64,000 bases of DNA from an uncultured Thiomicrospira sp. (lineage in GTDB: Bacteria > Pseudomonadota > Gammaproteobacteria > CAKMZV01): contig OZ239628.1 in the NCBI GenBank assembly GCA_965195345.1, forward strand, positions 288,001-352,000, in the 5' to 3' direction. The stretch's first letter is position 1, and every line of letters starts with the position of its first letter. The notes beneath the pieces were generated by a model. It saw nothing but the letters and a program-made list of their open reading frames with translations. It was not told where the DNA came from and made no database searches. This document shows positions 1 through 64,000 of this stretch, in pieces. A program made the translations under genes and the position numbers.

Positions 1-3000
1 ACAGGAGCCGCTGGATCAGTGGGGCAACTTAACATAAACGTAGTGAATCAGACAAGAGGCGTGGAAGATGTAAGTTTGGACTTTATTCCTCCTGATGGGT
101 TTTTGGGCAATTCCACTTTTGTAATAACGTTAAACGACGGAACCGGTAATAGCACAGTAACATCAGTCGTTGTATCAGTAGTTGAAGCCCCACCCACTTT
201 TACCCTGACTACTTCAGCTGTAGTTGTTCCTGAAAATGCTACCGCACGGCAAACAATTGCTATCACTAATGTGGGAGTTGCTAATGGAGCTTCTGTAACG
301 TTTAGTGTCACAACAGCAGGTGACTCTATTTTCAGTGGTGATCCTGCGCCAGCAGTGTCTTTCGACGACTTAGTGCAAGTGTCATCTGTGGTTAATGCGG
401 CAACGACTGGTACCGCCAATTTGTATTACACACTAAGTCCCGACTCAACAGGAATAGGACAAATCATAATTACCTTAACGGAAAGTAATTCTGGGAGAGC
501 GTATAGCCAGACGGTAACGGTAACGGTGGAATCAATTAACCATACACCAGTCATCACGCAATATTTTGCGGACCACCAGTTTATCGATAGAGGAATAATT
601 CGTGCACAAGTGGTTGGCGGCGATTTATTCGCTGCACGTGGAGAATATACAGGGGTGAGTGCTACAACGGCAACCGATGGTACGGGCAGCTATCAAGAGC
701 AATTGGATTTTGCTCGGTCACTTGGTGGAACTTTGGTTGAATTTGATTCTATAGAAGTATACAACGCACTGTTTGGCAATATTTTAACATCCGACACAAG
801 ATCAGTACCTCTACCAGGGGCGGACATCGATAATGATCGCTTTTGGATAGGTGTAACGGCTGCACCTGATAGGTTTGGTGATCCAACATTTCCACGAGTA
901 GCTGGTGATAGACTCTTTTATCACTTAACGGGGCAATTGCTATCAAACGGATTTGATGCTGACCGAGTAGAAGTCCCAGGTGTTTACATTGGTTGGGGTG
1001 TTAATTCTCCAGCTGAAGTGGGTGGTAATATTTGTGTTGATCTGATTATAGTACCGGTGTCCGGTTTTGATCCATGGGCGTCTGATACTTGCATCGCAGG
1101 CGCAGGAGGCTTTGTTGTTTTTGGTCTGCTTAAAGCGGTTATGCAATTTCCAGATGGTTTAGCTTCGACTTCGCTTGTGAGCGTAAGAGCACAAGTAAAT
1201 TCAACTGTAACCGTAAACATTAGTGGTTATGATTTAGACGGGGCAGACTCTCCACTTAGCTGGACAGTCAGCGCTGGACCTGAACTTCAGAGTGTAGCTC
1301 AGGATATAACCACCAGTAACGTTGACGTCCAAGCTGGTGCTGAAACATTAAGGGTGGTGTTCCCTCTACCGCTTAATTTTGTTGGGCGAACTACATTAAC
1401 AGTGACATTGAACGATGGATTACTTACTACCAGTGCCCAAATAACAGTGTTGGTTGAAAATGACCCACCAACGATTGATGTATCAACCAATCTGATTACG
1501 TTGAATGAAGACTTTAGTCCGAATTTTGTGATCAATGTGACGGCAACCGACAGGGAAGATGGGGTATTGGCTTTTAGTGTGAGCACAGGAGGATCCGTTG
1601 TAACGCTGTCTCAGATAACAACCGATAGCATCACATTATCTGCAATCCCCAATGCGAATGGCACTGTGACATTGACGTTCACAGCAACGGACAGTATTGC
1701 ATTGGCAGCAACGACTGAAGTTGTTGTGACAGTTAATCCCATTAACGACCCACCAACGATTGAAGTATCAACCAATCTGATTACGTTGAATGAAGACTTT
1801 AGTCCGAATTTTGTCATTAACGTCACGGCAACGGATACAGAAGATGGAGTATTGACTTTTAGTGTGAGCACAGGAGGATCCGTTGTAACGCTGTCGCAGA
1901 TAACAACCGATAGCATCACATTATCTGCAATCCCCAATGCAAGTGGCATTGTGACATTGACGCTCACAGCAACGGACAGTGGTGTATTGACAGCAACGAC
2001 GGAAGTTGTTGTGACAGTTAATTCCATTAACGACCCACCAACGATTGATGTATCAACCAATGCGCTTACGTTAAATGAAGACTTTAGTCCGAATTTTGTC
2101 ATTAACGTCACGGCAACGGATACAGAGGATGGGGTATTGGCTTTTAGTGTGAGCACAGGAGGATCCGTTGTAACGCTGTCGCAGATAACAACCAATAGCA
2201 TCACATTATCTGCAATCCCCAATGTAAGTGGCATTGTGACATTAACGCTCACAGCAACGGACAGTGGTGGATCGGCAGCAACGACGGAAGTTGTTGTGAC
2301 AGTTAATCCCTTTAACGACCCACCAACGATTGAAGTATCAACCAATCTGATTACGTTGAATGAAGACTTTAGTCCGAATTTTGTCATTAACGTCACGGCA
2401 ACGGATACAGAGGATGGGGTATTGGCTTTTAGTGTGAGCACAGGAGGATCCGTTGTAACGCTGTCGCAGATAACAAGCAATAGTATCACATTATCTGCGA
2501 TACCCAATGCGAATGGCATTGTGACATTGACACTCACAACAACGGACAATCTTGGATTTACGACAACGGCGCAAGTTGTCGTGACAGTTAATCCCATTAA
2601 CGACCCACCAACGATTGAAGTATCAACCAATACGCTTACGTTGGATGAAGACTTTAGTCCGAATTTTGTCATTAACGTCACGGCAACGGATACAGAGGAT
2701 GGAGTATTGGCTTTTAGTGTGAGCACAGGAGGATCCGTTGTAACGCTGTCGCAGATAACAACCGATAGCATCACATTATCTGCAATCCCCAATGCAAGTG
2801 GCATTGTGACATTGACGCTCACAGCAACGGACAGTGGTGTATTGACAGCAACGACGGAAGTTGTTGTGACAGTTAATTCCATTAACGACCCACCAACGAT
2901 TGATGTATCAACCAATGCGCTTACGTTAAATGAAGACTTTAGTCCGAATTTTGTCATTAACGTCACGGCAACGGATACAGAGGATGGGGTATTGGCTTTT

Positions 3001-6000
3001 AGTGTGAGCACAGGAGGATCCGTTGTAACGCTGTCGCAGATAACAACCAATAGCATCACATTATCTGCAATCCCCAATGTAAGTGGCATTGTGACATTAA
3101 CGCTCACAGCAACGGACAGTGGTGGATCGGCAGCAACGACGGAAGTTGTTGTGACAGTTAATCCCTTTAACGACCCACCAACGATTGAAGTATCAACCAA
3201 TCTGATTACGTTGAATGAAGACTTTAGTCCGAATTTTGTCATTAACGTCACGGCAACGGATACAGAAGATGGAGTATTGGCTTTTAGTGTGAGCACAGGA
3301 GGATCCGTTGTAACGCTGTCCCAGATAACAAGCAATAGTATCACATTATCTGCGATACCCAATGCGAATGGCATTGTGACATTGACACTCACAACAACGG
3401 ACAATCTTGGATTTACGACAACGGCGCAAGTTGTCGTGACAGTTAATCCCATTAACGACCCACCAACGATTGAAGTATCAACCAATACGCTTACGTTGGA
3501 TGAAGACTTTAGTCCGAATTTTGTCATTAACGTCACGGCAACGGATACAGAGGATGGGGTATTGGCTTTTAGTGTGAGCACAGGAGCATCCGTTGTAACG
3601 CTGTCTCAGATAACAACCAATAGCATCACATTATCTGCAATCCCCAATGCAAGTGGCATTGTGACATTGACGCTCACAGCAACGGACAGTGGTGTATTGA
3701 CAGCAACGACGGAAGTTGTTGTGACAGTTAATTCCATTAACGACCCACCAACGATTGATGTATCAACCAATGCGCTTACGTTGAATGAAGACTTTAGTCC
3801 GAATTTTGTCATTAACGTCACGGCAACGGATACAGAGGATGGAGTATTGGCTTTTAGTGTGAGCACAGGAGGATCCGTTGTAACGCTGTCGCAGATAACA
3901 ACCAATAGCATCACATTATCTGCAATCCCCAATGTAAGTGGCATTGTGACATTAACGCTCACAGCAACGGACAGTGGTGGATCGGCAGCAACGACGGAAG
4001 TTGTCGTGACAGTTAATCCCTTTAACGACCCACCCACGATTGAAGTATCAACCAATGCGCTTACGTTGAATGAAGACTTTAGTCCGGATTTTGTCATTAA
4101 CGTCACGGCAACGGATACAGAGGATGGGGTATTGGCTTTTAGTGTGAGCACAGGAGGATCCGTTGTAACGCTGTCGCAGATAACAACCGATAGCATCACA
4201 TTATCTGCAATCCCCAATGCGAATGGCATTGTGACATTGACGCTCACAGCAACGGACAGTGGTGGATCGGCAGCAACGACGGAAGTTGTTGTGACAGTTA
4301 ATTCCATTAACGACCCACCAACGATTGATGTATCAACCAATGCGCTTACGTTAAATGAAGACTTTAGTCCGGATTTTGTCATTAACGTCACGGCAACGGA
4401 TGCAGAGGATGGAGTATTGACTTTTAGTGTGAGCACAGGAGGATCCGTTGTAACGCTGTCGCAGATAACAACCGATAGCATCACATTATCTGCAATCCCC
4501 AATGTAAGTGGCATTGTGACATTAACGCTCACAACAACAGACAGTATTGGAGTGGCAGCAACGACGGAAGTTGTCGTGACAGTTAGTCCCATTAACGACC
4601 CACCAACGATTGAAGTATCAACCAATCTGCTAACGCTGATTGATAACGTTGCATCTTTTGTGATCAATGCGACGGCAACGGATACAGAGGACGGGGTATT
4701 GGCTTTTAGTGTGAGCACATCCTCGCTTGTCACGGTGTCACAAATAACAACCAATAGCTTCACATTAATTCCTGTTATAGATGCCATTGGAACAGCAACG
4801 TTAACGGTTTCAGCGGTTGATAGTGGCACGTTGCGTGCATCAACTGAAATTGTGGTATTGGTTCGCCCGTTTAACAACACACCAACCTTAACGCTATCAA
4901 CGAACGTGGTAACGGTGTTTGAAAACTATGCAGCTTTTAATATTCTTGCGGTATCAAATGATGTAGAGGGACCGGCAGGTGAGTTTGGCATTACAGCGCA
5001 AGGTCAACCTCCTGGGGCGCCAAGGATTCGTATCAGATTTGGTAACCTCAGTTCACGGACTACTTCAAATGGTTTATTTGAGGCAACACAAGTTATTCAA
5101 ATCGACTCTGGTGTGGCTGATGGTTTTACTCTCCCATTGACTGTTACTGGGACTATATTCACAAGAGATAGCACTTCAGGCGATATCACGCGATTGACTG
5201 CAACACAGCTATTTACGATGATAGTTCTTGAGAATGGTAATGCTGGTTTTCAAGTGAGCACTGATTCAGTTACTGTTCGTGAGGGCGGTGTTTCTTCCAC
5301 TTTTGCTGTTTCGCTCACATCTCAGATAGATCCAGGCGGTTCAATTAATTTGATTCCTTCCCCCGCGATGTTTGGTTTGCCGACACAAGAATTAACCTTT
5401 AATCCACCGTCATTGACGTTTACTAATGCAGATGGTATAGCGTCGCAAACGATTACGGTTTCTGCGGTGGATGATTTTATTGATGAGGATACAGAAACGA
5501 TAGTGGTTTCATTCACAGTCACGAGTACGAATTCTATTGGACAGGCTTATATAGCGGATGCGGGCGCGGTCCCGACGTTGAACGTAAGTGTTATAGACAA
5601 CGACACGGCGGGGATTAGCGTGAGCCCATTGGCATTAACAGTTTCGGAAGCTGGAGGGATGGCTACGATAGCGGTTCGATTGGATGCTCAGCCTGAAAGT
5701 ACGGTTGTGATTAACGTTTCGACAACAGGGGTGTTTATTCGTGAATTTGTGAAGACGGTTACAGTAAGCGATGTATTGCTCAGCTTTACTTCGTTGAGTT
5801 GGCAGACGCCACAGACGATTACGATCACGGGTCAGGATAATGATTTTGATGATGGTACTCAGATGGTAGCGGTTAGTTTTGCTTCAACGGTTGTATCGGG
5901 TGCGGACACGAATACGCAATCGCATTGGGCGGGCGCACAGAGTCAGTTAGCGACGGTACCAGTTACGATATTGGACGATGATACAGCGAGTGTAGTAGTG

Positions 6001-9000
6001 AGTGCTTTGAGCACAAACGTTTTGAGGGAGAGTGTGGCGAATGATTCATTGACCTTCACAATTCGTTTGGGCGCTAGACCGTTTGATCCAGTAACTGGTA
6101 ATATTGGGTTATTGAATGAACTCGTTGGTGGTTTGGTTGATTCGACACTTAGTACCACGCGTTTAAGCTTTAGTACGGGTACATCAAGTTGGCAGACGTT
6201 ACAAACGGTTACGGTTACGGTATTGGATGATGATTTTGATGATGGTACACGTATTACAACGTTGACGATATCTGCATCATCTGCAGAGTTTGGTTTCAAC
6301 AACGTCCCAACTCAAACACGCGTCTATCAAACCCTTGATGATGACACGCGTGGTTTGTTTGTTAACCCGTCGAGCTTGACGGTAACAGAAGGGAGTGCGA
6401 CTTCGGCGTTTGAAGTACGCTTGACAAGTCGTCCGTTTGGTTCAGTGGTTGATGTATCTTTTAGTAGTGAACATAGTTTTGTTTTTGGTACGGATGTTCC
6501 GAATCAATCGTTCTTGAGTACGAGTAATATTCAATTTGGTACGAACGCTAGTGATTGGCAGACGCCGCAGACAATTACGGTTACGGCGTTTGATGATTTT
6601 GTTGATGATGGTACGCAGACATCGACATATACTTTGAATGTATCGGGTGGTGATTATGGTCCGAGTGAGAATGCGACGTTAACGGTTTTAGCGTTGGATG
6701 ATGATACGGCAGGATTTGTGGTGGCGCCGTTATTCACGACACTCATAGAAGCGGCTAGTGCAGCAGCTGCAGATCGGAGTGATGTTATAGAGATCAGAGC
6801 CCAATCACAACCGACAGGTACGATAACGTTATTGGTTAATACGACGAGCAGTGATGGTTCGGATCAGCTAACGTTATCGAATTCGAGTGCTTCATCGAAC
6901 AGCAGTATTCGTTTGTCGTTTACTTCACAGACGTGGAATACGCCGTTGCTATTCACGGTTACGGCGATAGATGAGTTGATCAATGACGATGGTGCGCATA
7001 CAACGGTAAGTTTTAGTGTGGATACTACAGGCGTTATTAGTGGGTACAGTGCGGCAACGCCATTGGATCCGGTGCGTGTTGCTATTACTGATAATGAGGG
7101 CTCTGGTTTTCAAGTGAGCCCTAGTTCAGTTACTGTTAGTGAGGGCGGTGGTTTTTCCACTTTTGCTGTTTCGCTCACTTCTCAGATACCTGCAGGCGGT
7201 GTAATTTATTTGACTCCTTCCCCCGAGATGGTTGGTCTATCGACACAAGAATTGACCTTTAATCCATCGTCATTGACGTTTACTAATGCAAATGGTTTAG
7301 CGGCGCAAACGATTACGGTTTTTGCGGTGGATGATTTTATTGCTGAGGATACAGAAACGATAGCGGTTTCATTCACAGTCACGACTGCGGATCCTGTTGG
7401 ACAGACTTATATATCGAATCCGGACTTTACGCCTTCGACGTTGAGCGTACGTATTATAGACAACGACACGGCTGGGATTAGCGTGAGTCCATCGGCATTA
7501 ACAATTTCGGAAGCTGGAGGGATGGCTACGATAGCGGTTCGATTGGATGCTCAGCCTGAAAGTACGGTTGTGATTAACGTTTCGACAACAGGGGTGAGTC
7601 TTCTTGACGTTGAAAAATCGGTTACATTAAGCAATGCATTACTCAGCTTTACTCCGTATCCTTCGTTGAGTTGGCAGACGCCACAGACGATTATGGTCAC
7701 GGGTCAAGATGATGATTTTGCTGATGGTACCCAGACGGTATCGGTTAGTTTTGCTTCAACGGTTGTATCGGGTGCGGACACGAATACGCAATCGCATTGG
7801 GCGGGCGCACAGAGTCAGTTATCGACGGTACCGGTTACGATATTGGACGATGATACAGCGAGTGTAGTAGTGAGTGCTTTGAGCACAAACGTTTTGAGGG
7901 AGAGTGTGGCGAATGATTCATTGACCTTCACAATTCGTTTAGGCGCTAGACCGCTTTCAACAGTAACTGTTGTTGTTGGGTTAATGAATGAACTCGTTGG
8001 TGGCTTGGTTGATTCGACACTTAGTGCCACGCGTTTAAGCTTTAGTACGAGTGCATCAAGTTGGCAAACGCCACAAACGGTTACGGCTACGGTATTGGAT
8101 GATGATTTTGATGATGGTACACGCAATACAACGTTGACGATATCTGCATCATCTATTCAGCCTGCTTACAACGAATTAGCAACTCAAACACGCGTCTATC
8201 AAACCCTTGATGATGACACGCGTGGTTTGTCTGTTAACCCGTTGAACTCGACGGTAACAGAAGGGGGTGCGACTTCGACGTTTGAAGTACGCTTGACAAG
8301 TCGTCCGTTTGGTTCAGTGGTTGATGTATCTTTTAGTAGTGAACATAGTTTTGTTTTTGGTACGGATGTTCCGAATCAATCGTTCTTGAGTACGAGTAAT
8401 ATTCAATTTGGTACGAGTGCATCAAGTTGGCAGACGGCGCAGACAATTACGGTTACGGCGTTTGATGATTTTGTTGATGATGGTACGCAGACATCGACAT
8501 ATACTTTGAATGTATCGGGTGGTGATTATGGTCCGAGTGAGAATGCGAGGTTAACGGTTTCAGCGTTGGATAATGATACGGCAGGATTTGTGGTGGCGCC
8601 GTTATTCACGACACTCACGGAAGCGAGTGGTGCAAGTCAGACTGATGAGATAGAGATCAGAGCCCAATCACAACCAACAGGTACGATAACGTTATTGGTT
8701 AATACGGCGAGCAGTGATGGTTTGGATCAGCTAACGTTATTGAATTCGAGTGCTTCATCGAACAGCAGTATTCGTTTGACGTTTACTTCACAGAGTTGGA
8801 ATACGCCGTTGCTATTGACGGTTAGGGCTATAGATGAGTCGTTCAATGACGTTGATGCGCATACAACGGTAAGTTTTAGTGTGGATACTACAGGCGTTAT
8901 TAGTGGGTACAGTGCTGCAACGGCATTGGATTCGGTGCGTGTTGCCATTATTGATAATGAGAATGCTGGTTTTCAAGTGGACCCTGGTTCAGTTACTGTT

Positions 9001-12000
9001 AGTGAGGACGGTAGTTCTGCCACTTTTGCTGTTTCGCTCACTTCTCAGATACGTGGAGGCGGTTCAATTAATTTGACTCCTACCCCGGAGATGGTTGGTC
9101 TATCGACACAAGAATTGACCTTTGATCCACCGTCATTAACGTTTACTAGCGCAAATGGTTTAGCGTCGCAAACGATGACGGTTTTTGCGGTGGATGATTT
9201 TATTGATGAGGATACAGAAACGATAGCGGTTCCATTCACAGCCACGAGTACGGATACTATTGGACAACAATACATAGAGGATCCGAGCTTTATGGCCTCG
9301 ACGTTGAACGTAACTATTATAGACAACGACACGGCTGGGATTAGCGTGAGCCCATTGGCATTAACAATTTCGGAAGCTGGAGGGACGGCTACGATAGCAG
9401 TTCGATTGGATGCCCAGCCTGAAAGTACGGTTGTGATTAACGTTTCGACAACAGGGGTGAATTTTTCTGAATTTGTGAAGACGGTTACATTAAGCGATGT
9501 ATTGCTCAGCTTTACTTCGTTGAGTTGGCAGACGACACAGACGATTACGCTCACGGGTCAAGATAATGATTTTTTTGATGCTACCCAGACGGTATCGGTT
9601 AGTTTTGCTTCAACGGTTGTATCGGGTGCGGACACGAATACGCAATCGCATTGGGCGGGCGCACAGAGTCAGTTATCGACGGTAGCGGTTACGATATTGG
9701 ACGATGATACAGCGAGTGTAGTAGTGAGTGCTTTGAGCACAAACGTTTTGAGGGAGAGTGTGGCGAATGATTCATTGACCTTCACAATTCGTTTAAGTAG
9801 TAGACCGTTTAATCAAGTAAATGTTGATGTTGGGTTATTGAATGAACTCGTTGGTGGCTTGGTTGATTCGACACTTAGTGCCACGCGTTTAAGCTTTAGT
9901 ACGGGTACATCAAGTTGGCAAACGCCACAAACGGTTACGGTTACGGTATTGGATGATGATTTTGATGATGGTACACGCAATACAACGTTGACAATATCTT
10001 CTGTATCATCTAATGACCCTGCTTACAACGCATTAGCGGATCAAACACGCGTCTATCAAACCCTTGATGATGACACGCGTGGTTTGTCTGTTAACCCGTT
10101 GAACTTGACGGTAACAGAAGGGGGTGCGACTTCGACGTTTGAAGTACGCTTGACAAGTCGTCCGTTTGGTTCAGTGGTTGATGTATCTTTTAGTAGTGAA
10201 CATAGTTTTGTTTTTGGTACGGATGTTCCGAATCAATCGTTCTTGAGTACGAGTAATATTCAATTTGGTACGAGTGCATCAAGTTGGCAGACGGCGCAAA
10301 CGGTTACGGTTACGGCGTTTGATGATTTTGTTGATGATGGTACGCAGACATCGACATATACTTTGAATGTATCGGGTGGTGATTATGGTCCGAGTGAGAA
10401 TGCGACGTTAACGGTTTTAGCGTTGGATGATGATACGGCAGGATTTGTGGTGGCGCCGTTATTCACGACACTCACGGAATCGGCTAGTTCAAATCAGGAT
10501 GTTATAGAGATCAGAGCCCAATCACAACCGACAGGTACGATAACGTTATTGGTTAATACGACGAGCAGTGATGGTTCGGATCAGCTAACGTTATCGAATT
10601 CGAGTGCTTCATCGAACAGCAGTATTCTTTTGGCGTTTACTTCACAGAGTTGGAATACGCCGTTGCTATTGACGGTTACGGCGATAGATGAGTTGATCAA
10701 TGACGATGGTGCGCATACAACGATAAGTTTGAGTGTGGATACTACAGGCGTTATTAGTGGTTACAGTGCTGCAACGGCATTGGATTCGGTGCGTGTTGCC
10801 ATTATTGATAATGAGAGTCCTGGTTTTCAAGTGAGGCCTCCTTCAGTTATTGTTAGTGAGGACGGTAGTTCTGTCACTTTTGGTGTTTCGCTCACTGCTC
10901 AGATAGCTGCAGGCGGTTCAATTGTTTTAATTCCTTCCCCCGAGATGTTTGGTCTATCGACACAAGAATTGACCTTTAATCCAGCGTCATTAACGTTTAC
11001 TAGCGCAAATGGTTTAGCGTCGCAAACGATGACGGTTTCTGCGGTGGATGATTTTATTGATGAGGATACAGAAACGATAGCGGTTCCATTCACAGCTACG
11101 AGTACGAATACTACTGGACAGGCTTATATAGCGGATGCAGACTTTACATTCTCGACGTTGAGCGTAAATGTTATAGACAACGACACGGCTGGGATTAGCG
11201 TGAGTCCATTGGCATTAACAGTTTCGGAAGCTGGAGGGACGGCTACGATAGCGGTTCGATTGGATGCCCAGCCTGAAAGTACGGTTGTGATTAACGTTTC
11301 GACAACAGGGGTGAATTTTTCTGAATTTGTGAAGACGGTTACATTAAGCGATGTATTGCTCAGCTTTACTTCGTTGAGTTGGCAGACGACACAGACGATT
11401 ACGCTCACGGGTCAAGATAATGATTTTTTTGATGCTACCCAGACGGTATCGGTTAGTTTTGCTTCAACGGTTGTATCGGGTGCGGACACGAATACGCAAT
11501 CGCATTGGGCGGGCGCACAGAGTCAGTTATCGACGGTAGCGGTTACGATATTGGACGATGATACAGCGAGTGTAGTAGTGAGTGCTTTGAGCACAAACGT
11601 TTTGAGGGAGAGTGTGGCGAATGATTCATTGACCTTCACAATTCGTTTAAGTAGTAGACCGTTTAATCAAGTAAATGTTGATGTTGGGTTATTGAATGAA
11701 CTCGTTGGTGGCTTGGTTGATTCGACACTTAGTGCCACGCGTTATATTTTTAGTACGGGTACATCAAGTTGGCAAACGCCACAAACGGTTACGGTTACGG
11801 TATTGGATGATGATTTTGATGATGGTACACGTATTACAACGTTGACGATATCTTCTGTATCATCTAATGACCCTGCTTACAACGCATTAGCGGATCAAAC
11901 ACGCGTCTATCAAACCCTTGATGATGACACGCGTGGTTTGTCTGTTAACCCGTTGAACTTGACGGTAACAGAAGGGGGTGCGACTTCGACGTTTGAAGTA

Positions 12001-15000
12001 CGCTTGACAAGTCGTCCGTTTGGTTCAGTGGTTGATGTATCTTTTAGCAGTGTACATAGTTTTGTTTTTGGTACGGATGTTCCGAATCAATCGTTCTTGA
12101 GTACGAGTAATATTCAATTTGGTACGAATGCATCAAGTTGGCAGACGGCGCAGACAATTACGGTTACGGCGTTTGATGATTTTGTTGATGATGGTACGCA
12201 GACATCGACATATACTTTGAATGTATCGGGTGGTGATTATGGTTCGAGTGAGGATGAGACGTTAACGGTTTCAGCGTTGGATAATGATACGGCAGGATTT
12301 GTGGTGGCACCGTTATTCACGACAATCACGGAATCGGCTAGTTCAAATCAGGATGTTATAGAGATCAGAGCCCAATCACAACCAACAGGTACGATAACGT
12401 TATTGGTTAATACGACGAGCAGTGATGGTTCGGATCAGCTAACGTTATCGAATTCGAGTGCTTCATCGAACAGCAGTATTCGTTTGTCGTTTACTTCACA
12501 GACGTGGAATACGCCGTTGCTATTCACGGTTACGGCGATAGATGAGTTGATCAATGACGATGGTGCGCATACAACGGTAAGTTTGAGTGTGGATACCACA
12601 GGCGTTATTAGTGGGTACAGTGCGGCAACGCCATTGGATCCGGTGCGTGTTGCCATTATTGATAATGAGAGTCCTGGTTTTCAAGTGAGGCCTCCTTCAG
12701 TTACTGTTAGTGAGGACGGTAGTTCTGCCACTTTTGGTGTTTCGCTCACTGCTCAGATAGCTGCAGGTGGTTCAATTGTTTTAATTCCTTCCCCCGAGAT
12801 GTTTGGTCTATCGACACAAGAATTGACCTTTGATCCACCGTCATTAACGTTTACTAATGCAAATGGTTTAGCGTCGCAAACGATGACGGTTTTTGCGGTG
12901 GATGATTTTATTGCTGAGGATACAGAAACGATAGCGGTTCCATTCACAGCCACGAGTACGAATACTACTGGACAGGCTTATATAGCGGATGCAGACTTTA
13001 CATTCTCGACGTTGAGCGTGAATGTTGTAGACAACGACACGGCTGGGATTAGCGTGAGTCCATCGGCATTAACAATTTCGGAAGCTGGAGGGATGGGTAC
13101 GATAGAGGTTCGATTGGATGCTCAACCTGAAAGTACGGTTGTGATTAACGTTTCGACAACAGGGGTGAATTTTTCTGAATTTGTGAAGACGGTTACAGTA
13201 AGCGATGTATTGCTCAGCTTTACTTCGTTGAGTTGGCAGACGACACAGACGATTACGCTCACGGGTCAAGATAATGATTTTGATGATGGTAATCAGACGG
13301 TATCGGTTAGTTTTGCTTCAACGGTAGTATCGGGGGCGGACACGAATACGCAATCGCATTGGGCGGGCGCACAGAGTCAGTTATCGACGGTAGCGGTTAC
13401 GATACTGGACGATGATACAGCGAGTGTAGTAGTGAGTGCTTTGAGCACAAACGTTTTGAGGGAGAGTGTGGCGAATGATTCATTGACCTTCACAATCCGC
13501 TTAGGTAGTAGACCGTTTAATCTAGTAAATGTTGATGTTGGGTTATTGAATGAACTCGTTGGTGGTTTGGTTGATTCGACACTTAGTGCCACGCGTTTAA
13601 GCTTTAGTACGGGTACATCAAGCTGGCAGACGTTACAAACGGTTACGGCTACGGTATTGGATGATGATTTTGATGATGGTACACGTATTACAACGTTGAC
13701 GATATCTTCTGTATCATCTTCTGACCCTGCTTACAACGAATTAGCAACTCAAACACGCGTCTATCAAACCCTTGATGATGACACGCGTGGTTTGTCTGTT
13801 AACCCGTTGAACTCGACGGTAACAGAAGGGGGTGCGACTTCGACGTTTGAAGTACGCTTGACAAGTCGTCCGTTTGGTTCAGTGGTTGATGTATCTTTTA
13901 GCAGTGTACATAGTTTTGTTTTTGGTACGGATGTTCCGAATCAATCGTTCTTGAGTACGAGTAATATTCAATTTGGTACGAGTGCATCAAGTTGGCAGAC
14001 GGCGCAGACAATTACGGTTACGGCGTTTGATGATTTTGTTGATGATGGTACGCAGACATCGACATATACTTTGAATGTATCGGGTGGTGATTATGGTCCG
14101 AGTGAGAATGCGACGTTAACGGTTTTAGCGTTGGATGATGATACGGCAGGATTTGTGGTGGCGCCGTTATTCACGACACTCACGGAAGCGCTTGGTCAAG
14201 ACCAAAATGAAATTATAGAGATCAGACCCCAATCACAACCAACAGCTACGATAACGTTATTGGTTAACACGACGAGCAGTGATGGTTCGGATCAGCTAAC
14301 GTTATCGAATTCGAGTGCTTCATCGAACAGCAGTATTCTTTTGACGTTTACTTCACAGAGTTGGAATACGCCGTTGCTATTGGTGATTACGGCGATAGAT
14401 GAGTTGATCAATGACGATGGTGCGCATGCAACGATAAGTTTGAGTGTGGATACTACAGGCGTTATTAGTGGGTACAGTGCTGCAACGCCATTGGATCCGG
14501 TGCGTGTTACCATTATTGATAATGAGAGGCCTGGTTTTCAAGTGAGCCCTAGTTCAGTTACTGTTAGTGAGGACGGTGTTTCTGCCATTTTTGGTGTTTC
14601 GCTCACTGCTCAGATAGCTGCAGGCGGTTCAATTGTTTTAATTCCTTCCCCCGAGATGTTTGGTCTATCGACACAAGAATTGACCTTTAATCCATCGTCA
14701 TTAACGTTTACTAATGCAAATGGTTTAGCGTCGCAAACGATGACGGTTTCTGCGGTGGATGATTTTATTGATGAGGATACAGAAACGATAGCGGTTTCAT
14801 TCACAGCCACGAGTACGAATACTACTGGACAGGCTTATATAGCGGATGCGGACTTTATATTCTCGACGTTGAACGTAACTATTATAGACAACGACACGGC
14901 TGGGATCAGCGTGAGCCCATCGGCATTAACAGTTTCGGAAGCTGGAGGGACGGCTACGATAGCAGTTCGATTGGATGCTCAGCCTGAAAGTACGGTTGTG

Positions 15001-18000
15001 ATTAACGTTTCGACAACAGGGGTGAATTTTTCTGAATTTGTGAAGACGGTTACAGTAAGCGATGTATTGCTCAGCTTTACTTCGTTGAGTTGGCAGACGA
15101 CACAGACGATTACGCTCACGGGTCAAGATAATGATTTTGATGATGGTACCCAGACGGTATCGGTTAGTTTTGCTTCAACGGTTGTATCGGGTGCGGACAC
15201 GAATACGCAATCGCATTGGGCGGGCGCACAGAGTCAGTTATCGACGGTAGCGGTTACGATATTGGACGATGATACAGCGAGTGTAGTAGTGAGTGCTTTG
15301 AGCACAAACGTTTTGAGGGAGAGTGTGGCGAATGATTCATTGACCTTCACAATTCGCTTAGGTAGTAGACCGTTTGATCCAGTAACTGTTGATGTTGGGT
15401 TATTGAATGAACTCGTTGGTGGTTTGGTTGATTCGACACTTAGTGCCACGCGTTTAAGCTTTAGTACGGGTACATCAAGTTGGCAGACGTTACAAACGGT
15501 TACGGTTACGGTATTGGATGATGATTTTGATGATGGTACACGCAATACAACGTTGACAATATCTTCTGTATCATCTAATGACCCTGCTTACAACGCATTA
15601 GCGGATCAAACACGCGTCTATCAAACCCTTGATGATGACACGCGTGGTTTGTCTGTTAACCCGTTGAACTCGACGGTAACAGAAGGGGGTGCGACTTCGA
15701 CGTTTGAAGTACGCTTGACAAGTCGTCCGTTTGGTTCAGTGGTTGATGTATCTTTTAGCAGTGTACATAGTTTTGTTTTTGGTACGGATGTTCCGAATCA
15801 ATCGTTCTTGAGTACGAGTAATATTCAATTTGGTACAAACACTAGTGATTGGCAGACGCCGCAGACAATTACGGTTACGGCGTTTGATGATTTTGTTGAT
15901 GATGGTACGCAGACATCGACATATACTTTGAATGTATCGGGTGGTGATTATGGTCCGAGTGAGAATGCGACGTTAACGGTTTTAGCGTTGGATGATGATA
16001 CGGCAGGATTTGTGGTGGCGCCGTTATTCACGACACTCACGGAAGCGAGTGGTGCAAGTCAGACTGATGAGATAGAGATCAGAGCCCAATCACAACCAAC
16101 AGGTACGATAACGTTATTGGTTAATACGACGAGCAGTGATGGTTCGGATCAGCTAACGTTATCGAATTCGAGTGCTTCATCGAACAGCAGTATTCTTTTG
16201 GAGTTTACTTCACAGAGTTGGAATACGTCGTTGCGATTGACGATTACGGCGATAGATGAGTTGATCAATGACGATGGTGCGCATACAACGATAAGTTTGA
16301 GTGTGGATACTACAGGCGTTATTAGTGGTTACAGTGCTGCAACGTCATTGGATTCGGTGCGTGTTGCCATTATTGATAATGAGAGTCCTGGTTTTCAAGT
16401 GAGCCCTAGTTCAGTTACTGTTAGTGAGGACGGTGTTTCTTCCACTTTTGGTGTTTCGCTCACTGCTGGATTAGGCGCAGGTGGTTCAATTGTTTTAATT
16501 CCTTCCCCCGAGATGTTTGGTCTATCGACACAAGAATTGACCTTTAATCCATCGTCATTGACGTTTACTAATGCAGATGGTTTAGCAACGTTGACGATGA
16601 CGGTTTTTGCGGTGGATGATTTTATTGCTGAGGATACAGAAACGATAGCTGTTCCGTTCACAGCCACGAGTACGAATACTACTGGACAGGCTTATATAGC
16701 GGATGCAGACTTTACATTCTCGACGTTGAGCGTAAATGTTATAGACAACGACACGGCTGGGATTAGCGTGAGCCCATTGGCAGTAACAGTTTTGGAAGCT
16801 GGAGGGACGGCTACGATAGCGGTTCGATTGGATGCTCAGCCTGAAAGTACGGTTGTGATTAATGTCTCAACGAGTGCAATTAGTCCATTAGCATTTACAG
16901 GAGGTGTTAATTTCTCACGTACACAGATATTTTTCTCCCCTCATCCAAGCACAGCGTGGATGGATACTCAAACATTAACGGTCACAGCGATTAATGATGA
17001 CTTTGATGATGATACACAGACGTTAACGGTTAGTTTTGCTTCAACGGTTGTATCGGGGGCGGATTTGAATACGCAATCGCATTGGGCGGGCGCACAGAGT
17101 CAGTTATCGACGGCATTGATTACAATATTGGATGATGATGTGGCTTTTGTTTCGTTGAGTACAACGGATCTGGGGATTATTTATGAACAAGCTGCAGGCG
17201 GAATTACGCAGACCACTTTTGAAGTGTCGCTGTCAACGATACCTATAGCGGATGTTGAAGTTTCATTTGCACAAGTTTTTTCTGCGCCAAGTACGGAGTT
17301 GTTGAACATACCATCAATTACATTTCCAGCTTTCATTTCAGGGGCATTTAGTTCCCAAACGATCACGGTGAGAGCGTTTCATGACATGGAGGATGATGAC
17401 ACGCAAGTAGTCAGTATATTGCTGAATGCTTCAGGTACGAATTCCTATAGTACAGCACTTGAAATTGACACGGTTACGGTTACAGTTATAGATTTAGATG
17501 TTCGAGGGGTAACTGCTACTCCGACCACTTTGACGGTTAGTGAGGATGGACTTGAAGGAGGTTTTGCGAGCACTGCTTTATTCACCGTTGTTTTGGATTC
17601 AAGACCGTTCTTTGCGACAGGTGTTGCTCAAACCGTTGTGCTTAATTCAACGTTGGTAAGTTCATTCATTGGAGCAAGTGCGGCTACATCGCAACAAATA
17701 ACCTTTTCACCAAGAACGTTAGTATTCAATCGCAGCAATTGGGATATTGCTCAACAAGTATTGGTTACAGCGGTGGATAACGTTATTGATGAAGGGACTC
17801 AGCAATCGACGATAACGTTGGGCGCATCAGGAGGCGATTATTTGTCAGGAGTAAATGAAGATGAAGTGGTTGTTACTGTTTTAGATGAGGATGAGGCGGG
17901 CGTGCTGGTTGTTCCAACTTCTCTAACGGTAACCGAAGATCAAACAATTAGCCCTTCAGCGGTATTTTTAGTTCGTTTATTGACGCAGCCAAACGCTCTG

Positions 18001-21000
18001 GTATCAGTGGGTGTTTTCTCAACGATCAACACGACTTCTCCAGATACTGGTCAGGTTTTTGGTGTACCCCAAATCACTTTAGAAACATCAAGTCAAGCTA
18101 TTAGTAGTGAGAGTGTGACGTTAGATTTTACTGCATTGAATTATTTTGTTACTCAAACGGTCACGGTACGAGCAATTGATGATAGTTTGAATGATGAGAC
18201 ACAAATAACGACGGTTGCGTTGAGCATCGTGAGCACACCAAATTCTGGCTATAATTCAGCATTGGAGATTAGTTCAGTACGCGTTACGGTGCTTGATGAT
18301 GAAAATGCTGGATTTGTTTTTTCCACTCAAACGCTTAGTTTAATCGAAGGGGAGAGTGATTCAATCAGAGTGCGTTTGCGTTCTCAACCTACGCAGGATG
18401 TCCAATTGAACGCGCGTTATACGCTAAACGGTTTAACGACGAGTGAGTTGACGTTTACTCCAGACACATTAATCTTTACCAGTGTGACTTGGGATATTGA
18501 ACAAAACGTCATCGTTTTGGCGGTTGATGATTTTGTTGATGAGGATGAAGAGGTGGTGCAGGGAAGTTTTAACGCGATATCATCGGATACAAGCTACATC
18601 AACAGCAGTGATTTTTTAGGAGATACATTAACTCTAACGATAACGGATAACGATACTGCAGGAATAACATTTACGACGGATCAGTTGGTTATTGGGGAGG
18701 TCTCGAGCATCCTAAGTACGGTTGCAATGTTTGGTATTCGTCTTGATGCGCAACCAGAAAGCACGGTAGTGCTAACGTTGAGTACGCGTGTTCTGAGTGT
18801 GAGTCCTGGTTTTTCAACGAGTCAAATAGGTTCTTCTTTTGATATAAGTACGTTGAGGCTTACGTACGCACCATTTCCATCGACGAGTTGGCAAACGACG
18901 CAAATTGTAACGTTGAATGCGATTGATGATTTTTACGATGATGACACACAGACCTTTACACTGAGTGCTCAAAGCACCGTTTTATTGACGGCGGATACGA
19001 ACACGAGGAATCATTGGAGCGGTTCAAATGCGCAGTTTGCAAGTTTGGACGTTGTCGTTGTTGATGAGGATGTGGCTGGAATAATTGCACGTGTGGTTGG
19101 AGCGCCTTTATCGGTTTCAGAAGAAGGTGAGAGCACGCAAGTTATCGAGGTTCGTTTGAGCGCTCAACCGTTTGAAGAAGTTCCAATATTGAGCGATACT
19201 TCGATTAATTACACTATTTTGTCGAACGGGCGCACGAGTGAGGTAATCTTAATCAACTCGACGTTCTCCTTTAATACCTTAGTTTCAGGAATAGGGTCAT
19301 GGCAAAGCACGCAGTCCTTCGTGGCGCAGGGTGTAGAGGATTTTGTTGACGATGATACGCAAACGTTTGTTCTGTCTATCCGTACAACGAACACGATTGA
19401 TCCGAAATATCAATTTGTTGATGAGCAGAGCACTTTAGGACTTAGTATTGATAATGATGTCGCTGAGTTATTATTGTCTGCGAATAGCACTCCGTTAACG
19501 GTCATTGATGCTTTATTTGATCCCAATAATGGGGCAACGTTTAGCACGTTCTCAGTGCGTTTGGCTACGGAACCTGTTAATGATGTCACGCTTTTAGCAT
19601 TTTCTACGAGTGCAACATTGGGAGTTATCGATTCGGCGATGAGAACGTTGAGCTTTACAAGTTTGAATTGGGACAGAGCACAGGTAGTGACGTTGCAAGG
19701 TGTTCCTGATATTCCTCCGAGTACGGATCCTACGCAAAGTTTTACGGTTCGAGTTGAAGTGAGCTCACTAACGGTGGATTTGGCTTACAGCTCTCCTACA
19801 CGTGTTCAGGCAGAAGAGATTGATGCGATTAATATCAATGATGATTTGCCAGGCTTTACGATTAGCCCGTTGCAATTGTCTTTGGTTGAGCGCAGTCAGA
19901 GCCAATCGACCGGTGTTTATCAGATTAGGACTAATACTGCGCCGAGCGGGAATGATGCTGTTTTGACCATACGAACGAGCACTCAAAATGCAGGGTTTAA
20001 TCCTGAGTTAACATTGAGTGATGGGACAACTCAGACAACTCAGACAACATTGGAATTGCGATTCACGGCGGGTGTTATTAGCACAATAGCGGTTACGGTA
20101 TCGGTTGTTGATGATCATGCATTGATCGGAGCAGATAGGCTTTTTGTGAATTTTCACTCTAGTACAGGTGGGAATGGTTTTTATATATTTGATGAGACAG
20201 AGTTGAGTGAAGTAAATATTTCAGTAGGCGATGATGAGACCATCGACGGTGTTAATGCCTTCATCACGAAAATAGCAGATGGTAATGAAGGGGTTAGTTC
20301 TCAAGCTGGGGCAAATGTAGTTATAGGTGATGAAGAGCCGGTTGAATTCAGGACGGGTTTGAGGAACATAAATACGGATCAGATTGTTACGAATCGTACA
20401 GGAGGGGTGATTGTTTTTGATACGACTATCACAGGCGGACGGGTTGCATTGGGTGGTTCTTCTGCGACGGGCTCAGCAGATATTGATATAGTGACGTTTG
20501 AGCATTCCATTATAGATGGCTCAACGAGTGTGCTCCAGACGTGGCCGACCTTGGAGGACCCTGCATTTGAGGGTTACCCTGATGAAGAAGCTATAGAAGT
20601 TGGTTTGATATTACGCACGACTACGTTGAGGATTTTCACGGCGAACGCTACGGCTACAGCGGATGTTATAGACAATGATAACTTCCAAGTGGGGCTTAGA
20701 ATTGTAAACACCGAAAACGGTGCTGAGTCTGAGTTAAATGATAGACCGGTAATATTTGAAGGCTCAATGTCTTTGGCGAACTATACGGGCTCGACGATTG
20801 TTTTGAGTGTGAACTATGTTGAAGTACCAGGGGGTGCAATTCCCCAATTTTCTCGAACGTCAGGGTTTGACTATTTCACGGAAACCAGCCCTCATATTTT
20901 GATTTTAGCGGGTCACACAACGGGTCAATTTCTTGTTGAGGTTTTTGACGATTTGATATTTGAAAATACGGAAGAGGTACAGGTTGAAATACTTAATCCT

Positions 21001-24000
21001 GATCCTAATAGCTCAGTGTTCGTGGTGATTGGAGGAGGCGCAATAGGGACGATTGAAGATAATGAAGACCTTCAAGTAGGTTTATCAGTGATCACGGGCA
21101 ATGAGAGCGCGGGCACAATGACATTTCGAGTGTTTTTAAATAGAGAAAATAATACAGGCAGTACGCTTAATTTTGATGTTTTTAGCACGCAGGCGGTGGG
21201 ATTTGCATTGAGCACTTCAAGAAGAGCGACTTTTAATACAGACTATTCTTTTGGAGGATTAAGCGCTCAGAGGGCATCGGTTGCAGTGAATGCCTTGGAT
21301 ACCACTGGTCCAATAACGCTTATTGACGATGATTTGCTTGAGGGTACGGAAAGTTTTTATCTTTCGCTTTCTCTTGATCCCGTAGGCTTGGATCCTAACA
21401 TTGTAAGTAGGATTATTGTTAGTACAACGCCGGTGGAAGGTTTCATCGTTGATGACGAGGCATCGCGTGTACGATTGCGATTGTATGCTGAGTCAATTGG
21501 CGTTGAGGGTGTGGGTACGATAGGTGCTGTAGGGGGTACAGCGGTACGATTTATTGCGGTAATTGAAGATACGCTAGATGCTACAACTATTACGAATGCG
21601 ACTGGAGAGACTATTGAATTGAATGCTCTCGCTATCTCCACTTCTCAAGCGATATTAGGATTAGACTACACAACCCAAGCAATATTAATAGCGAGTGGAA
21701 CAGGTTTTGTAGAGGTTAGATATCCCGTTTTAAATGATGATCTGTTTGAGCACGATGAAACACTAGGGATAGAGATTCGCTCGGTTACTTCGCCGTTTTC
21801 TGATATTCAAGAAGCTTTTGGCTCTGGAGGGAATATAGCACCCGCCTCGCGTCCAAGTATAGATACATTGATTGATGATGCCCAAGATGAACCTGGTAGT
21901 ATAGAAATTCATCTAAGTGCGACGCCCCTTTCTATCAATGAGGGTCCTCTAGGAGGTTCAGGCGGCGCATTTAGTGTTGATGTGCGATTATTCAGAGTCG
22001 GTAATTCGACCACTAGTATTATCAATTCTGGGCACGCACCAGAAGTTATTCCGCTTATTATTTCAGGCACAGCGCAGCAAGGCACGGATTATAGGTTTGG
22101 TGTTCCTACAACGACTCTCATGATCGTACCAGGTTCGGATCGAGGGGTGGTTGATATTGAAGTTCTTGGTGATAATTTGGCAGAGGGTTTAATCCCTGAA
22201 ACAATAGTATTACGTGCGGTAGAGGGTTTTTATGCTGGAGTGCGTGATGATGCTTTGACATTAGCTGATTCTGGAGCGTCGACACTGGTATTGGAAATTG
22301 TTGATGATGATTCGAATATCATAGCTTCGATAGAGAGCTTAGATCCAAACGTTAGCGAAGGCAGTTCAATGAGGATAAGTGTTAACTTGGATTTTGCGGT
22401 TCAAGGAACAACTGTTACAGTAACGCTGGGCTATCCTACGGGTCCATTAGGTGGCTCAGCGGTTCCAGGCATTGACTTTTCGAGCGCAACGACTGCTGTG
22501 GTCTTCCCACAAGAGGTGCGTACGGTTATCGTTGAGATACCGGTCTATATAGATAATTTGTTTGAAACGACAGAGCAAGCAGTTATAAGCATATTATCAA
22601 CGACGGACTCAGAAGGCGTGCTTAATGTTACTACGGATACGGCGCGTTCAGAGTTGGCTGTTAATATCATTGATGCCGAACAGAGCGATGTTGCATTGGA
22701 GATTAGAGTTGAGGATGGATTTGAAAATCAGTCAGGGAGCAGTACGCCGATTCAGATTTTTGCGACACTCAGGCGCATAAGTACCAATGCATTGATTCGC
22801 ACGGAAGGTGCGCTTGCAATTTCTTTGGGAATCACATCGACTAATAATCGCGTAACGACAGCGGAGCCGGGTGTCGATTTTGATGGTTCTTTTCTTAACA
22901 GACAACGTCAGATAGAGATTCTATCGAACACGTCAAGCGCATCGTTGAGTATAAACGTTATTAACGATAATTTATTTGAGAACAATGAATCAATATTTTT
23001 CACGACTACGCAGTTCATGCGTATATCAGATCGACTAAATCTATTGAATATAATTCCGGTTACAACGGATATACGGGCGATTATTTTTGATGATATTGCT
23101 CCTGGAAGTATTGTTTCAACGCTGACGATTTTGACGGATGGGTTTGAGAGTTCAAGTGCTACGTTATCGCGAGATGTGATTGCAAGAATAACGATAGATG
23201 AGACGAATAATACAGGGGCACCTATATTATTTTTCTTAGATAGCATAAATTCAGATGCGGTGGGGGCAACGCAAGCTGGTCCTGGAGTAGACTATGTTTT
23301 CCCGAGTAGCGTTGGAATAAGCACAGGAAGTGATTTTGTTGAATTTAGCTTAATAGTGCTTGATGATTCGTTGTTTGAATCGACTGAGACGTTAGAGATA
23401 CGGATTTCCAGTGCAAATAACACTGCGATATTGGTGGATCAAACGATAGTTACGGGTCTGATTGGGGATGATGAATTTTATGCAGGCTTGCAAGCGGGAA
23501 TAGTGGTTAGTTCATCAAGCTTGGTTTTGGATGAGAGCAGCTCGTCAACGCCTGTTGTACTAACGTTACTCCTCTCCTCTACAAACAACACAAATGCCTC
23601 AATTACGATGAGCGTCATTACATCGGGCAGCGCTATTGCAGGGTTGGATTATCAAGCGATGAGTGCCTTTGTTGTTGGAGTGGGTTCGCGTACAGGAGAC
23701 CTATCGTTTTTTGGGATTGATGATGGATTTTTAGAGACCACGGAAACGATAGAGGTGTCGCTGGGGCAATCGAATATCGCTACGGTAGTGCCGGTATCAA
23801 GCACGTCGAGCTTAGGCACATCAAGTGTTCGTATTTTGGTAGTGGACGATGAGGCGGCCCGAGGTATTTATATTGGCACTAGAAATGCGCAATTGATAGG
23901 AGAGGAAGGCTCCAGTACGCGCCAAATAGGATTCGATGTTGTTTTGCTTAGCACGAATGTTGGCAGCGTGCCAGTGTTAAGAAATAATACATCGAGTGAT

Positions 24001-27000
24001 TTAACTTTCTCGATTAGGGCAGCATTTTCTGATCCATCACATGCAATACAAGGACTTGATTATTTGATTCAAGGGGGCAATTTGGCCAATACTGAAGTGG
24101 TAATCGCTCAAGGTTCGACTTCTGTAAGGGTTGCTATTGCGGTCATTGATGATTCGTTACTCGAAACGCGAATTGAGACGAGCACATTAATTGTTCGTGG
24201 CTCCTCGAGGCAGGACTTTATCAGGAACGCTTTGTCAGGGCATGCGGTTGATATAGAGATTATTGACAATGAATTTGGTCAGACGAGCGCACGCTTGTTG
24301 TCGGTTGCAGGAGTGGAAGGATCGAGCACGCGTCAAACGCAGTTTGTTGTTGAGCTGAATCAAGTGTCCGGCCTTAGTGAGGCGTTAGAGGTAGAAATTT
24401 CATTAAGCGAGATAACTGCGACTGAAGGATTGGATTATTCTACGAATCGAATTAGTGCACAGATATTGAGGGGCTCTAATCGAGGGGTTGCCCAAGTACC
24501 TGTTTTGAGTGATTCATTGCTTGAGAATACGGAGAGTTTGCTTGGCACAGCGATTTATGATGCACAATCAAATAATCAAATTCCAATAACTTTTGAGAAC
24601 ACAACAGCTCAGGTTGATATTCTGGATGCTGAGTCCTTGAATGGAGTAAGCGTTATTATTGAACAAACGACGACAGGGGTTGAGGGTATTAATGGAAACG
24701 CGGCGGTTGCTCGAGTATCCTTGGCGCAAGGGGTAGTTAATGGCTTGAATACATCGTTAAGTCTAACGGTTCAAGCGCAATCGGGAACGGGAACAGCGAC
24801 GTTGAGTGGTTTTAACCAAGACTTTGAAAGCTCTGCTTTAGGTGCAAATAGCGCTATTATTGGTCCAAATCTCTCAGGCGTTGATTTACGGATACCGATA
24901 CGAGACGATCAGTTGCTTGAGGGGGATGAGTTTTTTGTATTGGTTGCCAATAGCCCGAGTAATCCGGCATTGCGCACGAGTACATCGAGTGCTGTTATTT
25001 GGATTATAGATGATGAGAGTTTTCCTGGAGCAGTGTCTGCCCAATTTGCAGTAGGAGCAAATGGTATAGAGGGTACTCAAGCGATCGAATTTGTGCTTAA
25101 TTTAAGTCGAGTTAATGGTCGTTCTGAGCCGATTGTTTTTGGATTGACAGCAGTTGGTGGCAGTGCTAATGTCGGTGCATTGAGAGATCTTGAAATTTCA
25201 CCAACGAATACGTCGCAACAGATTATGATTCCTCCTAATAGGGCGTTTGCTCAGGTGAGCATTCCGATAAATCAAGATGACCTATTAGAGGGTACTGAGA
25301 CGGTACAAGTCCGAATAGATGTTTTGGATCCTCCACTTTTCGTATCGAATGGGACGTTTGCATACGTTTCGAACGTAAACATAGTGCAAGCAACGATTAG
25401 CGATGATGAGGTAAATCAGGATATACGCTTAGAAATTAGTTCAGTTACGCAAGGAGGCGAACCAAATACAACGATTAACGTTGTGGTTGATTTAATTCGA
25501 GGGATCACGGGTCTACCAATTGTAAATAATACAGGACAGGCAATAAACTTTAGTTTAGCAACAACGGGAACATCACTTGGAGGCTTGGAGCAGACCCCAA
25601 ATGTTGATTTTATAAACGACAATTTGTTTGGGTCAATTTTACCGGGCTCATCAAGTGGGGTTGTGCGCATAACTATTGCCAATGACTTTATTATTGAGAG
25701 CACAGAGACTATATTGATCACGCCCGAAGTTGTGCATCCTTTTGTACGCGCTGGAGCAAGCACCGAGACGATTATCATAGACGATGATTTCGGAAATTAT
25801 GTAGTGCGCTTTGCGCTGAGTGCTCCAATAGTAGAGGGTGCTGGTACGAGTAATCTTGTGGTTTCTTTGAGTCAAGCGGATCCAAATAGCACGCATGTAA
25901 TTACTTTACAACCGATTGGTGGAAGCGCATCATTAAATGATGATTTGATTTTGAGTACATTATCGGTGAGTTTAGCGCCAGGTCAAAGCAGTGGAGTGAT
26001 TGAAGTTAGAGCCCCAGATGATGGATTGCTTGAGGGGGTTGAGGAGTTTTCGTTCAGAATTAATGTGGATGAGACTGTTTTGACTTTACTATCGAATACA
26101 TTGACGCTAAGCATTCAGGACAATGATCCAATTATATTAAGCATTCGTGAAGGGCCGGATGTAAATGAATCGGGCTCCATCCCTGCACGTTTTGAGCTTT
26201 TCCTTCCTTCGACGAATAATACGGGTGCGGCGATTTCTGCGGAGCTTAGTTTTGAGGAAAGCATTGCTTTAGAGGGTATTGATTTTAATGTTTCAACGAC
26301 GCTTTACAGCATATTGCCTGGTGCATCGCGGGTATTCATCGATTTACCAATACTGGACGATGCGATCAATGAGATTGATGAGCCGATTGTTGCACGGATT
26401 ATCCGAATTACAAGCGAGCAAGGTTTATTGGGACGAAGTGTTGCAACGCTTAGGATATTAGATGATGATGAAGGTGCAAATACGTATTATGTTGTTAGTG
26501 ACGCGAATGGTTCGGAAAGTGGAGGAAACGGAGGATTTGGATTTCCTGCTGTAGGGCGATTATTATCTGCGGATCCAGTAGTTGGTGCACAAAGGCTTAA
26601 TCTGTTTTATTCAGGCAACGCAACGCCTGGATTGGATTATCAAGCGGTTGTTGCAGCGACACTTCCAAATGCAAGCACGGAAGTTATTTTCACGATACCG
26701 ATCATTGACGATTTCCTTTATGAAACGCAAGAGACGATCATTTTGAGGTTGGACTCGCCGCTTGCGCATCGCTCGACGACGTTACTAACGATTACAGATA
26801 ACGATGTGAACTCGGCGCAGTTACAAGTGCTTGATGGAATGGAAGGTTCAACGCCATTGACGGTGATAATTAATTTGGCCAAATTCAATAACACCCCTCG
26901 AGCAATTACCTATCTGGTGACGCTATCTGGTGACTCTTCACAAGGGGTACCTGCGGCAAGTGCGTCTGATTTTCTTGGAAGCATCACTTCTACGCTAAGC

Positions 27001-30000
27001 ATTGCCCAAGGCGCCAGTTCGGGTTCAGTGCAGTTTCCTGTTCTATTGGATTCACGATTTGAAATGGTTGAAGGGGTGCGAGTTAGCCTTCAGGCTATAA
27101 CGAATCCTGATATTTCATTCCCGATTAACACAACAACTAGCCGCATTTTTGATGCATTCAGTTCAACACTTGCCGTATCGATAACGGCGATAAGTAATGG
27201 GGAGGAATTTACATCGAAACCGATAGAGTATGTTGTGAGTGTGAATACGACGAATAATTCTGCATCAACAATTGGTGTAACGGTTCAAGTGAGTACAGCG
27301 AACTCAACCGCAGAAGAAGGGGCTGATTACATCTTAACGAGAAATGTGTTTATTGGAATAGGTGAGCGCACGGCAACGCTTAACGTTACTGTTATTAATG
27401 ATAATTTATTTGAAAGCACAGAGACGCTAACACTTGAGATTAGCTCGGTGGATGTTGCTTTTGCAGCTATAGATCAACCCCGATCAATAGCGACAGCAAG
27501 CATAATTGATGATGAAGAATTTAATGTTGGTATTGAGTTGATTAGTGGAGGTGCAGAGACGACGAGTGGCCAAACGAGTAGTCCAATTGTTTTACGGGTA
27601 AGGGATTTGAATGGATTACTTAATTACAGTGCAAATCCGATTGCGTTTGATGTTACGTATTTAGGTGTTGCGCAAGCTGGGGTGGATTACACTACAGCAT
27701 CGATAATCATTCCAAGAGCGGCAAATGGAGTTGATGTTACACTCAATGTGATTGATGATGGGTTGTTTGAGTCTTCAGAGTCTCTTGAAGTGGTAATTGC
27801 AGCTCGTACTGCAAATAACAGAGTACTTGTTAATGCGAATTCGGTTAATGCTACGATAGAGGACAATGATCTTGTAACAACGGCTTCGCTTAGGATTATT
27901 CAAAATGGCTCAGAAAATGGAGACGATTTAATCGGGGAGTTGGTTATTGCACGCGCCAATAATACGCAGAACGCACTGAACTTTGAGGCGAAGAACATTG
28001 TGCGCCCAGGAAATGCAAGTGCTGCTGACTTCAACCCGTCCACGACGATGATAGCGTTGAGTATACCAGTCGGATCCAGTACGGTAGGCTTTTCAATTGG
28101 AATTGAGGATGATTCGTTTTTTGAAACAACAGAGACAGTTGAATTTAACGTCTCGGTTTTGAACTTCCCAGGCATTGGAGTGATTACATCTGAGAGGGGC
28201 TTTATTGAAGATAATGATGATGCAATTTTCACGTTAACACTCATTCGCGATGCTCAAGAGCGGGATCAAATCTCGGCGATTTTGAGAGCAAGCATCGGAA
28301 ATATTAATCAAACAAGCGCCAACATTGAGATTATGTATGCAACCGATTTGGGTGCGCAGTTGGGTAATGCGAGTTTAGCGGATATAACGCAGACGACGAT
28401 TCGTTCGGTGATTGCGATAGGTCAATCTTTCCAAGACATATTGGTTACCCCAGTGGATGATGATTTGTTTGAATTGACTGAGATTTTCAATATTAGAGCG
28501 GTGGGCGCAAGCAATGCAGATGTAGCGTTGATGAGTAGCTCAATAGTTGTCTCAATTATTGATGATGATACAGCGACGTTCACATTGCGAACGGTGCAAG
28601 ATGGCAGTGAGTCTCAGGCCGGTTCTTCGATAGGCAATATTATTTTGGAATTGGCTTCTGATCGAGTGAATAATTCTTCGCAAACGGTTCGATTTGAAGT
28701 TGGCGTTGTTGGGGGAACTGCCTCGCATTCGAGTAGTGCGTTGGATTTTGATTTTTCCACTGCAACGTTGGAAATACGCAGTGGCGAAACGAGTCAATCT
28801 CTCGAAGTAGACGTTAGAAACGATGCTCTTTTTGAAACAACGGAGACGGTAGACTTTTCATTGGTGTCAGTTACTCCGATTGATCCTCTAATAGTGCATT
28901 CGAGCACGCCCACGATAGCATTGATTTCTGATGCAAATGCGCCAATTACAGCGGGATTAATACTTTCAGGTGCGTCAGAGAATCCGAATGTTGCTATCCA
29001 AGTTGGTGTGCAATTGCCTGAGATTAATAACACGGCATCAGCAATAGATTTTATGATTTCTTTTGCGAACTCTTCGGCAACCGCAGGGGTTGATTTCATT
29101 TCAAGCGATGTTATCACATTAAGCATTCCAACGGGCTCAAACAGTGTAACAACGAGCCTTGTGGTGATTGAAGATGGATTGCTTGAAGCCGATGAGATTG
29201 TGATTGCAGAGATAATTGCTATAAGCAATGGGGGAGTTTTAGGTATTAATACCACGCAATCGATTCTTATCGTAGATGCTGATATACGAAACGCTCAGTT
29301 GTCGTTGGATGGGATTACAGCGGGAAATGAGGAGGGACTTGTTCCTGCGGTGTTTAGATTGTCAATAAGTAGTACGAATCAAATAGGAACTGCTATTGTT
29401 TTTGATCTTGAAGTAAACTCGAGTGCATCAAGCGCAGAATTAGGTGCTGATTACACGTTTGCGCCAATGCAAGCTCGGATACTCAATGGCAGTAGTTTTG
29501 TGGACATAGTGTTGCCTATTTTGCAGGATACGCTCTATGAAAGTACCGAGTACATAAGCATAGGTATAAGCACGACAAATATAAGTCAATTAAATGTTCC
29601 AAGCACGTTTTCATCAGTTGCAATAATTGATAATGATACGACAACGATATCATTTACGAGCATTACTCCAGGTGCGGAGAATAATTCTTCACCGGCGACA
29701 ATTCCCATACGGATTTTTGTGGCATCGGCGAAGGTAAATAATACATCTATGGCACTGCAGTTTGAATTAGAGAATGTGGGGGGCAGTGCAACTGGAGTGG
29801 CTACTCAAACGTTCAACGCTGATTATCTCTCGAGCGATCTAATTATTAGTATTCCAGTTGGTTCGAGTACGGGGCTGCTTGAGGTTGAGGTATTCGATGA
29901 CAGTCTTTTTGAGACGACGGAAACGGTAGTGTTTGAAGTCTTAGATCCTGTTTTTATGGGCGGAATGTTTACGAGCACGGTGATCACTGCGCAAATAATA

Positions 30001-33000
30001 GATGACAATGATATTTTTGTTACGGCATTTTATTCAGAGGTCCAAAGCGGGGGAGAAGGCATTACAGAAGTAGGTGATCCGTTTGATGCCATTGTTCGAG
30101 TTCGATTGAGTAGATTTAATAATACGTCACAAGATGTGGTGTTAAGTTATACATTAGGTGGTTTAAATTCGGATGCCATTGGTGGATTAGATTATGTTAT
30201 TCCAACAAGTAGACAATTAATCATTCCTCCCGGTGCGGTAGATAGCACATTTGCAATTACGATTTTGGATGATTTCTTGGTTGAAAAGCGTACGGAAATT
30301 TTAAATGTCTCTTTTGAATCGAGCATGAGTAATGTAAGTACTGGCGCTGGATCGGTCAGTTTGGGGATACAAGATAACGAAGCTCGCAGAGTGCGCATTG
30401 ATGTAATTCAGGATGCGACTGAAGGAGTACCACCTGCAGGAGTGCCTGCAATTGTGAAGGTAACGCTTGTAAACAGCTCAGGCAATGCATTGATAAATGG
30501 CGCAGTGAATGCGGGCCAGAATTTGGATTTTCTATTCGGTGTTGATTTCCAAGAAATTGAAGTGGTTCAGGACAATGCCAGTGACATTAGTATTAACGGT
30601 GTAGTTTCAGTCAATCCTCAAGATGTTCCATTCATTATTCAAAGGGGACAAAGCTCGGTTACGAGGAATATTATTGCACTGGATGATAATAGCTTTGAGC
30701 TTAACGAGTCTGTAGAAGTATCTTTCAATGATTCTGCATCGATTGCCAGTGTGGGAACCTTTATAAGGGATCCGTCAACGGCATCATTCACTATTACTGA
30801 TTCGATCATTCCTGGGATACGCATTCTGGCAGTATCTGATGGAGCTGAGACGGCCCCTGGTGTGGCGCCACAACCGGCACAATTTTTGGTTGAATTTTAC
30901 AATTCGCAGACTGATGCGGCGTTACTTAACATCACAGGGGCACCTATAGACCTCCAGATTGCTATTGCACCGAACAGCGTTGCAACAACACAAGATGTGA
31001 TTTTCCAACCAGATGTTTCGATTCAAAACAATTCGACGAGTCAATTAGTCTCTATAGCTATTGTGGACGATCGGTTGTTGGAGTCGACAGAAACACTGAT
31101 TGTGGAAATTTCTACTGTTCTAACAGCGTTTGATTCATTAGCGTTGGATCGTTCAACGTCTGCAAGTGTTTTAATCATAGACAATGATAATGCGTTCGTA
31201 ACGATTCGAGGCATAGTTGACGGTGTTGAGTCACCTAATTCGGATGCGGTATTTGAGCTTGCACTGGTGTCGGAAGATGGTTTATTAATTACCAATAATT
31301 CGACACAAAATGTAGTGGTTGGTGGCTTTATTTTGGGGGGTACTGCAAGCGATACATTGGACTTTGAATTAAATGTGTCGAGTGTAGATATCTTGATTGG
31401 TGCTAGCACAGAGATCATTGCCGTACGTATATTAGATGATAATTTGTGGGAGGGTACTGAGACGATTGAATTGTCTGTGTCAAGCGTGGTGCATCCTGCG
31501 GTGTCTCTTGACGATAATAATACGGGAACGGTTGATATCATAGATGATGAGAATGCGCCGGGTGCTCGAAGGGCATCACTCACCTTCGTCCAAGTACCAG
31601 GGGTTAATCAGTTTGAAGACAGCACACTGACCTTTAGGGTGAGTAGCGACTTGGTGAATAATACATCGCAATCAGTTGAAGTGCCTTATGCGATTGATCA
31701 AAGCGTTTTAAATGCGGTTGATTTAACAAGCGATTTCATAACTCCTCCGACGGGAACTTTTTTAATCAATGTGGGAGCAAGTACGGGCGATATTGTATTG
31801 GTTGGACTAGAAGATACTGCTCCAGAACCGATTGAAATATTGGAGATGCAAATATCGACTTCTACAACCCACCCTGCGTTGATTCCTTTGGCAGGGCAAT
31901 CATCGGTAACGCTTCAAATATTTGATCGGGACAGTGATAGTATTGTTGTGAGGATGGAGGCATTAGGAGGAGTCGAAGGTGGTTCGATGATTTTCCGAGC
32001 AATTGCAGCCTCTACGTACACTGTTGATGTAACAGCGACGGTGCGTGTTTCGGATGTCAATATAAACGTTAATGTAGGCGATGGTTTAGAGTTTGCGGAT
32101 TTTCCAAGTACAGGTGTACTATTGGTTAATAGGGATTATCAAATTAGAGTGCCCGCAGGTTCGACTTCGGCAGAGATTGTTTTCCCAATCGTGCAAGATA
32201 CGTTGTATGAGACGACAGAGGTTTTGAGTGCTTCTTTGGTCTTGGTTGAACCCAGTAGTAGAGCATTCCTTGTCACGAGTGATTTTGTTGTAGAGGTGAG
32301 TGATGATGATATTGCAACGGCGTCGCTTTCAGTGACAAATGCTTCTGAGCGTACTGGTCAAGGAAGCACTTTCACAGTATCTTTGGATAAAGTAAATAAT
32401 ACGGGTCGTCCGTTATTGTTCCGATTGAGTTCATTTGGACGAGGGAGTCTGGATGATGACTTTAGCTTTGATTTGTCCCAAAATAATGTAAGTGAACGCA
32501 ATCAAATTTTGATTTTGGCAGGAAGTACGTCAGGCGAAGTGATTCTTGGAGTGATTGATGATGCTCTTTTTGAGAACGATGAATCACTGAGTTTAGTTTT
32601 CTCAAGTGTTACTCTTGGAATTAGTGATCAGCCGGCACCGGCAATTGTATTATTGGGAACGCAAACGTTGATTATTGAAGACAATGATAATTCAAGTATA
32701 ACTTTGCAGTTGAGTGCGGCGGCTACATCGGTGGATGAAGGAGGTTCTTTAGAGATTGATGCAACCTTGAGGCGCAACGGCAATCGCATTGTCAATAACA
32801 CTGCCTCTTCAATCACTGCTTCGCTTACATATCAAGGGCGTCCAATTTTTGGAACGGATTTCCTTTCGAGTACACAATTGAGCGTTTCGGTTGGAAATGA
32901 TGCTACCCGTTTTAGTTTGGAAGGTATCGAAGATGATTTATTAGAAGGGGATGTGCCATTATCGATTATTGCATCGAATTTGAGTGATCCTGCCGTCAGT

Positions 33001-36000
33001 GGTTCGAGTTTACAAATAACGGTGCTTGATAATGAGCAAGCGGATATAGTCTTAGGGGTGACAAATGGCACAGAAGATGGAGATCCGTTGCGTATTAGTG
33101 TGCAGTTGGTGAGCCAAACAAGTACGCCTTTGGTGAATCAAACGGTTTCAACTATTGGAATTAGTGTGTCAATTATTTCCCCGCCTGTACCCAATGCAGT
33201 CAATTCAAGTTTGGATTTAGTGATCACGACTTTGGGGATAAGTATCGCGACGGGCTCTTCTACAGGCATGCTCAGTATTGCAGTTGTGGATGATAATTTA
33301 TTTGAAGACGATGAGCCGGTTGATGTTGGTATTTCTTCGGCGAGTATTCGACAGATTTTAGTGGACCCGACTCTATTACAACGTGCACTAATTATTGATA
33401 ATGATAACGGGACGAATACGATTCAAGTGGTGCTTGATCCTATTCAAGATGCTCAAGAAGGTGGTTCGCCTGCAGTGTTTGGTCTCAGTATTGCGACGAC
33501 GAATAATACGGGCTTCCCCTTAGTCATTCCTCTTGCGCACAGTGGTCAAGCCAGTAGTAGTGATCTTCGTGTAGCCATAGATAGTGTGAGCATACCTAAC
33601 GGCTTGTCATCGATTAATTTTAATGTGGATGTAACGGATGATGATTTATTTGAGAGTACAGAAACGCTGATTATCACTGTTTTGGATCCACCTAATGCGG
33701 CTCTAAATGAGGCTGGAGCATCTACGCAAGTTTACATTTTTGATGATGAGGCGCAACGGGGTGTTACGGCTACGGTGCAGATTTCAAACAATCTTTTTGA
33801 GCCACAATCACAAACAACAATAACGGTATCACTTGCGTTGCGCAACGATACACCTGATACGATTACGGTTACAGTGAGCTATGCGTCAGGGGATGCCCAA
33901 GTAGGTTTAGACTTTAATGCCGATACAAGCTACGTTATTGCGCAAGGTTCAACCAGCGGCAGTGTTATAGCCACGGTTATTGATGATGATTTATTTGAGA
34001 GTACTGAGAGTCTGAGTGTGGAAGTGATTGCTTCAAATCAGGATGCAATTATAACGGGCGACTCAACACTCGCAAGTGTTGTAGATGATGAGATGGGTCT
34101 ACTTGATGTCCAACTGGTGCGCCCAGGGTCAGAAGAAGGAGAATCATCGGCGGTATTGAAAGTTTCCTTGTTCGTTCCCAATACGAGAACTTTGTTGTTG
34201 AACAACACGGTTGCTCCATTAGCAATCAACTTTAACACGACGGGACAGGCTACATTGGGCTTGGATTATGATGTGCCTTCTTCAGCAGTGGAAATTGCGA
34301 CAGGAACGGCTGAGGCGACGATAACAATAAGCATTGAAGATGATGATTTATTCGAATTGTTAGAAACATTTAATCTAACGTTGCAAAATCCAATACCCGA
34401 TAGTATTGTGATCAACACTCCAACGGTGGTTGTTCCTATCCTCGATAACGATACGGTTGCAATAACTATCACTGCGCTCGATGACACAGAGATTGAGGGA
34501 AGCACGCTTTCTGTTTTAGTTGCCATGAGTAAGGTAAACAATACGAGCTCGGCCTTTGCGGTGGCCCTGCGTGTAAACACATCGAGTACTGGTTTTATTG
34601 CGCAAAATCAGATTGACTCAACCAACGCGGATTATGTTTTTGTGTCCACGCATTCTATATCGCAAGGGGCAACATCGACGTTTATTGCCATTGAAACGCT
34701 CCAAGACACATTGCTTGAGTTTTCACAAGTGATCCCATTAGAGTTGATTTCATCGACAAGAGAGGCAACGGTTTTTTATAGTACGCAAACTGTGATCTTG
34801 ACGATTCTTGATGATGAGAGCACACGGGTTAATTATGTGTTTGTCTCTAATGGAGCAGAGCGAAGTGATAATCAAGCGCCGTTGCGCTTCACGCTGCAGT
34901 TGGATACGGGCGTGACCGCTCTAGCAACAGAGAATCCGTTGTTGTTCGCAGTTACAGCGAACGATTCATCAGGACGTGTGCAGATTTCAACGAGTGTTGC
35001 GGCAAATGTTGACTTGGTAATTAGTACTGAGCGTATTGTTATTGCTTTAGGAAGCAGTAATACTGAGGTGTCCTACCCTGTTGTAGATGATGGTTTGTTC
35101 GAGGCGTTCTCATCTGAAGAGAGCGTTGATATAGGCATCCGCGCACTCGATAGTCGAGTTTATCTGAGTCAAACGACGATGACTTTTGAGGTGCGAGACA
35201 ATGATAATATCAATATTTTGACTACATTAGAGTTAACCTCTTTGAGCGATAGGATTTTTGAAAGACCAGTTGATGGAGTGGTCACTCAAACAGTACGCGT
35301 TCGAATTGAACTCACCAACAACACCAGCGAGACGATTAGATTCCCATTGGTCTATCCACCTGCGTTAGCAAGCTCAATTACGGACTTTATTCCACAAACA
35401 GGTGTGGATATTGCAAATGGCTCAAGCGTTGGTACAGTAATCATTGCAGCAAGGCAAGATAGGGAAATAGAGGTGGAGGAAAACATCCTTATCAATGTGG
35501 ATGTTACACCGATTGTCAATCCTACTACCCCAGTATTCCGCACAAACTCTTCCAATGGTAGTGATCAAGTGGAAATCTTCATTGTAGATTATGAGTCGTC
35601 TCGAACCAGGTTAAGCTTTAGTCCAATCGCATCTATTGATGAGGGCAGCACAGAGACGTTTGTCTTTACCTTGGTAGAAGTTGGCACGAGTGATGTGTTG
35701 AGTAATGGTTTATCGTTAGCAATTGATGTGCCGGTTGCGGTGAGTGGAGTGGTCAACGCATCGGATTACACTATTGATCCGGTCTCGCAACAAATTTCAT
35801 TCCTACCTCAAGAGAGCACAGGGCGTTTGATCTTTATTGCCAATGAAGATATGCTCTTTGAGAATAATGAAACAGCCACGTTGAGTTTTAGTAATGTAGG
35901 AGTTTTAAACAACATTGCAACCTCAACGAGCTTTGTAATCATAGATAACGATAATCGTAATATTCCTGTTTCAATCACTCAAATTAGTCCGCTAACAGAA

Positions 36001-39000
36001 GGGTTTCAATTGGGCGAGGTTGCTGTAAGTATTGGCTCGACGAATAACACTCAATCTTCGATTAGCATTAGAGTAATAACGATGAATGGAAGCACACTCA
36101 ATCCATCATTGCTCTTTGATGCTATTTCAGGACTTGATTACGTTTCAACGGATGCTACAGTAATTATTCCCCCTGGTGCTCGTTCGGCTATTTTTCCAAT
36201 AGAGGGTTTAGCGGATAATGTATTTGAAGCTACTGAGACGGTGTATTTAAGTTATCTTAATTCCAATGCTGGGCAATCGTTCGCTTTACTTCCGAATCCA
36301 ACAGGGGTCATTTCGATAGTGGATGAGGAATTTGAAAGTGCCCGAGTAGGACTTTCTACGATTAGTTCTGCGACAGAAGGTCTCGTAACTGGTCGATTGT
36401 CTTTGTCATTCTTCTCAGGTGTGATCAATGATTATGGACCATTGCTTTTTGATATGCGTTTTGTTCCAACGGCAAGTACGTCCGTGGATGCTGATACAGA
36501 TTTTGTTAATTCTCAAAGAGTTATTGCATTGGGTGCATCGGGAACAACTATCAATATTACCGCGGTGGATGATAATTTGTTTGAAACAACACAGACGGCC
36601 GTTTATAGTATTCAATCGTCTGGAGTGGCGACTATTTCACAAAATAGAACATTGATGACAATCAATGACAATGACTTTGGTCCTTATCAAATAACGGTTC
36701 CTGCTTTGAGTGCTGGTGATATAGAGCTTCTTGAGGGCGGAGCAACATATACCTTGATTGTTGATATGGGCATTGAAAACAATACAAATGTGCCATTTGA
36801 TATAGGGATTGCTTTGTCAGGTACAGCCGAAATCGGCATTGACTACACTATTTCTTCACAGGTTATTAGGGTTCCGGTAGGCTCTCGCATCGGCACTATT
36901 GAGATCGTGCCTTTACAAGATTCACGATTTGAGGATGATCAGGAGATTCTGATAACGTTTACTGATATAGCGTTCCCATATTTTTCAGCGCAACCATCAA
37001 CGTTTGCAATCTTGATAATAGATGATGATAACACCACCGTTACTGTTAGCATCAGTTCTTCACCGAGCGTTATTTTTGAACCTCAAGGCACGAGTTTGAC
37101 TGCAATGAATCAAGTAGAAGTAGAAGTTGCACTGTCAACGACGAACTATACCCAGTCGGCTATTGAATTGACGCTTGTTCTAGGTGACAGCGCGGGCGCT
37201 CAAGATGTTACGGGCATTCCAGATTTTGTGCGGATAAATCCTGGTGATACGACTGCGACGTTTATTGTTTTTGCTTTAGCGGACAATAGACTTGAGGGTA
37301 CAGAACAAGTGAACATAAGCGTGTCTTCAGCCAATAATTCCGCGATTGTTCTAGGCAGTTCTTACACGTTGATAATAGAAGATCTTTTAATTAGAGATTC
37401 TATTGAATTAGTATTCACTTCCGTAGCAGGTTTTGAAAGTCAAACAACGCAAAATTACTTGATAGATGCGCCAACGACGTTTACAGATAGCGTTTCTCCA
37501 TCGCTCATTGGACGTTTAAGCAGAGGTGCTCAAACAGTGATTAATGAGACTGGAACGACGCTGCGTTTGACATTTAGCACGCCAACGGGTACAGCGGTGC
37601 GCAATCAAGATTACACTATTGCTCAGTTTTTAGATATTCCTTCGGGCAACAGTACGGGCACGGCCGTTGTTGAGATTATTGATGATATTTTATTTGAAAA
37701 AACAGAGACGATTGGCGTATTACTCTCAACGGCTTCTTTAGTGCAAGCACACCCAGATCAAGCACGAATAATATCAACAATCAATTTGGATAATAGCTCT
37801 ACAACATTAACGATCATTGATAATGAAGCGCTCTCGAATATTCCTGTTTTTTGGGAACTTGTGCGTAATGGTAGCGAGGAGGTTATTCCATCACAAGTAG
37901 CAGTGCCTATTCAAATGCGTGCATCATTTGATTTTGTAAACAATACCAGTGCGCCGATAATCTTTGGAATAAGCTATTCTGGTAGTGCTGTGGGAGGCAG
38001 TTCAACGCCTGCTGATTATGTTGATACTCAAACGACCCTTAGCATTAGTGTTGGATCGACGTCGACTATTTTGGAAATACAAATACTGCCTGATCTCATT
38101 CTTGAATCAACAGAAACCGTTATAGTGCAGTTGTTGAATATAAATCTTGAACCTGTTGTCATTACGACACAGAGTGTTACAGGGATTATTTTTGATGCAG
38201 GTATGGATACAGATGGTGATGGATTAACTGACGGAGCTGAACTTTTACTGGGTACGAATCCATTATTGAGAGATACGGATGGTGACGGATTAGGTGATGG
38301 CGCTGAAGTATTTATTCTCACATCAACGACGTTGGGATTAGATATGAATGCGGATCCAACGAACCCAGACACGGATGGTGATGGCATTACGGATGATTTG
38401 GAAGATTTTGATGGAGACACGCTGAACAATCTTCAAGAGATTATTCTGGGTACGGATCCGTACAATGCGGATACCGATGGTGATCGTTTAACAGACGCTC
38501 AAGAGTTGCTTACTAACACCAGCGGAACATTGAGTGATACAGATGGTGATGGAATTACGGATGATTTGGAGGATTTGGATAGTGATGGTTTGTCCAACTT
38601 TGATGAATTTAATTTCTTCAATACGTTAGTGAATACGTCTGATTCAGATGTTGACGGTGTTCTGGATCCGCAAGAAGATAACGACGGTGATGGATTGGGG
38701 AATATATATGAGACACTTGCGAGCAGAGGCAATCCTGATACTGATTTAGATGGTATTTTGGATGGTGCAGAAGACAGCGATGGGGGAACCATTAATTGTA
38801 ATGGTGTTTTAGAAGAATCAGGGGATGGATTGCCCGATGGGCTTGAGCATACGTTAGGCAACGCATTATCCAGAAATGTTACTTCGGCAGATGCACCTTA
38901 TGTAGGCGGGGCGTGCGATGATGATGGAGATGGGATTACAAATGCGGTTGAGGAGTATCTTCAGAGCATAGGAATTGCATCAAACACTGTTACTATGCGC

Positions 39001-40629
39001 TCAGATTTTGACTTGGATGGATATCCGGATGTATTTGAAGTCGCACAAAATCTTGATCCTACAGAAGAAGATTATTTGCACGATTTAGATGGGGATAGCA
39101 TTCAAGATATTATCGAGAGTTTCATTTCTTGTGCTGATAATAGCTCATCGACTTTTGATAATGGATTGAACTGTTCTTCGATTAGTGTCTCTCCAGCCAC
39201 AGACATTGATGGTGACCAGCTTCCAGATGTGCTTGAAGTGATAGCAGGTTACGATCCAATGAATGTGAATAGTCCAGTATTAGATGGCAATTTAGATTCA
39301 AACAGTAACGGTATATCGAATGCCCAAGAGCGCTACTTTAGCGATGTCGGCATAAGCAATCCAACGTTGATTTCTGATTTTGATGCGGACGGTATAGCGG
39401 ATGTTCAAGAGATTATCAGCTTAATGAATCCAGTGGTTAATAGCCAACCAGTAATTTGGCACGATTTTTACCAAGTGAGTATTGGTGCAACAAGAGCGTT
39501 ACGCAACAATGATGGTTTAGCTTCATTGACAGTACGCCTTGGTGGATGGCAAGGAGGGTTAGAGCTTTTGGATTGGTCACAAAGTGATCCGCAAGTCATT
39601 AATGCAGTCACGGGAAGTGGTTTATGCCGCTCAAACCACACGGTGCACGGAAGCATTGAAGTTAGTGGCAACTTGACTTGCCAAAGAATAGTTATAGACA
39701 CATCAAGCATAGCACCAGGGGTATATCAATTGGTGACGAATGTGGTTCGGCGTTCAGTTGATGGGACAGTGACCAGTCTCTCAAGAGCAACGATTGCCTT
39801 GCAAGTAACCACGGCAGAGACGGCATTATCAATGCTGCGTGATTTGGATCAGAATGGCTACCCTGATAGTTTACAGAATTTTAGTGGAGTAGTGGCGCAG
39901 GCAAATAATCGCTCAATCGTCACCGCAAATGCAGGTATTGAAAGCGCGATTAAATACAACATACCACGAGTAGGGGATGCTACTCGAGTTGGAGTGCCTA
40001 GTAGCATACGCATTGATGAAACATTCTTGAGCAATTTTGGTAACTTTGGTCGGGCAGCTACGAACGCAGAAGATCCGGTTTTTGCACATGACATTGGAGT
40101 ATTTGATTTTGAAGAGATACAGTTACAATCGGTGAGCACCTATGGAAGGACAATAATTACCTTATCGGAAGGTTTGCCTAGTGGTGGCTTGCAATTTAGA
40201 ACGTATATTCCTGGATTGGGTTGGAGAGACTTTATTGAATCTGGAGGTGATGAGATTCTTTCTGCGAGCATACAAGATTCTGGATGCCCAAGTATTGAGA
40301 GTGGAGTATACGAGCGTTCTCCGAGGTTAGCGGTAGGACATCAATGTTTATTAGTGGTGTTCCTCGATGGGGGTGTTAATGATACGGATGCTTATGATGG
40401 CAGCGTTTACAGTTCAACACGAGGAGTTAATGGTGCTGCTAGGATGGTTCTAGGCATCGCCAACTTTGATTTGGTCGTCACTCTTGGTTCAGGCGGTGGC
40501 GGTGGTGGTGGCTGTAGCATTACTACGGGTTGTAATGGTAATAAAGAATGGACAATGCTGTCGCTACTATTACTCTCTGCAATGCTGATGTTCTTCCGAC
40601 GTGTTAAAAAGATTAGCGTCAAGAATTAA
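1..40629 (+). CDS. Giant repetitive surface adhesin-like protein (5'-partial, >13,540 aa): cadherin-like, C-type lectin-like, Calx-beta and TSP3-like Ca-binding repeats, C-terminal sorting signal
   Basis: One uninterrupted frame. The codons before the called GTG at 19 (aca gga gcc gct gga tca) are open and the protein begins mid-domain with no signal peptide. Motifs: NDPPT..D.EDG (cadherin-like), DD.L.E.TET..I.DND (Calx-beta), DTDGDG. Ends GGGGGGGCS-hydrophobic-RRVKK, stop at 40629. Confidence 0.95.
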   Translation, partial: TGAAGSVGQLNINVVNQTRGVEDVSLDFIPPDGFLGNSTFVITLNDGTGNSTVTSVVVSVVEAPPTFTLTTSAVVVPENATARQTIAITNVGVANGASVTFSVTTAGDSIFSGDPAPAVSFDDLVQVSSVVNAATTGTANLYYTLSPDSTGIGQIIITLTESNSGRAYSQTVTVTVESINHTPVITQYFADHQFIDRGIIRAQVVGGDLFAARGEYTGVSATTATDGTGSYQEQLDFARSLGGTLVEFDSIEVYNALFGNILTSDTRSVPLPGADIDNDRFWIGVTAAPDRFGDPTFPRVAGDRLFYHLTGQLLSNGFDADRVEVPGVYIGWGVNSPAEVGGNICVDLIIVPVSGFDPWASDTCIAGAGGFVVFGLLKAVMQFPDGLASTSLVSVRAQVNSTVTVNISGYDLDGADSPLSWTVSAGPELQSVAQDITTSNVDVQAGAETLRVVFPLPLNFVGRTTLTVTLNDGLLTTSAQITVLVENDPPTIDVSTNLITLNEDFSPNFVINVTATDREDGVLAFSVSTGGSVVTLSQITTDSITLSAIPNANGTVTLTFTATDSIALAATTEVVVTVNPINDPPTIEVSTNLITLNEDFSPNFVINVTATDTEDGVLTFSVSTGGSVVTLSQITTDSITLSAIPNASGIVTLTLTATDSGVLTATTEVVVTVNSINDPPTIDVSTNALTLNEDFSPNFVINVTATDTEDGVLAFSVSTGGSVVTLSQITTNSITLSAIPNVSGIVTLTLTATDSGGSAATTEVVVTVNPFNDPPTIEVSTNLITLNEDFSPNFVINVTATDTEDGVLAFSVSTGGSVVTLSQITSNSITLSAIPNANGIVTLTLTTTDNLGFTTTAQVVVTVNPINDPPTIEVSTNTLTLDEDFSPNFVINVTATDTEDGVLAFSVSTGGSVVTLSQITTDSITLSAIPNASGIVTLTLTATDSGVLTATTEVVVTVNSINDPPTIDVSTNALTLNEDFSPNFVINVTATDTEDGVLAFSVSTGGSVVTLSQITTNSITLSAIPNVSGIVTLTLTATDSGGSAATTEVVVTVNPFNDPPTIEVSTNLITLNEDFSPNFVINVTATDTEDGVLAFSVSTGGSVVTLSQITSNSITLSAIPNANGIVTLTLTTTDNLGFTTTAQVVVTVNPINDPPTIEVSTNTLTLDEDFSPNFVINVTATDTEDGVLAFSVSTGASVVTLSQITTNSITLSAIPNASGIVTLTLTATDSGVLTATTEVVVTVNSINDPPTIDVSTNALTLNEDFSPNFVINVTATDTEDGVLAFSVSTGGSVVTLSQITTNSITLSAIPNVSGIVTLTLTATDSGGSAATTEVVVTVNPFNDPPTIEVSTNALTLNEDFSPDFVINVTATDTEDGVLAFSVSTGGSVVTLSQITTDSITLSAIPNANGIVTLTLTATDSGGSAATTEVVVTVNSINDPPTIDVSTNALTLNEDFSPDFVINVTATDAEDGVLTFSVSTGGSVVTLSQITTDSITLSAIPNVSGIVTLTLTTTDSIGVAATTEVVVTVSPINDPPTIEVSTNLLTLIDNVASFVINATATDTEDGVLAFSVSTSSLVTVSQITTNSFTLIPVIDAIGTATLTVSAVDSGTLRASTEIVVLVRPFNNTPTLTLSTNVVTVFENYAAFNILAVSNDVEGPAGEFGITAQGQPPGAPRIRIRFGNLSSRTTSNGLFEATQVIQIDSGVADGFTLPLTVTGTIFTRDSTSGDITRLTATQLFTMIVLENGNAGFQVSTDSVTVREGGVSSTFAVSLTSQIDPGGSINLIPSPAMFGLPTQELTFNPPSLTFTNADGIASQTITVSAVDDFIDEDTETIVVSFTVTSTNSIGQAYIADAGAVPTLNVSVIDNDTAGISVSPLALTVSEAGGMATIAVRLDAQPESTVVINVSTTGVFIREFVKTVTVSDVLLSFTSLSWQTPQTITITGQDNDFDDGTQMVAVSFASTVVSGADTNTQSHWAGAQSQLATVPVTILDDDTASVVVSALSTNVLRESVANDSLTFTIRLGARPFDPVTGNIGLLNELVGGLVDSTLSTTRLSFSTGTSSWQTLQTVTVTVLDDDFDDGTRITTLTISASSAEFGFNNVPTQTRVYQTLDDDTRGLFVNPSSLTVTEGSATSAFEVRLTSRPFGSVVDVSFSSEHSFVFGTDVPNQSFLSTSNIQFGTNASDWQTPQTITVTAFDDFVDDGTQTSTYTLNVSGGDYGPSENATLTVLALDDDTAGFVVAPLFTTLIEAASAAAADRSDVIEIRAQSQPTGTITLLVNTTSSDGSDQLTLSNSSASSNSSIRLSFTSQTWNTPLLFTVTAIDELINDDGAHTTVSFSVDTTGVISGYSAATPLDPVRVAITDNEGSGFQVSPSSVTVSEGGGFSTFAVSLTSQIPAGGVIYLTPSPEMVGLSTQELTFNPSSLTFTNANGLAAQTITVFAVDDFIAEDTETIAVSFTVTTADPVGQTYISNPDFTPSTLSVRIIDNDTAGISVSPSALTISEAGGMATIAVRLDAQPESTVVINVSTTGVSLLDVEKSVTLSNALLSFTPYPSLSWQTPQTIMVTGQDDDFADGTQTVSVSFASTVVSGADTNTQSHWAGAQSQLSTVPVTILDDDTASVVVSALSTNVLRESVANDSLTFTIRLGARPLSTVTVVVGLMNELVGGLVDSTLSATRLSFSTSASSWQTPQTVTATVLDDDFDDGTRNTTLTISASSIQPAYNELATQTRVYQTLDDDTRGLSVNPLNSTVTEGGATSTFEVRLTSRPFGSVVDVSFSSEHSFVFGTDVPNQSFLSTSNIQFGTSASSWQTAQTITVTAFDDFVDDGTQTSTYTLNVSGGDYGPSENARLTVSALDNDTAGFVVAPLFTTLTEASGASQTDEIEIRAQSQPTGTITLLVNTASSDGLDQLTLLNSSASSNSSIRLTFTSQSWNTPLLLTVRAIDESFNDVDAHTTVSFSVDTTGVISGYSAATALDSVRVAIIDNENAGFQVDPGSVTVSEDGSSATFAVSLTSQIRGGGSINLTPTPEMVGLSTQELTFDPPSLTFTSANGLASQTMTVFAVDDFIDEDTETIAVPFTATSTDTIGQQYIEDPSFMASTLNVTIIDNDTAGISVSPLALTISEAGGTATIAVRLDAQPESTVVINVSTTGVNFSEFVKTVTLSDVLLSFTSLSWQTTQTITLTGQDNDFFDATQTVSVSFASTVVSGADTNTQSHWAGAQSQLSTVAVTILDDDTASVVVSALSTNVLRESVANDSLTFTIRLSSRPFNQVNVDVGLLNELVGGLVDSTLSATRLSFSTGTSSWQTPQTVTVTVLDDDFDDGTRNTTLTISSVSSNDPAYNALADQTRVYQTLDDDTRGLSVNPLNLTVTEGGATSTFEVRLTSRPFGSVVDVSFSSEHSFVFGTDVPNQSFLSTSNIQFGTSASSWQTAQTVTVTAFDDFVDDGTQTSTYTLNVSGGDYGPSENATLTVLALDDDTAGFVVAPLFTTLTESASSNQDVIEIRAQSQPTGTITLLVNTTSSDGSDQLTLSNSSASSNSSILLAFTSQSWNTPLLLTVTAIDELINDDGAHTTISLSVDTTGVISGYSAATALDSVRVAIIDNESPGFQVRPPSVIVSEDGSSVTFGVSLTAQIAAGGSIVLIPSPEMFGLSTQELTFNPASLTFTSANGLASQTMTVSAVDDFIDEDTETIAVPFTATSTNTTGQAYIADADFTFSTLSVNVIDNDTAGISVSPLALTVSEAGGTATIAVRLDAQPESTVVINVSTTGVNFSEFVKTVTLSDVLLSFTSLSWQTTQTITLTGQDNDFFDATQTVSVSFASTVVSGADTNTQSHWAGAQSQLSTVAVTILDDDTASVVVSALSTNVLRESVANDSLTFTIRLSSRPFNQVNVDVGLLNELVGGLVDSTLSATRYIFSTGTSSWQTPQTVTVTVLDDDFDDGTRITTLTISSVSSNDPAYNALADQTRVYQTLDDDTRGLSVNPLNLTVTEGGATSTFEVRLTSRPFGSVVDVSFSSVHSFVFGTDVPNQSFLSTSNIQFGTNASSWQTAQTITVTAFDDFVDDGTQTSTYTLNVSGGDYGSSEDETLTVSALDNDTAGFVVAPLFTTITESASSNQDVIEIRAQSQPTGTITLLVNTTSSDGSDQLTLSNSSASSNSSIRLSFTSQTWNTPLLFTVTAIDELINDDGAHTTVSLSVDTTGVISGYSAATPLDPVRVAIIDNESPGFQVRPPSVTVSEDGSSATFGVSLTAQIAAGGSIVLIPSPEMFGLSTQELTFDPPSLTFTNANGLASQTMTVFAVDDFIAEDTETIAVPFTATSTNTTGQAYIADADFTFSTLSVNVVDNDTAGISVSPSALTISEAGGMGTIEVRLDAQPESTVVINVSTTGVNFSEFVKTVTVSDVLLSFTSLSWQTTQTITLTGQDNDFDDGNQTVSVSFASTVVSGADTNTQSHWAGAQSQLSTVAVTILDDDTASVVVSALSTNVLRESVANDSLTFTIRLGSRPFNLVNVDVGLLNELVGGLVDSTLSATRLSFSTGTSSWQTLQTVTATVLDDDFDDGTRITTLTISSVSSSDPAYNELATQTRVYQTLDDDTRGLSVNPLNSTVTEGGATSTFEVRLTSRPFGSVVDVSFSSVHSFVFGTDVPNQSFLSTSNIQFGTSASSWQTAQTITVTAFDDFVDDGTQTSTYTLNVSGGDYGPSENATLTVLALDDDTAGFVVAPLFTTLTEALGQDQNEIIEIRPQSQPTATITLLVNTTSSDGSDQLTLSNSSASSNSSILLTFTSQSWNTPLLLVITAIDELINDDGAHATISLSVDTTGVISGYSAATPLDPVRVTIIDNERPGFQVSPSSVTVSEDGVSAIFGVSLTAQIAAGGSIVLIPSPEMFGLSTQELTFNPSSLTFTNANGLASQTMTVSAVDDFIDEDTETIAVSFTATSTNTTGQAYIADADFIFSTLNVTIIDNDTAGISVSPSALTVSEAGGTATIAVRLDAQPESTVVINVSTTGVNFSEFVKTVTVSDVLLSFTSLSWQTTQTITLTGQDNDFDDGTQTVSVSFASTVVSGADTNTQSHWAGAQSQLSTVAVTILDDDTASVVVSALSTNVLRESVANDSLTFTIRLGSRPFDPVTVDVGLLNELVGGLVDSTLSATRLSFSTGTSSWQTLQTVTVTVLDDDFDDGTRNTTLTISSVSSNDPAYNALADQTRVYQTLDDDTRGLSVNPLNSTVTEGGATSTFEVRLTSRPFGSVVDVSFSSVHSFVFGTDVPNQSFLSTSNIQFGTNTSDWQTPQTITVTAFDDFVDDGTQTSTYTLNVSGGDYGPSENATLTVLALDDDTAGFVVAPLFTTLTEASGASQTDEIEIRAQSQPTGTITLLVNTTSSDGSDQLTLSNSSASSNSSILLEFTSQSWNTSLRLTITAIDELINDDGAHTTISLSVDTTGVISGYSAATSLDSVRVAIIDNESPGFQVSPSSVTVSEDGVSSTFGVSLTAGLGAGGSIVLIPSPEMFGLSTQELTFNPSSLTFTNADGLATLTMTVFAVDDFIAEDTETIAVPFTATSTNTTGQAYIADADFTFSTLSVNVIDNDTAGISVSPLAVTVLEAGGTATIAVRLDAQPESTVVINVSTSAISPLAFTGGVNFSRTQIFFSPHPSTAWMDTQTLTVTAINDDFDDDTQTLTVSFASTVVSGADLNTQSHWAGAQSQLSTALITILDDDVAFVSLSTTDLGIIYEQAAGGITQTTFEVSLSTIPIADVEVSFAQVFSAPSTELLNIPSITFPAFISGAFSSQTITVRAFHDMEDDDTQVVSILLNASGTNSYSTALEIDTVTVTVIDLDVRGVTATPTTLTVSEDGLEGGFASTALFTVVLDSRPFFATGVAQTVVLNSTLVSSFIGASAATSQQITFSPRTLVFNRSNWDIAQQVLVTAVDNVIDEGTQQSTITLGASGGDYLSGVNEDEVVVTVLDEDEAGVLVVPTSLTVTEDQTISPSAVFLVRLLTQPNALVSVGVFSTINTTSPDTGQVFGVPQITLETSSQAISSESVTLDFTALNYFVTQTVTVRAIDDSLNDETQITTVALSIVSTPNSGYNSALEISSVRVTVLDDENAGFVFSTQTLSLIEGESDSIRVRLRSQPTQDVQLNARYTLNGLTTSELTFTPDTLIFTSVTWDIEQNVIVLAVDDFVDEDEEVVQGSFNAISSDTSYINSSDFLGDTLTLTITDNDTAGITFTTDQLVIGEVSSILSTVAMFGIRLDAQPESTVVLTLSTRVLSVSPGFSTSQIGSSFDISTLRLTYAPFPSTSWQTTQIVTLNAIDDFYDDDTQTFTLSAQSTVLLTADTNTRNHWSGSNAQFASLDVVVVDEDVAGIIARVVGAPLSVSEEGESTQVIEVRLSAQPFEEVPILSDTSINYTILSNGRTSEVILINSTFSFNTLVSGIGSWQSTQSFVAQGVEDFVDDDTQTFVLSIRTTNTIDPKYQFVDEQSTLGLSIDNDVAELLLSANSTPLTVIDALFDPNNGATFSTFSVRLATEPVNDVTLLAFSTSATLGVIDSAMRTLSFTSLNWDRAQVVTLQGVPDIPPSTDPTQSFTVRVEVSSLTVDLAYSSPTRVQAEEIDAININDDLPGFTISPLQLSLVERSQSQSTGVYQIRTNTAPSGNDAVLTIRTSTQNAGFNPELTLSDGTTQTTQTTLELRFTAGVISTIAVTVSVVDDHALIGADRLFVNFHSSTGGNGFYIFDETELSEVNISVGDDETIDGVNAFITKIADGNEGVSSQAGANVVIGDEEPVEFRTGLRNINTDQIVTNRTGGVIVFDTTITGGRVALGGSSATGSADIDIVTFEHSIIDGSTSVLQTWPTLEDPAFEGYPDEEAIEVGLILRTTTLRIFTANATATADVIDNDNFQVGLRIVNTENGAESELNDRPVIFEGSMSLANYTGSTIVLSVNYVEVPGGAIPQFSRTSGFDYFTETSPHILILAGHTTGQFLVEVFDDLIFENTEEVQVEILNPDPNSSVFVVIGGGAIGTIEDNEDLQVGLSVITGNESAGTMTFRVFLNRENNTGSTLNFDVFSTQAVGFALSTSRRATFNTDYSFGGLSAQRASVAVNALDTTGPITLIDDDLLEGTESFYLSLSLDPVGLDPNIVSRIIVSTTPVEGFIVDDEASRVRLRLYAESIGVEGVGTIGAVGGTAVRFIAVIEDTLDATTITNATGETIELNALAISTSQAILGLDYTTQAILIASGTGFVEVRYPVLNDDLFEHDETLGIEIRSVTSPFSDIQEAFGSGGNIAPASRPSIDTLIDDAQDEPGSIEIHLSATPLSINEGPLGGSGGAFSVDVRLFRVGNSTTSIINSGHAPEVIPLIISGTAQQGTDYRFGVPTTTLMIVPGSDRGVVDIEVLGDNLAEGLIPETIVLRAVEGFYAGVRDDALTLADSGASTLVLEIVDDDSNIIASIESLDPNVSEGSSMRISVNLDFAVQGTTVTVTLGYPTGPLGGSAVPGIDFSSATTAVVFPQEVRTVIVEIPVYIDNLFETTEQAVISILSTTDSEGVLNVTTDTARSELAVNIIDAEQSDVALEIRVEDGFENQSGSSTPIQIFATLRRISTNALIRTEGALAISLGITSTNNRVTTAEPGVDFDGSFLNRQRQIEILSNTSSASLSINVINDNLFENNESIFFTTTQFMRISDRLNLLNIIPVTTDIRAIIFDDIAPGSIVSTLTILTDGFESSSATLSRDVIARITIDETNNTGAPILFFLDSINSDAVGATQAGPGVDYVFPSSVGISTGSDFVEFSLIVLDDSLFESTETLEIRISSANNTAILVDQTIVTGLIGDDEFYAGLQAGIVVSSSSLVLDESSSSTPVVLTLLLSSTNNTNASITMSVITSGSAIAGLDYQAMSAFVVGVGSRTGDLSFFGIDDGFLETTETIEVSLGQSNIATVVPVSSTSSLGTSSVRILVVDDEAARGIYIGTRNAQLIGEEGSSTRQIGFDVVLLSTNVGSVPVLRNNTSSDLTFSIRAAFSDPSHAIQGLDYLIQGGNLANTEVVIAQGSTSVRVAIAVIDDSLLETRIETSTLIVRGSSRQDFIRNALSGHAVDIEIIDNEFGQTSARLLSVAGVEGSSTRQTQFVVELNQVSGLSEALEVEISLSEITATEGLDYSTNRISAQILRGSNRGVAQVPVLSDSLLENTESLLGTAIYDAQSNNQIPITFENTTAQVDILDAESLNGVSVIIEQTTTGVEGINGNAAVARVSLAQGVVNGLNTSLSLTVQAQSGTGTATLSGFNQDFESSALGANSAIIGPNLSGVDLRIPIRDDQLLEGDEFFVLVANSPSNPALRTSTSSAVIWIIDDESFPGAVSAQFAVGANGIEGTQAIEFVLNLSRVNGRSEPIVFGLTAVGGSANVGALRDLEISPTNTSQQIMIPPNRAFAQVSIPINQDDLLEGTETVQVRIDVLDPPLFVSNGTFAYVSNVNIVQATISDDEVNQDIRLEISSVTQGGEPNTTINVVVDLIRGITGLPIVNNTGQAINFSLATTGTSLGGLEQTPNVDFINDNLFGSILPGSSSGVVRITIANDFIIESTETILITPEVVHPFVRAGASTETIIIDDDFGNYVVRFALSAPIVEGAGTSNLVVSLSQADPNSTHVITLQPIGGSASLNDDLILSTLSVSLAPGQSSGVIEVRAPDDGLLEGVEEFSFRINVDETVLTLLSNTLTLSIQDNDPIILSIREGPDVNESGSIPARFELFLPSTNNTGAAISAELSFEESIALEGIDFNVSTTLYSILPGASRVFIDLPILDDAINEIDEPIVARIIRITSEQGLLGRSVATLRILDDDEGANTYYVVSDANGSESGGNGGFGFPAVGRLLSADPVVGAQRLNLFYSGNATPGLDYQAVVAATLPNASTEVIFTIPIIDDFLYETQETIILRLDSPLAHRSTTLLTITDNDVNSAQLQVLDGMEGSTPLTVIINLAKFNNTPRAITYLVTLSGDSSQGVPAASASDFLGSITSTLSIAQGASSGSVQFPVLLDSRFEMVEGVRVSLQAITNPDISFPINTTTSRIFDAFSSTLAVSITAISNGEEFTSKPIEYVVSVNTTNNSASTIGVTVQVSTANSTAEEGADYILTRNVFIGIGERTATLNVTVINDNLFESTETLTLEISSVDVAFAAIDQPRSIATASIIDDEEFNVGIELISGGAETTSGQTSSPIVLRVRDLNGLLNYSANPIAFDVTYLGVAQAGVDYTTASIIIPRAANGVDVTLNVIDDGLFESSESLEVVIAARTANNRVLVNANSVNATIEDNDLVTTASLRIIQNGSENGDDLIGELVIARANNTQNALNFEAKNIVRPGNASAADFNPSTTMIALSIPVGSSTVGFSIGIEDDSFFETTETVEFNVSVLNFPGIGVITSERGFIEDNDDAIFTLTLIRDAQERDQISAILRASIGNINQTSANIEIMYATDLGAQLGNASLADITQTTIRSVIAIGQSFQDILVTPVDDDLFELTEIFNIRAVGASNADVALMSSSIVVSIIDDDTATFTLRTVQDGSESQAGSSIGNIILELASDRVNNSSQTVRFEVGVVGGTASHSSSALDFDFSTATLEIRSGETSQSLEVDVRNDALFETTETVDFSLVSVTPIDPLIVHSSTPTIALISDANAPITAGLILSGASENPNVAIQVGVQLPEINNTASAIDFMISFANSSATAGVDFISSDVITLSIPTGSNSVTTSLVVIEDGLLEADEIVIAEIIAISNGGVLGINTTQSILIVDADIRNAQLSLDGITAGNEEGLVPAVFRLSISSTNQIGTAIVFDLEVNSSASSAELGADYTFAPMQARILNGSSFVDIVLPILQDTLYESTEYISIGISTTNISQLNVPSTFSSVAIIDNDTTTISFTSITPGAENNSSPATIPIRIFVASAKVNNTSMALQFELENVGGSATGVATQTFNADYLSSDLIISIPVGSSTGLLEVEVFDDSLFETTETVVFEVLDPVFMGGMFTSTVITAQIIDDNDIFVTAFYSEVQSGGEGITEVGDPFDAIVRVRLSRFNNTSQDVVLSYTLGGLNSDAIGGLDYVIPTSRQLIIPPGAVDSTFAITILDDFLVEKRTEILNVSFESSMSNVSTGAGSVSLGIQDNEARRVRIDVIQDATEGVPPAGVPAIVKVTLVNSSGNALINGAVNAGQNLDFLFGVDFQEIEVVQDNASDISINGVVSVNPQDVPFIIQRGQSSVTRNIIALDDNSFELNESVEVSFNDSASIASVGTFIRDPSTASFTITDSIIPGIRILAVSDGAETAPGVAPQPAQFLVEFYNSQTDAALLNITGAPIDLQIAIAPNSVATTQDVIFQPDVSIQNNSTSQLVSIAIVDDRLLESTETLIVEISTVLTAFDSLALDRSTSASVLIIDNDNAFVTIRGIVDGVESPNSDAVFELALVSEDGLLITNNSTQNVVVGGFILGGTASDTLDFELNVSSVDILIGASTEIIAVRILDDNLWEGTETIELSVSSVVHPAVSLDDNNTGTVDIIDDENAPGARRASLTFVQVPGVNQFEDSTLTFRVSSDLVNNTSQSVEVPYAIDQSVLNAVDLTSDFITPPTGTFLINVGASTGDIVLVGLEDTAPEPIEILEMQISTSTTHPALIPLAGQSSVTLQIFDRDSDSIVVRMEALGGVEGGSMIFRAIAASTYTVDVTATVRVSDVNINVNVGDGLEFADFPSTGVLLVNRDYQIRVPAGSTSAEIVFPIVQDTLYETTEVLSASLVLVEPSSRAFLVTSDFVVEVSDDDIATASLSVTNASERTGQGSTFTVSLDKVNNTGRPLLFRLSSFGRGSLDDDFSFDLSQNNVSERNQILILAGSTSGEVILGVIDDALFENDESLSLVFSSVTLGISDQPAPAIVLLGTQTLIIEDNDNSSITLQLSAAATSVDEGGSLEIDATLRRNGNRIVNNTASSITASLTYQGRPIFGTDFLSSTQLSVSVGNDATRFSLEGIEDDLLEGDVPLSIIASNLSDPAVSGSSLQITVLDNEQADIVLGVTNGTEDGDPLRISVQLVSQTSTPLVNQTVSTIGISVSIISPPVPNAVNSSLDLVITTLGISIATGSSTGMLSIAVVDDNLFEDDEPVDVGISSASIRQILVDPTLLQRALIIDNDNGTNTIQVVLDPIQDAQEGGSPAVFGLSIATTNNTGFPLVIPLAHSGQASSSDLRVAIDSVSIPNGLSSINFNVDVTDDDLFESTETLIITVLDPPNAALNEAGASTQVYIFDDEAQRGVTATVQISNNLFEPQSQTTITVSLALRNDTPDTITVTVSYASGDAQVGLDFNADTSYVIAQGSTSGSVIATVIDDDLFESTESLSVEVIASNQDAIITGDSTLASVVDDEMGLLDVQLVRPGSEEGESSAVLKVSLFVPNTRTLLLNNTVAPLAINFNTTGQATLGLDYDVPSSAVEIATGTAEATITISIEDDDLFELLETFNLTLQNPIPDSIVINTPTVVVPILDNDTVAITITALDDTEIEGSTLSVLVAMSKVNNTSSAFAVALRVNTSSTGFIAQNQIDSTNADYVFVSTHSISQGATSTFIAIETLQDTLLEFSQVIPLELISSTREATVFYSTQTVILTILDDESTRVNYVFVSNGAERSDNQAPLRFTLQLDTGVTALATENPLLFAVTANDSSGRVQISTSVAANVDLVISTERIVIALGSSNTEVSYPVVDDGLFEAFSSEESVDIGIRALDSRVYLSQTTMTFEVRDNDNINILTTLELTSLSDRIFERPVDGVVTQTVRVRIELTNNTSETIRFPLVYPPALASSITDFIPQTGVDIANGSSVGTVIIAARQDREIEVEENILINVDVTPIVNPTTPVFRTNSSNGSDQVEIFIVDYESSRTRLSFSPIASIDEGSTETFVFTLVEVGTSDVLSNGLSLAIDVPVAVSGVVNASDYTIDPVSQQISFLPQESTGRLIFIANEDMLFENNETATLSFSNVGVLNNIATSTSFVIIDNDNRNIPVSITQISPLTEGFQLGEVAVSIGSTNNTQSSISIRVITMNGSTLNPSLLFDAISGLDYVSTDATVIIPPGARSAIFPIEGLADNVFEATETVYLSYLNSNAGQSFALLPNPTGVISIVDEEFESARVGLSTISSATEGLVTGRLSLSFFSGVINDYGPLLFDMRFVPTASTSVDADTDFVNSQRVIALGASGTTINITAVDDNLFETTQTAVYSIQSSGVATISQNRTLMTINDNDFGPYQITVPALSAGDIELLEGGATYTLIVDMGIENNTNVPFDIGIALSGTAEIGIDYTISSQVIRVPVGSRIGTIEIVPLQDSRFEDDQEILITFTDIAFPYFSAQPSTFAILIIDDDNTTVTVSISSSPSVIFEPQGTSLTAMNQVEVEVALSTTNYTQSAIELTLVLGDSAGAQDVTGIPDFVRINPGDTTATFIVFALADNRLEGTEQVNISVSSANNSAIVLGSSYTLIIEDLLIRDSIELVFTSVAGFESQTTQNYLIDAPTTFTDSVSPSLIGRLSRGAQTVINETGTTLRLTFSTPTGTAVRNQDYTIAQFLDIPSGNSTGTAVVEIIDDILFEKTETIGVLLSTASLVQAHPDQARIISTINLDNSSTTLTIIDNEALSNIPVFWELVRNGSEEVIPSQVAVPIQMRASFDFVNNTSAPIIFGISYSGSAVGGSSTPADYVDTQTTLSISVGSTSTILEIQILPDLILESTETVIVQLLNINLEPVVITTQSVTGIIFDAGMDTDGDGLTDGAELLLGTNPLLRDTDGDGLGDGAEVFILTSTTLGLDMNADPTNPDTDGDGITDDLEDFDGDTLNNLQEIILGTDPYNADTDGDRLTDAQELLTNTSGTLSDTDGDGITDDLEDLDSDGLSNFDEFNFFNTLVNTSDSDVDGVLDPQEDNDGDGLGNIYETLASRGNPDTDLDGILDGAEDSDGGTINCNGVLEESGDGLPDGLEHTLGNALSRNVTSADAPYVGGACDDDGDGITNAVEEYLQSIGIASNTVTMRSDFDLDGYPDVFEVAQNLDPTEEDYLHDLDGDSIQDIIESFISCADNSSSTFDNGLNCSSISVSPATDIDGDQLPDVLEVIAGYDPMNVNSPVLDGNLDSNSNGISNAQERYFSDVGISNPTLISDFDADGIADVQEIISLMNPVVNSQPVIWHDFYQVSIGATRALRNNDGLASLTVRLGGWQGGLELLDWSQSDPQVINAVTGSGLCRSNHTVHGSIEVSGNLTCQRIVIDTSSIAPGVYQLVTNVVRRSVDGTVTSLSRATIALQVTTAETALSMLRDLDQNGYPDSLQNFSGVVAQANNRSIVTANAGIESAIKYNIPRVGDATRVGVPSSIRIDETFLSNFGNFGRAATNAEDPVFAHDIGVFDFEEIQLQSVSTYGRTIITLSEGLPSGGLQFRTYIPGLGWRDFIESGGDEILSASIQDSGCPSIESGVYERSPRLAVGHQCLLVVFLDGGVNDTDAYDGSVYSSTRGVNGAARMVLGIANFDLVVTLGSGGGGGGGCSITTGCNGNKEWTMLSLLLLSAMLMFFRRVKKISVKN
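610..1155 (+). other. C-type lectin-like domain within the giant protein
   Basis: YQEQLDFARSLGGTLVEFDS..YNAL, FWIGV, W..NSP....NICV...W.SDTC follow the CTLD pattern (helix-LGG-LV, WIGL, C..W.D..C). Its two Cys are the only ones I found before the C-terminal region. Confidence 0.6.
1459..4872 (+). repeat. 12 tandem 285-bp (95-aa) cadherin-like repeats, last copy diverged
   Basis: NDPPT codons recur at 1459, 1744, 2029, 2314, 2599, 2884, 3169, 3454, 3739, 4024, 4309 and 4594 (exact 285-bp period), with near-identical DNA. Confidence 0.95.
5245..20240 (+). repeat. Five-domain super-repeat (~1854-1863 bp): six near-identical units, a partly diverged 7th and a diverged 8th
   Basis: GFQV unit starts at 5245, 7105, 8968, 10822, 12676, 14533 and 16390; diverged GFVF at 18310. 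Each unit has five ~120-aa Calx-beta-like domains (F..W.T.QT.TV...DD...D(N/D)D). Confidence 0.92.
20245..38200 (+). repeat. Array of roughly 45-50 highly diverged Calx-beta domains
   Basis: Recurrent A..G.D(Y/F)...I..G.S...I.DD.L.E.TET...I.D(N/D)(D/E) about every 115-135 aa, with no obvious DNA-level identity. Count estimated from length. Confidence 0.85.
38206..39420 (+). repeat. Thrombospondin type-3-like DxDGDG calcium-binding repeats
   Basis: Many DTDGDGLTD..E...GT(N/D)P...DTDGDG motifs. Confidence 0.85.
40486..40629 (+). other. C-terminal protein-sorting signal of the Gly-rich/Cys class (JDVT-CTERM/MYXO-CTERM-like)
   Basis: GSGGGGGGGCSITTGCNGNKEW-TMLSLLLLSAMLMFF-RRVKK: motif, TM helix, basic cluster. 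Confidence 0.75.
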
Positions 40630-40694
40630 CTCCTTTGTTTGTGTTTCTTGACACATTTTGAAACGAAAGGCAGATTTTTATTTATTAAAATCAG

Positions 40695-40708
40695 TATAAT
40701 TCCCACGC
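40695..40708 (+). promoter_or_regulatory. Probable sigma70 -10 element and discriminator for the tRNA operon
   Basis: TATAAT at 40695-40700 followed by tcccacgc, 42 bp before tRNA-Tyr. No well-spaced -35 (TTGACA at 40648 is too far). Confidence 0.5.
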
Positions 40709-40742
40709 TTTGACTTTGTAGGAAGAATTAAAATATCTTCAA

Positions 40743-40827
40743 GGTGGGATTCCCGAGCGGCCAAAGGGGGCAGACTGTAAATCTGCTGGCACTGCCTTCG
40801 GAGGTTCGAATCCTCCTCCCACCACCA
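40743..40827 (+). tRNA. tRNA-Tyr(GTA)
   Basis: Acceptor GGTGGGA/TCCCACC, anticodon arm gcaga-ctGTAaa-tctgc, long variable arm, GTTCGAATC, encoded CCA. Confidence 0.98.
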
Positions 40828-40900
40828 TATCCATTAATTATTTAATGGCGAACTTGGTACGACTGAAAACCTACTGCTGAAGTCAATTAAAGCACACACT

Positions 40901-40975
<75 letters not shown>

Positions 40976-40978
40976 GCT

Positions 40979-41054
<76 letters not shown>

Positions 41055-41067
41055 TATCAAAACCAGT

Positions 41068-41105
41068 AAGAAAAAGGCTTTAGCCTTATTTCTTTAGTTT
41101 TTTTC
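41068..41105 (+). terminator. Possible intrinsic terminator after the tRNA operon
   Basis: Imperfect hairpin aagaaaaaggct-tt-agccttatttctt followed by a T-rich tract. Confidence 0.45.
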
Positions 41106-41141
41106 TGAATATCCTAATTTAAGCGACTAAACACATTTATT

Positions 41142-41486
41142 TTATGGAAGTTCCTTACTGAGCTCCCCTTCAATATTAATAGTGAACTCACGTACTTTAG
41201 CTCTAAGAGATAGCTTCCCGTCAGCCAGCTTGCCTCTAAATACTGCAGCATATTCATCAAGAAAAACCAATGATTCTACCGCCATACTGTGTTTTTTAAC
41301 ATTGACAAATGCAGAGAAATTTTCCCCGTCAATTTCATACTTCCCAGTATATAGAAAGTTTCCATCTCCTCCATATATTTGTTCTTTTTCTAAAAAACAA
41401 ACACCAGCACCGAATCGAACTTCAGTCCCTCCGCTTGCTGTTGCTGTAAAACGAACAACCCATAAACCCTCTACTGACGTTGACAT
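41142..41486 (-). CDS. GrlR-family-like small beta-barrel protein
   Basis: EGLWVVRF...FGAGV......IYGGD.NFLYTGKY resembles the GrlR family pattern. ATG at 41486 has an AGGAG Shine-Dalgarno, so it is preferred over the ORF-track start at 41519. Confidence 0.6.
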   Translation of the reverse strand: MSTSVEGLWVVRFTATASGGTEVRFGAGVCFLEKEQIYGGDGNFLYTGKYEIDGENFSAFVNVKKHSMAVESLVFLDEYAAVFRGKLADGKLSLRAKVREFTINIEGELSKELP

Positions 41487-41608
41487 GCTTTCTCCTTTTC
41501 TGTGTTCCGTAAAATTCAAAGAAATTATATCTCAAATTTGTAAAACAATAATTTTCCTTACTCCATCTTCCAACAACGCACAGTCGTCATACGATTATGC
41601 CATTTATC

Positions 41609-41856
41609 ATGTGCGCCGATTTTCAAATCATTGCCCACAAAAACCTCACAAAGGAGCAGAGGCGGTCTGCGATTTACTGGCGAAAGGATGGCGATTGCAT
41701 GGAAGCATCGCCTATGCTCAGCATCACGTGCCAGCGAGAAACCCAAAAGAGCCGGGCGGATAGGTCGAGGCTAATGAATCATGGGTATATGTGCAAGCTA
41801 TGAAATCACCTAAGGAGAAGGGCATGAAAAACATTAAAAAAAGCACTGATGCGTGA
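41609..41856 (+). pseudogene. Probable DUF1737-like pseudogene (frameshift plus in-frame TAG)
   Basis: MCADFQIIAHKNLTK, frameshift near 41650, then AEAVCDLLAKGWRLHGSIAYAQ, TAG at 41761, then WVYVQAMKS in the same frame. Together these give the L..GW.L.G...Y.QAM pattern. Confidence 0.5.
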
Positions 41857-42158
41857 GATAGCAATTGCACAAAAGATGAGTATTAAAAAGGGCTAAAGAC
41901 TTTAATCATAGTCAAATCAGGCGGGTTAAGTAGGAAGTTTTCTGACACGATGAAAAGAGCTACACAACGCATAGAGACTTATATGAATATCTATTATTGT
42001 AAAAAATGGACAAGTGGCGGGCGTGATATTCAACTTGAAAAACAACTTTAATTGGCAGGACAAAACAGCGATAGAAACGAATTCCCAAGATTATGACCCT
42101 GTTAGAATATATTTGCCCGATAATAACAGAGACCCCCAATTAACGCAAAGGCTAATTA

Positions 42159-42563
42159 ATGAGCGATAAAGAAAAAATCAACACTTTTCATTCCTTAGCA
42201 AAAGATGCTGGAAACAAACTAAGGGCATACATACTTGCCGTTTCATCAGGTTCTGTTGGGGTTTTTTTTCTAACCTTGATGAACACAAAAGGTCACAATA
42301 TAGATAGCTTTGAAAAGTGGCTCCTCACCTGCGGATTAGTGAGTTTTGTGGCAGTGGTGTGTGTTTCTTTGTATGAGCTCAGAAAAGATAGTAACCGCTT
42401 TTACCGCTTAGCTAAGATTCTTGAAAAACCAGAAAATGAACAAAGTTGGGAGGACAACAAAAAGAGAAAATCAAATCGTTTATGCTTAATCAATACTTCC
42501 TACCTCTTTTTTGGATTAGGCATTATACTTACCATCATTTTATTGATTTATAGAGTTTGGTGA
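42159..42563 (+). CDS. Hypothetical membrane protein (about 3 TM segments)
   Basis: 134-aa ORF with three hydrophobic stretches; no recognisable family. Confidence 0.7.
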   Translation: MSDKEKINTFHSLAKDAGNKLRAYILAVSSGSVGVFFLTLMNTKGHNIDSFEKWLLTCGLVSFVAVVCVSLYELRKDSNRFYRLAKILEKPENEQSWEDNKKRKSNRLCLINTSYLFFGLGIILTIILLIYRVW

Positions 42564-42684
42564 GCTTTATCACTCCTTCCAATGAGAGTGAAGTCGTCTC
42601 AACGTTACCTAACTAAATTTTAAAGGGGTATATTGATAATTTTCCAATAATAAGTCCAGCATTAAAGGGAATAAATGCCACATA

Positions 42685-42732
42685 TTCAAATCCCGTCATG
42701 TCCATATCAAAACCAGTAAGTAAAAGGCTTTA
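42685..42732 (+). repeat. attR-like direct repeat of 41032-41082 (tRNA-Thr 3' end plus trailer)
   Basis: ttcaaatcccgtcatg---tccatatcaaaaccagtaagtaaaaggcttta versus ttcgactcccgtcatgagctccatatcaaaaccagtaagaaaaaggcttta: a 3-bp deletion and 3 mismatches. Confidence 0.9.
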
Positions 42733-42843
42733 TTCGTATTTATTTTAGTGTCATTTGTAAAACGGCTGTATTAAATTAACCAAGAACGTATCGAATTGTA
42801 TTGGTGGGTGGTATGTCGAAATTATGCGGGTTTAGCGCACAAG

Positions 42844-43776
42844 CTATATTGTGTCATAAAGATTATTTGCACCCGCTAATAAAGCTAACAGGCGATCAAA
42901 ACCCAAAGCCACGCCTGTGGTTGCAGGTAATGGGTTAATCTTTAATTGTTCGAGTAATTCGGTGTCCATTGGTATGGATGGTTTATTTTGACTTTGCCTA
43001 AGTTTATTGTCTGCTTGCATGCGTTCAGTGTATTCTTCAGCAAAACGCAATTCTTCATAGCCATGAGCTACTTCAATACCATTGAGGTAGCACTCAAAAC
43101 GCTTGGCTATGGGTGGGGAGTCGCTAGCATCACAAGTTTCAATTTTAGCCATCACAGCAGAATGTTTGGGAAAGTCGTATAAAAAGAAAACCTCGAAATC
43201 CGATAAATGCGGTTCGATGATATGCGTCAGAATTAATTGCTGCCACAGTACTAAATCATTTGGTTCAACGCCTTCCACAGGTGTCCCATTAAGGTCAAAA
43301 TAACGTTGCTTGAGTTGTTGAGCTGAAGCGGTGAATGGATCAATCTGTGCCCAAAATGAAAACGCATCGCGATAGCTCATAAAACGTGGTTTTATTGATT
43401 TTTCCCCACAGTGTTCGATTAAAGCGTGTACTTCGCTCATTAATGCATGAATATCGAAGTCCAAGCGATACCATTCTACTAAAGTGAATTCGTGGCGATG
43501 CCAACGTGCGGTAGGGTCGTCACGAAATGCTTTGCATATTTGATAAATTGACTGTTCAGGGTGCTTTGACAACAGTATTTTCATGGCATTTTCTGGCGAG
43601 GTTTGCAACCATCGTTGTTGATCGCTAAAAACGCACTTGATGCTTTCAATGTGAACGTCTGTTGTAGTGGAATTGCGTAGTAATGGCGTGCTTACTTCAA
43701 TAACGTTCTTGGATGAAAAAAAAGAACGAATTTTGGCTAAAAGGTTTGCTTTTCGGACTAAGGCGCATCCATTCAT
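42844..43776 (-). CDS. epmA: EF-P lysine aminoacylase EpmA (GenX/PoxA)
   Basis: LysRS catalytic domain only, 310 aa: IRSFF...EVSTP, WLQTSPE.AMK.LL, IYQICKAFR, EFTLVEWYR, RFE.Y.NG.E, GVALGFDRL. Confidence 0.9.
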   Translation of the reverse strand: MNGCALVRKANLLAKIRSFFSSKNVIEVSTPLLRNSTTTDVHIESIKCVFSDQQRWLQTSPENAMKILLSKHPEQSIYQICKAFRDDPTARWHRHEFTLVEWYRLDFDIHALMSEVHALIEHCGEKSIKPRFMSYRDAFSFWAQIDPFTASAQQLKQRYFDLNGTPVEGVEPNDLVLWQQLILTHIIEPHLSDFEVFFLYDFPKHSAVMAKIETCDASDSPPIAKRFECYLNGIEVAHGYEELRFAEEYTERMQADNKLRQSQNKPSIPMDTELLEQLKINPLPATTGVALGFDRLLALLAGANNLYDTI

Positions 43777-44435
43777 TTGCTAAAGTTATTTGTCCAGTTT
43801 GTTTGAAGAGAGATGATTAAATTATCCTCGCTGTTTAGGAAACGATGAACAAAATCCAATCCTAAAACGATACCAGAAAAGCTTTGTGCTATTGTTACTT
43901 GATAGTATTCACTACTTCCTGTGAGCGCTCCTTGTACTTGAAAGTTATCGGGCTCGTACAAGCCGAACTTTAGTGCATAGTTGGTATCAGAAGAGAGAAG
44001 TCCTTTATAGCTTAAAGAATAAGCATTACCCGCCGATCCAATGCCATACACAGTGTCTATTTCGACATTGGCTTGGCTTGCGGAAAAGAAGATTTCTTGA
44101 AAATCTTCGCGCTCCTCAAATTGGTACTGTTGAGTAATTACTTGTACTTTACTGTCACCGATTGTAGCTGAAAAGCCCGCTTTAATACGCAGCTCAAGAT
44201 CATTGGACAAGGTGTTTGCCTCAATACCTAATAAATAACCACTGTCGCTGGTAAAATTAACTTTAGAGCGAATAGAAGTGCGTTCAACAGGATTGTTTTG
44301 TTCGTCAAAGAGTTGACGAACACCTCGAAAGACGTAATTATTGGCAAATCGAACTTCACTCGAAACGCTTTCAGCCCTTGCATTAAGTGGCAAGATTAAA
44401 AATATAAATATGTATATATAGGTTAGTAGTTTCAT
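43773..44435 (-). CDS. TorF-family-like putative outer-membrane beta-barrel/porin
   Basis: Signal peptide MKLLTYIYIFIFLILPLNARA, then VSSEVRFANNYVFRGVRQ (compare the family start S.Y.FRG.SQ) and amphipathic strands. Start set at the second Met (44435). Overlaps epmA by 4 bp. Confidence 0.65.
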   Translation of the reverse strand: MKLLTYIYIFIFLILPLNARAESVSSEVRFANNYVFRGVRQLFDEQNNPVERTSIRSKVNFTSDSGYLLGIEANTLSNDLELRIKAGFSATIGDSKVQVITQQYQFEEREDFQEIFFSASQANVEIDTVYGIGSAGNAYSLSYKGLLSSDTNYALKFGLYEPDNFQVQGALTGSSEYYQVTIAQSFSGIVLGLDFVHRFLNSEDNLIISLQTNWTNNFSK

Positions 44436-45228
44436 GGAAGTTTGGCAATCGATTGTACTTGCATTTATCCAAGGCATAACTGAATTCCTTCCAGTATCCA
44501 GTTCCGCTCATCTTATTCTTGTTCCAATCATAACGCAATGGCAGGATCAGGGATTAGCGTTTGATGTAGCTGTCCATTTTGGCACGCTGATAGCAGTTTT
44601 GCATTATTTTCGTCAACAAATACGACAATTGATCGTTGCTTGGTTTGGAAATTTCACTGACCTGACAAATCAGGATGTTCGCATCAGTTGGAGTATTATC
44701 ATTTCAACATTGCCAGTGGTTATTGTTGGAGCGTTATTTAATGATTGGATTGAAGCGCAATTGCGTTCTCCAGAAGTCATTGCATGGTCAACAATTGTTT
44801 TTGGAGTATTACTTGCTGTGTCAACGCTTGGGAAGAAAACGCGAGGCTTGGCTGAAATAACATTGCTAACGGCTCTTATTATTGGATTGTTTCAAGTAGT
44901 AGCTTTAATTCCTGGAACGTCAAGGTCTGGAATAACGATTACCGCCGCTTTATTTTTAGGATGGCGGATGACAGACGCTGCACGGTATTCTTTTTTGTTG
45001 TCCATTCCAGTTATTTTAGGGGCAACGTTGCTGCAATTTTTAAAGCTGATGGAGTCTCCCATAGCAACTCATTGGTTTGATATGGGGGTTGCTGTTTTAG
45101 TTGCTGCTGTAAGTGCATGGTTTTGCATGGATTTTTTCTTGCGCATTGTGGAGCGAATAGGAATGATGCCATTTGTGTTATATCGACTTTTGTTGGGAGG
45201 AGGGCTGCTGTTTTATTTTGGTATGTGA
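44434..45228 (+). CDS. uppP: Undecaprenyl-diphosphate phosphatase
   Basis: QGITEFLPVSSSAHL and ALIPGTSRSGIT BacA motifs; multi-TM. Confidence 0.97.
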   Translation: MEVWQSIVLAFIQGITEFLPVSSSAHLILVPIITQWQDQGLAFDVAVHFGTLIAVLHYFRQQIRQLIVAWFGNFTDLTNQDVRISWSIIISTLPVVIVGALFNDWIEAQLRSPEVIAWSTIVFGVLLAVSTLGKKTRGLAEITLLTALIIGLFQVVALIPGTSRSGITITAALFLGWRMTDAARYSFLLSIPVILGATLLQFLKLMESPIATHWFDMGVAVLVAAVSAWFCMDFFLRIVERIGMMPFVLYRLLLGGGLLFYFGM

Positions 45229-45282
45229 TGTCCTATTGATTTGATGTTATCTGTCCTTGATTGATGATCAATAATAGCAAAA

Positions 45283-46785
45283 ATGCTTGCACTCACTCAT
45301 ACCCGTATCATGGGAACTATCGAAGCCACTGAGGTTACTGTTGAGGTACACAGTGCCAATGGTATGCCTTTATTTAACTTAGTGGGTCTGGCTGAAACAT
45401 CTGTGAAGGAAAGTCGCGATAGGGTACGTGGGGCAATCATTAATAGCGGATTTGAATTTCCTTGGAAGCGTTTGGTAGTGAATTTATCGCCCGCAGACAT
45501 TCCTAAGTCAGGCAGCGGTTATGATCTTCCTATTGCTATTGGCTTACTGATGGTTAGTGGACAGATAAACACGCTTGATAGTGCTATTTATGAGTTTTAT
45601 GGCGAGTTAACGCTATCAGGTGAGTTGCGTCCTGTACAGGGGTTATTGCCGGCACTGCTTCAGCAGAGAGATAATAAAAAAATCCGCATAATCCCCGATG
45701 GCAATGTTTCTGAAGCCGCCATGGTCGGCGATAACAACATATTGAGTGCGCGTTCTTTACAGTGCATTGTTATGCATTTCAACGGAGGTAAGCCTTTAGA
45801 GAAAGTGGAACCAGCGAATGCACAGGCAACTGAGGAAGGCATTGATTGGAGTGATGTTCGAGGTCAAACGCGAACTAAGAATGCTCTTTTGGTCGTTGCT
45901 GCTGGAGGACATTCCGCTTTAATGGTAGGACCCCCGGGGTGCGGAAAAAGCATGATGGCAAAGGCTTTTAGTGGGATTTTGCCGGACCTTAGTCGAGAAC
46001 AGAAATTGCAAAGTGCTGCGATTTACTCTGTCGCTGGGTTGTCTCCAAATTTTGATAAGGGTTTTAGACCACCCATACGCAGACCGCATCATAGCTGCTC
46101 AGATATTGCGATTATAGGAGGAGGCACTAAAGCAAAACCAGGGGAAGTATCTTTGGCGCATAACGGCGTGCTTTTTTTAGATGAATTGCTTGAGTTTTCA
46201 CGTAATGTATTGGAGGGGTTACGTGAGCCATTAGAGGAAGGAGAAGTACATATAACAAGAGCCCAAGCGCGCGCAGTGTATCCATCAAGGTTTCAATTGA
46301 TAGGTGCAATGAATCCATGCCCTTGTGGTTTTCTTGGTGAAGCGCGCTGTCGTTGCAATCCTGATGCAGTAAGACGTTATAGAAACAAGTTATCTGGTCC
46401 ATTTCTTGACCGTATTGATTTGCACATAACAGTCACTCCAGTTAGTCATAATCGCTTGATTAATAAGGATATTGAGTGCGAGAATTCAAGTTATTGGCGT
46501 GAAAGAATAGCCGCTTGCCAAGGTAAGCAAAAAGAGCGTCAAGGTAAACTTAATGCACGGCTGCACTTTAAAGAGGTTGAACAAATAATTCGGATTGATG
46601 AGAAAACGAAGAGTCAATTGTTTGAGACGATAAATCATCTAAAAATGTCAGCAAGAAGTTATCATCGTGTACTTAAGTTATTGCTTACGTTGAGTGATTG
46701 GCATGAGCAGGATATAAACGATGTGTTGATTGCACAGGCAATTTCTTTGCGATCTTTAGACCGTGCGAACTCTCAAAGCATGTAA
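45283..46785 (+). CDS. comM: YifB/ComM Mg-chelatase-like AAA+ ATPase
   Basis: VGLAETSVKESRDRVR, VNLSPADIPK, GPPGCGKS, PGEVSLAHNGVLFLDE, AMNPCPCG. Confidence 0.95.
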   Translation: MLALTHTRIMGTIEATEVTVEVHSANGMPLFNLVGLAETSVKESRDRVRGAIINSGFEFPWKRLVVNLSPADIPKSGSGYDLPIAIGLLMVSGQINTLDSAIYEFYGELTLSGELRPVQGLLPALLQQRDNKKIRIIPDGNVSEAAMVGDNNILSARSLQCIVMHFNGGKPLEKVEPANAQATEEGIDWSDVRGQTRTKNALLVVAAGGHSALMVGPPGCGKSMMAKAFSGILPDLSREQKLQSAAIYSVAGLSPNFDKGFRPPIRRPHHSCSDIAIIGGGTKAKPGEVSLAHNGVLFLDELLEFSRNVLEGLREPLEEGEVHITRAQARAVYPSRFQLIGAMNPCPCGFLGEARCRCNPDAVRRYRNKLSGPFLDRIDLHITVTPVSHNRLINKDIECENSSYWRERIAACQGKQKERQGKLNARLHFKEVEQIIRIDEKTKSQLFETINHLKMSARSYHRVLKLLLTLSDWHEQDINDVLIAQAISLRSLDRANSQSM

Positions 46786-46838
46786 ATACTAAGTAATCGC
46801 TTTAATGAGCAGGGTTTGAGTAACGTTATAATGCACGG

Positions 46839-49325
46839 ATGCAACAAGTTATCTCGCTAAGCGTCCTATTTCTATTAGTTTTTCTATCGGGATGTTCAGC
46901 TCCCCTGCATTCGCCATCTAGCAGTGAAGGAGGACAGGAAGCGGAAATAAAAGAAGTGCCAAAAACACTTGATACAGAAATAACGAAAAAAAAGAAATCT
47001 GAAGAAAAAGCATTCTTAGGAATAGCTCATAGAGTGGTTGATCTCAGCACAAACGAACATGCTACTGAGAAAACGGCTTACCAAATAACATTCATTATTC
47101 CCGATTCAGCGGCTCAACGTGCAGGGCTCCTAAAAGATGATTTTATTTTACGTTACGACGATATATCGCTCGATTCGATTACAACATCGGTACGCCAATC
47201 TGCTTTGCGCAATTACTTATTTGAACATAAGTCGGTGGGTGAGCATATAGACCTAAAAATAATGCGTTATGAATCTTTGGTATCAGAGAATCAGGGGCAG
47301 CCTACCTCAATAGGATTGTTTGATTGGGAAGCGTTTAAGAACCATGGTGGAAAGAAGGCATCTCAAAAGATTGAAATTCAACACGATATCAAAATTTTCA
47401 ATACAACAGCAGTTTTAGGTCAAAGGGTTAACCGTGAATTGGATTCTTTGCCAGTGCCTGAAGAGGTGCTGCCGCAGTATGCCAATTTATCAACGGGTGT
47501 TCTTCATTTCGTTAACACGGTTATTGAAGAACAAGGTTTGCAGGATCAATGGGAAGATTTTAAATTACGCCACGCACGGGATGAACTTTGGCAAGGCCTT
47601 GAAGACGGTATGTGTCGATACGATCATTTTCAATACATGCGTTTGCGCCCGCTTAAATCTTTTTATGTGGCGCGTGCGATGGCGCAAGAAGCTCGTGAAA
47701 AAGCAAATCCAATTGAATTGATGCAAACATGGCTTATTAATCACACGGATGATCAGCAAGACGGCGAAATGAGCAAGTTGTCTAAGCTATCACCTTGGCA
47801 AGCAAATATAACGATAGATGATTGGATGGAATGGTTGACTCAATCGGCTAACATTATCGGTAAGACACGCAATGATGCTTTTTCGGCACTATCCCAAGCA
47901 GAACAAAGAGAGTTGAGTGCTTTAATCGACGGTGTGATGAAGCGATTTGGAGAAAGCTTTTATATCAATTATGTCGAAAGCGGTGAAAGACCGGTCGATC
48001 AGATGAATCGCCGTTTTTTTGAGTTAGCTTTAAAAGTTGATCTTCAACAGCTATATCAAGCGGGCGTTCTGATGACCCAGCTGTATGATAAGGAAATGCT
48101 ACAAGCTATAAAAGCGGTTGTTGAGGATTCAAGCCAGAGTGTATACACAGCAGAAAGTACTTTTGGGCGAATCATTGTGGCGGGTTCCGAAAATAATCAG
48201 CATCGCCATCCTGCTGCTATATTGATAGATACAGGAGGAGATGAGCAATATTTAGGGGCAAATCAAGGAGGGGAGCAAGCGGTTGCAATAACTATTGATA
48301 TGTCTGGTAATGACCGCTATTGGGCAACGAGGGCATACTCGCTTGGGGGCGCAAAAATGGCGGTTTCGGCTGTCATTGATTTAGGAGGTAATGACAGCTA
48401 TATTGGGAGAGAGTTTTCTCAAGCTGCGAGCGTGCTTGGCGTAGGTATGTTAATTGACGAATCTGGTGATGATCGCTATTTGGCACGACGGTATGGGCAA
48501 GGAACAGCATTTATGGGTATTGCCGTTTTGAAAGATTTTGAAGGGGATGATGAGTACCATGCTGATACATACTCGCAAGGTTTAGGTGGGGTTTGTGCTG
48601 TTGGATTTTTGCATGATTTAGAGGGAGATGATCGTTATATTGCAGGGCTTGAAAAACCCTCTTCTTATGGCACGTCAGGACACTTTCAAGGCGCCTCACA
48701 AGGTGTGGGTATAGGATTTAGAGGCTATTCGAGAGGAGGATATGGCCTGTTGGTTGATGAGTCAGGAGATGATTCATATGAAGTGGGTAATTTTGGAATG
48801 GGAACAGGCTATTTTTTTGGACTTGGCATGTTAGTAGATAATGAGGGTGATGATATCTATAATTCTGCGCGCTATGGGCTGGCAGCTTCGGCGCACTCTG
48901 CTGTTGGTGTAGTGATTGAAGGTGGAGGTGATGATGAATATTTAGGAAACCATATTGCCGCAAATGGGGCAGCATGGGATTTGAGCTTCAGCTTTTTTTA
49001 TGAAGGGGGTGGGGATGATAAGTATGGGGTGTACCAATATGGTTTTAGTAAAGGCGCTGCGGCGCATAATGGGTTTGCAGTGATGTTTGACGAACATGGA
49101 GATGATGAATATTTTCTTGATTCGGAAAAAGTTACTCTAAATGACTATCATGGGGGCGATAGTTTTGCATTTCGATTTGACTTTAACGGTGATGACAAGT
49201 ACTTGAATGAGGGGGGGAATGATCGGTTTTCCGCAAGTGGGCAGTATCGATTTTCAATAGATTGGCATACGCGCTTTTCTACGGATCGTGCCTTTAGTAA
49301 TTGGCTTGGTACAAACGAACGTTGA
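46839..49325 (+). CDS. Lipoprotein with PDZ-like domain and 12 D-x-x-G-D-D-x-Y repeats, function unknown
   Basis: Lipobox LSGC (Cys19); PDZ-like IIPDSAAQRAGLLKDDFILRYDD; Gly/Asp-rich C-terminal repeats. Confidence 0.8.
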   Translation: MQQVISLSVLFLLVFLSGCSAPLHSPSSSEGGQEAEIKEVPKTLDTEITKKKKSEEKAFLGIAHRVVDLSTNEHATEKTAYQITFIIPDSAAQRAGLLKDDFILRYDDISLDSITTSVRQSALRNYLFEHKSVGEHIDLKIMRYESLVSENQGQPTSIGLFDWEAFKNHGGKKASQKIEIQHDIKIFNTTAVLGQRVNRELDSLPVPEEVLPQYANLSTGVLHFVNTVIEEQGLQDQWEDFKLRHARDELWQGLEDGMCRYDHFQYMRLRPLKSFYVARAMAQEAREKANPIELMQTWLINHTDDQQDGEMSKLSKLSPWQANITIDDWMEWLTQSANIIGKTRNDAFSALSQAEQRELSALIDGVMKRFGESFYINYVESGERPVDQMNRRFFELALKVDLQQLYQAGVLMTQLYDKEMLQAIKAVVEDSSQSVYTAESTFGRIIVAGSENNQHRHPAAILIDTGGDEQYLGANQGGEQAVAITIDMSGNDRYWATRAYSLGGAKMAVSAVIDLGGNDSYIGREFSQAASVLGVGMLIDESGDDRYLARRYGQGTAFMGIAVLKDFEGDDEYHADTYSQGLGGVCAVGFLHDLEGDDRYIAGLEKPSSYGTSGHFQGASQGVGIGFRGYSRGGYGLLVDESGDDSYEVGNFGMGTGYFFGLGMLVDNEGDDIYNSARYGLAASAHSAVGVVIEGGGDDEYLGNHIAANGAAWDLSFSFFYEGGGDDKYGVYQYGFSKGAAAHNGFAVMFDEHGDDEYFLDSEKVTLNDYHGGDSFAFRFDFNGDDKYLNEGGNDRFSASGQYRFSIDWHTRFSTDRAFSNWLGTNER

Positions 49326-49334
49326 TAAGGGAAT

Positions 49335-49796
49335 ATGATTCACATCATTTTATTTCGCCCAGAAATTCCATCTAACACAGGAGCTATCATTCGATTAAGC
49401 GCCAACACAGGTTCCCATTTACATTTAATTCATCCATTAGGATTTGATTTACAGGATAAAAAACTGCGCAGAGCTGGCTTAGATTATCATGAGTTTGCTG
49501 AAATCAGTCAGCATCAATCGTTATCTGAATGTTTAAGCAGTTTAAAAGACATTGTGGCATTCGCTTTCACAACCAAAGGCAGTCAATTGCTGCACGAAGT
49601 GGCGTTTCCGCAAAAGTGTGCGTTGGTTTTCGGTTCGGAAACAAGCGGGCTCGGCGAAGAATTAAGTTATTTTAATGATTCACACAGATGCCGTTTGCCG
49701 ATGATGCCTGACAGTAGAAGCATCAACCTTGCAAATGCAGTGAGTGTTGCTGTTTATGAAGCGTGGCGCCAGCATGGTTTCATTGGAGGGCAGTAG
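49335..49796 (+). CDS. trmL: tRNA (cytidine/uridine-34-2'-O)-methyltransferase
   Basis: PEIPSNTGAIIRL, LRRAGLDYHE, FGSETSGL, RSINLANAV SPOUT motifs; 153 aa. Confidence 0.96.
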   Translation: MIHIILFRPEIPSNTGAIIRLSANTGSHLHLIHPLGFDLQDKKLRRAGLDYHEFAEISQHQSLSECLSSLKDIVAFAFTTKGSQLLHEVAFPQKCALVFGSETSGLGEELSYFNDSHRCRLPMMPDSRSINLANAVSVAVYEAWRQHGFIGGQ

Positions 49797-49822
49797 CCAC
49801 CTTCAGAGATCAGAGAGGCTTA

Positions 49823-50674
49823 TTACTGAGAGGAAAGCCCGCGTAATCGTTCACTTCTACGTCGGATCAGTTCCAATGTGGTTAGCAGAGCAATTGACAG
49901 TACAACCATGACGGTTGAAACGGCGAGGATGGTTGGCGATATTTGTTCGCGCAACCCTGTAAACATTTGCCATGGAAGTGTTTTGCTGTCGGCTGCCCCA
50001 ACAAATAAGACTACAACAACTTCATCAAATGAAGTGATGAAGGCAAATAAAGCACCAGAGATAACTCCAGGTAGTATAAGAGGTACTTGAATTTTAAAAA
50101 ACGTTGCAATTTGATTGGCGCCCAAACTCGCAGCGGCTCGCGTAAGAGATTTATCAAAGCCCACTAAGGTTGCAGTCACTGTAATAATAACAAATGGGGT
50201 CCCTAATACTGCATGCGCAAGGACGACGCCCCAGTAGGTGCCTTGTAACCCTATTCGCGAATAGAAAAAGTACATTCCAGCGGCCGAAATAATCAACGGA
50301 ACAATCATTGGAGAAATAAGTATTGCCATAATAGTTCCCCGAAAGGGAACATGTGTTTGCGATAGTCCTATGGCTGCTAACGTACCGAAAGCGGTCGCTA
50401 ATAATGTTGCCATTGGCGCAATTTTAAAACTGTTTGCAAGAGAACGTTGCCATTCGGAATTGGTGAAGAAATCTTTATAGTGCTTAAGTGAATAACCTTC
50501 AGGGTCAAGCGCCAGCATTTCTTTGGTAAATGTGAAAAAGTCTTGGGCGTTGAAGCTTAATGGAATTATGATTAGAATGGGTAGAATTAAAAAAGCAAAA
50601 ATTAGAGCACAGATAAAACGAAAGGTGTAGTACCACAATTTTTGTCCTGTTGAAGCATAGATCGGTAAAGACAT
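49823..50674 (-). CDS. Polyamine/opine-type ABC transporter permease (PotC-like)
   Basis: AAASLGA EAA loop, FITSFDEVVV, TLPWQMF. Confidence 0.9.
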   Translation of the reverse strand: MSLPIYASTGQKLWYYTFRFICALIFAFLILPILIIIPLSFNAQDFFTFTKEMLALDPEGYSLKHYKDFFTNSEWQRSLANSFKIAPMATLLATAFGTLAAIGLSQTHVPFRGTIMAILISPMIVPLIISAAGMYFFYSRIGLQGTYWGVVLAHAVLGTPFVIITVTATLVGFDKSLTRAAASLGANQIATFFKIQVPLILPGVISGALFAFITSFDEVVVVLFVGAADSKTLPWQMFTGLREQISPTILAVSTVMVVLSIALLTTLELIRRRSERLRGLSSQ

Positions 50675-50676
50675 AA

Positions 50677-51924
50677 TTATCCTAATTTGACGTTGTCAAT
50701 TCCAACGATTCGATCGTATAGCCAATAAAGCACTACCACAACTATAAGCAATATTGATCCAAGTGCTGCAGCAAGTCCCCAATTCAAGGAAGAGGATATG
50801 TGATAAGCAATTCGATTTGAGATAAACACCCCAGAAGTACCACCGACCAATTCAGGTGTAATGTAGTAACCAATTGACAATATAAACGCAAGAATAGAAC
50901 CCGCTCCAATGCCTGGTATTGAATTCGGGAAATACACTTTCCAGAAAGCAGTCCAGTCGTTTGCGCCTAAACTTTTTGCGGCTCTCAGATAAGAAGGCGG
51001 TATTCCTTTCATTACAGAGTACAAAGGTAAAATCATAAAGGGCATCAAAATATGGGTCATTGCGATAATGGTACCTGTTTGATTATTTATGAGCTCAAGG
51101 CGAGCGTTATCGCTAACCAATGATAAGGCAACTAAGGTATCGTTGATAACCCCTTGCTGTTGCAGCAATACTTTCCACGCAGAAGTACGAACTAATAATG
51201 AAGTCCAAAAAGGCAACAAAACCAAAATCATAAGTATGTTTGCAGTTCGTACTTTTAAATTAGCCAGTAAATAAGCAATTGGATATCCGAGCAAAAGACA
51301 CATAGTCGTTATGACCAACGATATAAATAGAGTTCTTAGGAATAGCTTAAGATAGATGCGTTCACTTTCTGGTTTTAAAACAATACTTCCAGCATCATCT
51401 TTTAAATCGGCAGCATTTAGAAAATATGAAGGAGTGTATGTAGGGCTAAATTGCTTTATTACAGCCCATGTTTTGATATCGCCCCATTTTTCATGGATAT
51501 CTAAAAATTGTTGTTTGTAATCGAATGTTTCAAGTTTTTTAACTTTACGTCCTGTCTTCCTAAATAGACTGGACATTCCTGAAGATTCGTAGTTTAAACG
51601 TGACCCCAGTCGGGTATGACTTTTATCCTTAACCGCCGATTTTAAATCAGCAGCCAGCGCCTTAAATACCTCTTCTGAGGGTAGTTCCCCGCTTTGCTTA
51701 TCCCAAGTTCTAAGCGCAACAACGGTTTGTGGTAATGTTTCAGAAACGATGCCGTTTTCGGTGGAACGAAACAGCATATCTGCAACAGGTGCAATAAAAG
51801 AGAATATGACAAATAACAATAAGGGTACTATGAGAAGAAACGCTCGAATCTTTTCACGGCGTAAGGATTTAGCCAAAGATGCTTTGAGCGGTCTTCCGTC
51901 TTGTGTGAGAATTATTTCAGTCAT
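50677..51924 (-). CDS. Polyamine/opine-type ABC transporter permease (PotB-like, large periplasmic insert)
   Basis: LLGYPIAY, LLPFWTSLLVRT, AAKSLGA, GYYITPELVGG. Confidence 0.9.
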   Translation of the reverse strand: MTEIILTQDGRPLKASLAKSLRREKIRAFLLIVPLLLFVIFSFIAPVADMLFRSTENGIVSETLPQTVVALRTWDKQSGELPSEEVFKALAADLKSAVKDKSHTRLGSRLNYESSGMSSLFRKTGRKVKKLETFDYKQQFLDIHEKWGDIKTWAVIKQFSPTYTPSYFLNAADLKDDAGSIVLKPESERIYLKLFLRTLFISLVITTMCLLLGYPIAYLLANLKVRTANILMILVLLPFWTSLLVRTSAWKVLLQQQGVINDTLVALSLVSDNARLELINNQTGTIIAMTHILMPFMILPLYSVMKGIPPSYLRAAKSLGANDWTAFWKVYFPNSIPGIGAGSILAFILSIGYYITPELVGGTSGVFISNRIAYHISSSLNWGLAAALGSILLIVVVVLYWLYDRIVGIDNVKLG

Positions 51925-51936
51925 AAGAGGATATGA

Positions 51937-51965
51937 AAAAGGGGAGGCGAAAATCCTCCCCTTTT
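51937..51965 (-). terminator. Intra-operon hairpin/terminator after the binding-protein gene
   Basis: aaaaggggagg-cgaaaat-cctcccctttt inverted repeat with A/T tails. Confidence 0.8.
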
Positions 51966-51972
51966 AAAAATA

Positions 51973-53064
51973 TTATCTAGACAACCAAGCTTGAAACTTC
52001 TGATCGATATCATCGCGATGATCTGCCCAGAATTCGTAGTTGTACAAAAACGTGTTCTTAGCATTTTTTGGATCAGTAGGCATATGTTGTGCCATTTCAA
52101 TGCCTAAAGAATCATGTTTGCCGACCAAAGGTGCAGAAGAAGCACGTGCTGGTCCGTAAGAAATATATTTTGCTTGATCAGCTAAGCGCTGAGTATCTGT
52201 AGCAAAATAGACATATTTCAAAGCACGTTTTTTGCGTTCTGGGCTTAATCCTGCAGGAATTATCCAGCCGTCAATATCAAAAACTTGCGCATCCCAAAGC
52301 ATTCCAATAGGTTGATTCTGCTCTTCAATGGCTGCAAATAAACGACCATTGTAAGTAGAACCCATTACAACTTCACCATCTGCAAGTAGTTGAGGTGTTT
52401 CTGCTCCAGCAGACCACCAGATAACATTATCTTTGATGGTAGCTAATTTTGCTAAAGCACGATCAACGCCTTTTGAGGTTGCGAGCACATCATATACTTC
52501 GCTTTTAGGAACGCCATCACATAACAAAGCCCATTCGACATTATTTATTGGACGTTTTTCTAAAGCACGCTTGCCTGGATATTTTTTAATATCAAATACG
52601 TCACAAATGTTAGTAGGCGGTGTGTTGCCTACCAAGTCTTTTCTATAACCAAATGTTGTTGAATAGACAATTTGAGGAATGAAGCATTCAGAGACCAATA
52701 AGTCACCAAAGTCTTTCGATGCAGATGTTCCATCAGGCGCTCTTGCGAGATCTTTATCTGGGTTAATTTCTAAGGCAAGTCCTTCATCACACAAACGAAT
52801 GGCATCGGCTGCAACTACATCAACCACATCCCAAGTTGTGTTGCCAGCTTCTTTCATCGCACGTAGTTTGGCAACCGCTTCAGCCGATGAATCGTCATTA
52901 ATGATTTTCACGCCTGTTCTTTTAGAATATGGTTTGTGGTAAGCCTCATTTTGAGATTTGCTGTAAGCGCCTCCCCACGAAACAATTGTCATATCATCGG
53001 CAAATGCGTTCAAACTGAATGCAGCGAGAACAATACCTGCCAAAGTAGTTTTTTTAATTTCCAT
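51973..53064 (-). CDS. Polyamine-type ABC transporter substrate-binding protein (PotD/PotF family)
   Basis: Signal peptide; IVSWGGAY, WDVVD, LLADGEV.M...YNGR. Confidence 0.88.
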   Translation of the reverse strand: MEIKKTTLAGIVLAAFSLNAFADDMTIVSWGGAYSKSQNEAYHKPYSKRTGVKIINDDSSAEAVAKLRAMKEAGNTTWDVVDVVAADAIRLCDEGLALEINPDKDLARAPDGTSASKDFGDLLVSECFIPQIVYSTTFGYRKDLVGNTPPTNICDVFDIKKYPGKRALEKRPINNVEWALLCDGVPKSEVYDVLATSKGVDRALAKLATIKDNVIWWSAGAETPQLLADGEVVMGSTYNGRLFAAIEEQNQPIGMLWDAQVFDIDGWIIPAGLSPERKKRALKYVYFATDTQRLADQAKYISYGPARASSAPLVGKHDSLGIEMAQHMPTDPKNAKNTFLYNYEFWADHRDDIDQKFQAWLSR

Positions 53065-53134
53065 AGTTTTCTCCTAAATCTTCATTTCTATATTTTAGTG
53101 TACGTTTATGGCAGCACACTGTAGCCATTTGCAG

Positions 53135-54211
53135 TTAGGCATCAAGAGCTTTACAGTCTCTTGCCGCCCAACCAATCCAAACTTTTTGACCTTCTTTCAA
53201 ATGAAATGTGTTTGATGAATTACGGATTTTAGCAATAAATGCATTATTTCCTGCTACCATCATCCGCACTCTTATATGGTCTCCTAAATAAATAAGTTCT
53301 TCAATCGTTCCTTCACACCGATTTTCCATCGTTTCTGTTGGATCGACCTCTATACGCTCTGGTCTTAGCGAGAGTGAGGTCTTTTGACCCACACTATCAA
53401 CACATATGCGTTCTGCCTTAATGATCGTTTTATCTGCGAGAGTCACCGAACACAAATTGTCTTCTTCAATGGCGGTTACTTCCCCTTCGAAAGCATTATT
53501 TTCTCCAATAAATTGGGCAACAAAAGTATTTTCAGGATGCTCGTATAATTTTTCAGGGGTGGACAACTGTTGAATGACGCCATCGTTAAACACAGCGACT
53601 CTATTGGACATTGTTAATGCTTCGGATTGGTCATGCGTTACATATACTACGGTAATGCCCAATCGTTCGTGCAAATGCTTTATTTCGTATTGCATGTGTT
53701 CGCGTAATTGTTTATCTAATGCGCCTAAAGGCTCATCCATCAAGACTAAAACGGGGTCAAATACCAAAGCTCGAGCGAGTGCAATCCGTTGTTGCTGTCC
53801 CCCAGACAACTGAGTTGGTCGACGGTTCATGAATTCTTTCATTTGAACCATATCAAGGGCACGCACTACACGGTCGGAAACTTCGGATGCGCTCATTTTT
53901 CGCACTTTTAAAGGAAAAGCAAGATTTTCAGCTACTGACATGTGAGGGAATAAAGCATAGTTTTGAAAGACCATACCTATTCCTCTTTTATGAGGAGGGA
54001 TATTATTGATAGAAACGCCATTGAGCATAATGGAGCCAGATGTTGGAGTTTCAAATCCCGCCAGCATCATCAAACATGTTGTTTTACCAGATCCAGAGGG
54101 TCCAAGCATAGTCAAGAATTCACCTTGACTAACCTCTAAATTCAAATTTTTGACGACCAACGATTGACCATCATAAGATTTTTGAACTTCTTTAAACTCT
54201 ACAAATGCCAC
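53135..54211 (-). CDS. Polyamine-type ABC transporter ATPase (PotA-like)
   Basis: GPSGSGKT, FQNYALFPHM, LSGGQQQR, MDEPLGALD, C-terminal TOBE-like region; GTG start. Confidence 0.92.
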   Translation of the reverse strand: MAFVEFKEVQKSYDGQSLVVKNLNLEVSQGEFLTMLGPSGSGKTTCLMMLAGFETPTSGSIMLNGVSINNIPPHKRGIGMVFQNYALFPHMSVAENLAFPLKVRKMSASEVSDRVVRALDMVQMKEFMNRRPTQLSGGQQQRIALARALVFDPVLVLMDEPLGALDKQLREHMQYEIKHLHERLGITVVYVTHDQSEALTMSNRVAVFNDGVIQQLSTPEKLYEHPENTFVAQFIGENNAFEGEVTAIEEDNLCSVTLADKTIIKAERICVDSVGQKTSLSLRPERIEVDPTETMENRCEGTIEELIYLGDHIRVRMMVAGNNAFIAKIRNSSNTFHLKEGQKVWIGWAARDCKALDA

Positions 54212-54408
54212 ATGCGCTCCAATTTAGTTGCTCACTTTCAACACAAAGAATTTACTTTCGCCAACCTTACAGGCGAACCTTTCAAAGAAAATTCAATCAG
54301 ACAAATTGTGTTATGAAAGAAAGCGGACCGATGATTATTACAAATAAACATTTTATTTTCAAGGCAAACGTTAATTTTTTGTGAATTATTGTGTATGCTT
54401 AGCAAAAA

Positions 54409-55107
54409 TTATGTTTTGGATTCCATTTTATGGGCAGATAATTTTTGTTCTAATTTATTCATAGACCAAAAAATTAAGTAGCTGGTTAGCATATAGAAAA
54501 GTGCTGCAAATATGAAGGCTTCAAAAGGAATAAAAAAGCGTGAGTTCATCAGACGTGCCACTTGTGTCAGCTCAACGACTGTAATAGTGCTTGCTAACGC
54601 AGTTGCTTGCATTAAGAAAACCGATTCATTGGCATAAATGGGAATAATTCGGCGGATTAAACTGGGGAAGATAATATATCGAAGTCGCATCATTCGACTG
54701 TAGCCAAAAGCAATTGCAGCTTCTACTTCTCCTTTTGGCGTTGCGGTTATCCCTCCGTATATTATTTCTGTCGTATATGCGGCGGTGTTTAAGGTCAAAG
54801 CAAGCATTACACAAAAAACTGGCTCACTGAAGAGAACCCATAAGACCGTGTCGTTGATCCACTCAAACTGAGCTAAACCATAGTAAATTAAGTAAATTTG
54901 TATCAGGCAAGGTGTTCCGCGGAAATAAAAAACGATGCTGTTGACTAACCAAATTAACCAGCGATTAGAACCGTCTTTAACGACTGAAAAAGCGATGGCT
55001 AATAGCATTCCAATGGATAGAGCAGTGACCGTTAGGAATATGGTCATGGAAAACCCACTTAAATACATTTGCCAATTATCGATAAGCGGCTGAATGTCAA
55101 CGTTCAT
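54409..55107 (-). CDS. Polar amino-acid ABC permease (HisM/ArtM-like)
   Basis: FRGTP.LIQ, LNTAAYTTEI, GEVEAA.AFG. Confidence 0.9.
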   Translation of the reverse strand: MNVDIQPLIDNWQMYLSGFSMTIFLTVTALSIGMLLAIAFSVVKDGSNRWLIWLVNSIVFYFRGTPCLIQIYLIYYGLAQFEWINDTVLWVLFSEPVFCVMLALTLNTAAYTTEIIYGGITATPKGEVEAAIAFGYSRMMRLRYIIFPSLIRRIIPIYANESVFLMQATALASTITVVELTQVARLMNSRFFIPFEAFIFAALFYMLTSYLIFWSMNKLEQKLSAHKMESKT

Positions 55108-55787
55108 GTTTGATGCTCAATATTGTAGTTTTTCCCCACACGCTTAATTACCAATAGAGAGACCCATGTGATGAGTAGGTAAGCTAAAGATACAATGAAA
55201 TAAAAAATGAAAGGTTGGTGTGTACTACGAGTAGCCGAGGTTGCTATGAAAACAATATCCTGTAGACCGATAACAGATAGGATGGCGGTAGATTTAACGA
55301 GCACCATCCAGTTGTTGCTCAAACCGGGAAGTGCATGCAATAACATCTGTGGCAGTAGAATTCTTTTAACTACCTGATGTTTGCGCATTCCAAAAGCATA
55401 GGCTGTTTCAATCTGGTGCTGATCAACAGCAAGAATTGAAGCGCGAAACGTTTCAGCCATAAAAGCCCCGAATATAAAAGAAAGCGTGAACACGCCAGCA
55501 GAGAAAGCATCAATGTCTACATAACCCCAGCCTAATTTAATCGCTATCCAGTTAATTGTGATTTGTCCACCATAAAAGATCAAAAACATCATCACTAAAT
55601 CAGGAACACCACGAACAACGGCAGTGTACGTGTTCGCAATATAAATCAATGGTTTGTTGTTAGATACCTTTATCAATGCCACCAAAAAACCAATAAGACA
55701 AGAGAAAAACAGTGCAAGCAGCGCAACCGATAGACTGAGCATAAGCCCTTTTGCAAGAGAAGGTAAGTAATCGAGATAGAGTGGCAT
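55104..55787 (-). CDS. Polar amino-acid ABC permease (HisQ/ArtQ-like)
   Basis: RGVPDLV, FIFGAFMAETFR, ALPGLSNNW.VLVKSTA. Confidence 0.9.
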   Translation of the reverse strand: MPLYLDYLPSLAKGLMLSLSVALLALFFSCLIGFLVALIKVSNNKPLIYIANTYTAVVRGVPDLVMMFLIFYGGQITINWIAIKLGWGYVDIDAFSAGVFTLSFIFGAFMAETFRASILAVDQHQIETAYAFGMRKHQVVKRILLPQMLLHALPGLSNNWMVLVKSTAILSVIGLQDIVFIATSATRSTHQPFIFYFIVSLAYLLITWVSLLVIKRVGKNYNIEHQT

Positions 55788-55841
55788 GCTTGTTATTTTT
55801 TAGTTCATTATTTGGACTTTTATATATCGATGCATACATAC

Positions 55842-55874
55842 AAAAAAGGGCGCATCAAAAGATGCACCCTTTTT
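55842..55874 (-). terminator. Intra-operon intrinsic terminator/stabilising hairpin after the binding-protein gene
   Basis: Minus strand GGGTGCATC-TTTT-GATGCGCCC-TTTTTT. The one non-Watson-Crick pair is a valid U-G wobble only on the minus strand. Confidence 0.82.
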
Positions 55875-55897
55875 CTAAAGTTCATCTTTTGGCGTAA

Positions 55898-56665
55898 TTA
55901 TTCGCCATAAATGTCGTAGTCAAAGTACTGTGCTTGAATTCGAGCATAAGTACCATTCGAACGGATAGAACTGATGGCGGCATTTAATTTCTTTTCAAGA
56001 TCATTATCTTGTTTGCGTAATGCAATGCCAATGCCTTCGCCAAACCATTCAACATCAGAGTAGCTAGGACCTACAAACTCAGCTTTTCCAGCTTGTGCTT
56101 TTATAAAGCTATCTCCGGGACCGATCTCAGAGAAGATCATATCAAGGCGACCTGTAAGCAGATCATTGCTTGCATCGTCTTGTGACGCATAACGGCGAAC
56201 AGTGACGATATCTCCCCAATTATCTGTTACAAATTTATCCATAACGGTTTCTTGTTGAACACCGACTTTTAGCCCCTTCATTTTGCTATTTACAATGCTA
56301 ATTTTATCGTCAGATCTTTTTATGAATCGCGCTGGAGAAGAATAGTATTTTTTTGTAAAGTTAACACGTTTCTTACGCTCTTCAGTAATTGACATAGAAG
56401 CGATAATGGCATCGTATTTGCGTGCAAGTAAAGCAGGAATCATACCATCCCAATCCTGAGCAACGAGCGTGCATTTGGCTTTCATCTCAGCACAAAGGGC
56501 ATTTGCTATATCAATATCGAAGCCAACAATGCTACCATCCGGTTTAGTTTCACTGAATGGAGGGTAAGCGCCTTCTACACCGATACGAATGTTTTTCCAG
56601 TCACCTGCAAAGCTCAAAACTGGAGCAAGTAGCATGGTGACAAATAGAATATTTCTCATTTTCAT
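55898..56665 (-). CDS. Lys/Arg/Orn/His-type ABC substrate-binding protein (ArgT/HisJ family)
   Basis: IRIGVEGAYPPFS, GFDIDIANALC, QDWDGMIPALL, SMSITEERKK, FGEGIGIALRK. Confidence 0.92.
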   Translation of the reverse strand: MKMRNILFVTMLLAPVLSFAGDWKNIRIGVEGAYPPFSETKPDGSIVGFDIDIANALCAEMKAKCTLVAQDWDGMIPALLARKYDAIIASMSITEERKKRVNFTKKYYSSPARFIKRSDDKISIVNSKMKGLKVGVQQETVMDKFVTDNWGDIVTVRRYASQDDASNDLLTGRLDMIFSEIGPGDSFIKAQAGKAEFVGPSYSDVEWFGEGIGIALRKQDNDLEKKLNAAISSIRSNGTYARIQAQYFDYDIYGE

Positions 56666-56725
56666 AGTTATCCTTAATTTGAATTGAATGTTTAAAGTGA
56701 ATCGGATTATAGCTGATTTAATATG

Positions 56726-57487
56726 TTATTTATCCATGTGTCCAATGAAATCAACAAAATATTTAGAAGGTGGGGCATTAAACATATCGACAGTTGGTCC
56801 AAACATTTCAACTTTTCCTTGATGTATAAACATTGTTTTATGCGAAACATCACGGGCAAAAGCCATCTCGTGAGTTACCACTAACATGGTTATGTCGCCT
56901 ACTGCTAATTGGGTGATTATGGATAAAACTTCTTGCACTAATTCAGGGTCAAGTGCTGACGTTGGTTCATCAAAAAGTATAATCTGTGGCTCCATCGCTA
57001 ATGCACGTGCAATGGCAACTCGTTGTTTTTGACCCCCTGATAACTGAACGGGAAAACTTTTTTCAAATCCAGACATCCCTACTTGCTGTAAACAGTGCAT
57101 TGCTTTTTCAATCGCCTTCTTTTTGGGTTGGCCAAGGGCATGCATGGGTGCCTCAATAACATTAGACAACACGTCCATATGTGCCCATAGATTAAATTGC
57201 TGAAAAACCATGCTAATTTTTTTGCGTAAATTAGTTATTTGTTCTATTTGTGTCGAACGCTTTCCGTCTTTTTCGAAAAAATGAATGTCTTCCCCCAGTA
57301 GTCGCAATGCTCCTGAATCAGGGATTTCAAGCAAGTTCAAGCAACGCAGGAAAGTGCTCTTCCCAGAGCCACTGGAACCAAGAATAGCTATAACATCGCC
57401 TTTGGATGCGTCTAAAGAAACCCCTTTAAGGACTTGCCCAACGTTAGGGAAAGTTTTTGTCAGTGCCTGAGCTTCAATTTGTGGCAT
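56726..57487 (-). CDS. Polar amino-acid ABC ATPase (HisP-like)
   Basis: GSSGSGKST, FQQFNLWAHM, LSGGQKQR, FDEPTSALDPELV, VVTHEM. Confidence 0.93.
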   Translation of the reverse strand: MPQIEAQALTKTFPNVGQVLKGVSLDASKGDVIAILGSSGSGKSTFLRCLNLLEIPDSGALRLLGEDIHFFEKDGKRSTQIEQITNLRKKISMVFQQFNLWAHMDVLSNVIEAPMHALGQPKKKAIEKAMHCLQQVGMSGFEKSFPVQLSGGQKQRVAIARALAMEPQIILFDEPTSALDPELVQEVLSIITQLAVGDITMLVVTHEMAFARDVSHKTMFIHQGKVEMFGPTVDMFNAPPSKYFVDFIGHMDK

Positions 57488-57735
57488 ATTATTTCTATCT
57501 CATGTAAATGTTGTTAATGATACGTGTTTTGTAGAATGTTATCATTAAAGTACGGTTGTTGACAACAAAATTTGATTGGAATTCTCTTTTTTCAATTGCG
57601 AGGAGGACCGAAAGTTCATAGAGCAAGGGATTAAATTTCTATGTTGATTGATGGTTCGACAAAAAATATGCAATATAATCTTCTCTTGATTCGGTTTATT
57701 AAATTTAAGCAACCCAAACAACGCGTATTATCCCT

Positions 57736-60246
57736 ATGTTAAAACATTTCAGTGCCATAAATTGGAGTGAGCAATGCCAGTTGCATTCTGTTAATAAAAG
57801 CACGATAAGATGGGTTACTTCTTTAATCTTTTTCACAGCGTTTGTTGCTTATGCATTGACCATGCCTCATACCGTTGGGTTCGAGGATTCAGGACTCTTC
57901 ACATTGGTTTGTTACTATGCAGGGGTGGGGCATCCTCCAGGTTATCCATTATATTCAATGCTGTGCCCTCCGTTTGCGCACTTGCCAGGGTTATCCCCAG
58001 CACACGGTGTAAACATCTTTAGTGCCCTGTGCGCCGCAGGTGCCGCAAGCACCATCGGTTGGATTATTTTGCGTCTTTGTAACAACGCCATCGCGGCAAT
58101 TACTGGAGGTTTACTCTTTGCTTTTTCTAATCATTATTGGTCACAAGCAATAACGCAAGAGGTTTATGCACTCAATGCATTGGTGTTTTTTCTGAGTCTT
58201 GCTTTGATTATGGAATTTGCCAACAGGCAAAGTCGTAAAACACTTTTTGTTCTAAGTATTTTTATTGGTCTGGGTTTGAGCAATCATTGGCCATTATTTG
58301 TATTAGCTTCTGTCGCGTTCCCCATAGTTTGGTTACCTCAAATAGTTCCAATTGTTCGATGGTTGTGGTGGCGGAATATATTCATTGGATTGATGGGGTT
58401 GATGCTGGGGCTAACCCCTTATTTGTATATGTGGTTGCGCTCTTTGAGTAATCCCTTCATTAGTTTTTATGGTCCTATAGAGACGTGGGAACGCTTCCTA
58501 TTTATCATTGCTCGAAAAGGCTATTCGGGAGTCGATAATCAAGGGGGGAATTTAATTGATAAGCAAGATTTTTCACATTGGTTGTTAAGTTCTATTCCCG
58601 ATCAAATATCATGGATCGGTATTGCACTATTAGTGCCTGGGGTATTATTTTTACTGTTAAAAAAACGCCCTTTCTTTGCAATTGCAATTATTTTATCTAT
58701 TCTAAGCAGTTCGTTGCTTTTGATTTTCTTGTTGAATTTTAAATACGAACTAGTGTGGAGAGAAGCATTTAGGGTTTACCCGCTTATTTCATGGGGAGAG
58801 TTAGCGTTGATTGCAGGTTTGGGTCTTTTGTATATCCAAGATTTTTTAGGTAAGGTGCTTTCTAAAAAAGTAGCCCGTGCAGCAATGGTGGCGATTGCTT
58901 TTGTTGCTGTTCTATGGCATGGAGGGCAGAATGGCTACGCTAATTGGCAACCATCAATCACGTATGCGGATAGGTACGCTACAACCATTCTTGAGATGCT
59001 TGATGAAAATGCTATCCTCATCACCTTCGATGACACGCATCTGCCGATAATATATAAGCGTTTTGCTGAAAAAAAACGACCTGATGTTCAAGTATATAAT
59101 TCACAGTCGCTTATTCTGGGTAATCGATTGACAGATTCAGTTGAAAAGAGCGCTTCTAAAGCGAAAGCGTACACAGAATTTGTGAAAAAAAGCAATCGTC
59201 CAGTCTACTACTTTTATGAAGATATTGGCTTTAGTGGGTATGAGAATTATGGTGCTATTAAAAAAATGCGTCGAGACCTACCCAAAGGAACGGTGGTTTG
59301 GAAGTTGTCGGAGCCATTGAGAAAATTGGTAGAGACGATAGATGTATTTAATGCGCCTAATACGTGGTCACGTAATATGCAAGAACGTTTGGCGAGCAAT
59401 CTGAGCAAAGTTTATTACGAGCTACCTGAGAACGACTTTGAAAAGCAAGGATTAAGAAAGTCACTTGAGTTGACACCATTTGGTAAGATAGCTCAAGCGT
59501 ATGCTTGGTCTGAAAAGCGTTCTCCGATAGAGGAGTATAAGAGACATGTGGAGAATGTTGAGTCGAGTCACACATTTTTCGAAAATCAAGACAGTATGGA
59601 TAAAAGCAATTACTATAACTATCTTGGGAGAGTAGAGTCCATATTAGCGAATCGTGTTAACAATAAGAAGATAGAGAATATTTTTTTAAAGGGCGTAAAA
59701 GAGTACGAGGCAAATGATAGTCCGTCACTGCTTCCTTTGTTGGAGATATACGCTCAAACAGATAGATTAACTGAACTTCGTTATTGGCGAAAAAAATACC
59801 CAAATGCAGACCGTAAAAGTCAAATTATTAGAAACTTTGATCAGTATGGAGTCGCGGGCACAAATGGCTATATAGATAACCTATCCAATCAAAAAATTCA
59901 AAATGCTATAGTGTTGTTGTCAGAGGGTAAGAAAGACGAAGCACGCCCCATCATTAGAGAACTGCAGACACTTCGCCCTACAAGTATTCATGTCATACTT
60001 GTCACAGGAGGCTTGGCCATGTTAGATAGGAATTACAAGCTTGCTTTGCTAAATTTCGAAAGTATTTTGAGTGTCGATCCGAATCACTTCGATGCGTTAT
60101 TGAATAGTGCGCAAATATATTTGAAAAATAAAAATTTCGCTCGTGCAGAGGAACTAACAGAGCGTATTAAAGTTATTGATCCAACAAATCCAAATATTCA
60201 AAAGCTTGAATATGCGATTCAAACTCAGAAAAACGCTCCCAAGTGA
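57736..60246 (+). CDS. DUF2723/TMEM260-like GT-C glycosyltransferase (putative protein O-mannosyltransferase) with C-terminal TPRs
   Basis: EDSG.F......GVGHPPGYPLY, WSQA...EVYALN, GLGLSNH; about 11-13 TM segments, a periplasmic domain, and TPR-like helices (ILSVDPNHFDALLN). Confidence 0.82.
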   Translation: MLKHFSAINWSEQCQLHSVNKSTIRWVTSLIFFTAFVAYALTMPHTVGFEDSGLFTLVCYYAGVGHPPGYPLYSMLCPPFAHLPGLSPAHGVNIFSALCAAGAASTIGWIILRLCNNAIAAITGGLLFAFSNHYWSQAITQEVYALNALVFFLSLALIMEFANRQSRKTLFVLSIFIGLGLSNHWPLFVLASVAFPIVWLPQIVPIVRWLWWRNIFIGLMGLMLGLTPYLYMWLRSLSNPFISFYGPIETWERFLFIIARKGYSGVDNQGGNLIDKQDFSHWLLSSIPDQISWIGIALLVPGVLFLLLKKRPFFAIAIILSILSSSLLLIFLLNFKYELVWREAFRVYPLISWGELALIAGLGLLYIQDFLGKVLSKKVARAAMVAIAFVAVLWHGGQNGYANWQPSITYADRYATTILEMLDENAILITFDDTHLPIIYKRFAEKKRPDVQVYNSQSLILGNRLTDSVEKSASKAKAYTEFVKKSNRPVYYFYEDIGFSGYENYGAIKKMRRDLPKGTVVWKLSEPLRKLVETIDVFNAPNTWSRNMQERLASNLSKVYYELPENDFEKQGLRKSLELTPFGKIAQAYAWSEKRSPIEEYKRHVENVESSHTFFENQDSMDKSNYYNYLGRVESILANRVNNKKIENIFLKGVKEYEANDSPSLLPLLEIYAQTDRLTELRYWRKKYPNADRKSQIIRNFDQYGVAGTNGYIDNLSNQKIQNAIVLLSEGKKDEARPIIRELQTLRPTSIHVILVTGGLAMLDRNYKLALLNFESILSVDPNHFDALLNSAQIYLKNKNFARAEELTERIKVIDPTNPNIQKLEYAIQTQKNAPK

Positions 60247-60287
60247 TAGAGGATCTTATGGACTCTATCACTCGGGTAACCTACAGA

Positions 60288-61733
60288 CTATTTGAGAGAA
60301 TTGCGCACTCCACTCCCGTAATCAGGATGAACGCTGTCGAATAGTAGACATTGTCTTTCTGCTATTTCAGCAGGAACACCTTGCATAGAAGCGGCAATAT
60401 TATTGAATAGGCGTTGCTTTTGCGCATCGTCAAACATATTGAATAACGCTCGAGGTTGAGCAAAGTCATCATTGCCTTCTCGATGGTCATAGCGGGCGGC
60501 ATCTCCAGAAATTTTCAAAGGTGGCTCAGCGTGGGTTTTATCTTCGGTTGGTCCACCCATGCTATTTGGCTCGTAGTAAGCATCTGAATTGCCTGTATTA
60601 TTTTGGAAAAAGCGCATTGATCCGTCTTTGTGATAATGGTGCATAGGGCATCTGGGAGCATTTACAGGTAACGCTTCGTAGTGTGTTCCTAAACGATAGC
60701 GATGAGCGTCTGCATAGGAGAAAATACGCGCTTGTAACATTTTGTCTGGTGAAAAACCAATTCCACGCACAACATTTGATGGTGAAAAAGCCGCCAATTC
60801 TATGTCAGTAAAGTAATTTTCAGCATTACGATTTAACTCAAAATGCCCAACGTCTATTAATGGGAATTGAGAGTGTGGCCAGACTTTAGTTAAATCAAAA
60901 GGATTAAATGATGCTTTCTCAGCATCCATTTCTGGCATCACTTGAATGTACATTTTCCAGCGAGGATATTTCTTTGACTCAATGCCTCCAAATAAAGACT
61001 CTTGATATGTCTCACGACTTTTACCAATTATCGATTCTGATTCGTCATTTGTGTAATGCTTATGACCTTGTTCGGTTTTGAAATGAAATTTCACCCAAAA
61101 ACGCTCCCCTTTAGCATTCCATAAGGAGAATGTATGCGAACCGTAACCATTCATATTCATTGGGGTTTGTGGCAACCCTCTATCGGACATTAGAATAGTT
61201 ACTTGATGTAAACTTTCAGGAGAAAGCGACCAAAAATCCCAAGCAGCAGTTGCAGAGCGCATGTTTGTTTTAGGATGACGTTTTTGAGTATGAATGAAAT
61301 CTGGGAATTTCAATGGATCGCGAACAAAAAATACGGGGGTATTGTTACCCACTAAATCCCAATTCCCTTCATCGGTATAAAATTTCAGTGCAAATCCGCG
61401 AACATCTCTTTCAGCATCTGCTGCGCCTACTTCACCTGCAACTGTTGAAAATCGAGCAAGCATGGTTGTTTGTTTGCCTACTTCGGAGAAGACACTGGCA
61501 CAGCTGTATTGGCTAATGTCATGGGTAACTGTCAATGTTCCAAATGCGCCCCATCCCTTAGCATGAACAACTCGCTCAGGAATCCGCTCACGGTTTTGAT
61601 GAGCGAGCTTTTCAATAAGCTGATAATCTTGAAGCAGTACCGGACCGCGCGCGCCAGCGGTTAAGGAGTTTTGATTGTCGCTGATAGGAGCGCCTGCTGA
61701 AGTGGTCATTTTTTTGCTCATAGGGAACCTCAT
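60288..61733 (-). CDS. katA: Monofunctional small-subunit heme catalase
   Basis: [50 protein letters not shown]. Start may be Met5 (61721). Confidence 0.95.
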
Positions 61734-61757
61734 TAAAGTGATTGGAGTTTTTCAGAT

Positions 61758-61786
61758 ATTATAAACGTGAATGATAATCATTTCAT
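61758..61786 (-). promoter_or_regulatory. katA promoter overlapped by a Fur box
   Basis: Minus-strand TATAAT at 61763-61758 and ATGAAA at 17-bp spacing. gtgAATGATAATCATTtca at 61767-61785 matches 14/19 of GATAATGATAATCATTATC with a perfect 13-bp core. Confidence 0.7.
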
Positions 61787-61791
61787 GCCAG

Positions 61792-64000
61792 TTAAGCAGT
61801 TTCAGGCGAAGATTTTAATTCAGAAAAAACTTCGAAAAGAAATTGTTTCCGTTCTTCAACCGTATTTGTTTCAACATTGATTTGCAACGTTTGGGGGGTG
61901 CGCATGCGCCATTGTTTAGGATTGTTTTGTAAGCGATGAATTAACTTTTGGTGGTTGATCTTTGCATGTTCGGTAAAGAGCAGTCTTATTTGACTACTAT
62001 CGACGTCGATTTTTTCAACACCAATAACTTGTGCTTGTAATTTCACTTGAGTTATCTCAAGAAGCTGTTGACAACTTTCAGGAAGTGACCCGAAGCGATC
62101 AAGTAATTCATTTCTAATGTCTTCAAGGTGCAGATTTTCGCTAGCGTGATTGATGCGTTGATAAAATTGCAACCGCGTTGGCACATCGTAAATGTATTCA
62201 GAGGGAATAAGCGCGCTTGTGCCAAGCTGAATCTCACAAGGTTTGGCTTGCGGAGGTGTGTCTTTTTGTAAATCTTTATCGGACATTTGTGTAATGGTGC
62301 GTTCAAGCATTTCCATGTACAGGTTAAAGCCGATTTGTTGCAAATGTCCTTTTTGTTGATCACCAAGCAGCTCACCAGAACCTCTGATTTCCAAATCTTG
62401 AATGGCGATTTGAAAGCCTGCCCCCAAATCAGTTGCTTCACTAATGGCTTCCAGTCTTCTACGGGCATCGCCTTTCAAAGTGGTGGTTGAAGGAACAAAT
62501 AAATAGGCATACGCTTGGTGGAATGAGCGACCAACACGTCCCCGTAATTGGTGTAATTGCGCTAAACCAAACTTATCAGCACGATTGATTATTATGGTAT
62601 TAGCATTAGGAATGTCTATGCCTGTTTCTATGATGGTCGTGCACAGTAGAACATGCTGGGATTGGTGATAAAAAGCATTCATCACTGCTTCAATTTGTCG
62701 TTCAGGCATTTGGCCATGCGCGATACCCACGCTTATATCAGGTAAAAGCTGTAGGATCTGACGTCTCATTTTTTCAATGGTCGCAATGTCGTTATGGATG
62801 AAGAACACTTGCCCTCCACGATAGATTTCTCTGCTAATGGCTTCTTTAATTGTGGCATTGTCCCAATCACGAACGAATGTATTAATTGACACTCGATTGG
62901 GTGGAGGGCTAGCAATGATAGAAATATCTCTTAAATTTGAAAATGCCATATTGAGCGTGCGTGGAATCGGAGTAGCAGTCATAGCAAGAACGTTTACTTC
63001 TGCTCTCAACTGCTTAAATCGATCCTTTTGCTTGACTCCAAAACGATGTTCCTCATCAATGATTATTAAGCCAAGATTATTAAACCGCACATCGTCTTGA
63101 ATTAAGCGATGGGTGCCGATAAGAATGTCTATTTGTCCCTTCTCTAATGCTAATAAAGTTTGTTTGTTTTCTAAATTGCTTTGCATGCGCGAAACAATAC
63201 CGATGCGAACGGGCCAGTTGGTAAACCGATCCTTAAAGGTTTGTAAATGCTGGTTTGCGAGCAAAGTAGTAGGGACTAAAACACCGACTTGGTATCGCGC
63301 AAAGGCACTTACAAATGCGGCTCTAATTGCTACTTCAGTTTTTCCAAATCCAACGTCTCCACACACCAATCGATCCATTGGTTTTGCGTTTGCCAAGTCG
63401 GAGAGTACTTCCCCAATGACTTTTGTCTGATCAAGCGTTTCAGCAAAAGGGAATTCAGATGCAAAGCTCGCGTATTCGTCGGATATATCAATGGATTTTC
63501 CTTCTCTTGTAGCACGTTTTGCATAGACTTCAAGTAACTGTGCGGCAACATCCTCAATTTTTTTCTGCGCTTTTTGTTTCTCTTTACTCCATTTTGCTGT
63601 ACCCAATTTATGTAGAGGAGCAAGATCGGCATCCCCAATATAAGGGCTGATAATATCGATATCATGTATAGGGACGAAAAGTTTGTCGCTATCAGCGTAA
63701 AGCACACAAATAAAGTCTTGCTCGCAATCTCCGGTGTTTATTGTTTGCAATCCGTTGTATCTCCCCACACCTTGTTCCAAATGTACTACTGGTGATCCAA
63801 TGGTCAATTGGCTTATATTGTGTAGTGCGGTTTGAAAGTCGATTTGAGCAGATTTTTTTGTGACATCGATATGAACTTGTGGAATCGCTTCGCTTCCAAA
63901 TATTTCAAATTGAGAAAATATTACCCGCTTGTTTGCAGTATCGAAAAAACCTCTATGGATAGGCAAGACTGTTAAGGCTACGCCATTCTCAGCTAAAGAC
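61792..64000 (-). CDS. mfd: Transcription-repair coupling factor (5'-partial)
   Basis: CarD/RID region (PVVHLEQGVGRY), DRLVCGDVGFGKTEVA, IIDEEHRFGV, QLRGRVGR, DLEIRG.GELLG. Frame is open to the window edge. Confidence 0.97.
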   Translation of the reverse strand, partial: SLAENGVALTVLPIHRGFFDTANKRVIFSQFEIFGSEAIPQVHIDVTKKSAQIDFQTALHNISQLTIGSPVVHLEQGVGRYNGLQTINTGDCEQDFICVLYADSDKLFVPIHDIDIISPYIGDADLAPLHKLGTAKWSKEKQKAQKKIEDVAAQLLEVYAKRATREGKSIDISDEYASFASEFPFAETLDQTKVIGEVLSDLANAKPMDRLVCGDVGFGKTEVAIRAAFVSAFARYQVGVLVPTTLLANQHLQTFKDRFTNWPVRIGIVSRMQSNLENKQTLLALEKGQIDILIGTHRLIQDDVRFNNLGLIIIDEEHRFGVKQKDRFKQLRAEVNVLAMTATPIPRTLNMAFSNLRDISIIASPPPNRVSINTFVRDWDNATIKEAISREIYRGGQVFFIHNDIATIEKMRRQILQLLPDISVGIAHGQMPERQIEAVMNAFYHQSQHVLLCTTIIETGIDIPNANTIIINRADKFGLAQLHQLRGRVGRSFHQAYAYLFVPSTTTLKGDARRRLEAISEATDLGAGFQIAIQDLEIRGSGELLGDQQKGHLQQIGFNLYMEMLERTITQMSDKDLQKDTPPQAKPCEIQLGTSALIPSEYIYDVPTRLQFYQRINHASENLHLEDIRNELLDRFGSLPESCQQLLEITQVKLQAQVIGVEKIDVDSSQIRLLFTEHAKINHQKLIHRLQNNPKQWRMRTPQTLQINVETNTVEERKQFLFEVFSELKSSPETA

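What the first reader, a model, noticed from the sequence alone, without database searches (positions are those of the whole stretch)
5245..16860. Repeat copies differ almost only by amino-acid-changing substitutions: a diversifying surface array
Seen: hand alignment of unit 1 (5245-5565) with unit 2 (7105-7425), 107 codons, gives about 30 nonsynonymous and 3 synonymous codon differences, and all 30 keep their third base (e.g. gat/cct, cca/gca, tca/gta, agt/act, gcg/ccg). The same holds in domain 2 (ttt att cgt / agt ctt ctt / aat ttt tct) and domain 3 (cca/aca/caa/cta; aat/gtt/gat). Changes cluster in short patches, while long stretches such as most of domain 4 are nearly invariant. Known: neutral drift gives roughly 3:1 and structural spacer domains normally fall well below that. 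Inference: dN/dS well above 1 between paralogous domains of one gene, so these are not inert spacers but hypervariable modules on a fixed scaffold, possibly for phage, predator or host evasion, or as a binding repertoire. This is the best candidate for an undescribed system in the window.
Basis: partly seen in the sequence, partly recalled or inferred. Interest (0 to 1): 0.85.

Follow-up and report, generated by a model that had tools for sequence, protein, structure and literature searches.

The report
Fast-diverging repeat units in giant surface protein
Six near-identical 1.9-kb repeat units inside one enormous bacterial surface-protein gene differ from each other by amino-acid changes about as often as chance mutation would give, and faster than that at a minority of positions, which is a clear example of a known way in which protein repeats evolve and not a new system.

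Summary
Unit 1 versus unit 2, first 107 codons, has 30 amino-acid-changing and 3 silent codon differences, and all 30 keep their third base. That stretch is the extreme of the array.

- **Whole unit:** dN/dS is 1.05-1.14, not different from 1. There are 204 amino-acid-changing and 53 silent events, which fully neutral simulations reproduce.
- **By domain:** only domain 1 (about 1.9-2.0) and domain 5 (about 1.3-1.45) exceed 1. Domains 2-4 are 0.66-0.95.
- **Rate heterogeneity is real:** ten columns carry four residues among six copies, against 0.9 expected (0 of 550 simulations). Columns that vary in a sister genus's array give 53:6.
- **Controls stay below 1:** a second array in the same gene and the orthologous array in another genus.
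- **No dedicated diversifier:** the genome has no reverse transcriptase and the changes show no adenine bias. I found no donor cassettes.

Best reading: intragenic recombination keeps the repeats alike (Rm = 37), most positions are under strongly relaxed constraint, and a minority are probably under diversifying selection. This is the regime described by Persi, Wolf and Koonin 2016, so it is a new member of a known kind.

The parts
1..40629 (+). Window part of one giant gene. The full ORF is 14,357 codons from the first ATG at genome position 285556, which is 2,445 nt before the window. It has an N-terminal hydrophobic leader and a C-terminal Cys/Gly-rich motif followed by a hydrophobic segment and a basic tail.
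1459..4593 (+). Control array: 11 copies of a 285-nt (95-aa) Ig-like (Big_9) repeat, 89-92% identical, with a three-unit higher-order period. It has 32 N and 23 S events, a ratio below 1.
5245..7104 (+). Unit 1 (1860 nt, 620 aa, five beta-sandwich domains). It is the most diverged unit, 91% nt identity to unit 3.
7105..8967 (+). Unit 2 (1863 nt), 93% nt identity to unit 3
8968..10821 (+). Unit 3 (1854 nt). It was the reference for the structure model (mean pLDDT 85).
10822..12675 (+). Unit 4 (1854 nt), 96% nt identity to unit 3
12676..14532 (+). Unit 5 (1857 nt), 94% nt identity to unit 3
14533..16389 (+). Unit 6 (1857 nt), 95% nt identity to unit 3
16390..18306 (+). Decayed seventh unit. Its domain 1 (16390-16746) is still close to units 4-6. 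The unit as a whole is 50% identical in protein to unit 3.
5245..5598 (+). Domain 1 of unit 1. The domain-1 class across units has omega 1.86-2.06, 71 N and 13 S events, and 16 columns with three or more residues.
5509..5601 (+). Largest variable patch (alignment columns 89-120), in unit-1 coordinates. It covers the helix and loop before the last strand of domain 1.
5725..5775 (+). Variable patch in domain 2 (columns 162-178, including FIR/SLL/NFS). It lies in a loop modelled with low confidence.
6067..6117 (+). Variable patch in domain 3 (columns 279-295)
6736..6795 (+). Variable patch with in-frame length variation in domain 5 (columns 503-522)
40498..40605 (+). C-terminal sorting-signal-like segment. 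It matches the JDVT-CTERM model at 26.0 bits, just under the 27-bit cut-off.

Best explanation
The region is a tandem array of six 1.86-kb super-repeats, plus a decayed seventh. Each encodes five Ig-like, Calx-beta-like beta-sandwich domains. The array sits inside one 14,357-codon gene for a secreted, probably surface-attached fibre protein of a 1.9-Mb bacterium.

The units are kept 91-96% identical by intragenic recombination or gene conversion, which also shuffles variants between units.

Most positions are under strongly relaxed purifying selection, so amino-acid-changing and silent differences accumulate at about the same rate. Positions conserved across the wider family stay constrained. 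A minority of positions, mainly in domains 1 and 5, accumulate amino-acid replacements faster than the silent rate, most likely through diversifying selection on the protein.

Shown here: the array, the mosaic, the ratios and the excess of multi-residue columns. Inferred: that selection causes the excess, and what the selection is for.
For: - **Array and frame:**
- **Concerted evolution:** the units are 91-96% alike in DNA but only 48-49% alike in protein to the orthologous units of another genus.
- **Mosaic:** 2637 of 4465 pairs of informative sites show all four gametes, and the minimum number of recombination events is 37.
- **Average ratio near 1:** omega for the whole unit is 1.05-1.14 and 1.11, p = 0.42. 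N = 204 and S = 53 are typical of neutral simulations: 83 of 200 reach the N count and 148 of 200 reach the S count.
- **Constraint persists:** the 151 columns conserved in five outgroup copies have a ratio of 0.5-0.7. All length differences are multiples of three.
- **Excess at some sites:**
  - Ten columns have four or more residues, against a mean of 0.9 (0 of 550 simulations). Thirty-five columns have three or more, against 19.6 (2/200, 5/200 and 3/150).
  - In the 35 columns with three or more residues, codon positions 1, 2 and 3 vary in 35, 28 and 11 columns.
  - M2a-M1a is 40.9 for domain 1 and 22.9 for domain 5, against a null maximum of 17.7 in 39 replicates.
  - The 75 columns that vary in the sister genus give N:S = 53:6, with ML omega 2.04, p = 0.016.
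- **Silent divergence is not elevated in the variable patches:** pS is 0.070 inside against 0.056 outside, while pN is 0.147 against 0.027.
- **Controls below 1:** the 285-nt array gives 32:23, and the sister-genus arrays give 0.38-0.66 even for their youngest differences.
- **The general regime is published:** PMC5120217 (abstract and sections 8 and 11 read).
Against: - With a classifier that uses none of the six units, the 465 outgroup-variable columns give ML omega of only 1.27, p = 0.085. The event ratio is 1.58, p = 0.005.
- The stronger result for columns that differ between genera (omega 1.91, p = 0.0002; 0 of 750 simulations) is partly circular. A replacement that spread within the array also changes the consensus.
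- Domain-1 omega falls to 1.36 (p = 0.15) with seven copies. One of 39 neutral replicates reaches 1.86.
- The site-class test is badly miscalibrated under recombination: 17 of 39 null replicates exceed the nominal 5% threshold.
- Variable nucleotides cluster about twofold in all three codon phases (36 against 15, 22 against 11, 25 against 12.4). Co-segregating adjacent pairs number 10, 10 and 12 across the phases. Part of the clustering is therefore at the DNA level.
- Four of the ten four-residue columns lie next to alignment gaps.
- Variation is not confined to exposed-looking positions.
- The sister genus shows no such signal.
- The evidence rests on one genome and holds no population data.
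Confidence: 0.6

Rival explanations
1. There is no positive selection. The six units are young, recombining copies in which nearly all positions are effectively neutral (omega at most 1). The hot columns come from clustered or multi-nucleotide mutation, local differences in coalescence depth, and a few misaligned columns.
For: - Whole-unit omega is indistinguishable from 1.
- Hydrophobic columns have a ratio of 0.95.
- Nucleotide clustering is about equal in all codon phases.
- Third positions at fourfold sites are 1.8 times more diverse in amino-acid-variable columns, 0.064 against 0.036.
- The unbiased classifier gives ML omega 1.27, p = 0.085.
- The site-class test is miscalibrated under recombination: 17 of 39 null replicates exceed the nominal 5% threshold.
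Against: - Neutral simulations with block-wise coalescent trees never give ten four-residue columns (0 of 550; maximum 6).
- They never reach the domain-1 or domain-5 likelihood-ratio values (0 of 39).
- Columns that vary in the sister genus give 53:6.
- pS in the patches is only 1.25 times that outside, while pN is 5.5 times higher.
- Family-conserved columns are at 0.5-0.7, so an average of 1.1 needs some class above 1.
Confidence: 0.27
2. One reading: a programmed hypervariable surface array, with dN/dS well above 1 throughout. It would be an undescribed diversification system for evading phages or predators, or a built-in repertoire of binding modules.
For: - There are local ratios of 2-3.
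- Hot patches, some with length variation, lie in loops.
- Variants are reshuffled between units.
- The gene was not found in two genomes of the same genus with two queries, as is common for surface genes under frequency-dependent selection.
- Earlier notes of this scan report another mosaic surface-protein family in the same genome (not tested here).
Against: - The average ratio is about 1.1.
- The whole genome has no RVT_1 reverse transcriptase, and the variable sites show no adenine bias.
- I found no donor copies: 387 of the 393 matches to unit 17-mers outside the six units lie in window 16000-17499, the decayed seventh unit and its junction with unit 6.
- Both flanks hold housekeeping genes.
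- There is no evidence that variable sites form a face.
- The orthologous array in another genus is under purifying selection.
Confidence: 0.1
3. Assembly or consensus artefact. The differences between units would be errors, or a blend of strains collapsed into one array.
For: - The runs that hold the sequence look like community samples, with millions of contigs.
- Collapsed repeat pieces appear at three to six times the unique depth.
Against: - Contigs in three runs reproduce the unit-1-specific domain 1 with 0 differences over 4790-5655, at single-copy depth.
- The frame stays open for 14,357 codons.
- Errors would not avoid third codon positions.
Confidence: 0.03

Closest known systems
[quoted passage not shown]
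   Same: Paralogous repeat units within one protein diverge under strongly relaxed purifying selection combined with positive selection. Homogenisation by duplication or recombination acts as the counter-force. The dN/dS distributions have heavy tails.
   Different: That work is a proteome-wide survey and states that horizontal evolution is on average below 1. Here a single 11-kb bacterial array averages about 1.1 and one domain reaches about 2. The paper's key contrast, horizontal against vertical rates, could not be made here because no close orthologue was found. Its supplementary figures could not be seen.
Giant repetitive surface or adhesin proteins of bacteria, such as the Giant1-5 proteins of Apilactobacillus kunkeei (PMC12863079, passages read) and RTX adhesin extender repeats (PDB 6xi1, a Foldseek hit)
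   Same: A very large extracellular protein takes up a sizeable share of a small genome: 43 kb of 1.92 Mb here. It is built of tandem beta-sandwich domains, shows recombination tracts, and has a patchy distribution among relatives.
   Different: In A. kunkeei, dS between strains is 4-8 times dN, which indicates purifying selection. The ratio between units here is about 1. The tested parts show no RTX repeats and the flanks hold no type I secretion genes. The leader and the C-terminal tail instead suggest Sec export and C-terminal sorting.
Calx-beta domain (Pfam PF03160; CALX CBD1/CBD12 structures 3ead, 3rb5)
   Same: The whole-sequence Pfam score of a unit is 29.2 bits against a 27-bit cut-off. 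Later parts of the same protein score 157.8 and 117.5 bits. The modelled domain 1 is a beta-sandwich that matches CALX CBD1 at TM 0.56-0.59 with 16-18% identity, among the highest identities listed; one S-layer hit has 19%. Acidic D/E motifs are invariant.
   Different: No single stretch in a unit passes on its own. The top fold hits are PapD-like chaperone domains at TM 0.63-0.66. A profile of the units finds no solved structure by sequence.
Diversity-generating retroelements and cassette-based antigenic variation (vls- or pilE-type)
   Same: Localised hypervariable patches sit on a conserved protein scaffold in a surface protein, and variants move by gene conversion.
   Different: There is no reverse transcriptase in the genome and no adenine-specific pattern. 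There are no silent donor copies outside the array and its seventh unit. The variants are all expressed in one polypeptide and are not switched.

Membership tests
Repeat array under concerted evolution with accelerated paralogous divergence (PMC5120217) | Units within the protein are more alike than they are to orthologous units in another lineage | tested here: met
   The units are 91-96% identical in DNA and 85-93% in protein within the array. They are 48-49% identical in protein to the units of G004.
Repeat array under concerted evolution with accelerated paralogous divergence (PMC5120217) | Exchange between units (mosaic genealogy) | tested here: met
   All four gametes occur in 2637 of 4465 site pairs, and Rm = 37. 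Domain trees disagree. Recurrent mutation could contribute.
Repeat array under concerted evolution with accelerated paralogous divergence (PMC5120217) | dN/dS between units is higher than dN/dS of each unit against its orthologue in a close relative | not testable with these tools
   No close orthologue was found. Two same-genus genomes had no match, and the metagenome scan found only 27-30% relatives. G004 is too distant for dS.
Positive (diversifying) selection by codon models | dN/dS above 1 for the gene region as a whole | tested here: not met
   Omega is 1.05-1.14, p = 0.42. N:S = 204:53 is typical of neutral simulations.
Positive (diversifying) selection by codon models | A class of sites with dN/dS above 1 that survives a recombination-aware null | tested here: inconclusive
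   - Domains 1 and 5 exceed all 39 null replicates. Domain 3 is reached by 2 of 39, and domains 2 and 4 lie within the null.
- Four-residue columns number 10 against 0.9 expected (0 of 550).
- Independent classifiers give omega 2.04 (p = 0.016) and 1.27 (p = 0.085).
- I could not run a model with synonymous rate variation.
Positive (diversifying) selection by codon models | Selected sites lie on the exposed surface | tested here: inconclusive
   Loops have a ratio of 1.53 (p = 0.04) and strands 1.10. Variable strand residues do not alternate (p = 0.40). Polar columns are at 1.55 and hydrophobic columns at 0.95.
Calx-beta domain (PF03160) | Pfam model match above the gathering score | tested here: inconclusive
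   A unit scores 29.2 bits against 27, but no single stretch passes on its own. Other parts of the protein score 157.8 and 117.5 bits.
Calx-beta domain (PF03160) | Beta-sandwich fold like CALX CBD1 | tested here: inconclusive
   The domain-1 model has pLDDT 88.9. CALX CBD hits have TM 0.56-0.59 at ranks 36-45, while PapD-like domains rank first at TM 0.63-0.66.
Calx-beta domain (PF03160) | Calcium binding by the acidic motifs | not testable with these tools
   Invariant D77, E81, D82, E84, D119 and D121 are seen. That these residues bind calcium is recalled from CALX structures and was not tested.
Diversity-generating retroelement target | Reverse transcriptase and template repeat near the variable region | tested here: not met
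   RVT_1 has 0 matches in the whole 1.92-Mb genome, which is 99.7% complete. No unit 17-mers occur elsewhere except in the seventh unit.
Diversity-generating retroelement target | Variation confined to adenine positions of a template | tested here: not met
   The majority base at the 268 variable sites is A 65, G 74, C 59, T 70. No unit is adenine-rich at these sites.
Cassette-type antigenic variation | Silent donor copies outside the expressed gene | tested here: not met
   There are 393 matches to unit 17-mers outside the six units. Of these, 387 lie in window 16000-17499, 5 elsewhere in the same gene, and 1 elsewhere on the other strand.
Type I-secreted RTX adhesin (LapA/MpIBP type) | C-terminal RTX repeats and nearby type I secretion genes | tested here: not met
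   Pfam finds only Calx-beta and TSP3 repeats in the last 4079 residues. The nine upstream and ten downstream ORFs tested are housekeeping genes or have no family.
JDVT-CTERM sorting signal (NF033191) | Model score over the cut-off, a single Cys, a DP motif nine residues after it, and an adjacent MrtJ-type CPBP protease | tested here: not met
   - The score is 26.0 bits against a 27-bit cut-off.
- The tail has two Cys and no DP (compared with passages of 10.1101/2023.06.07.544157).
- The adjacent 193-aa ORF has no CPBP match.
- The two CPBP-family matches lie far away in the genome.
- It still has the three-part form of that class of signals.

The most novel reading that the evidence does not exclude
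The six units are a standing, co-expressed library of variant modules. One conserved five-domain scaffold is repeated six times, and each copy carries a different set of residues at a few dozen hot positions. Diversifying selection keeps the copies different, and intragenic gene conversion recombines them. One giant fibre would then present several binding or recognition specificities at once and could generate new combinations without any dedicated enzyme.
Probability: 0.15. Interest if true: 0.65.

Novelty: new member of a known kind. Interest (0 to 1): 0.35.

Why it matters
If the excess of replacements at the hot positions is adaptive, this gene shows how a streamlined free-living bacterium can diversify a surface fibre from within one gene, using only recombination between its own repeats. 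That bears on how phage or grazer pressure shapes the few very large genes of small marine genomes.

As it stands, the case mainly documents, with controls, a bacterial example of the relaxed-plus-positive regime already described for protein repeats in general. It also shows how much a hand-picked stretch can overstate dN/dS: 3.0 locally against 1.1 for the unit.

Tried and rejected
- **Old divergence in the variable patches.** I asked whether the patches are old divergence that escaped homogenisation. Rejected: silent divergence inside the patches is only 1.25 times that outside, and third bases are mostly retained.
- **Templated changes from elsewhere.** Rejected by the 17-mer search. An earlier 13-mer search was uninformative, because chance hits are common in 1.9 Mb.
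- **DGR.** Rejected.
- **Time lag.** Very young differences might always look like omega near 1. This is not general: the near-identical units of G004 give 0.46-0.66.
- **Codon bias hiding silent change.** Third-position composition of T 0.40, G 0.30, A 0.20, C 0.10 predicts about 30% chance identity of third bases (my arithmetic from the composition). The third base is invariant in 124 of 159 amino-acid-variable columns.
- **Whole-unit codon fit.** My own fit first failed numerically (nan). It was replaced by IQ-TREE and a corrected fit.
- **Close strains in metagenome contigs.** The search found only three loci at 27-30% identity.
- **Run X5.** This run from another study gave three short pieces with 0-29 differences, too little to compare strains.
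- **Solved relatives by sequence.** None was found.
- **Whole-unit fold search.** It returned only generic tandem beta-sandwich proteins.
- **The scan's own notes.** They held nothing on this place or on these words.

Full report
**What is there**

The window lies at 288001-352000 of a single-contig genome of 1.92 Mb. One frame is open from the window's first base to 40629. In the genome it is 14,357 codons from its first ATG.

The product starts with a hydrophobic leader. It ends in a Gly/Cys-rich motif, a hydrophobic segment and a basic tail.

- That tail scores 26.0 bits on the JDVT-CTERM model, one bit below its cut-off.
- It lacks the single-Cys and DP features described for that signal (passages read in 10.1101/2023.06.07.544157).
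- Both flanks hold housekeeping genes: nusA, infB, rbfA, truB and ggt upstream, and bacA, a Mg-chelatase-like ATPase and ABC transporter genes downstream.

The gene contains three repeat regions.

- An array of eleven 285-nt Ig-like repeats lies at 1459-4593.
- The six 1.86-kb units of the finding lie at 5245-16389, followed by a decayed seventh unit.
- About 7,400 further residues are rich in Calx-beta matches.

Each unit models as five beta-sandwich domains, with mean pLDDT 85. Domain 1 alone models at pLDDT 88.9. It resembles PapD-like and CALX CBD1 sandwiches.

**The observation**

Unit 1 against unit 2 over the first 107 codons shows 30 amino-acid-changing codons and 3 synonymous codons, and 30 of 30 keep the third base. 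The quoted triplets are present. NG86 gives Nd 33, Sd 4 and a ratio of 3.0.

The differences are real. Contigs of three public runs (two samples of one study, which may be the source) reproduce the unit-1-specific domain 1 without a single difference, at single-copy depth.

**How typical that stretch is**

It is the extreme of the array.

- The 15 whole-unit pairs give NG86 ratios of 0.70-1.72.
- My own codon-model fit and IQ-TREE agree by domain:

| Region | Omega |
|---|---|
| Domain 1 | 1.86-2.06 |
| Domain 2 | 0.66-0.69 |
| Domain 3 | 0.76-0.80 |
| Domain 4 | 0.70-0.95 |
| Domain 5 | 1.31-1.45 |
| Whole unit | 1.05-1.14 |

- The whole unit does not differ from 1 (p = 0.42).
- Counting minimal events, there are 204 amino-acid-changing and 53 silent ones. 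The N fraction is 0.794 against 0.760 expected (p = 0.115).
- Variable sites fall 103/90/75 on codon positions 1, 2 and 3.

**Controls**

The near-neutral average is not a property of the gene or the genome.

- The 285-nt array in the same gene has 32 amino-acid-changing and 23 silent events. This is significantly fewer N than neutral (p = 0.006). Position 3 is its most variable, at 17/12/25.
- A genome of another genus in the same family (G004) carries an orthologous 14,116-codon gene with the same five-domain unit, and a second array on another contig.
- The G004 units give ratios of 0.38-0.66, including the youngest differences.
- For comparison, giant surface genes of Apilactobacillus kunkeei are reported with dS four to eight times dN between strains (PMC12863079, passages read).

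**Is any class of sites above 1?**

Standard site-class tests are unsafe here because the units are a mosaic. All four gametes occur in 2637 of 4465 informative site pairs, and at least 37 recombination events are needed. That recombination inflates such tests is recalled from the literature, and my own null confirms it.

The null used fully neutral codons evolving on coalescent trees redrawn every few codons. In it, 17 of 39 replicates exceed the nominal 5% threshold. The largest statistic is 17.7, and one replicate reaches omega 1.86.

Against this null:

- Domain 1 (40.9) and domain 5 (22.9) stand out.
- Domain 3 (14.2) is reached by 2 of 39 replicates.
- Domains 2 and 4 lie within the null.

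A tree-free check gives the same answer. Neutral simulations tuned to the observed totals give 19.6 columns with three or more residues and 0.9 with four or more. The array has 35 and 10. The simulations reached these values in 2/200, 5/200 and 3/150 runs for the first, and in 0 of 550 for the second. Four of the ten columns lie next to gaps. Six would still be at the edge of the simulated range.

Classes defined without looking at the six units:

| Column class | Columns | N:S events | ML omega |
|---|---|---|---|
| Vary among G004's units | 75 | 53:6 (p = 0.0025) | 2.04 (p = 0.016) |
| Variable among five outgroup copies | 465 | 175:37 (event ratio 1.58, p = 0.005) | 1.27 (p = 0.085) |
| Conserved among five outgroup copies | 151 | 29:16 (event ratio 0.50) | 0.70 |

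Columns whose consensus differs between the genera give omega 1.91 (p = 0.0002; 0 of 750 simulations). I discount this result, because a replacement that spreads in the array also shifts the consensus.

**Alternatives examined**

- *Old divergence in the patches.* Silent divergence inside the variable patches is 0.070, against 0.056 outside. Amino-acid-changing divergence is 0.147 against 0.027. The patches were chosen by their variability, so that ratio is biased.
- *Hot mutation.* In the 35 multi-residue columns, positions 1, 2 and 3 vary in 35, 28 and 11 columns.
- *DNA-level clustering.* Some is present. Adjacent variable nucleotides are about twice as frequent as expected in all three phases. 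Fourfold third positions are 1.8 times more diverse in amino-acid-variable columns.
- *A dedicated diversifier.* There is no reverse transcriptase in the genome and no adenine bias. There are no donor copies outside the array and its seventh unit.

**Where the variable sites sit**

- Loops have a ratio of 1.53 (p = 0.04), strands 1.10 and helices 0.59.
- Variable strand residues do not alternate.
- Columns that are hydrophobic in G004 still show 0.95, and polar ones 1.55.
An exposed face is therefore not shown.

**Reading**

Intragenic recombination keeps the units alike, and the edge units (1, 2 and 7) are the most diverged. Most positions are under strongly relaxed constraint, while family-conserved positions remain constrained. 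A minority of positions, mainly in domains 1 and 5, probably change under diversifying selection.

This is the combined regime that Persi, Wolf and Koonin described for repeats across life (PMC5120217; abstract and sections 8 and 11 read; supplements not seen). Their decisive contrast with orthologous divergence could not be made here. Two genomes of the same genus have no match with two queries, and a metagenome scan found only 27-30% relatives.

What the selection would be for (phage or grazer evasion, or ligand range) is inference only. Earlier notes of this scan report another surface-protein family in this genome with conserved stalks and recombined heads. I did not test them.

**Verdict**

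This is a well-controlled bacterial example of a known kind of repeat evolution, with no new mechanism.

Noticed in passing
window 1459-4593: The 285-nt array has a three-unit higher-order period. In protein, copies 3, 6 and 9 are identical, copies 4 and 7 are identical, and copies 2, 5 and 8 are nearly so. It has one six-residue patch with up to four residues per column.
   Followed up: partly
window 40498-40605: The C-terminal tail consists of a Gly run, two Cys, a hydrophobic segment and a basic end. It scores 26.0 bits on JDVT-CTERM against a 27-bit cut-off, and it lacks the DP motif. No CPBP protease gene lies next to it. Two CPBP-family matches lie at genome positions 410798 and 1102736. 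It may be an undescribed variant of the Cys-containing sorting signals.
   Followed up: partly
window 1611-3581 and 3606-4880, minus strand: Long antisense ORFs of 656 and 424 aa lie inside the 285-nt array. They are probably a by-product of repeat composition.
   Followed up: no
L017 (G004:C17:48000-67000) and L018 (G004:C24:1-16000): The sister genus holds two arrays of the orthologous 1827-nt unit on two contigs. Units within the first array differ by only 0-17 nt. One edge unit of the second has a much older domain 1. The two arrays may be two genes or one gene split by assembly.
   Followed up: partly
window 46839-49325 (+) and 41182-41763 (+): An 828-aa ORF and a 193-aa ORF have no Pfam family at E <= 0.001. 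The 828-aa ORF has only faint PDZ/HtrA-like matches.
   Followed up: no
window 7101 to 5243 (run X2): One contig joins the end of a unit back to a unit start with four other letters between. This is expected for a tandem array assembled from short words (table 5c).
   Followed up: no
genomes G001 and G002 (same genus): Neither the unit nor the C-terminal 876 residues of the giant protein find a match, while the upstream ggt gene is present at 63-64% identity. The giant gene looks like flexible gene content.
   Followed up: partly
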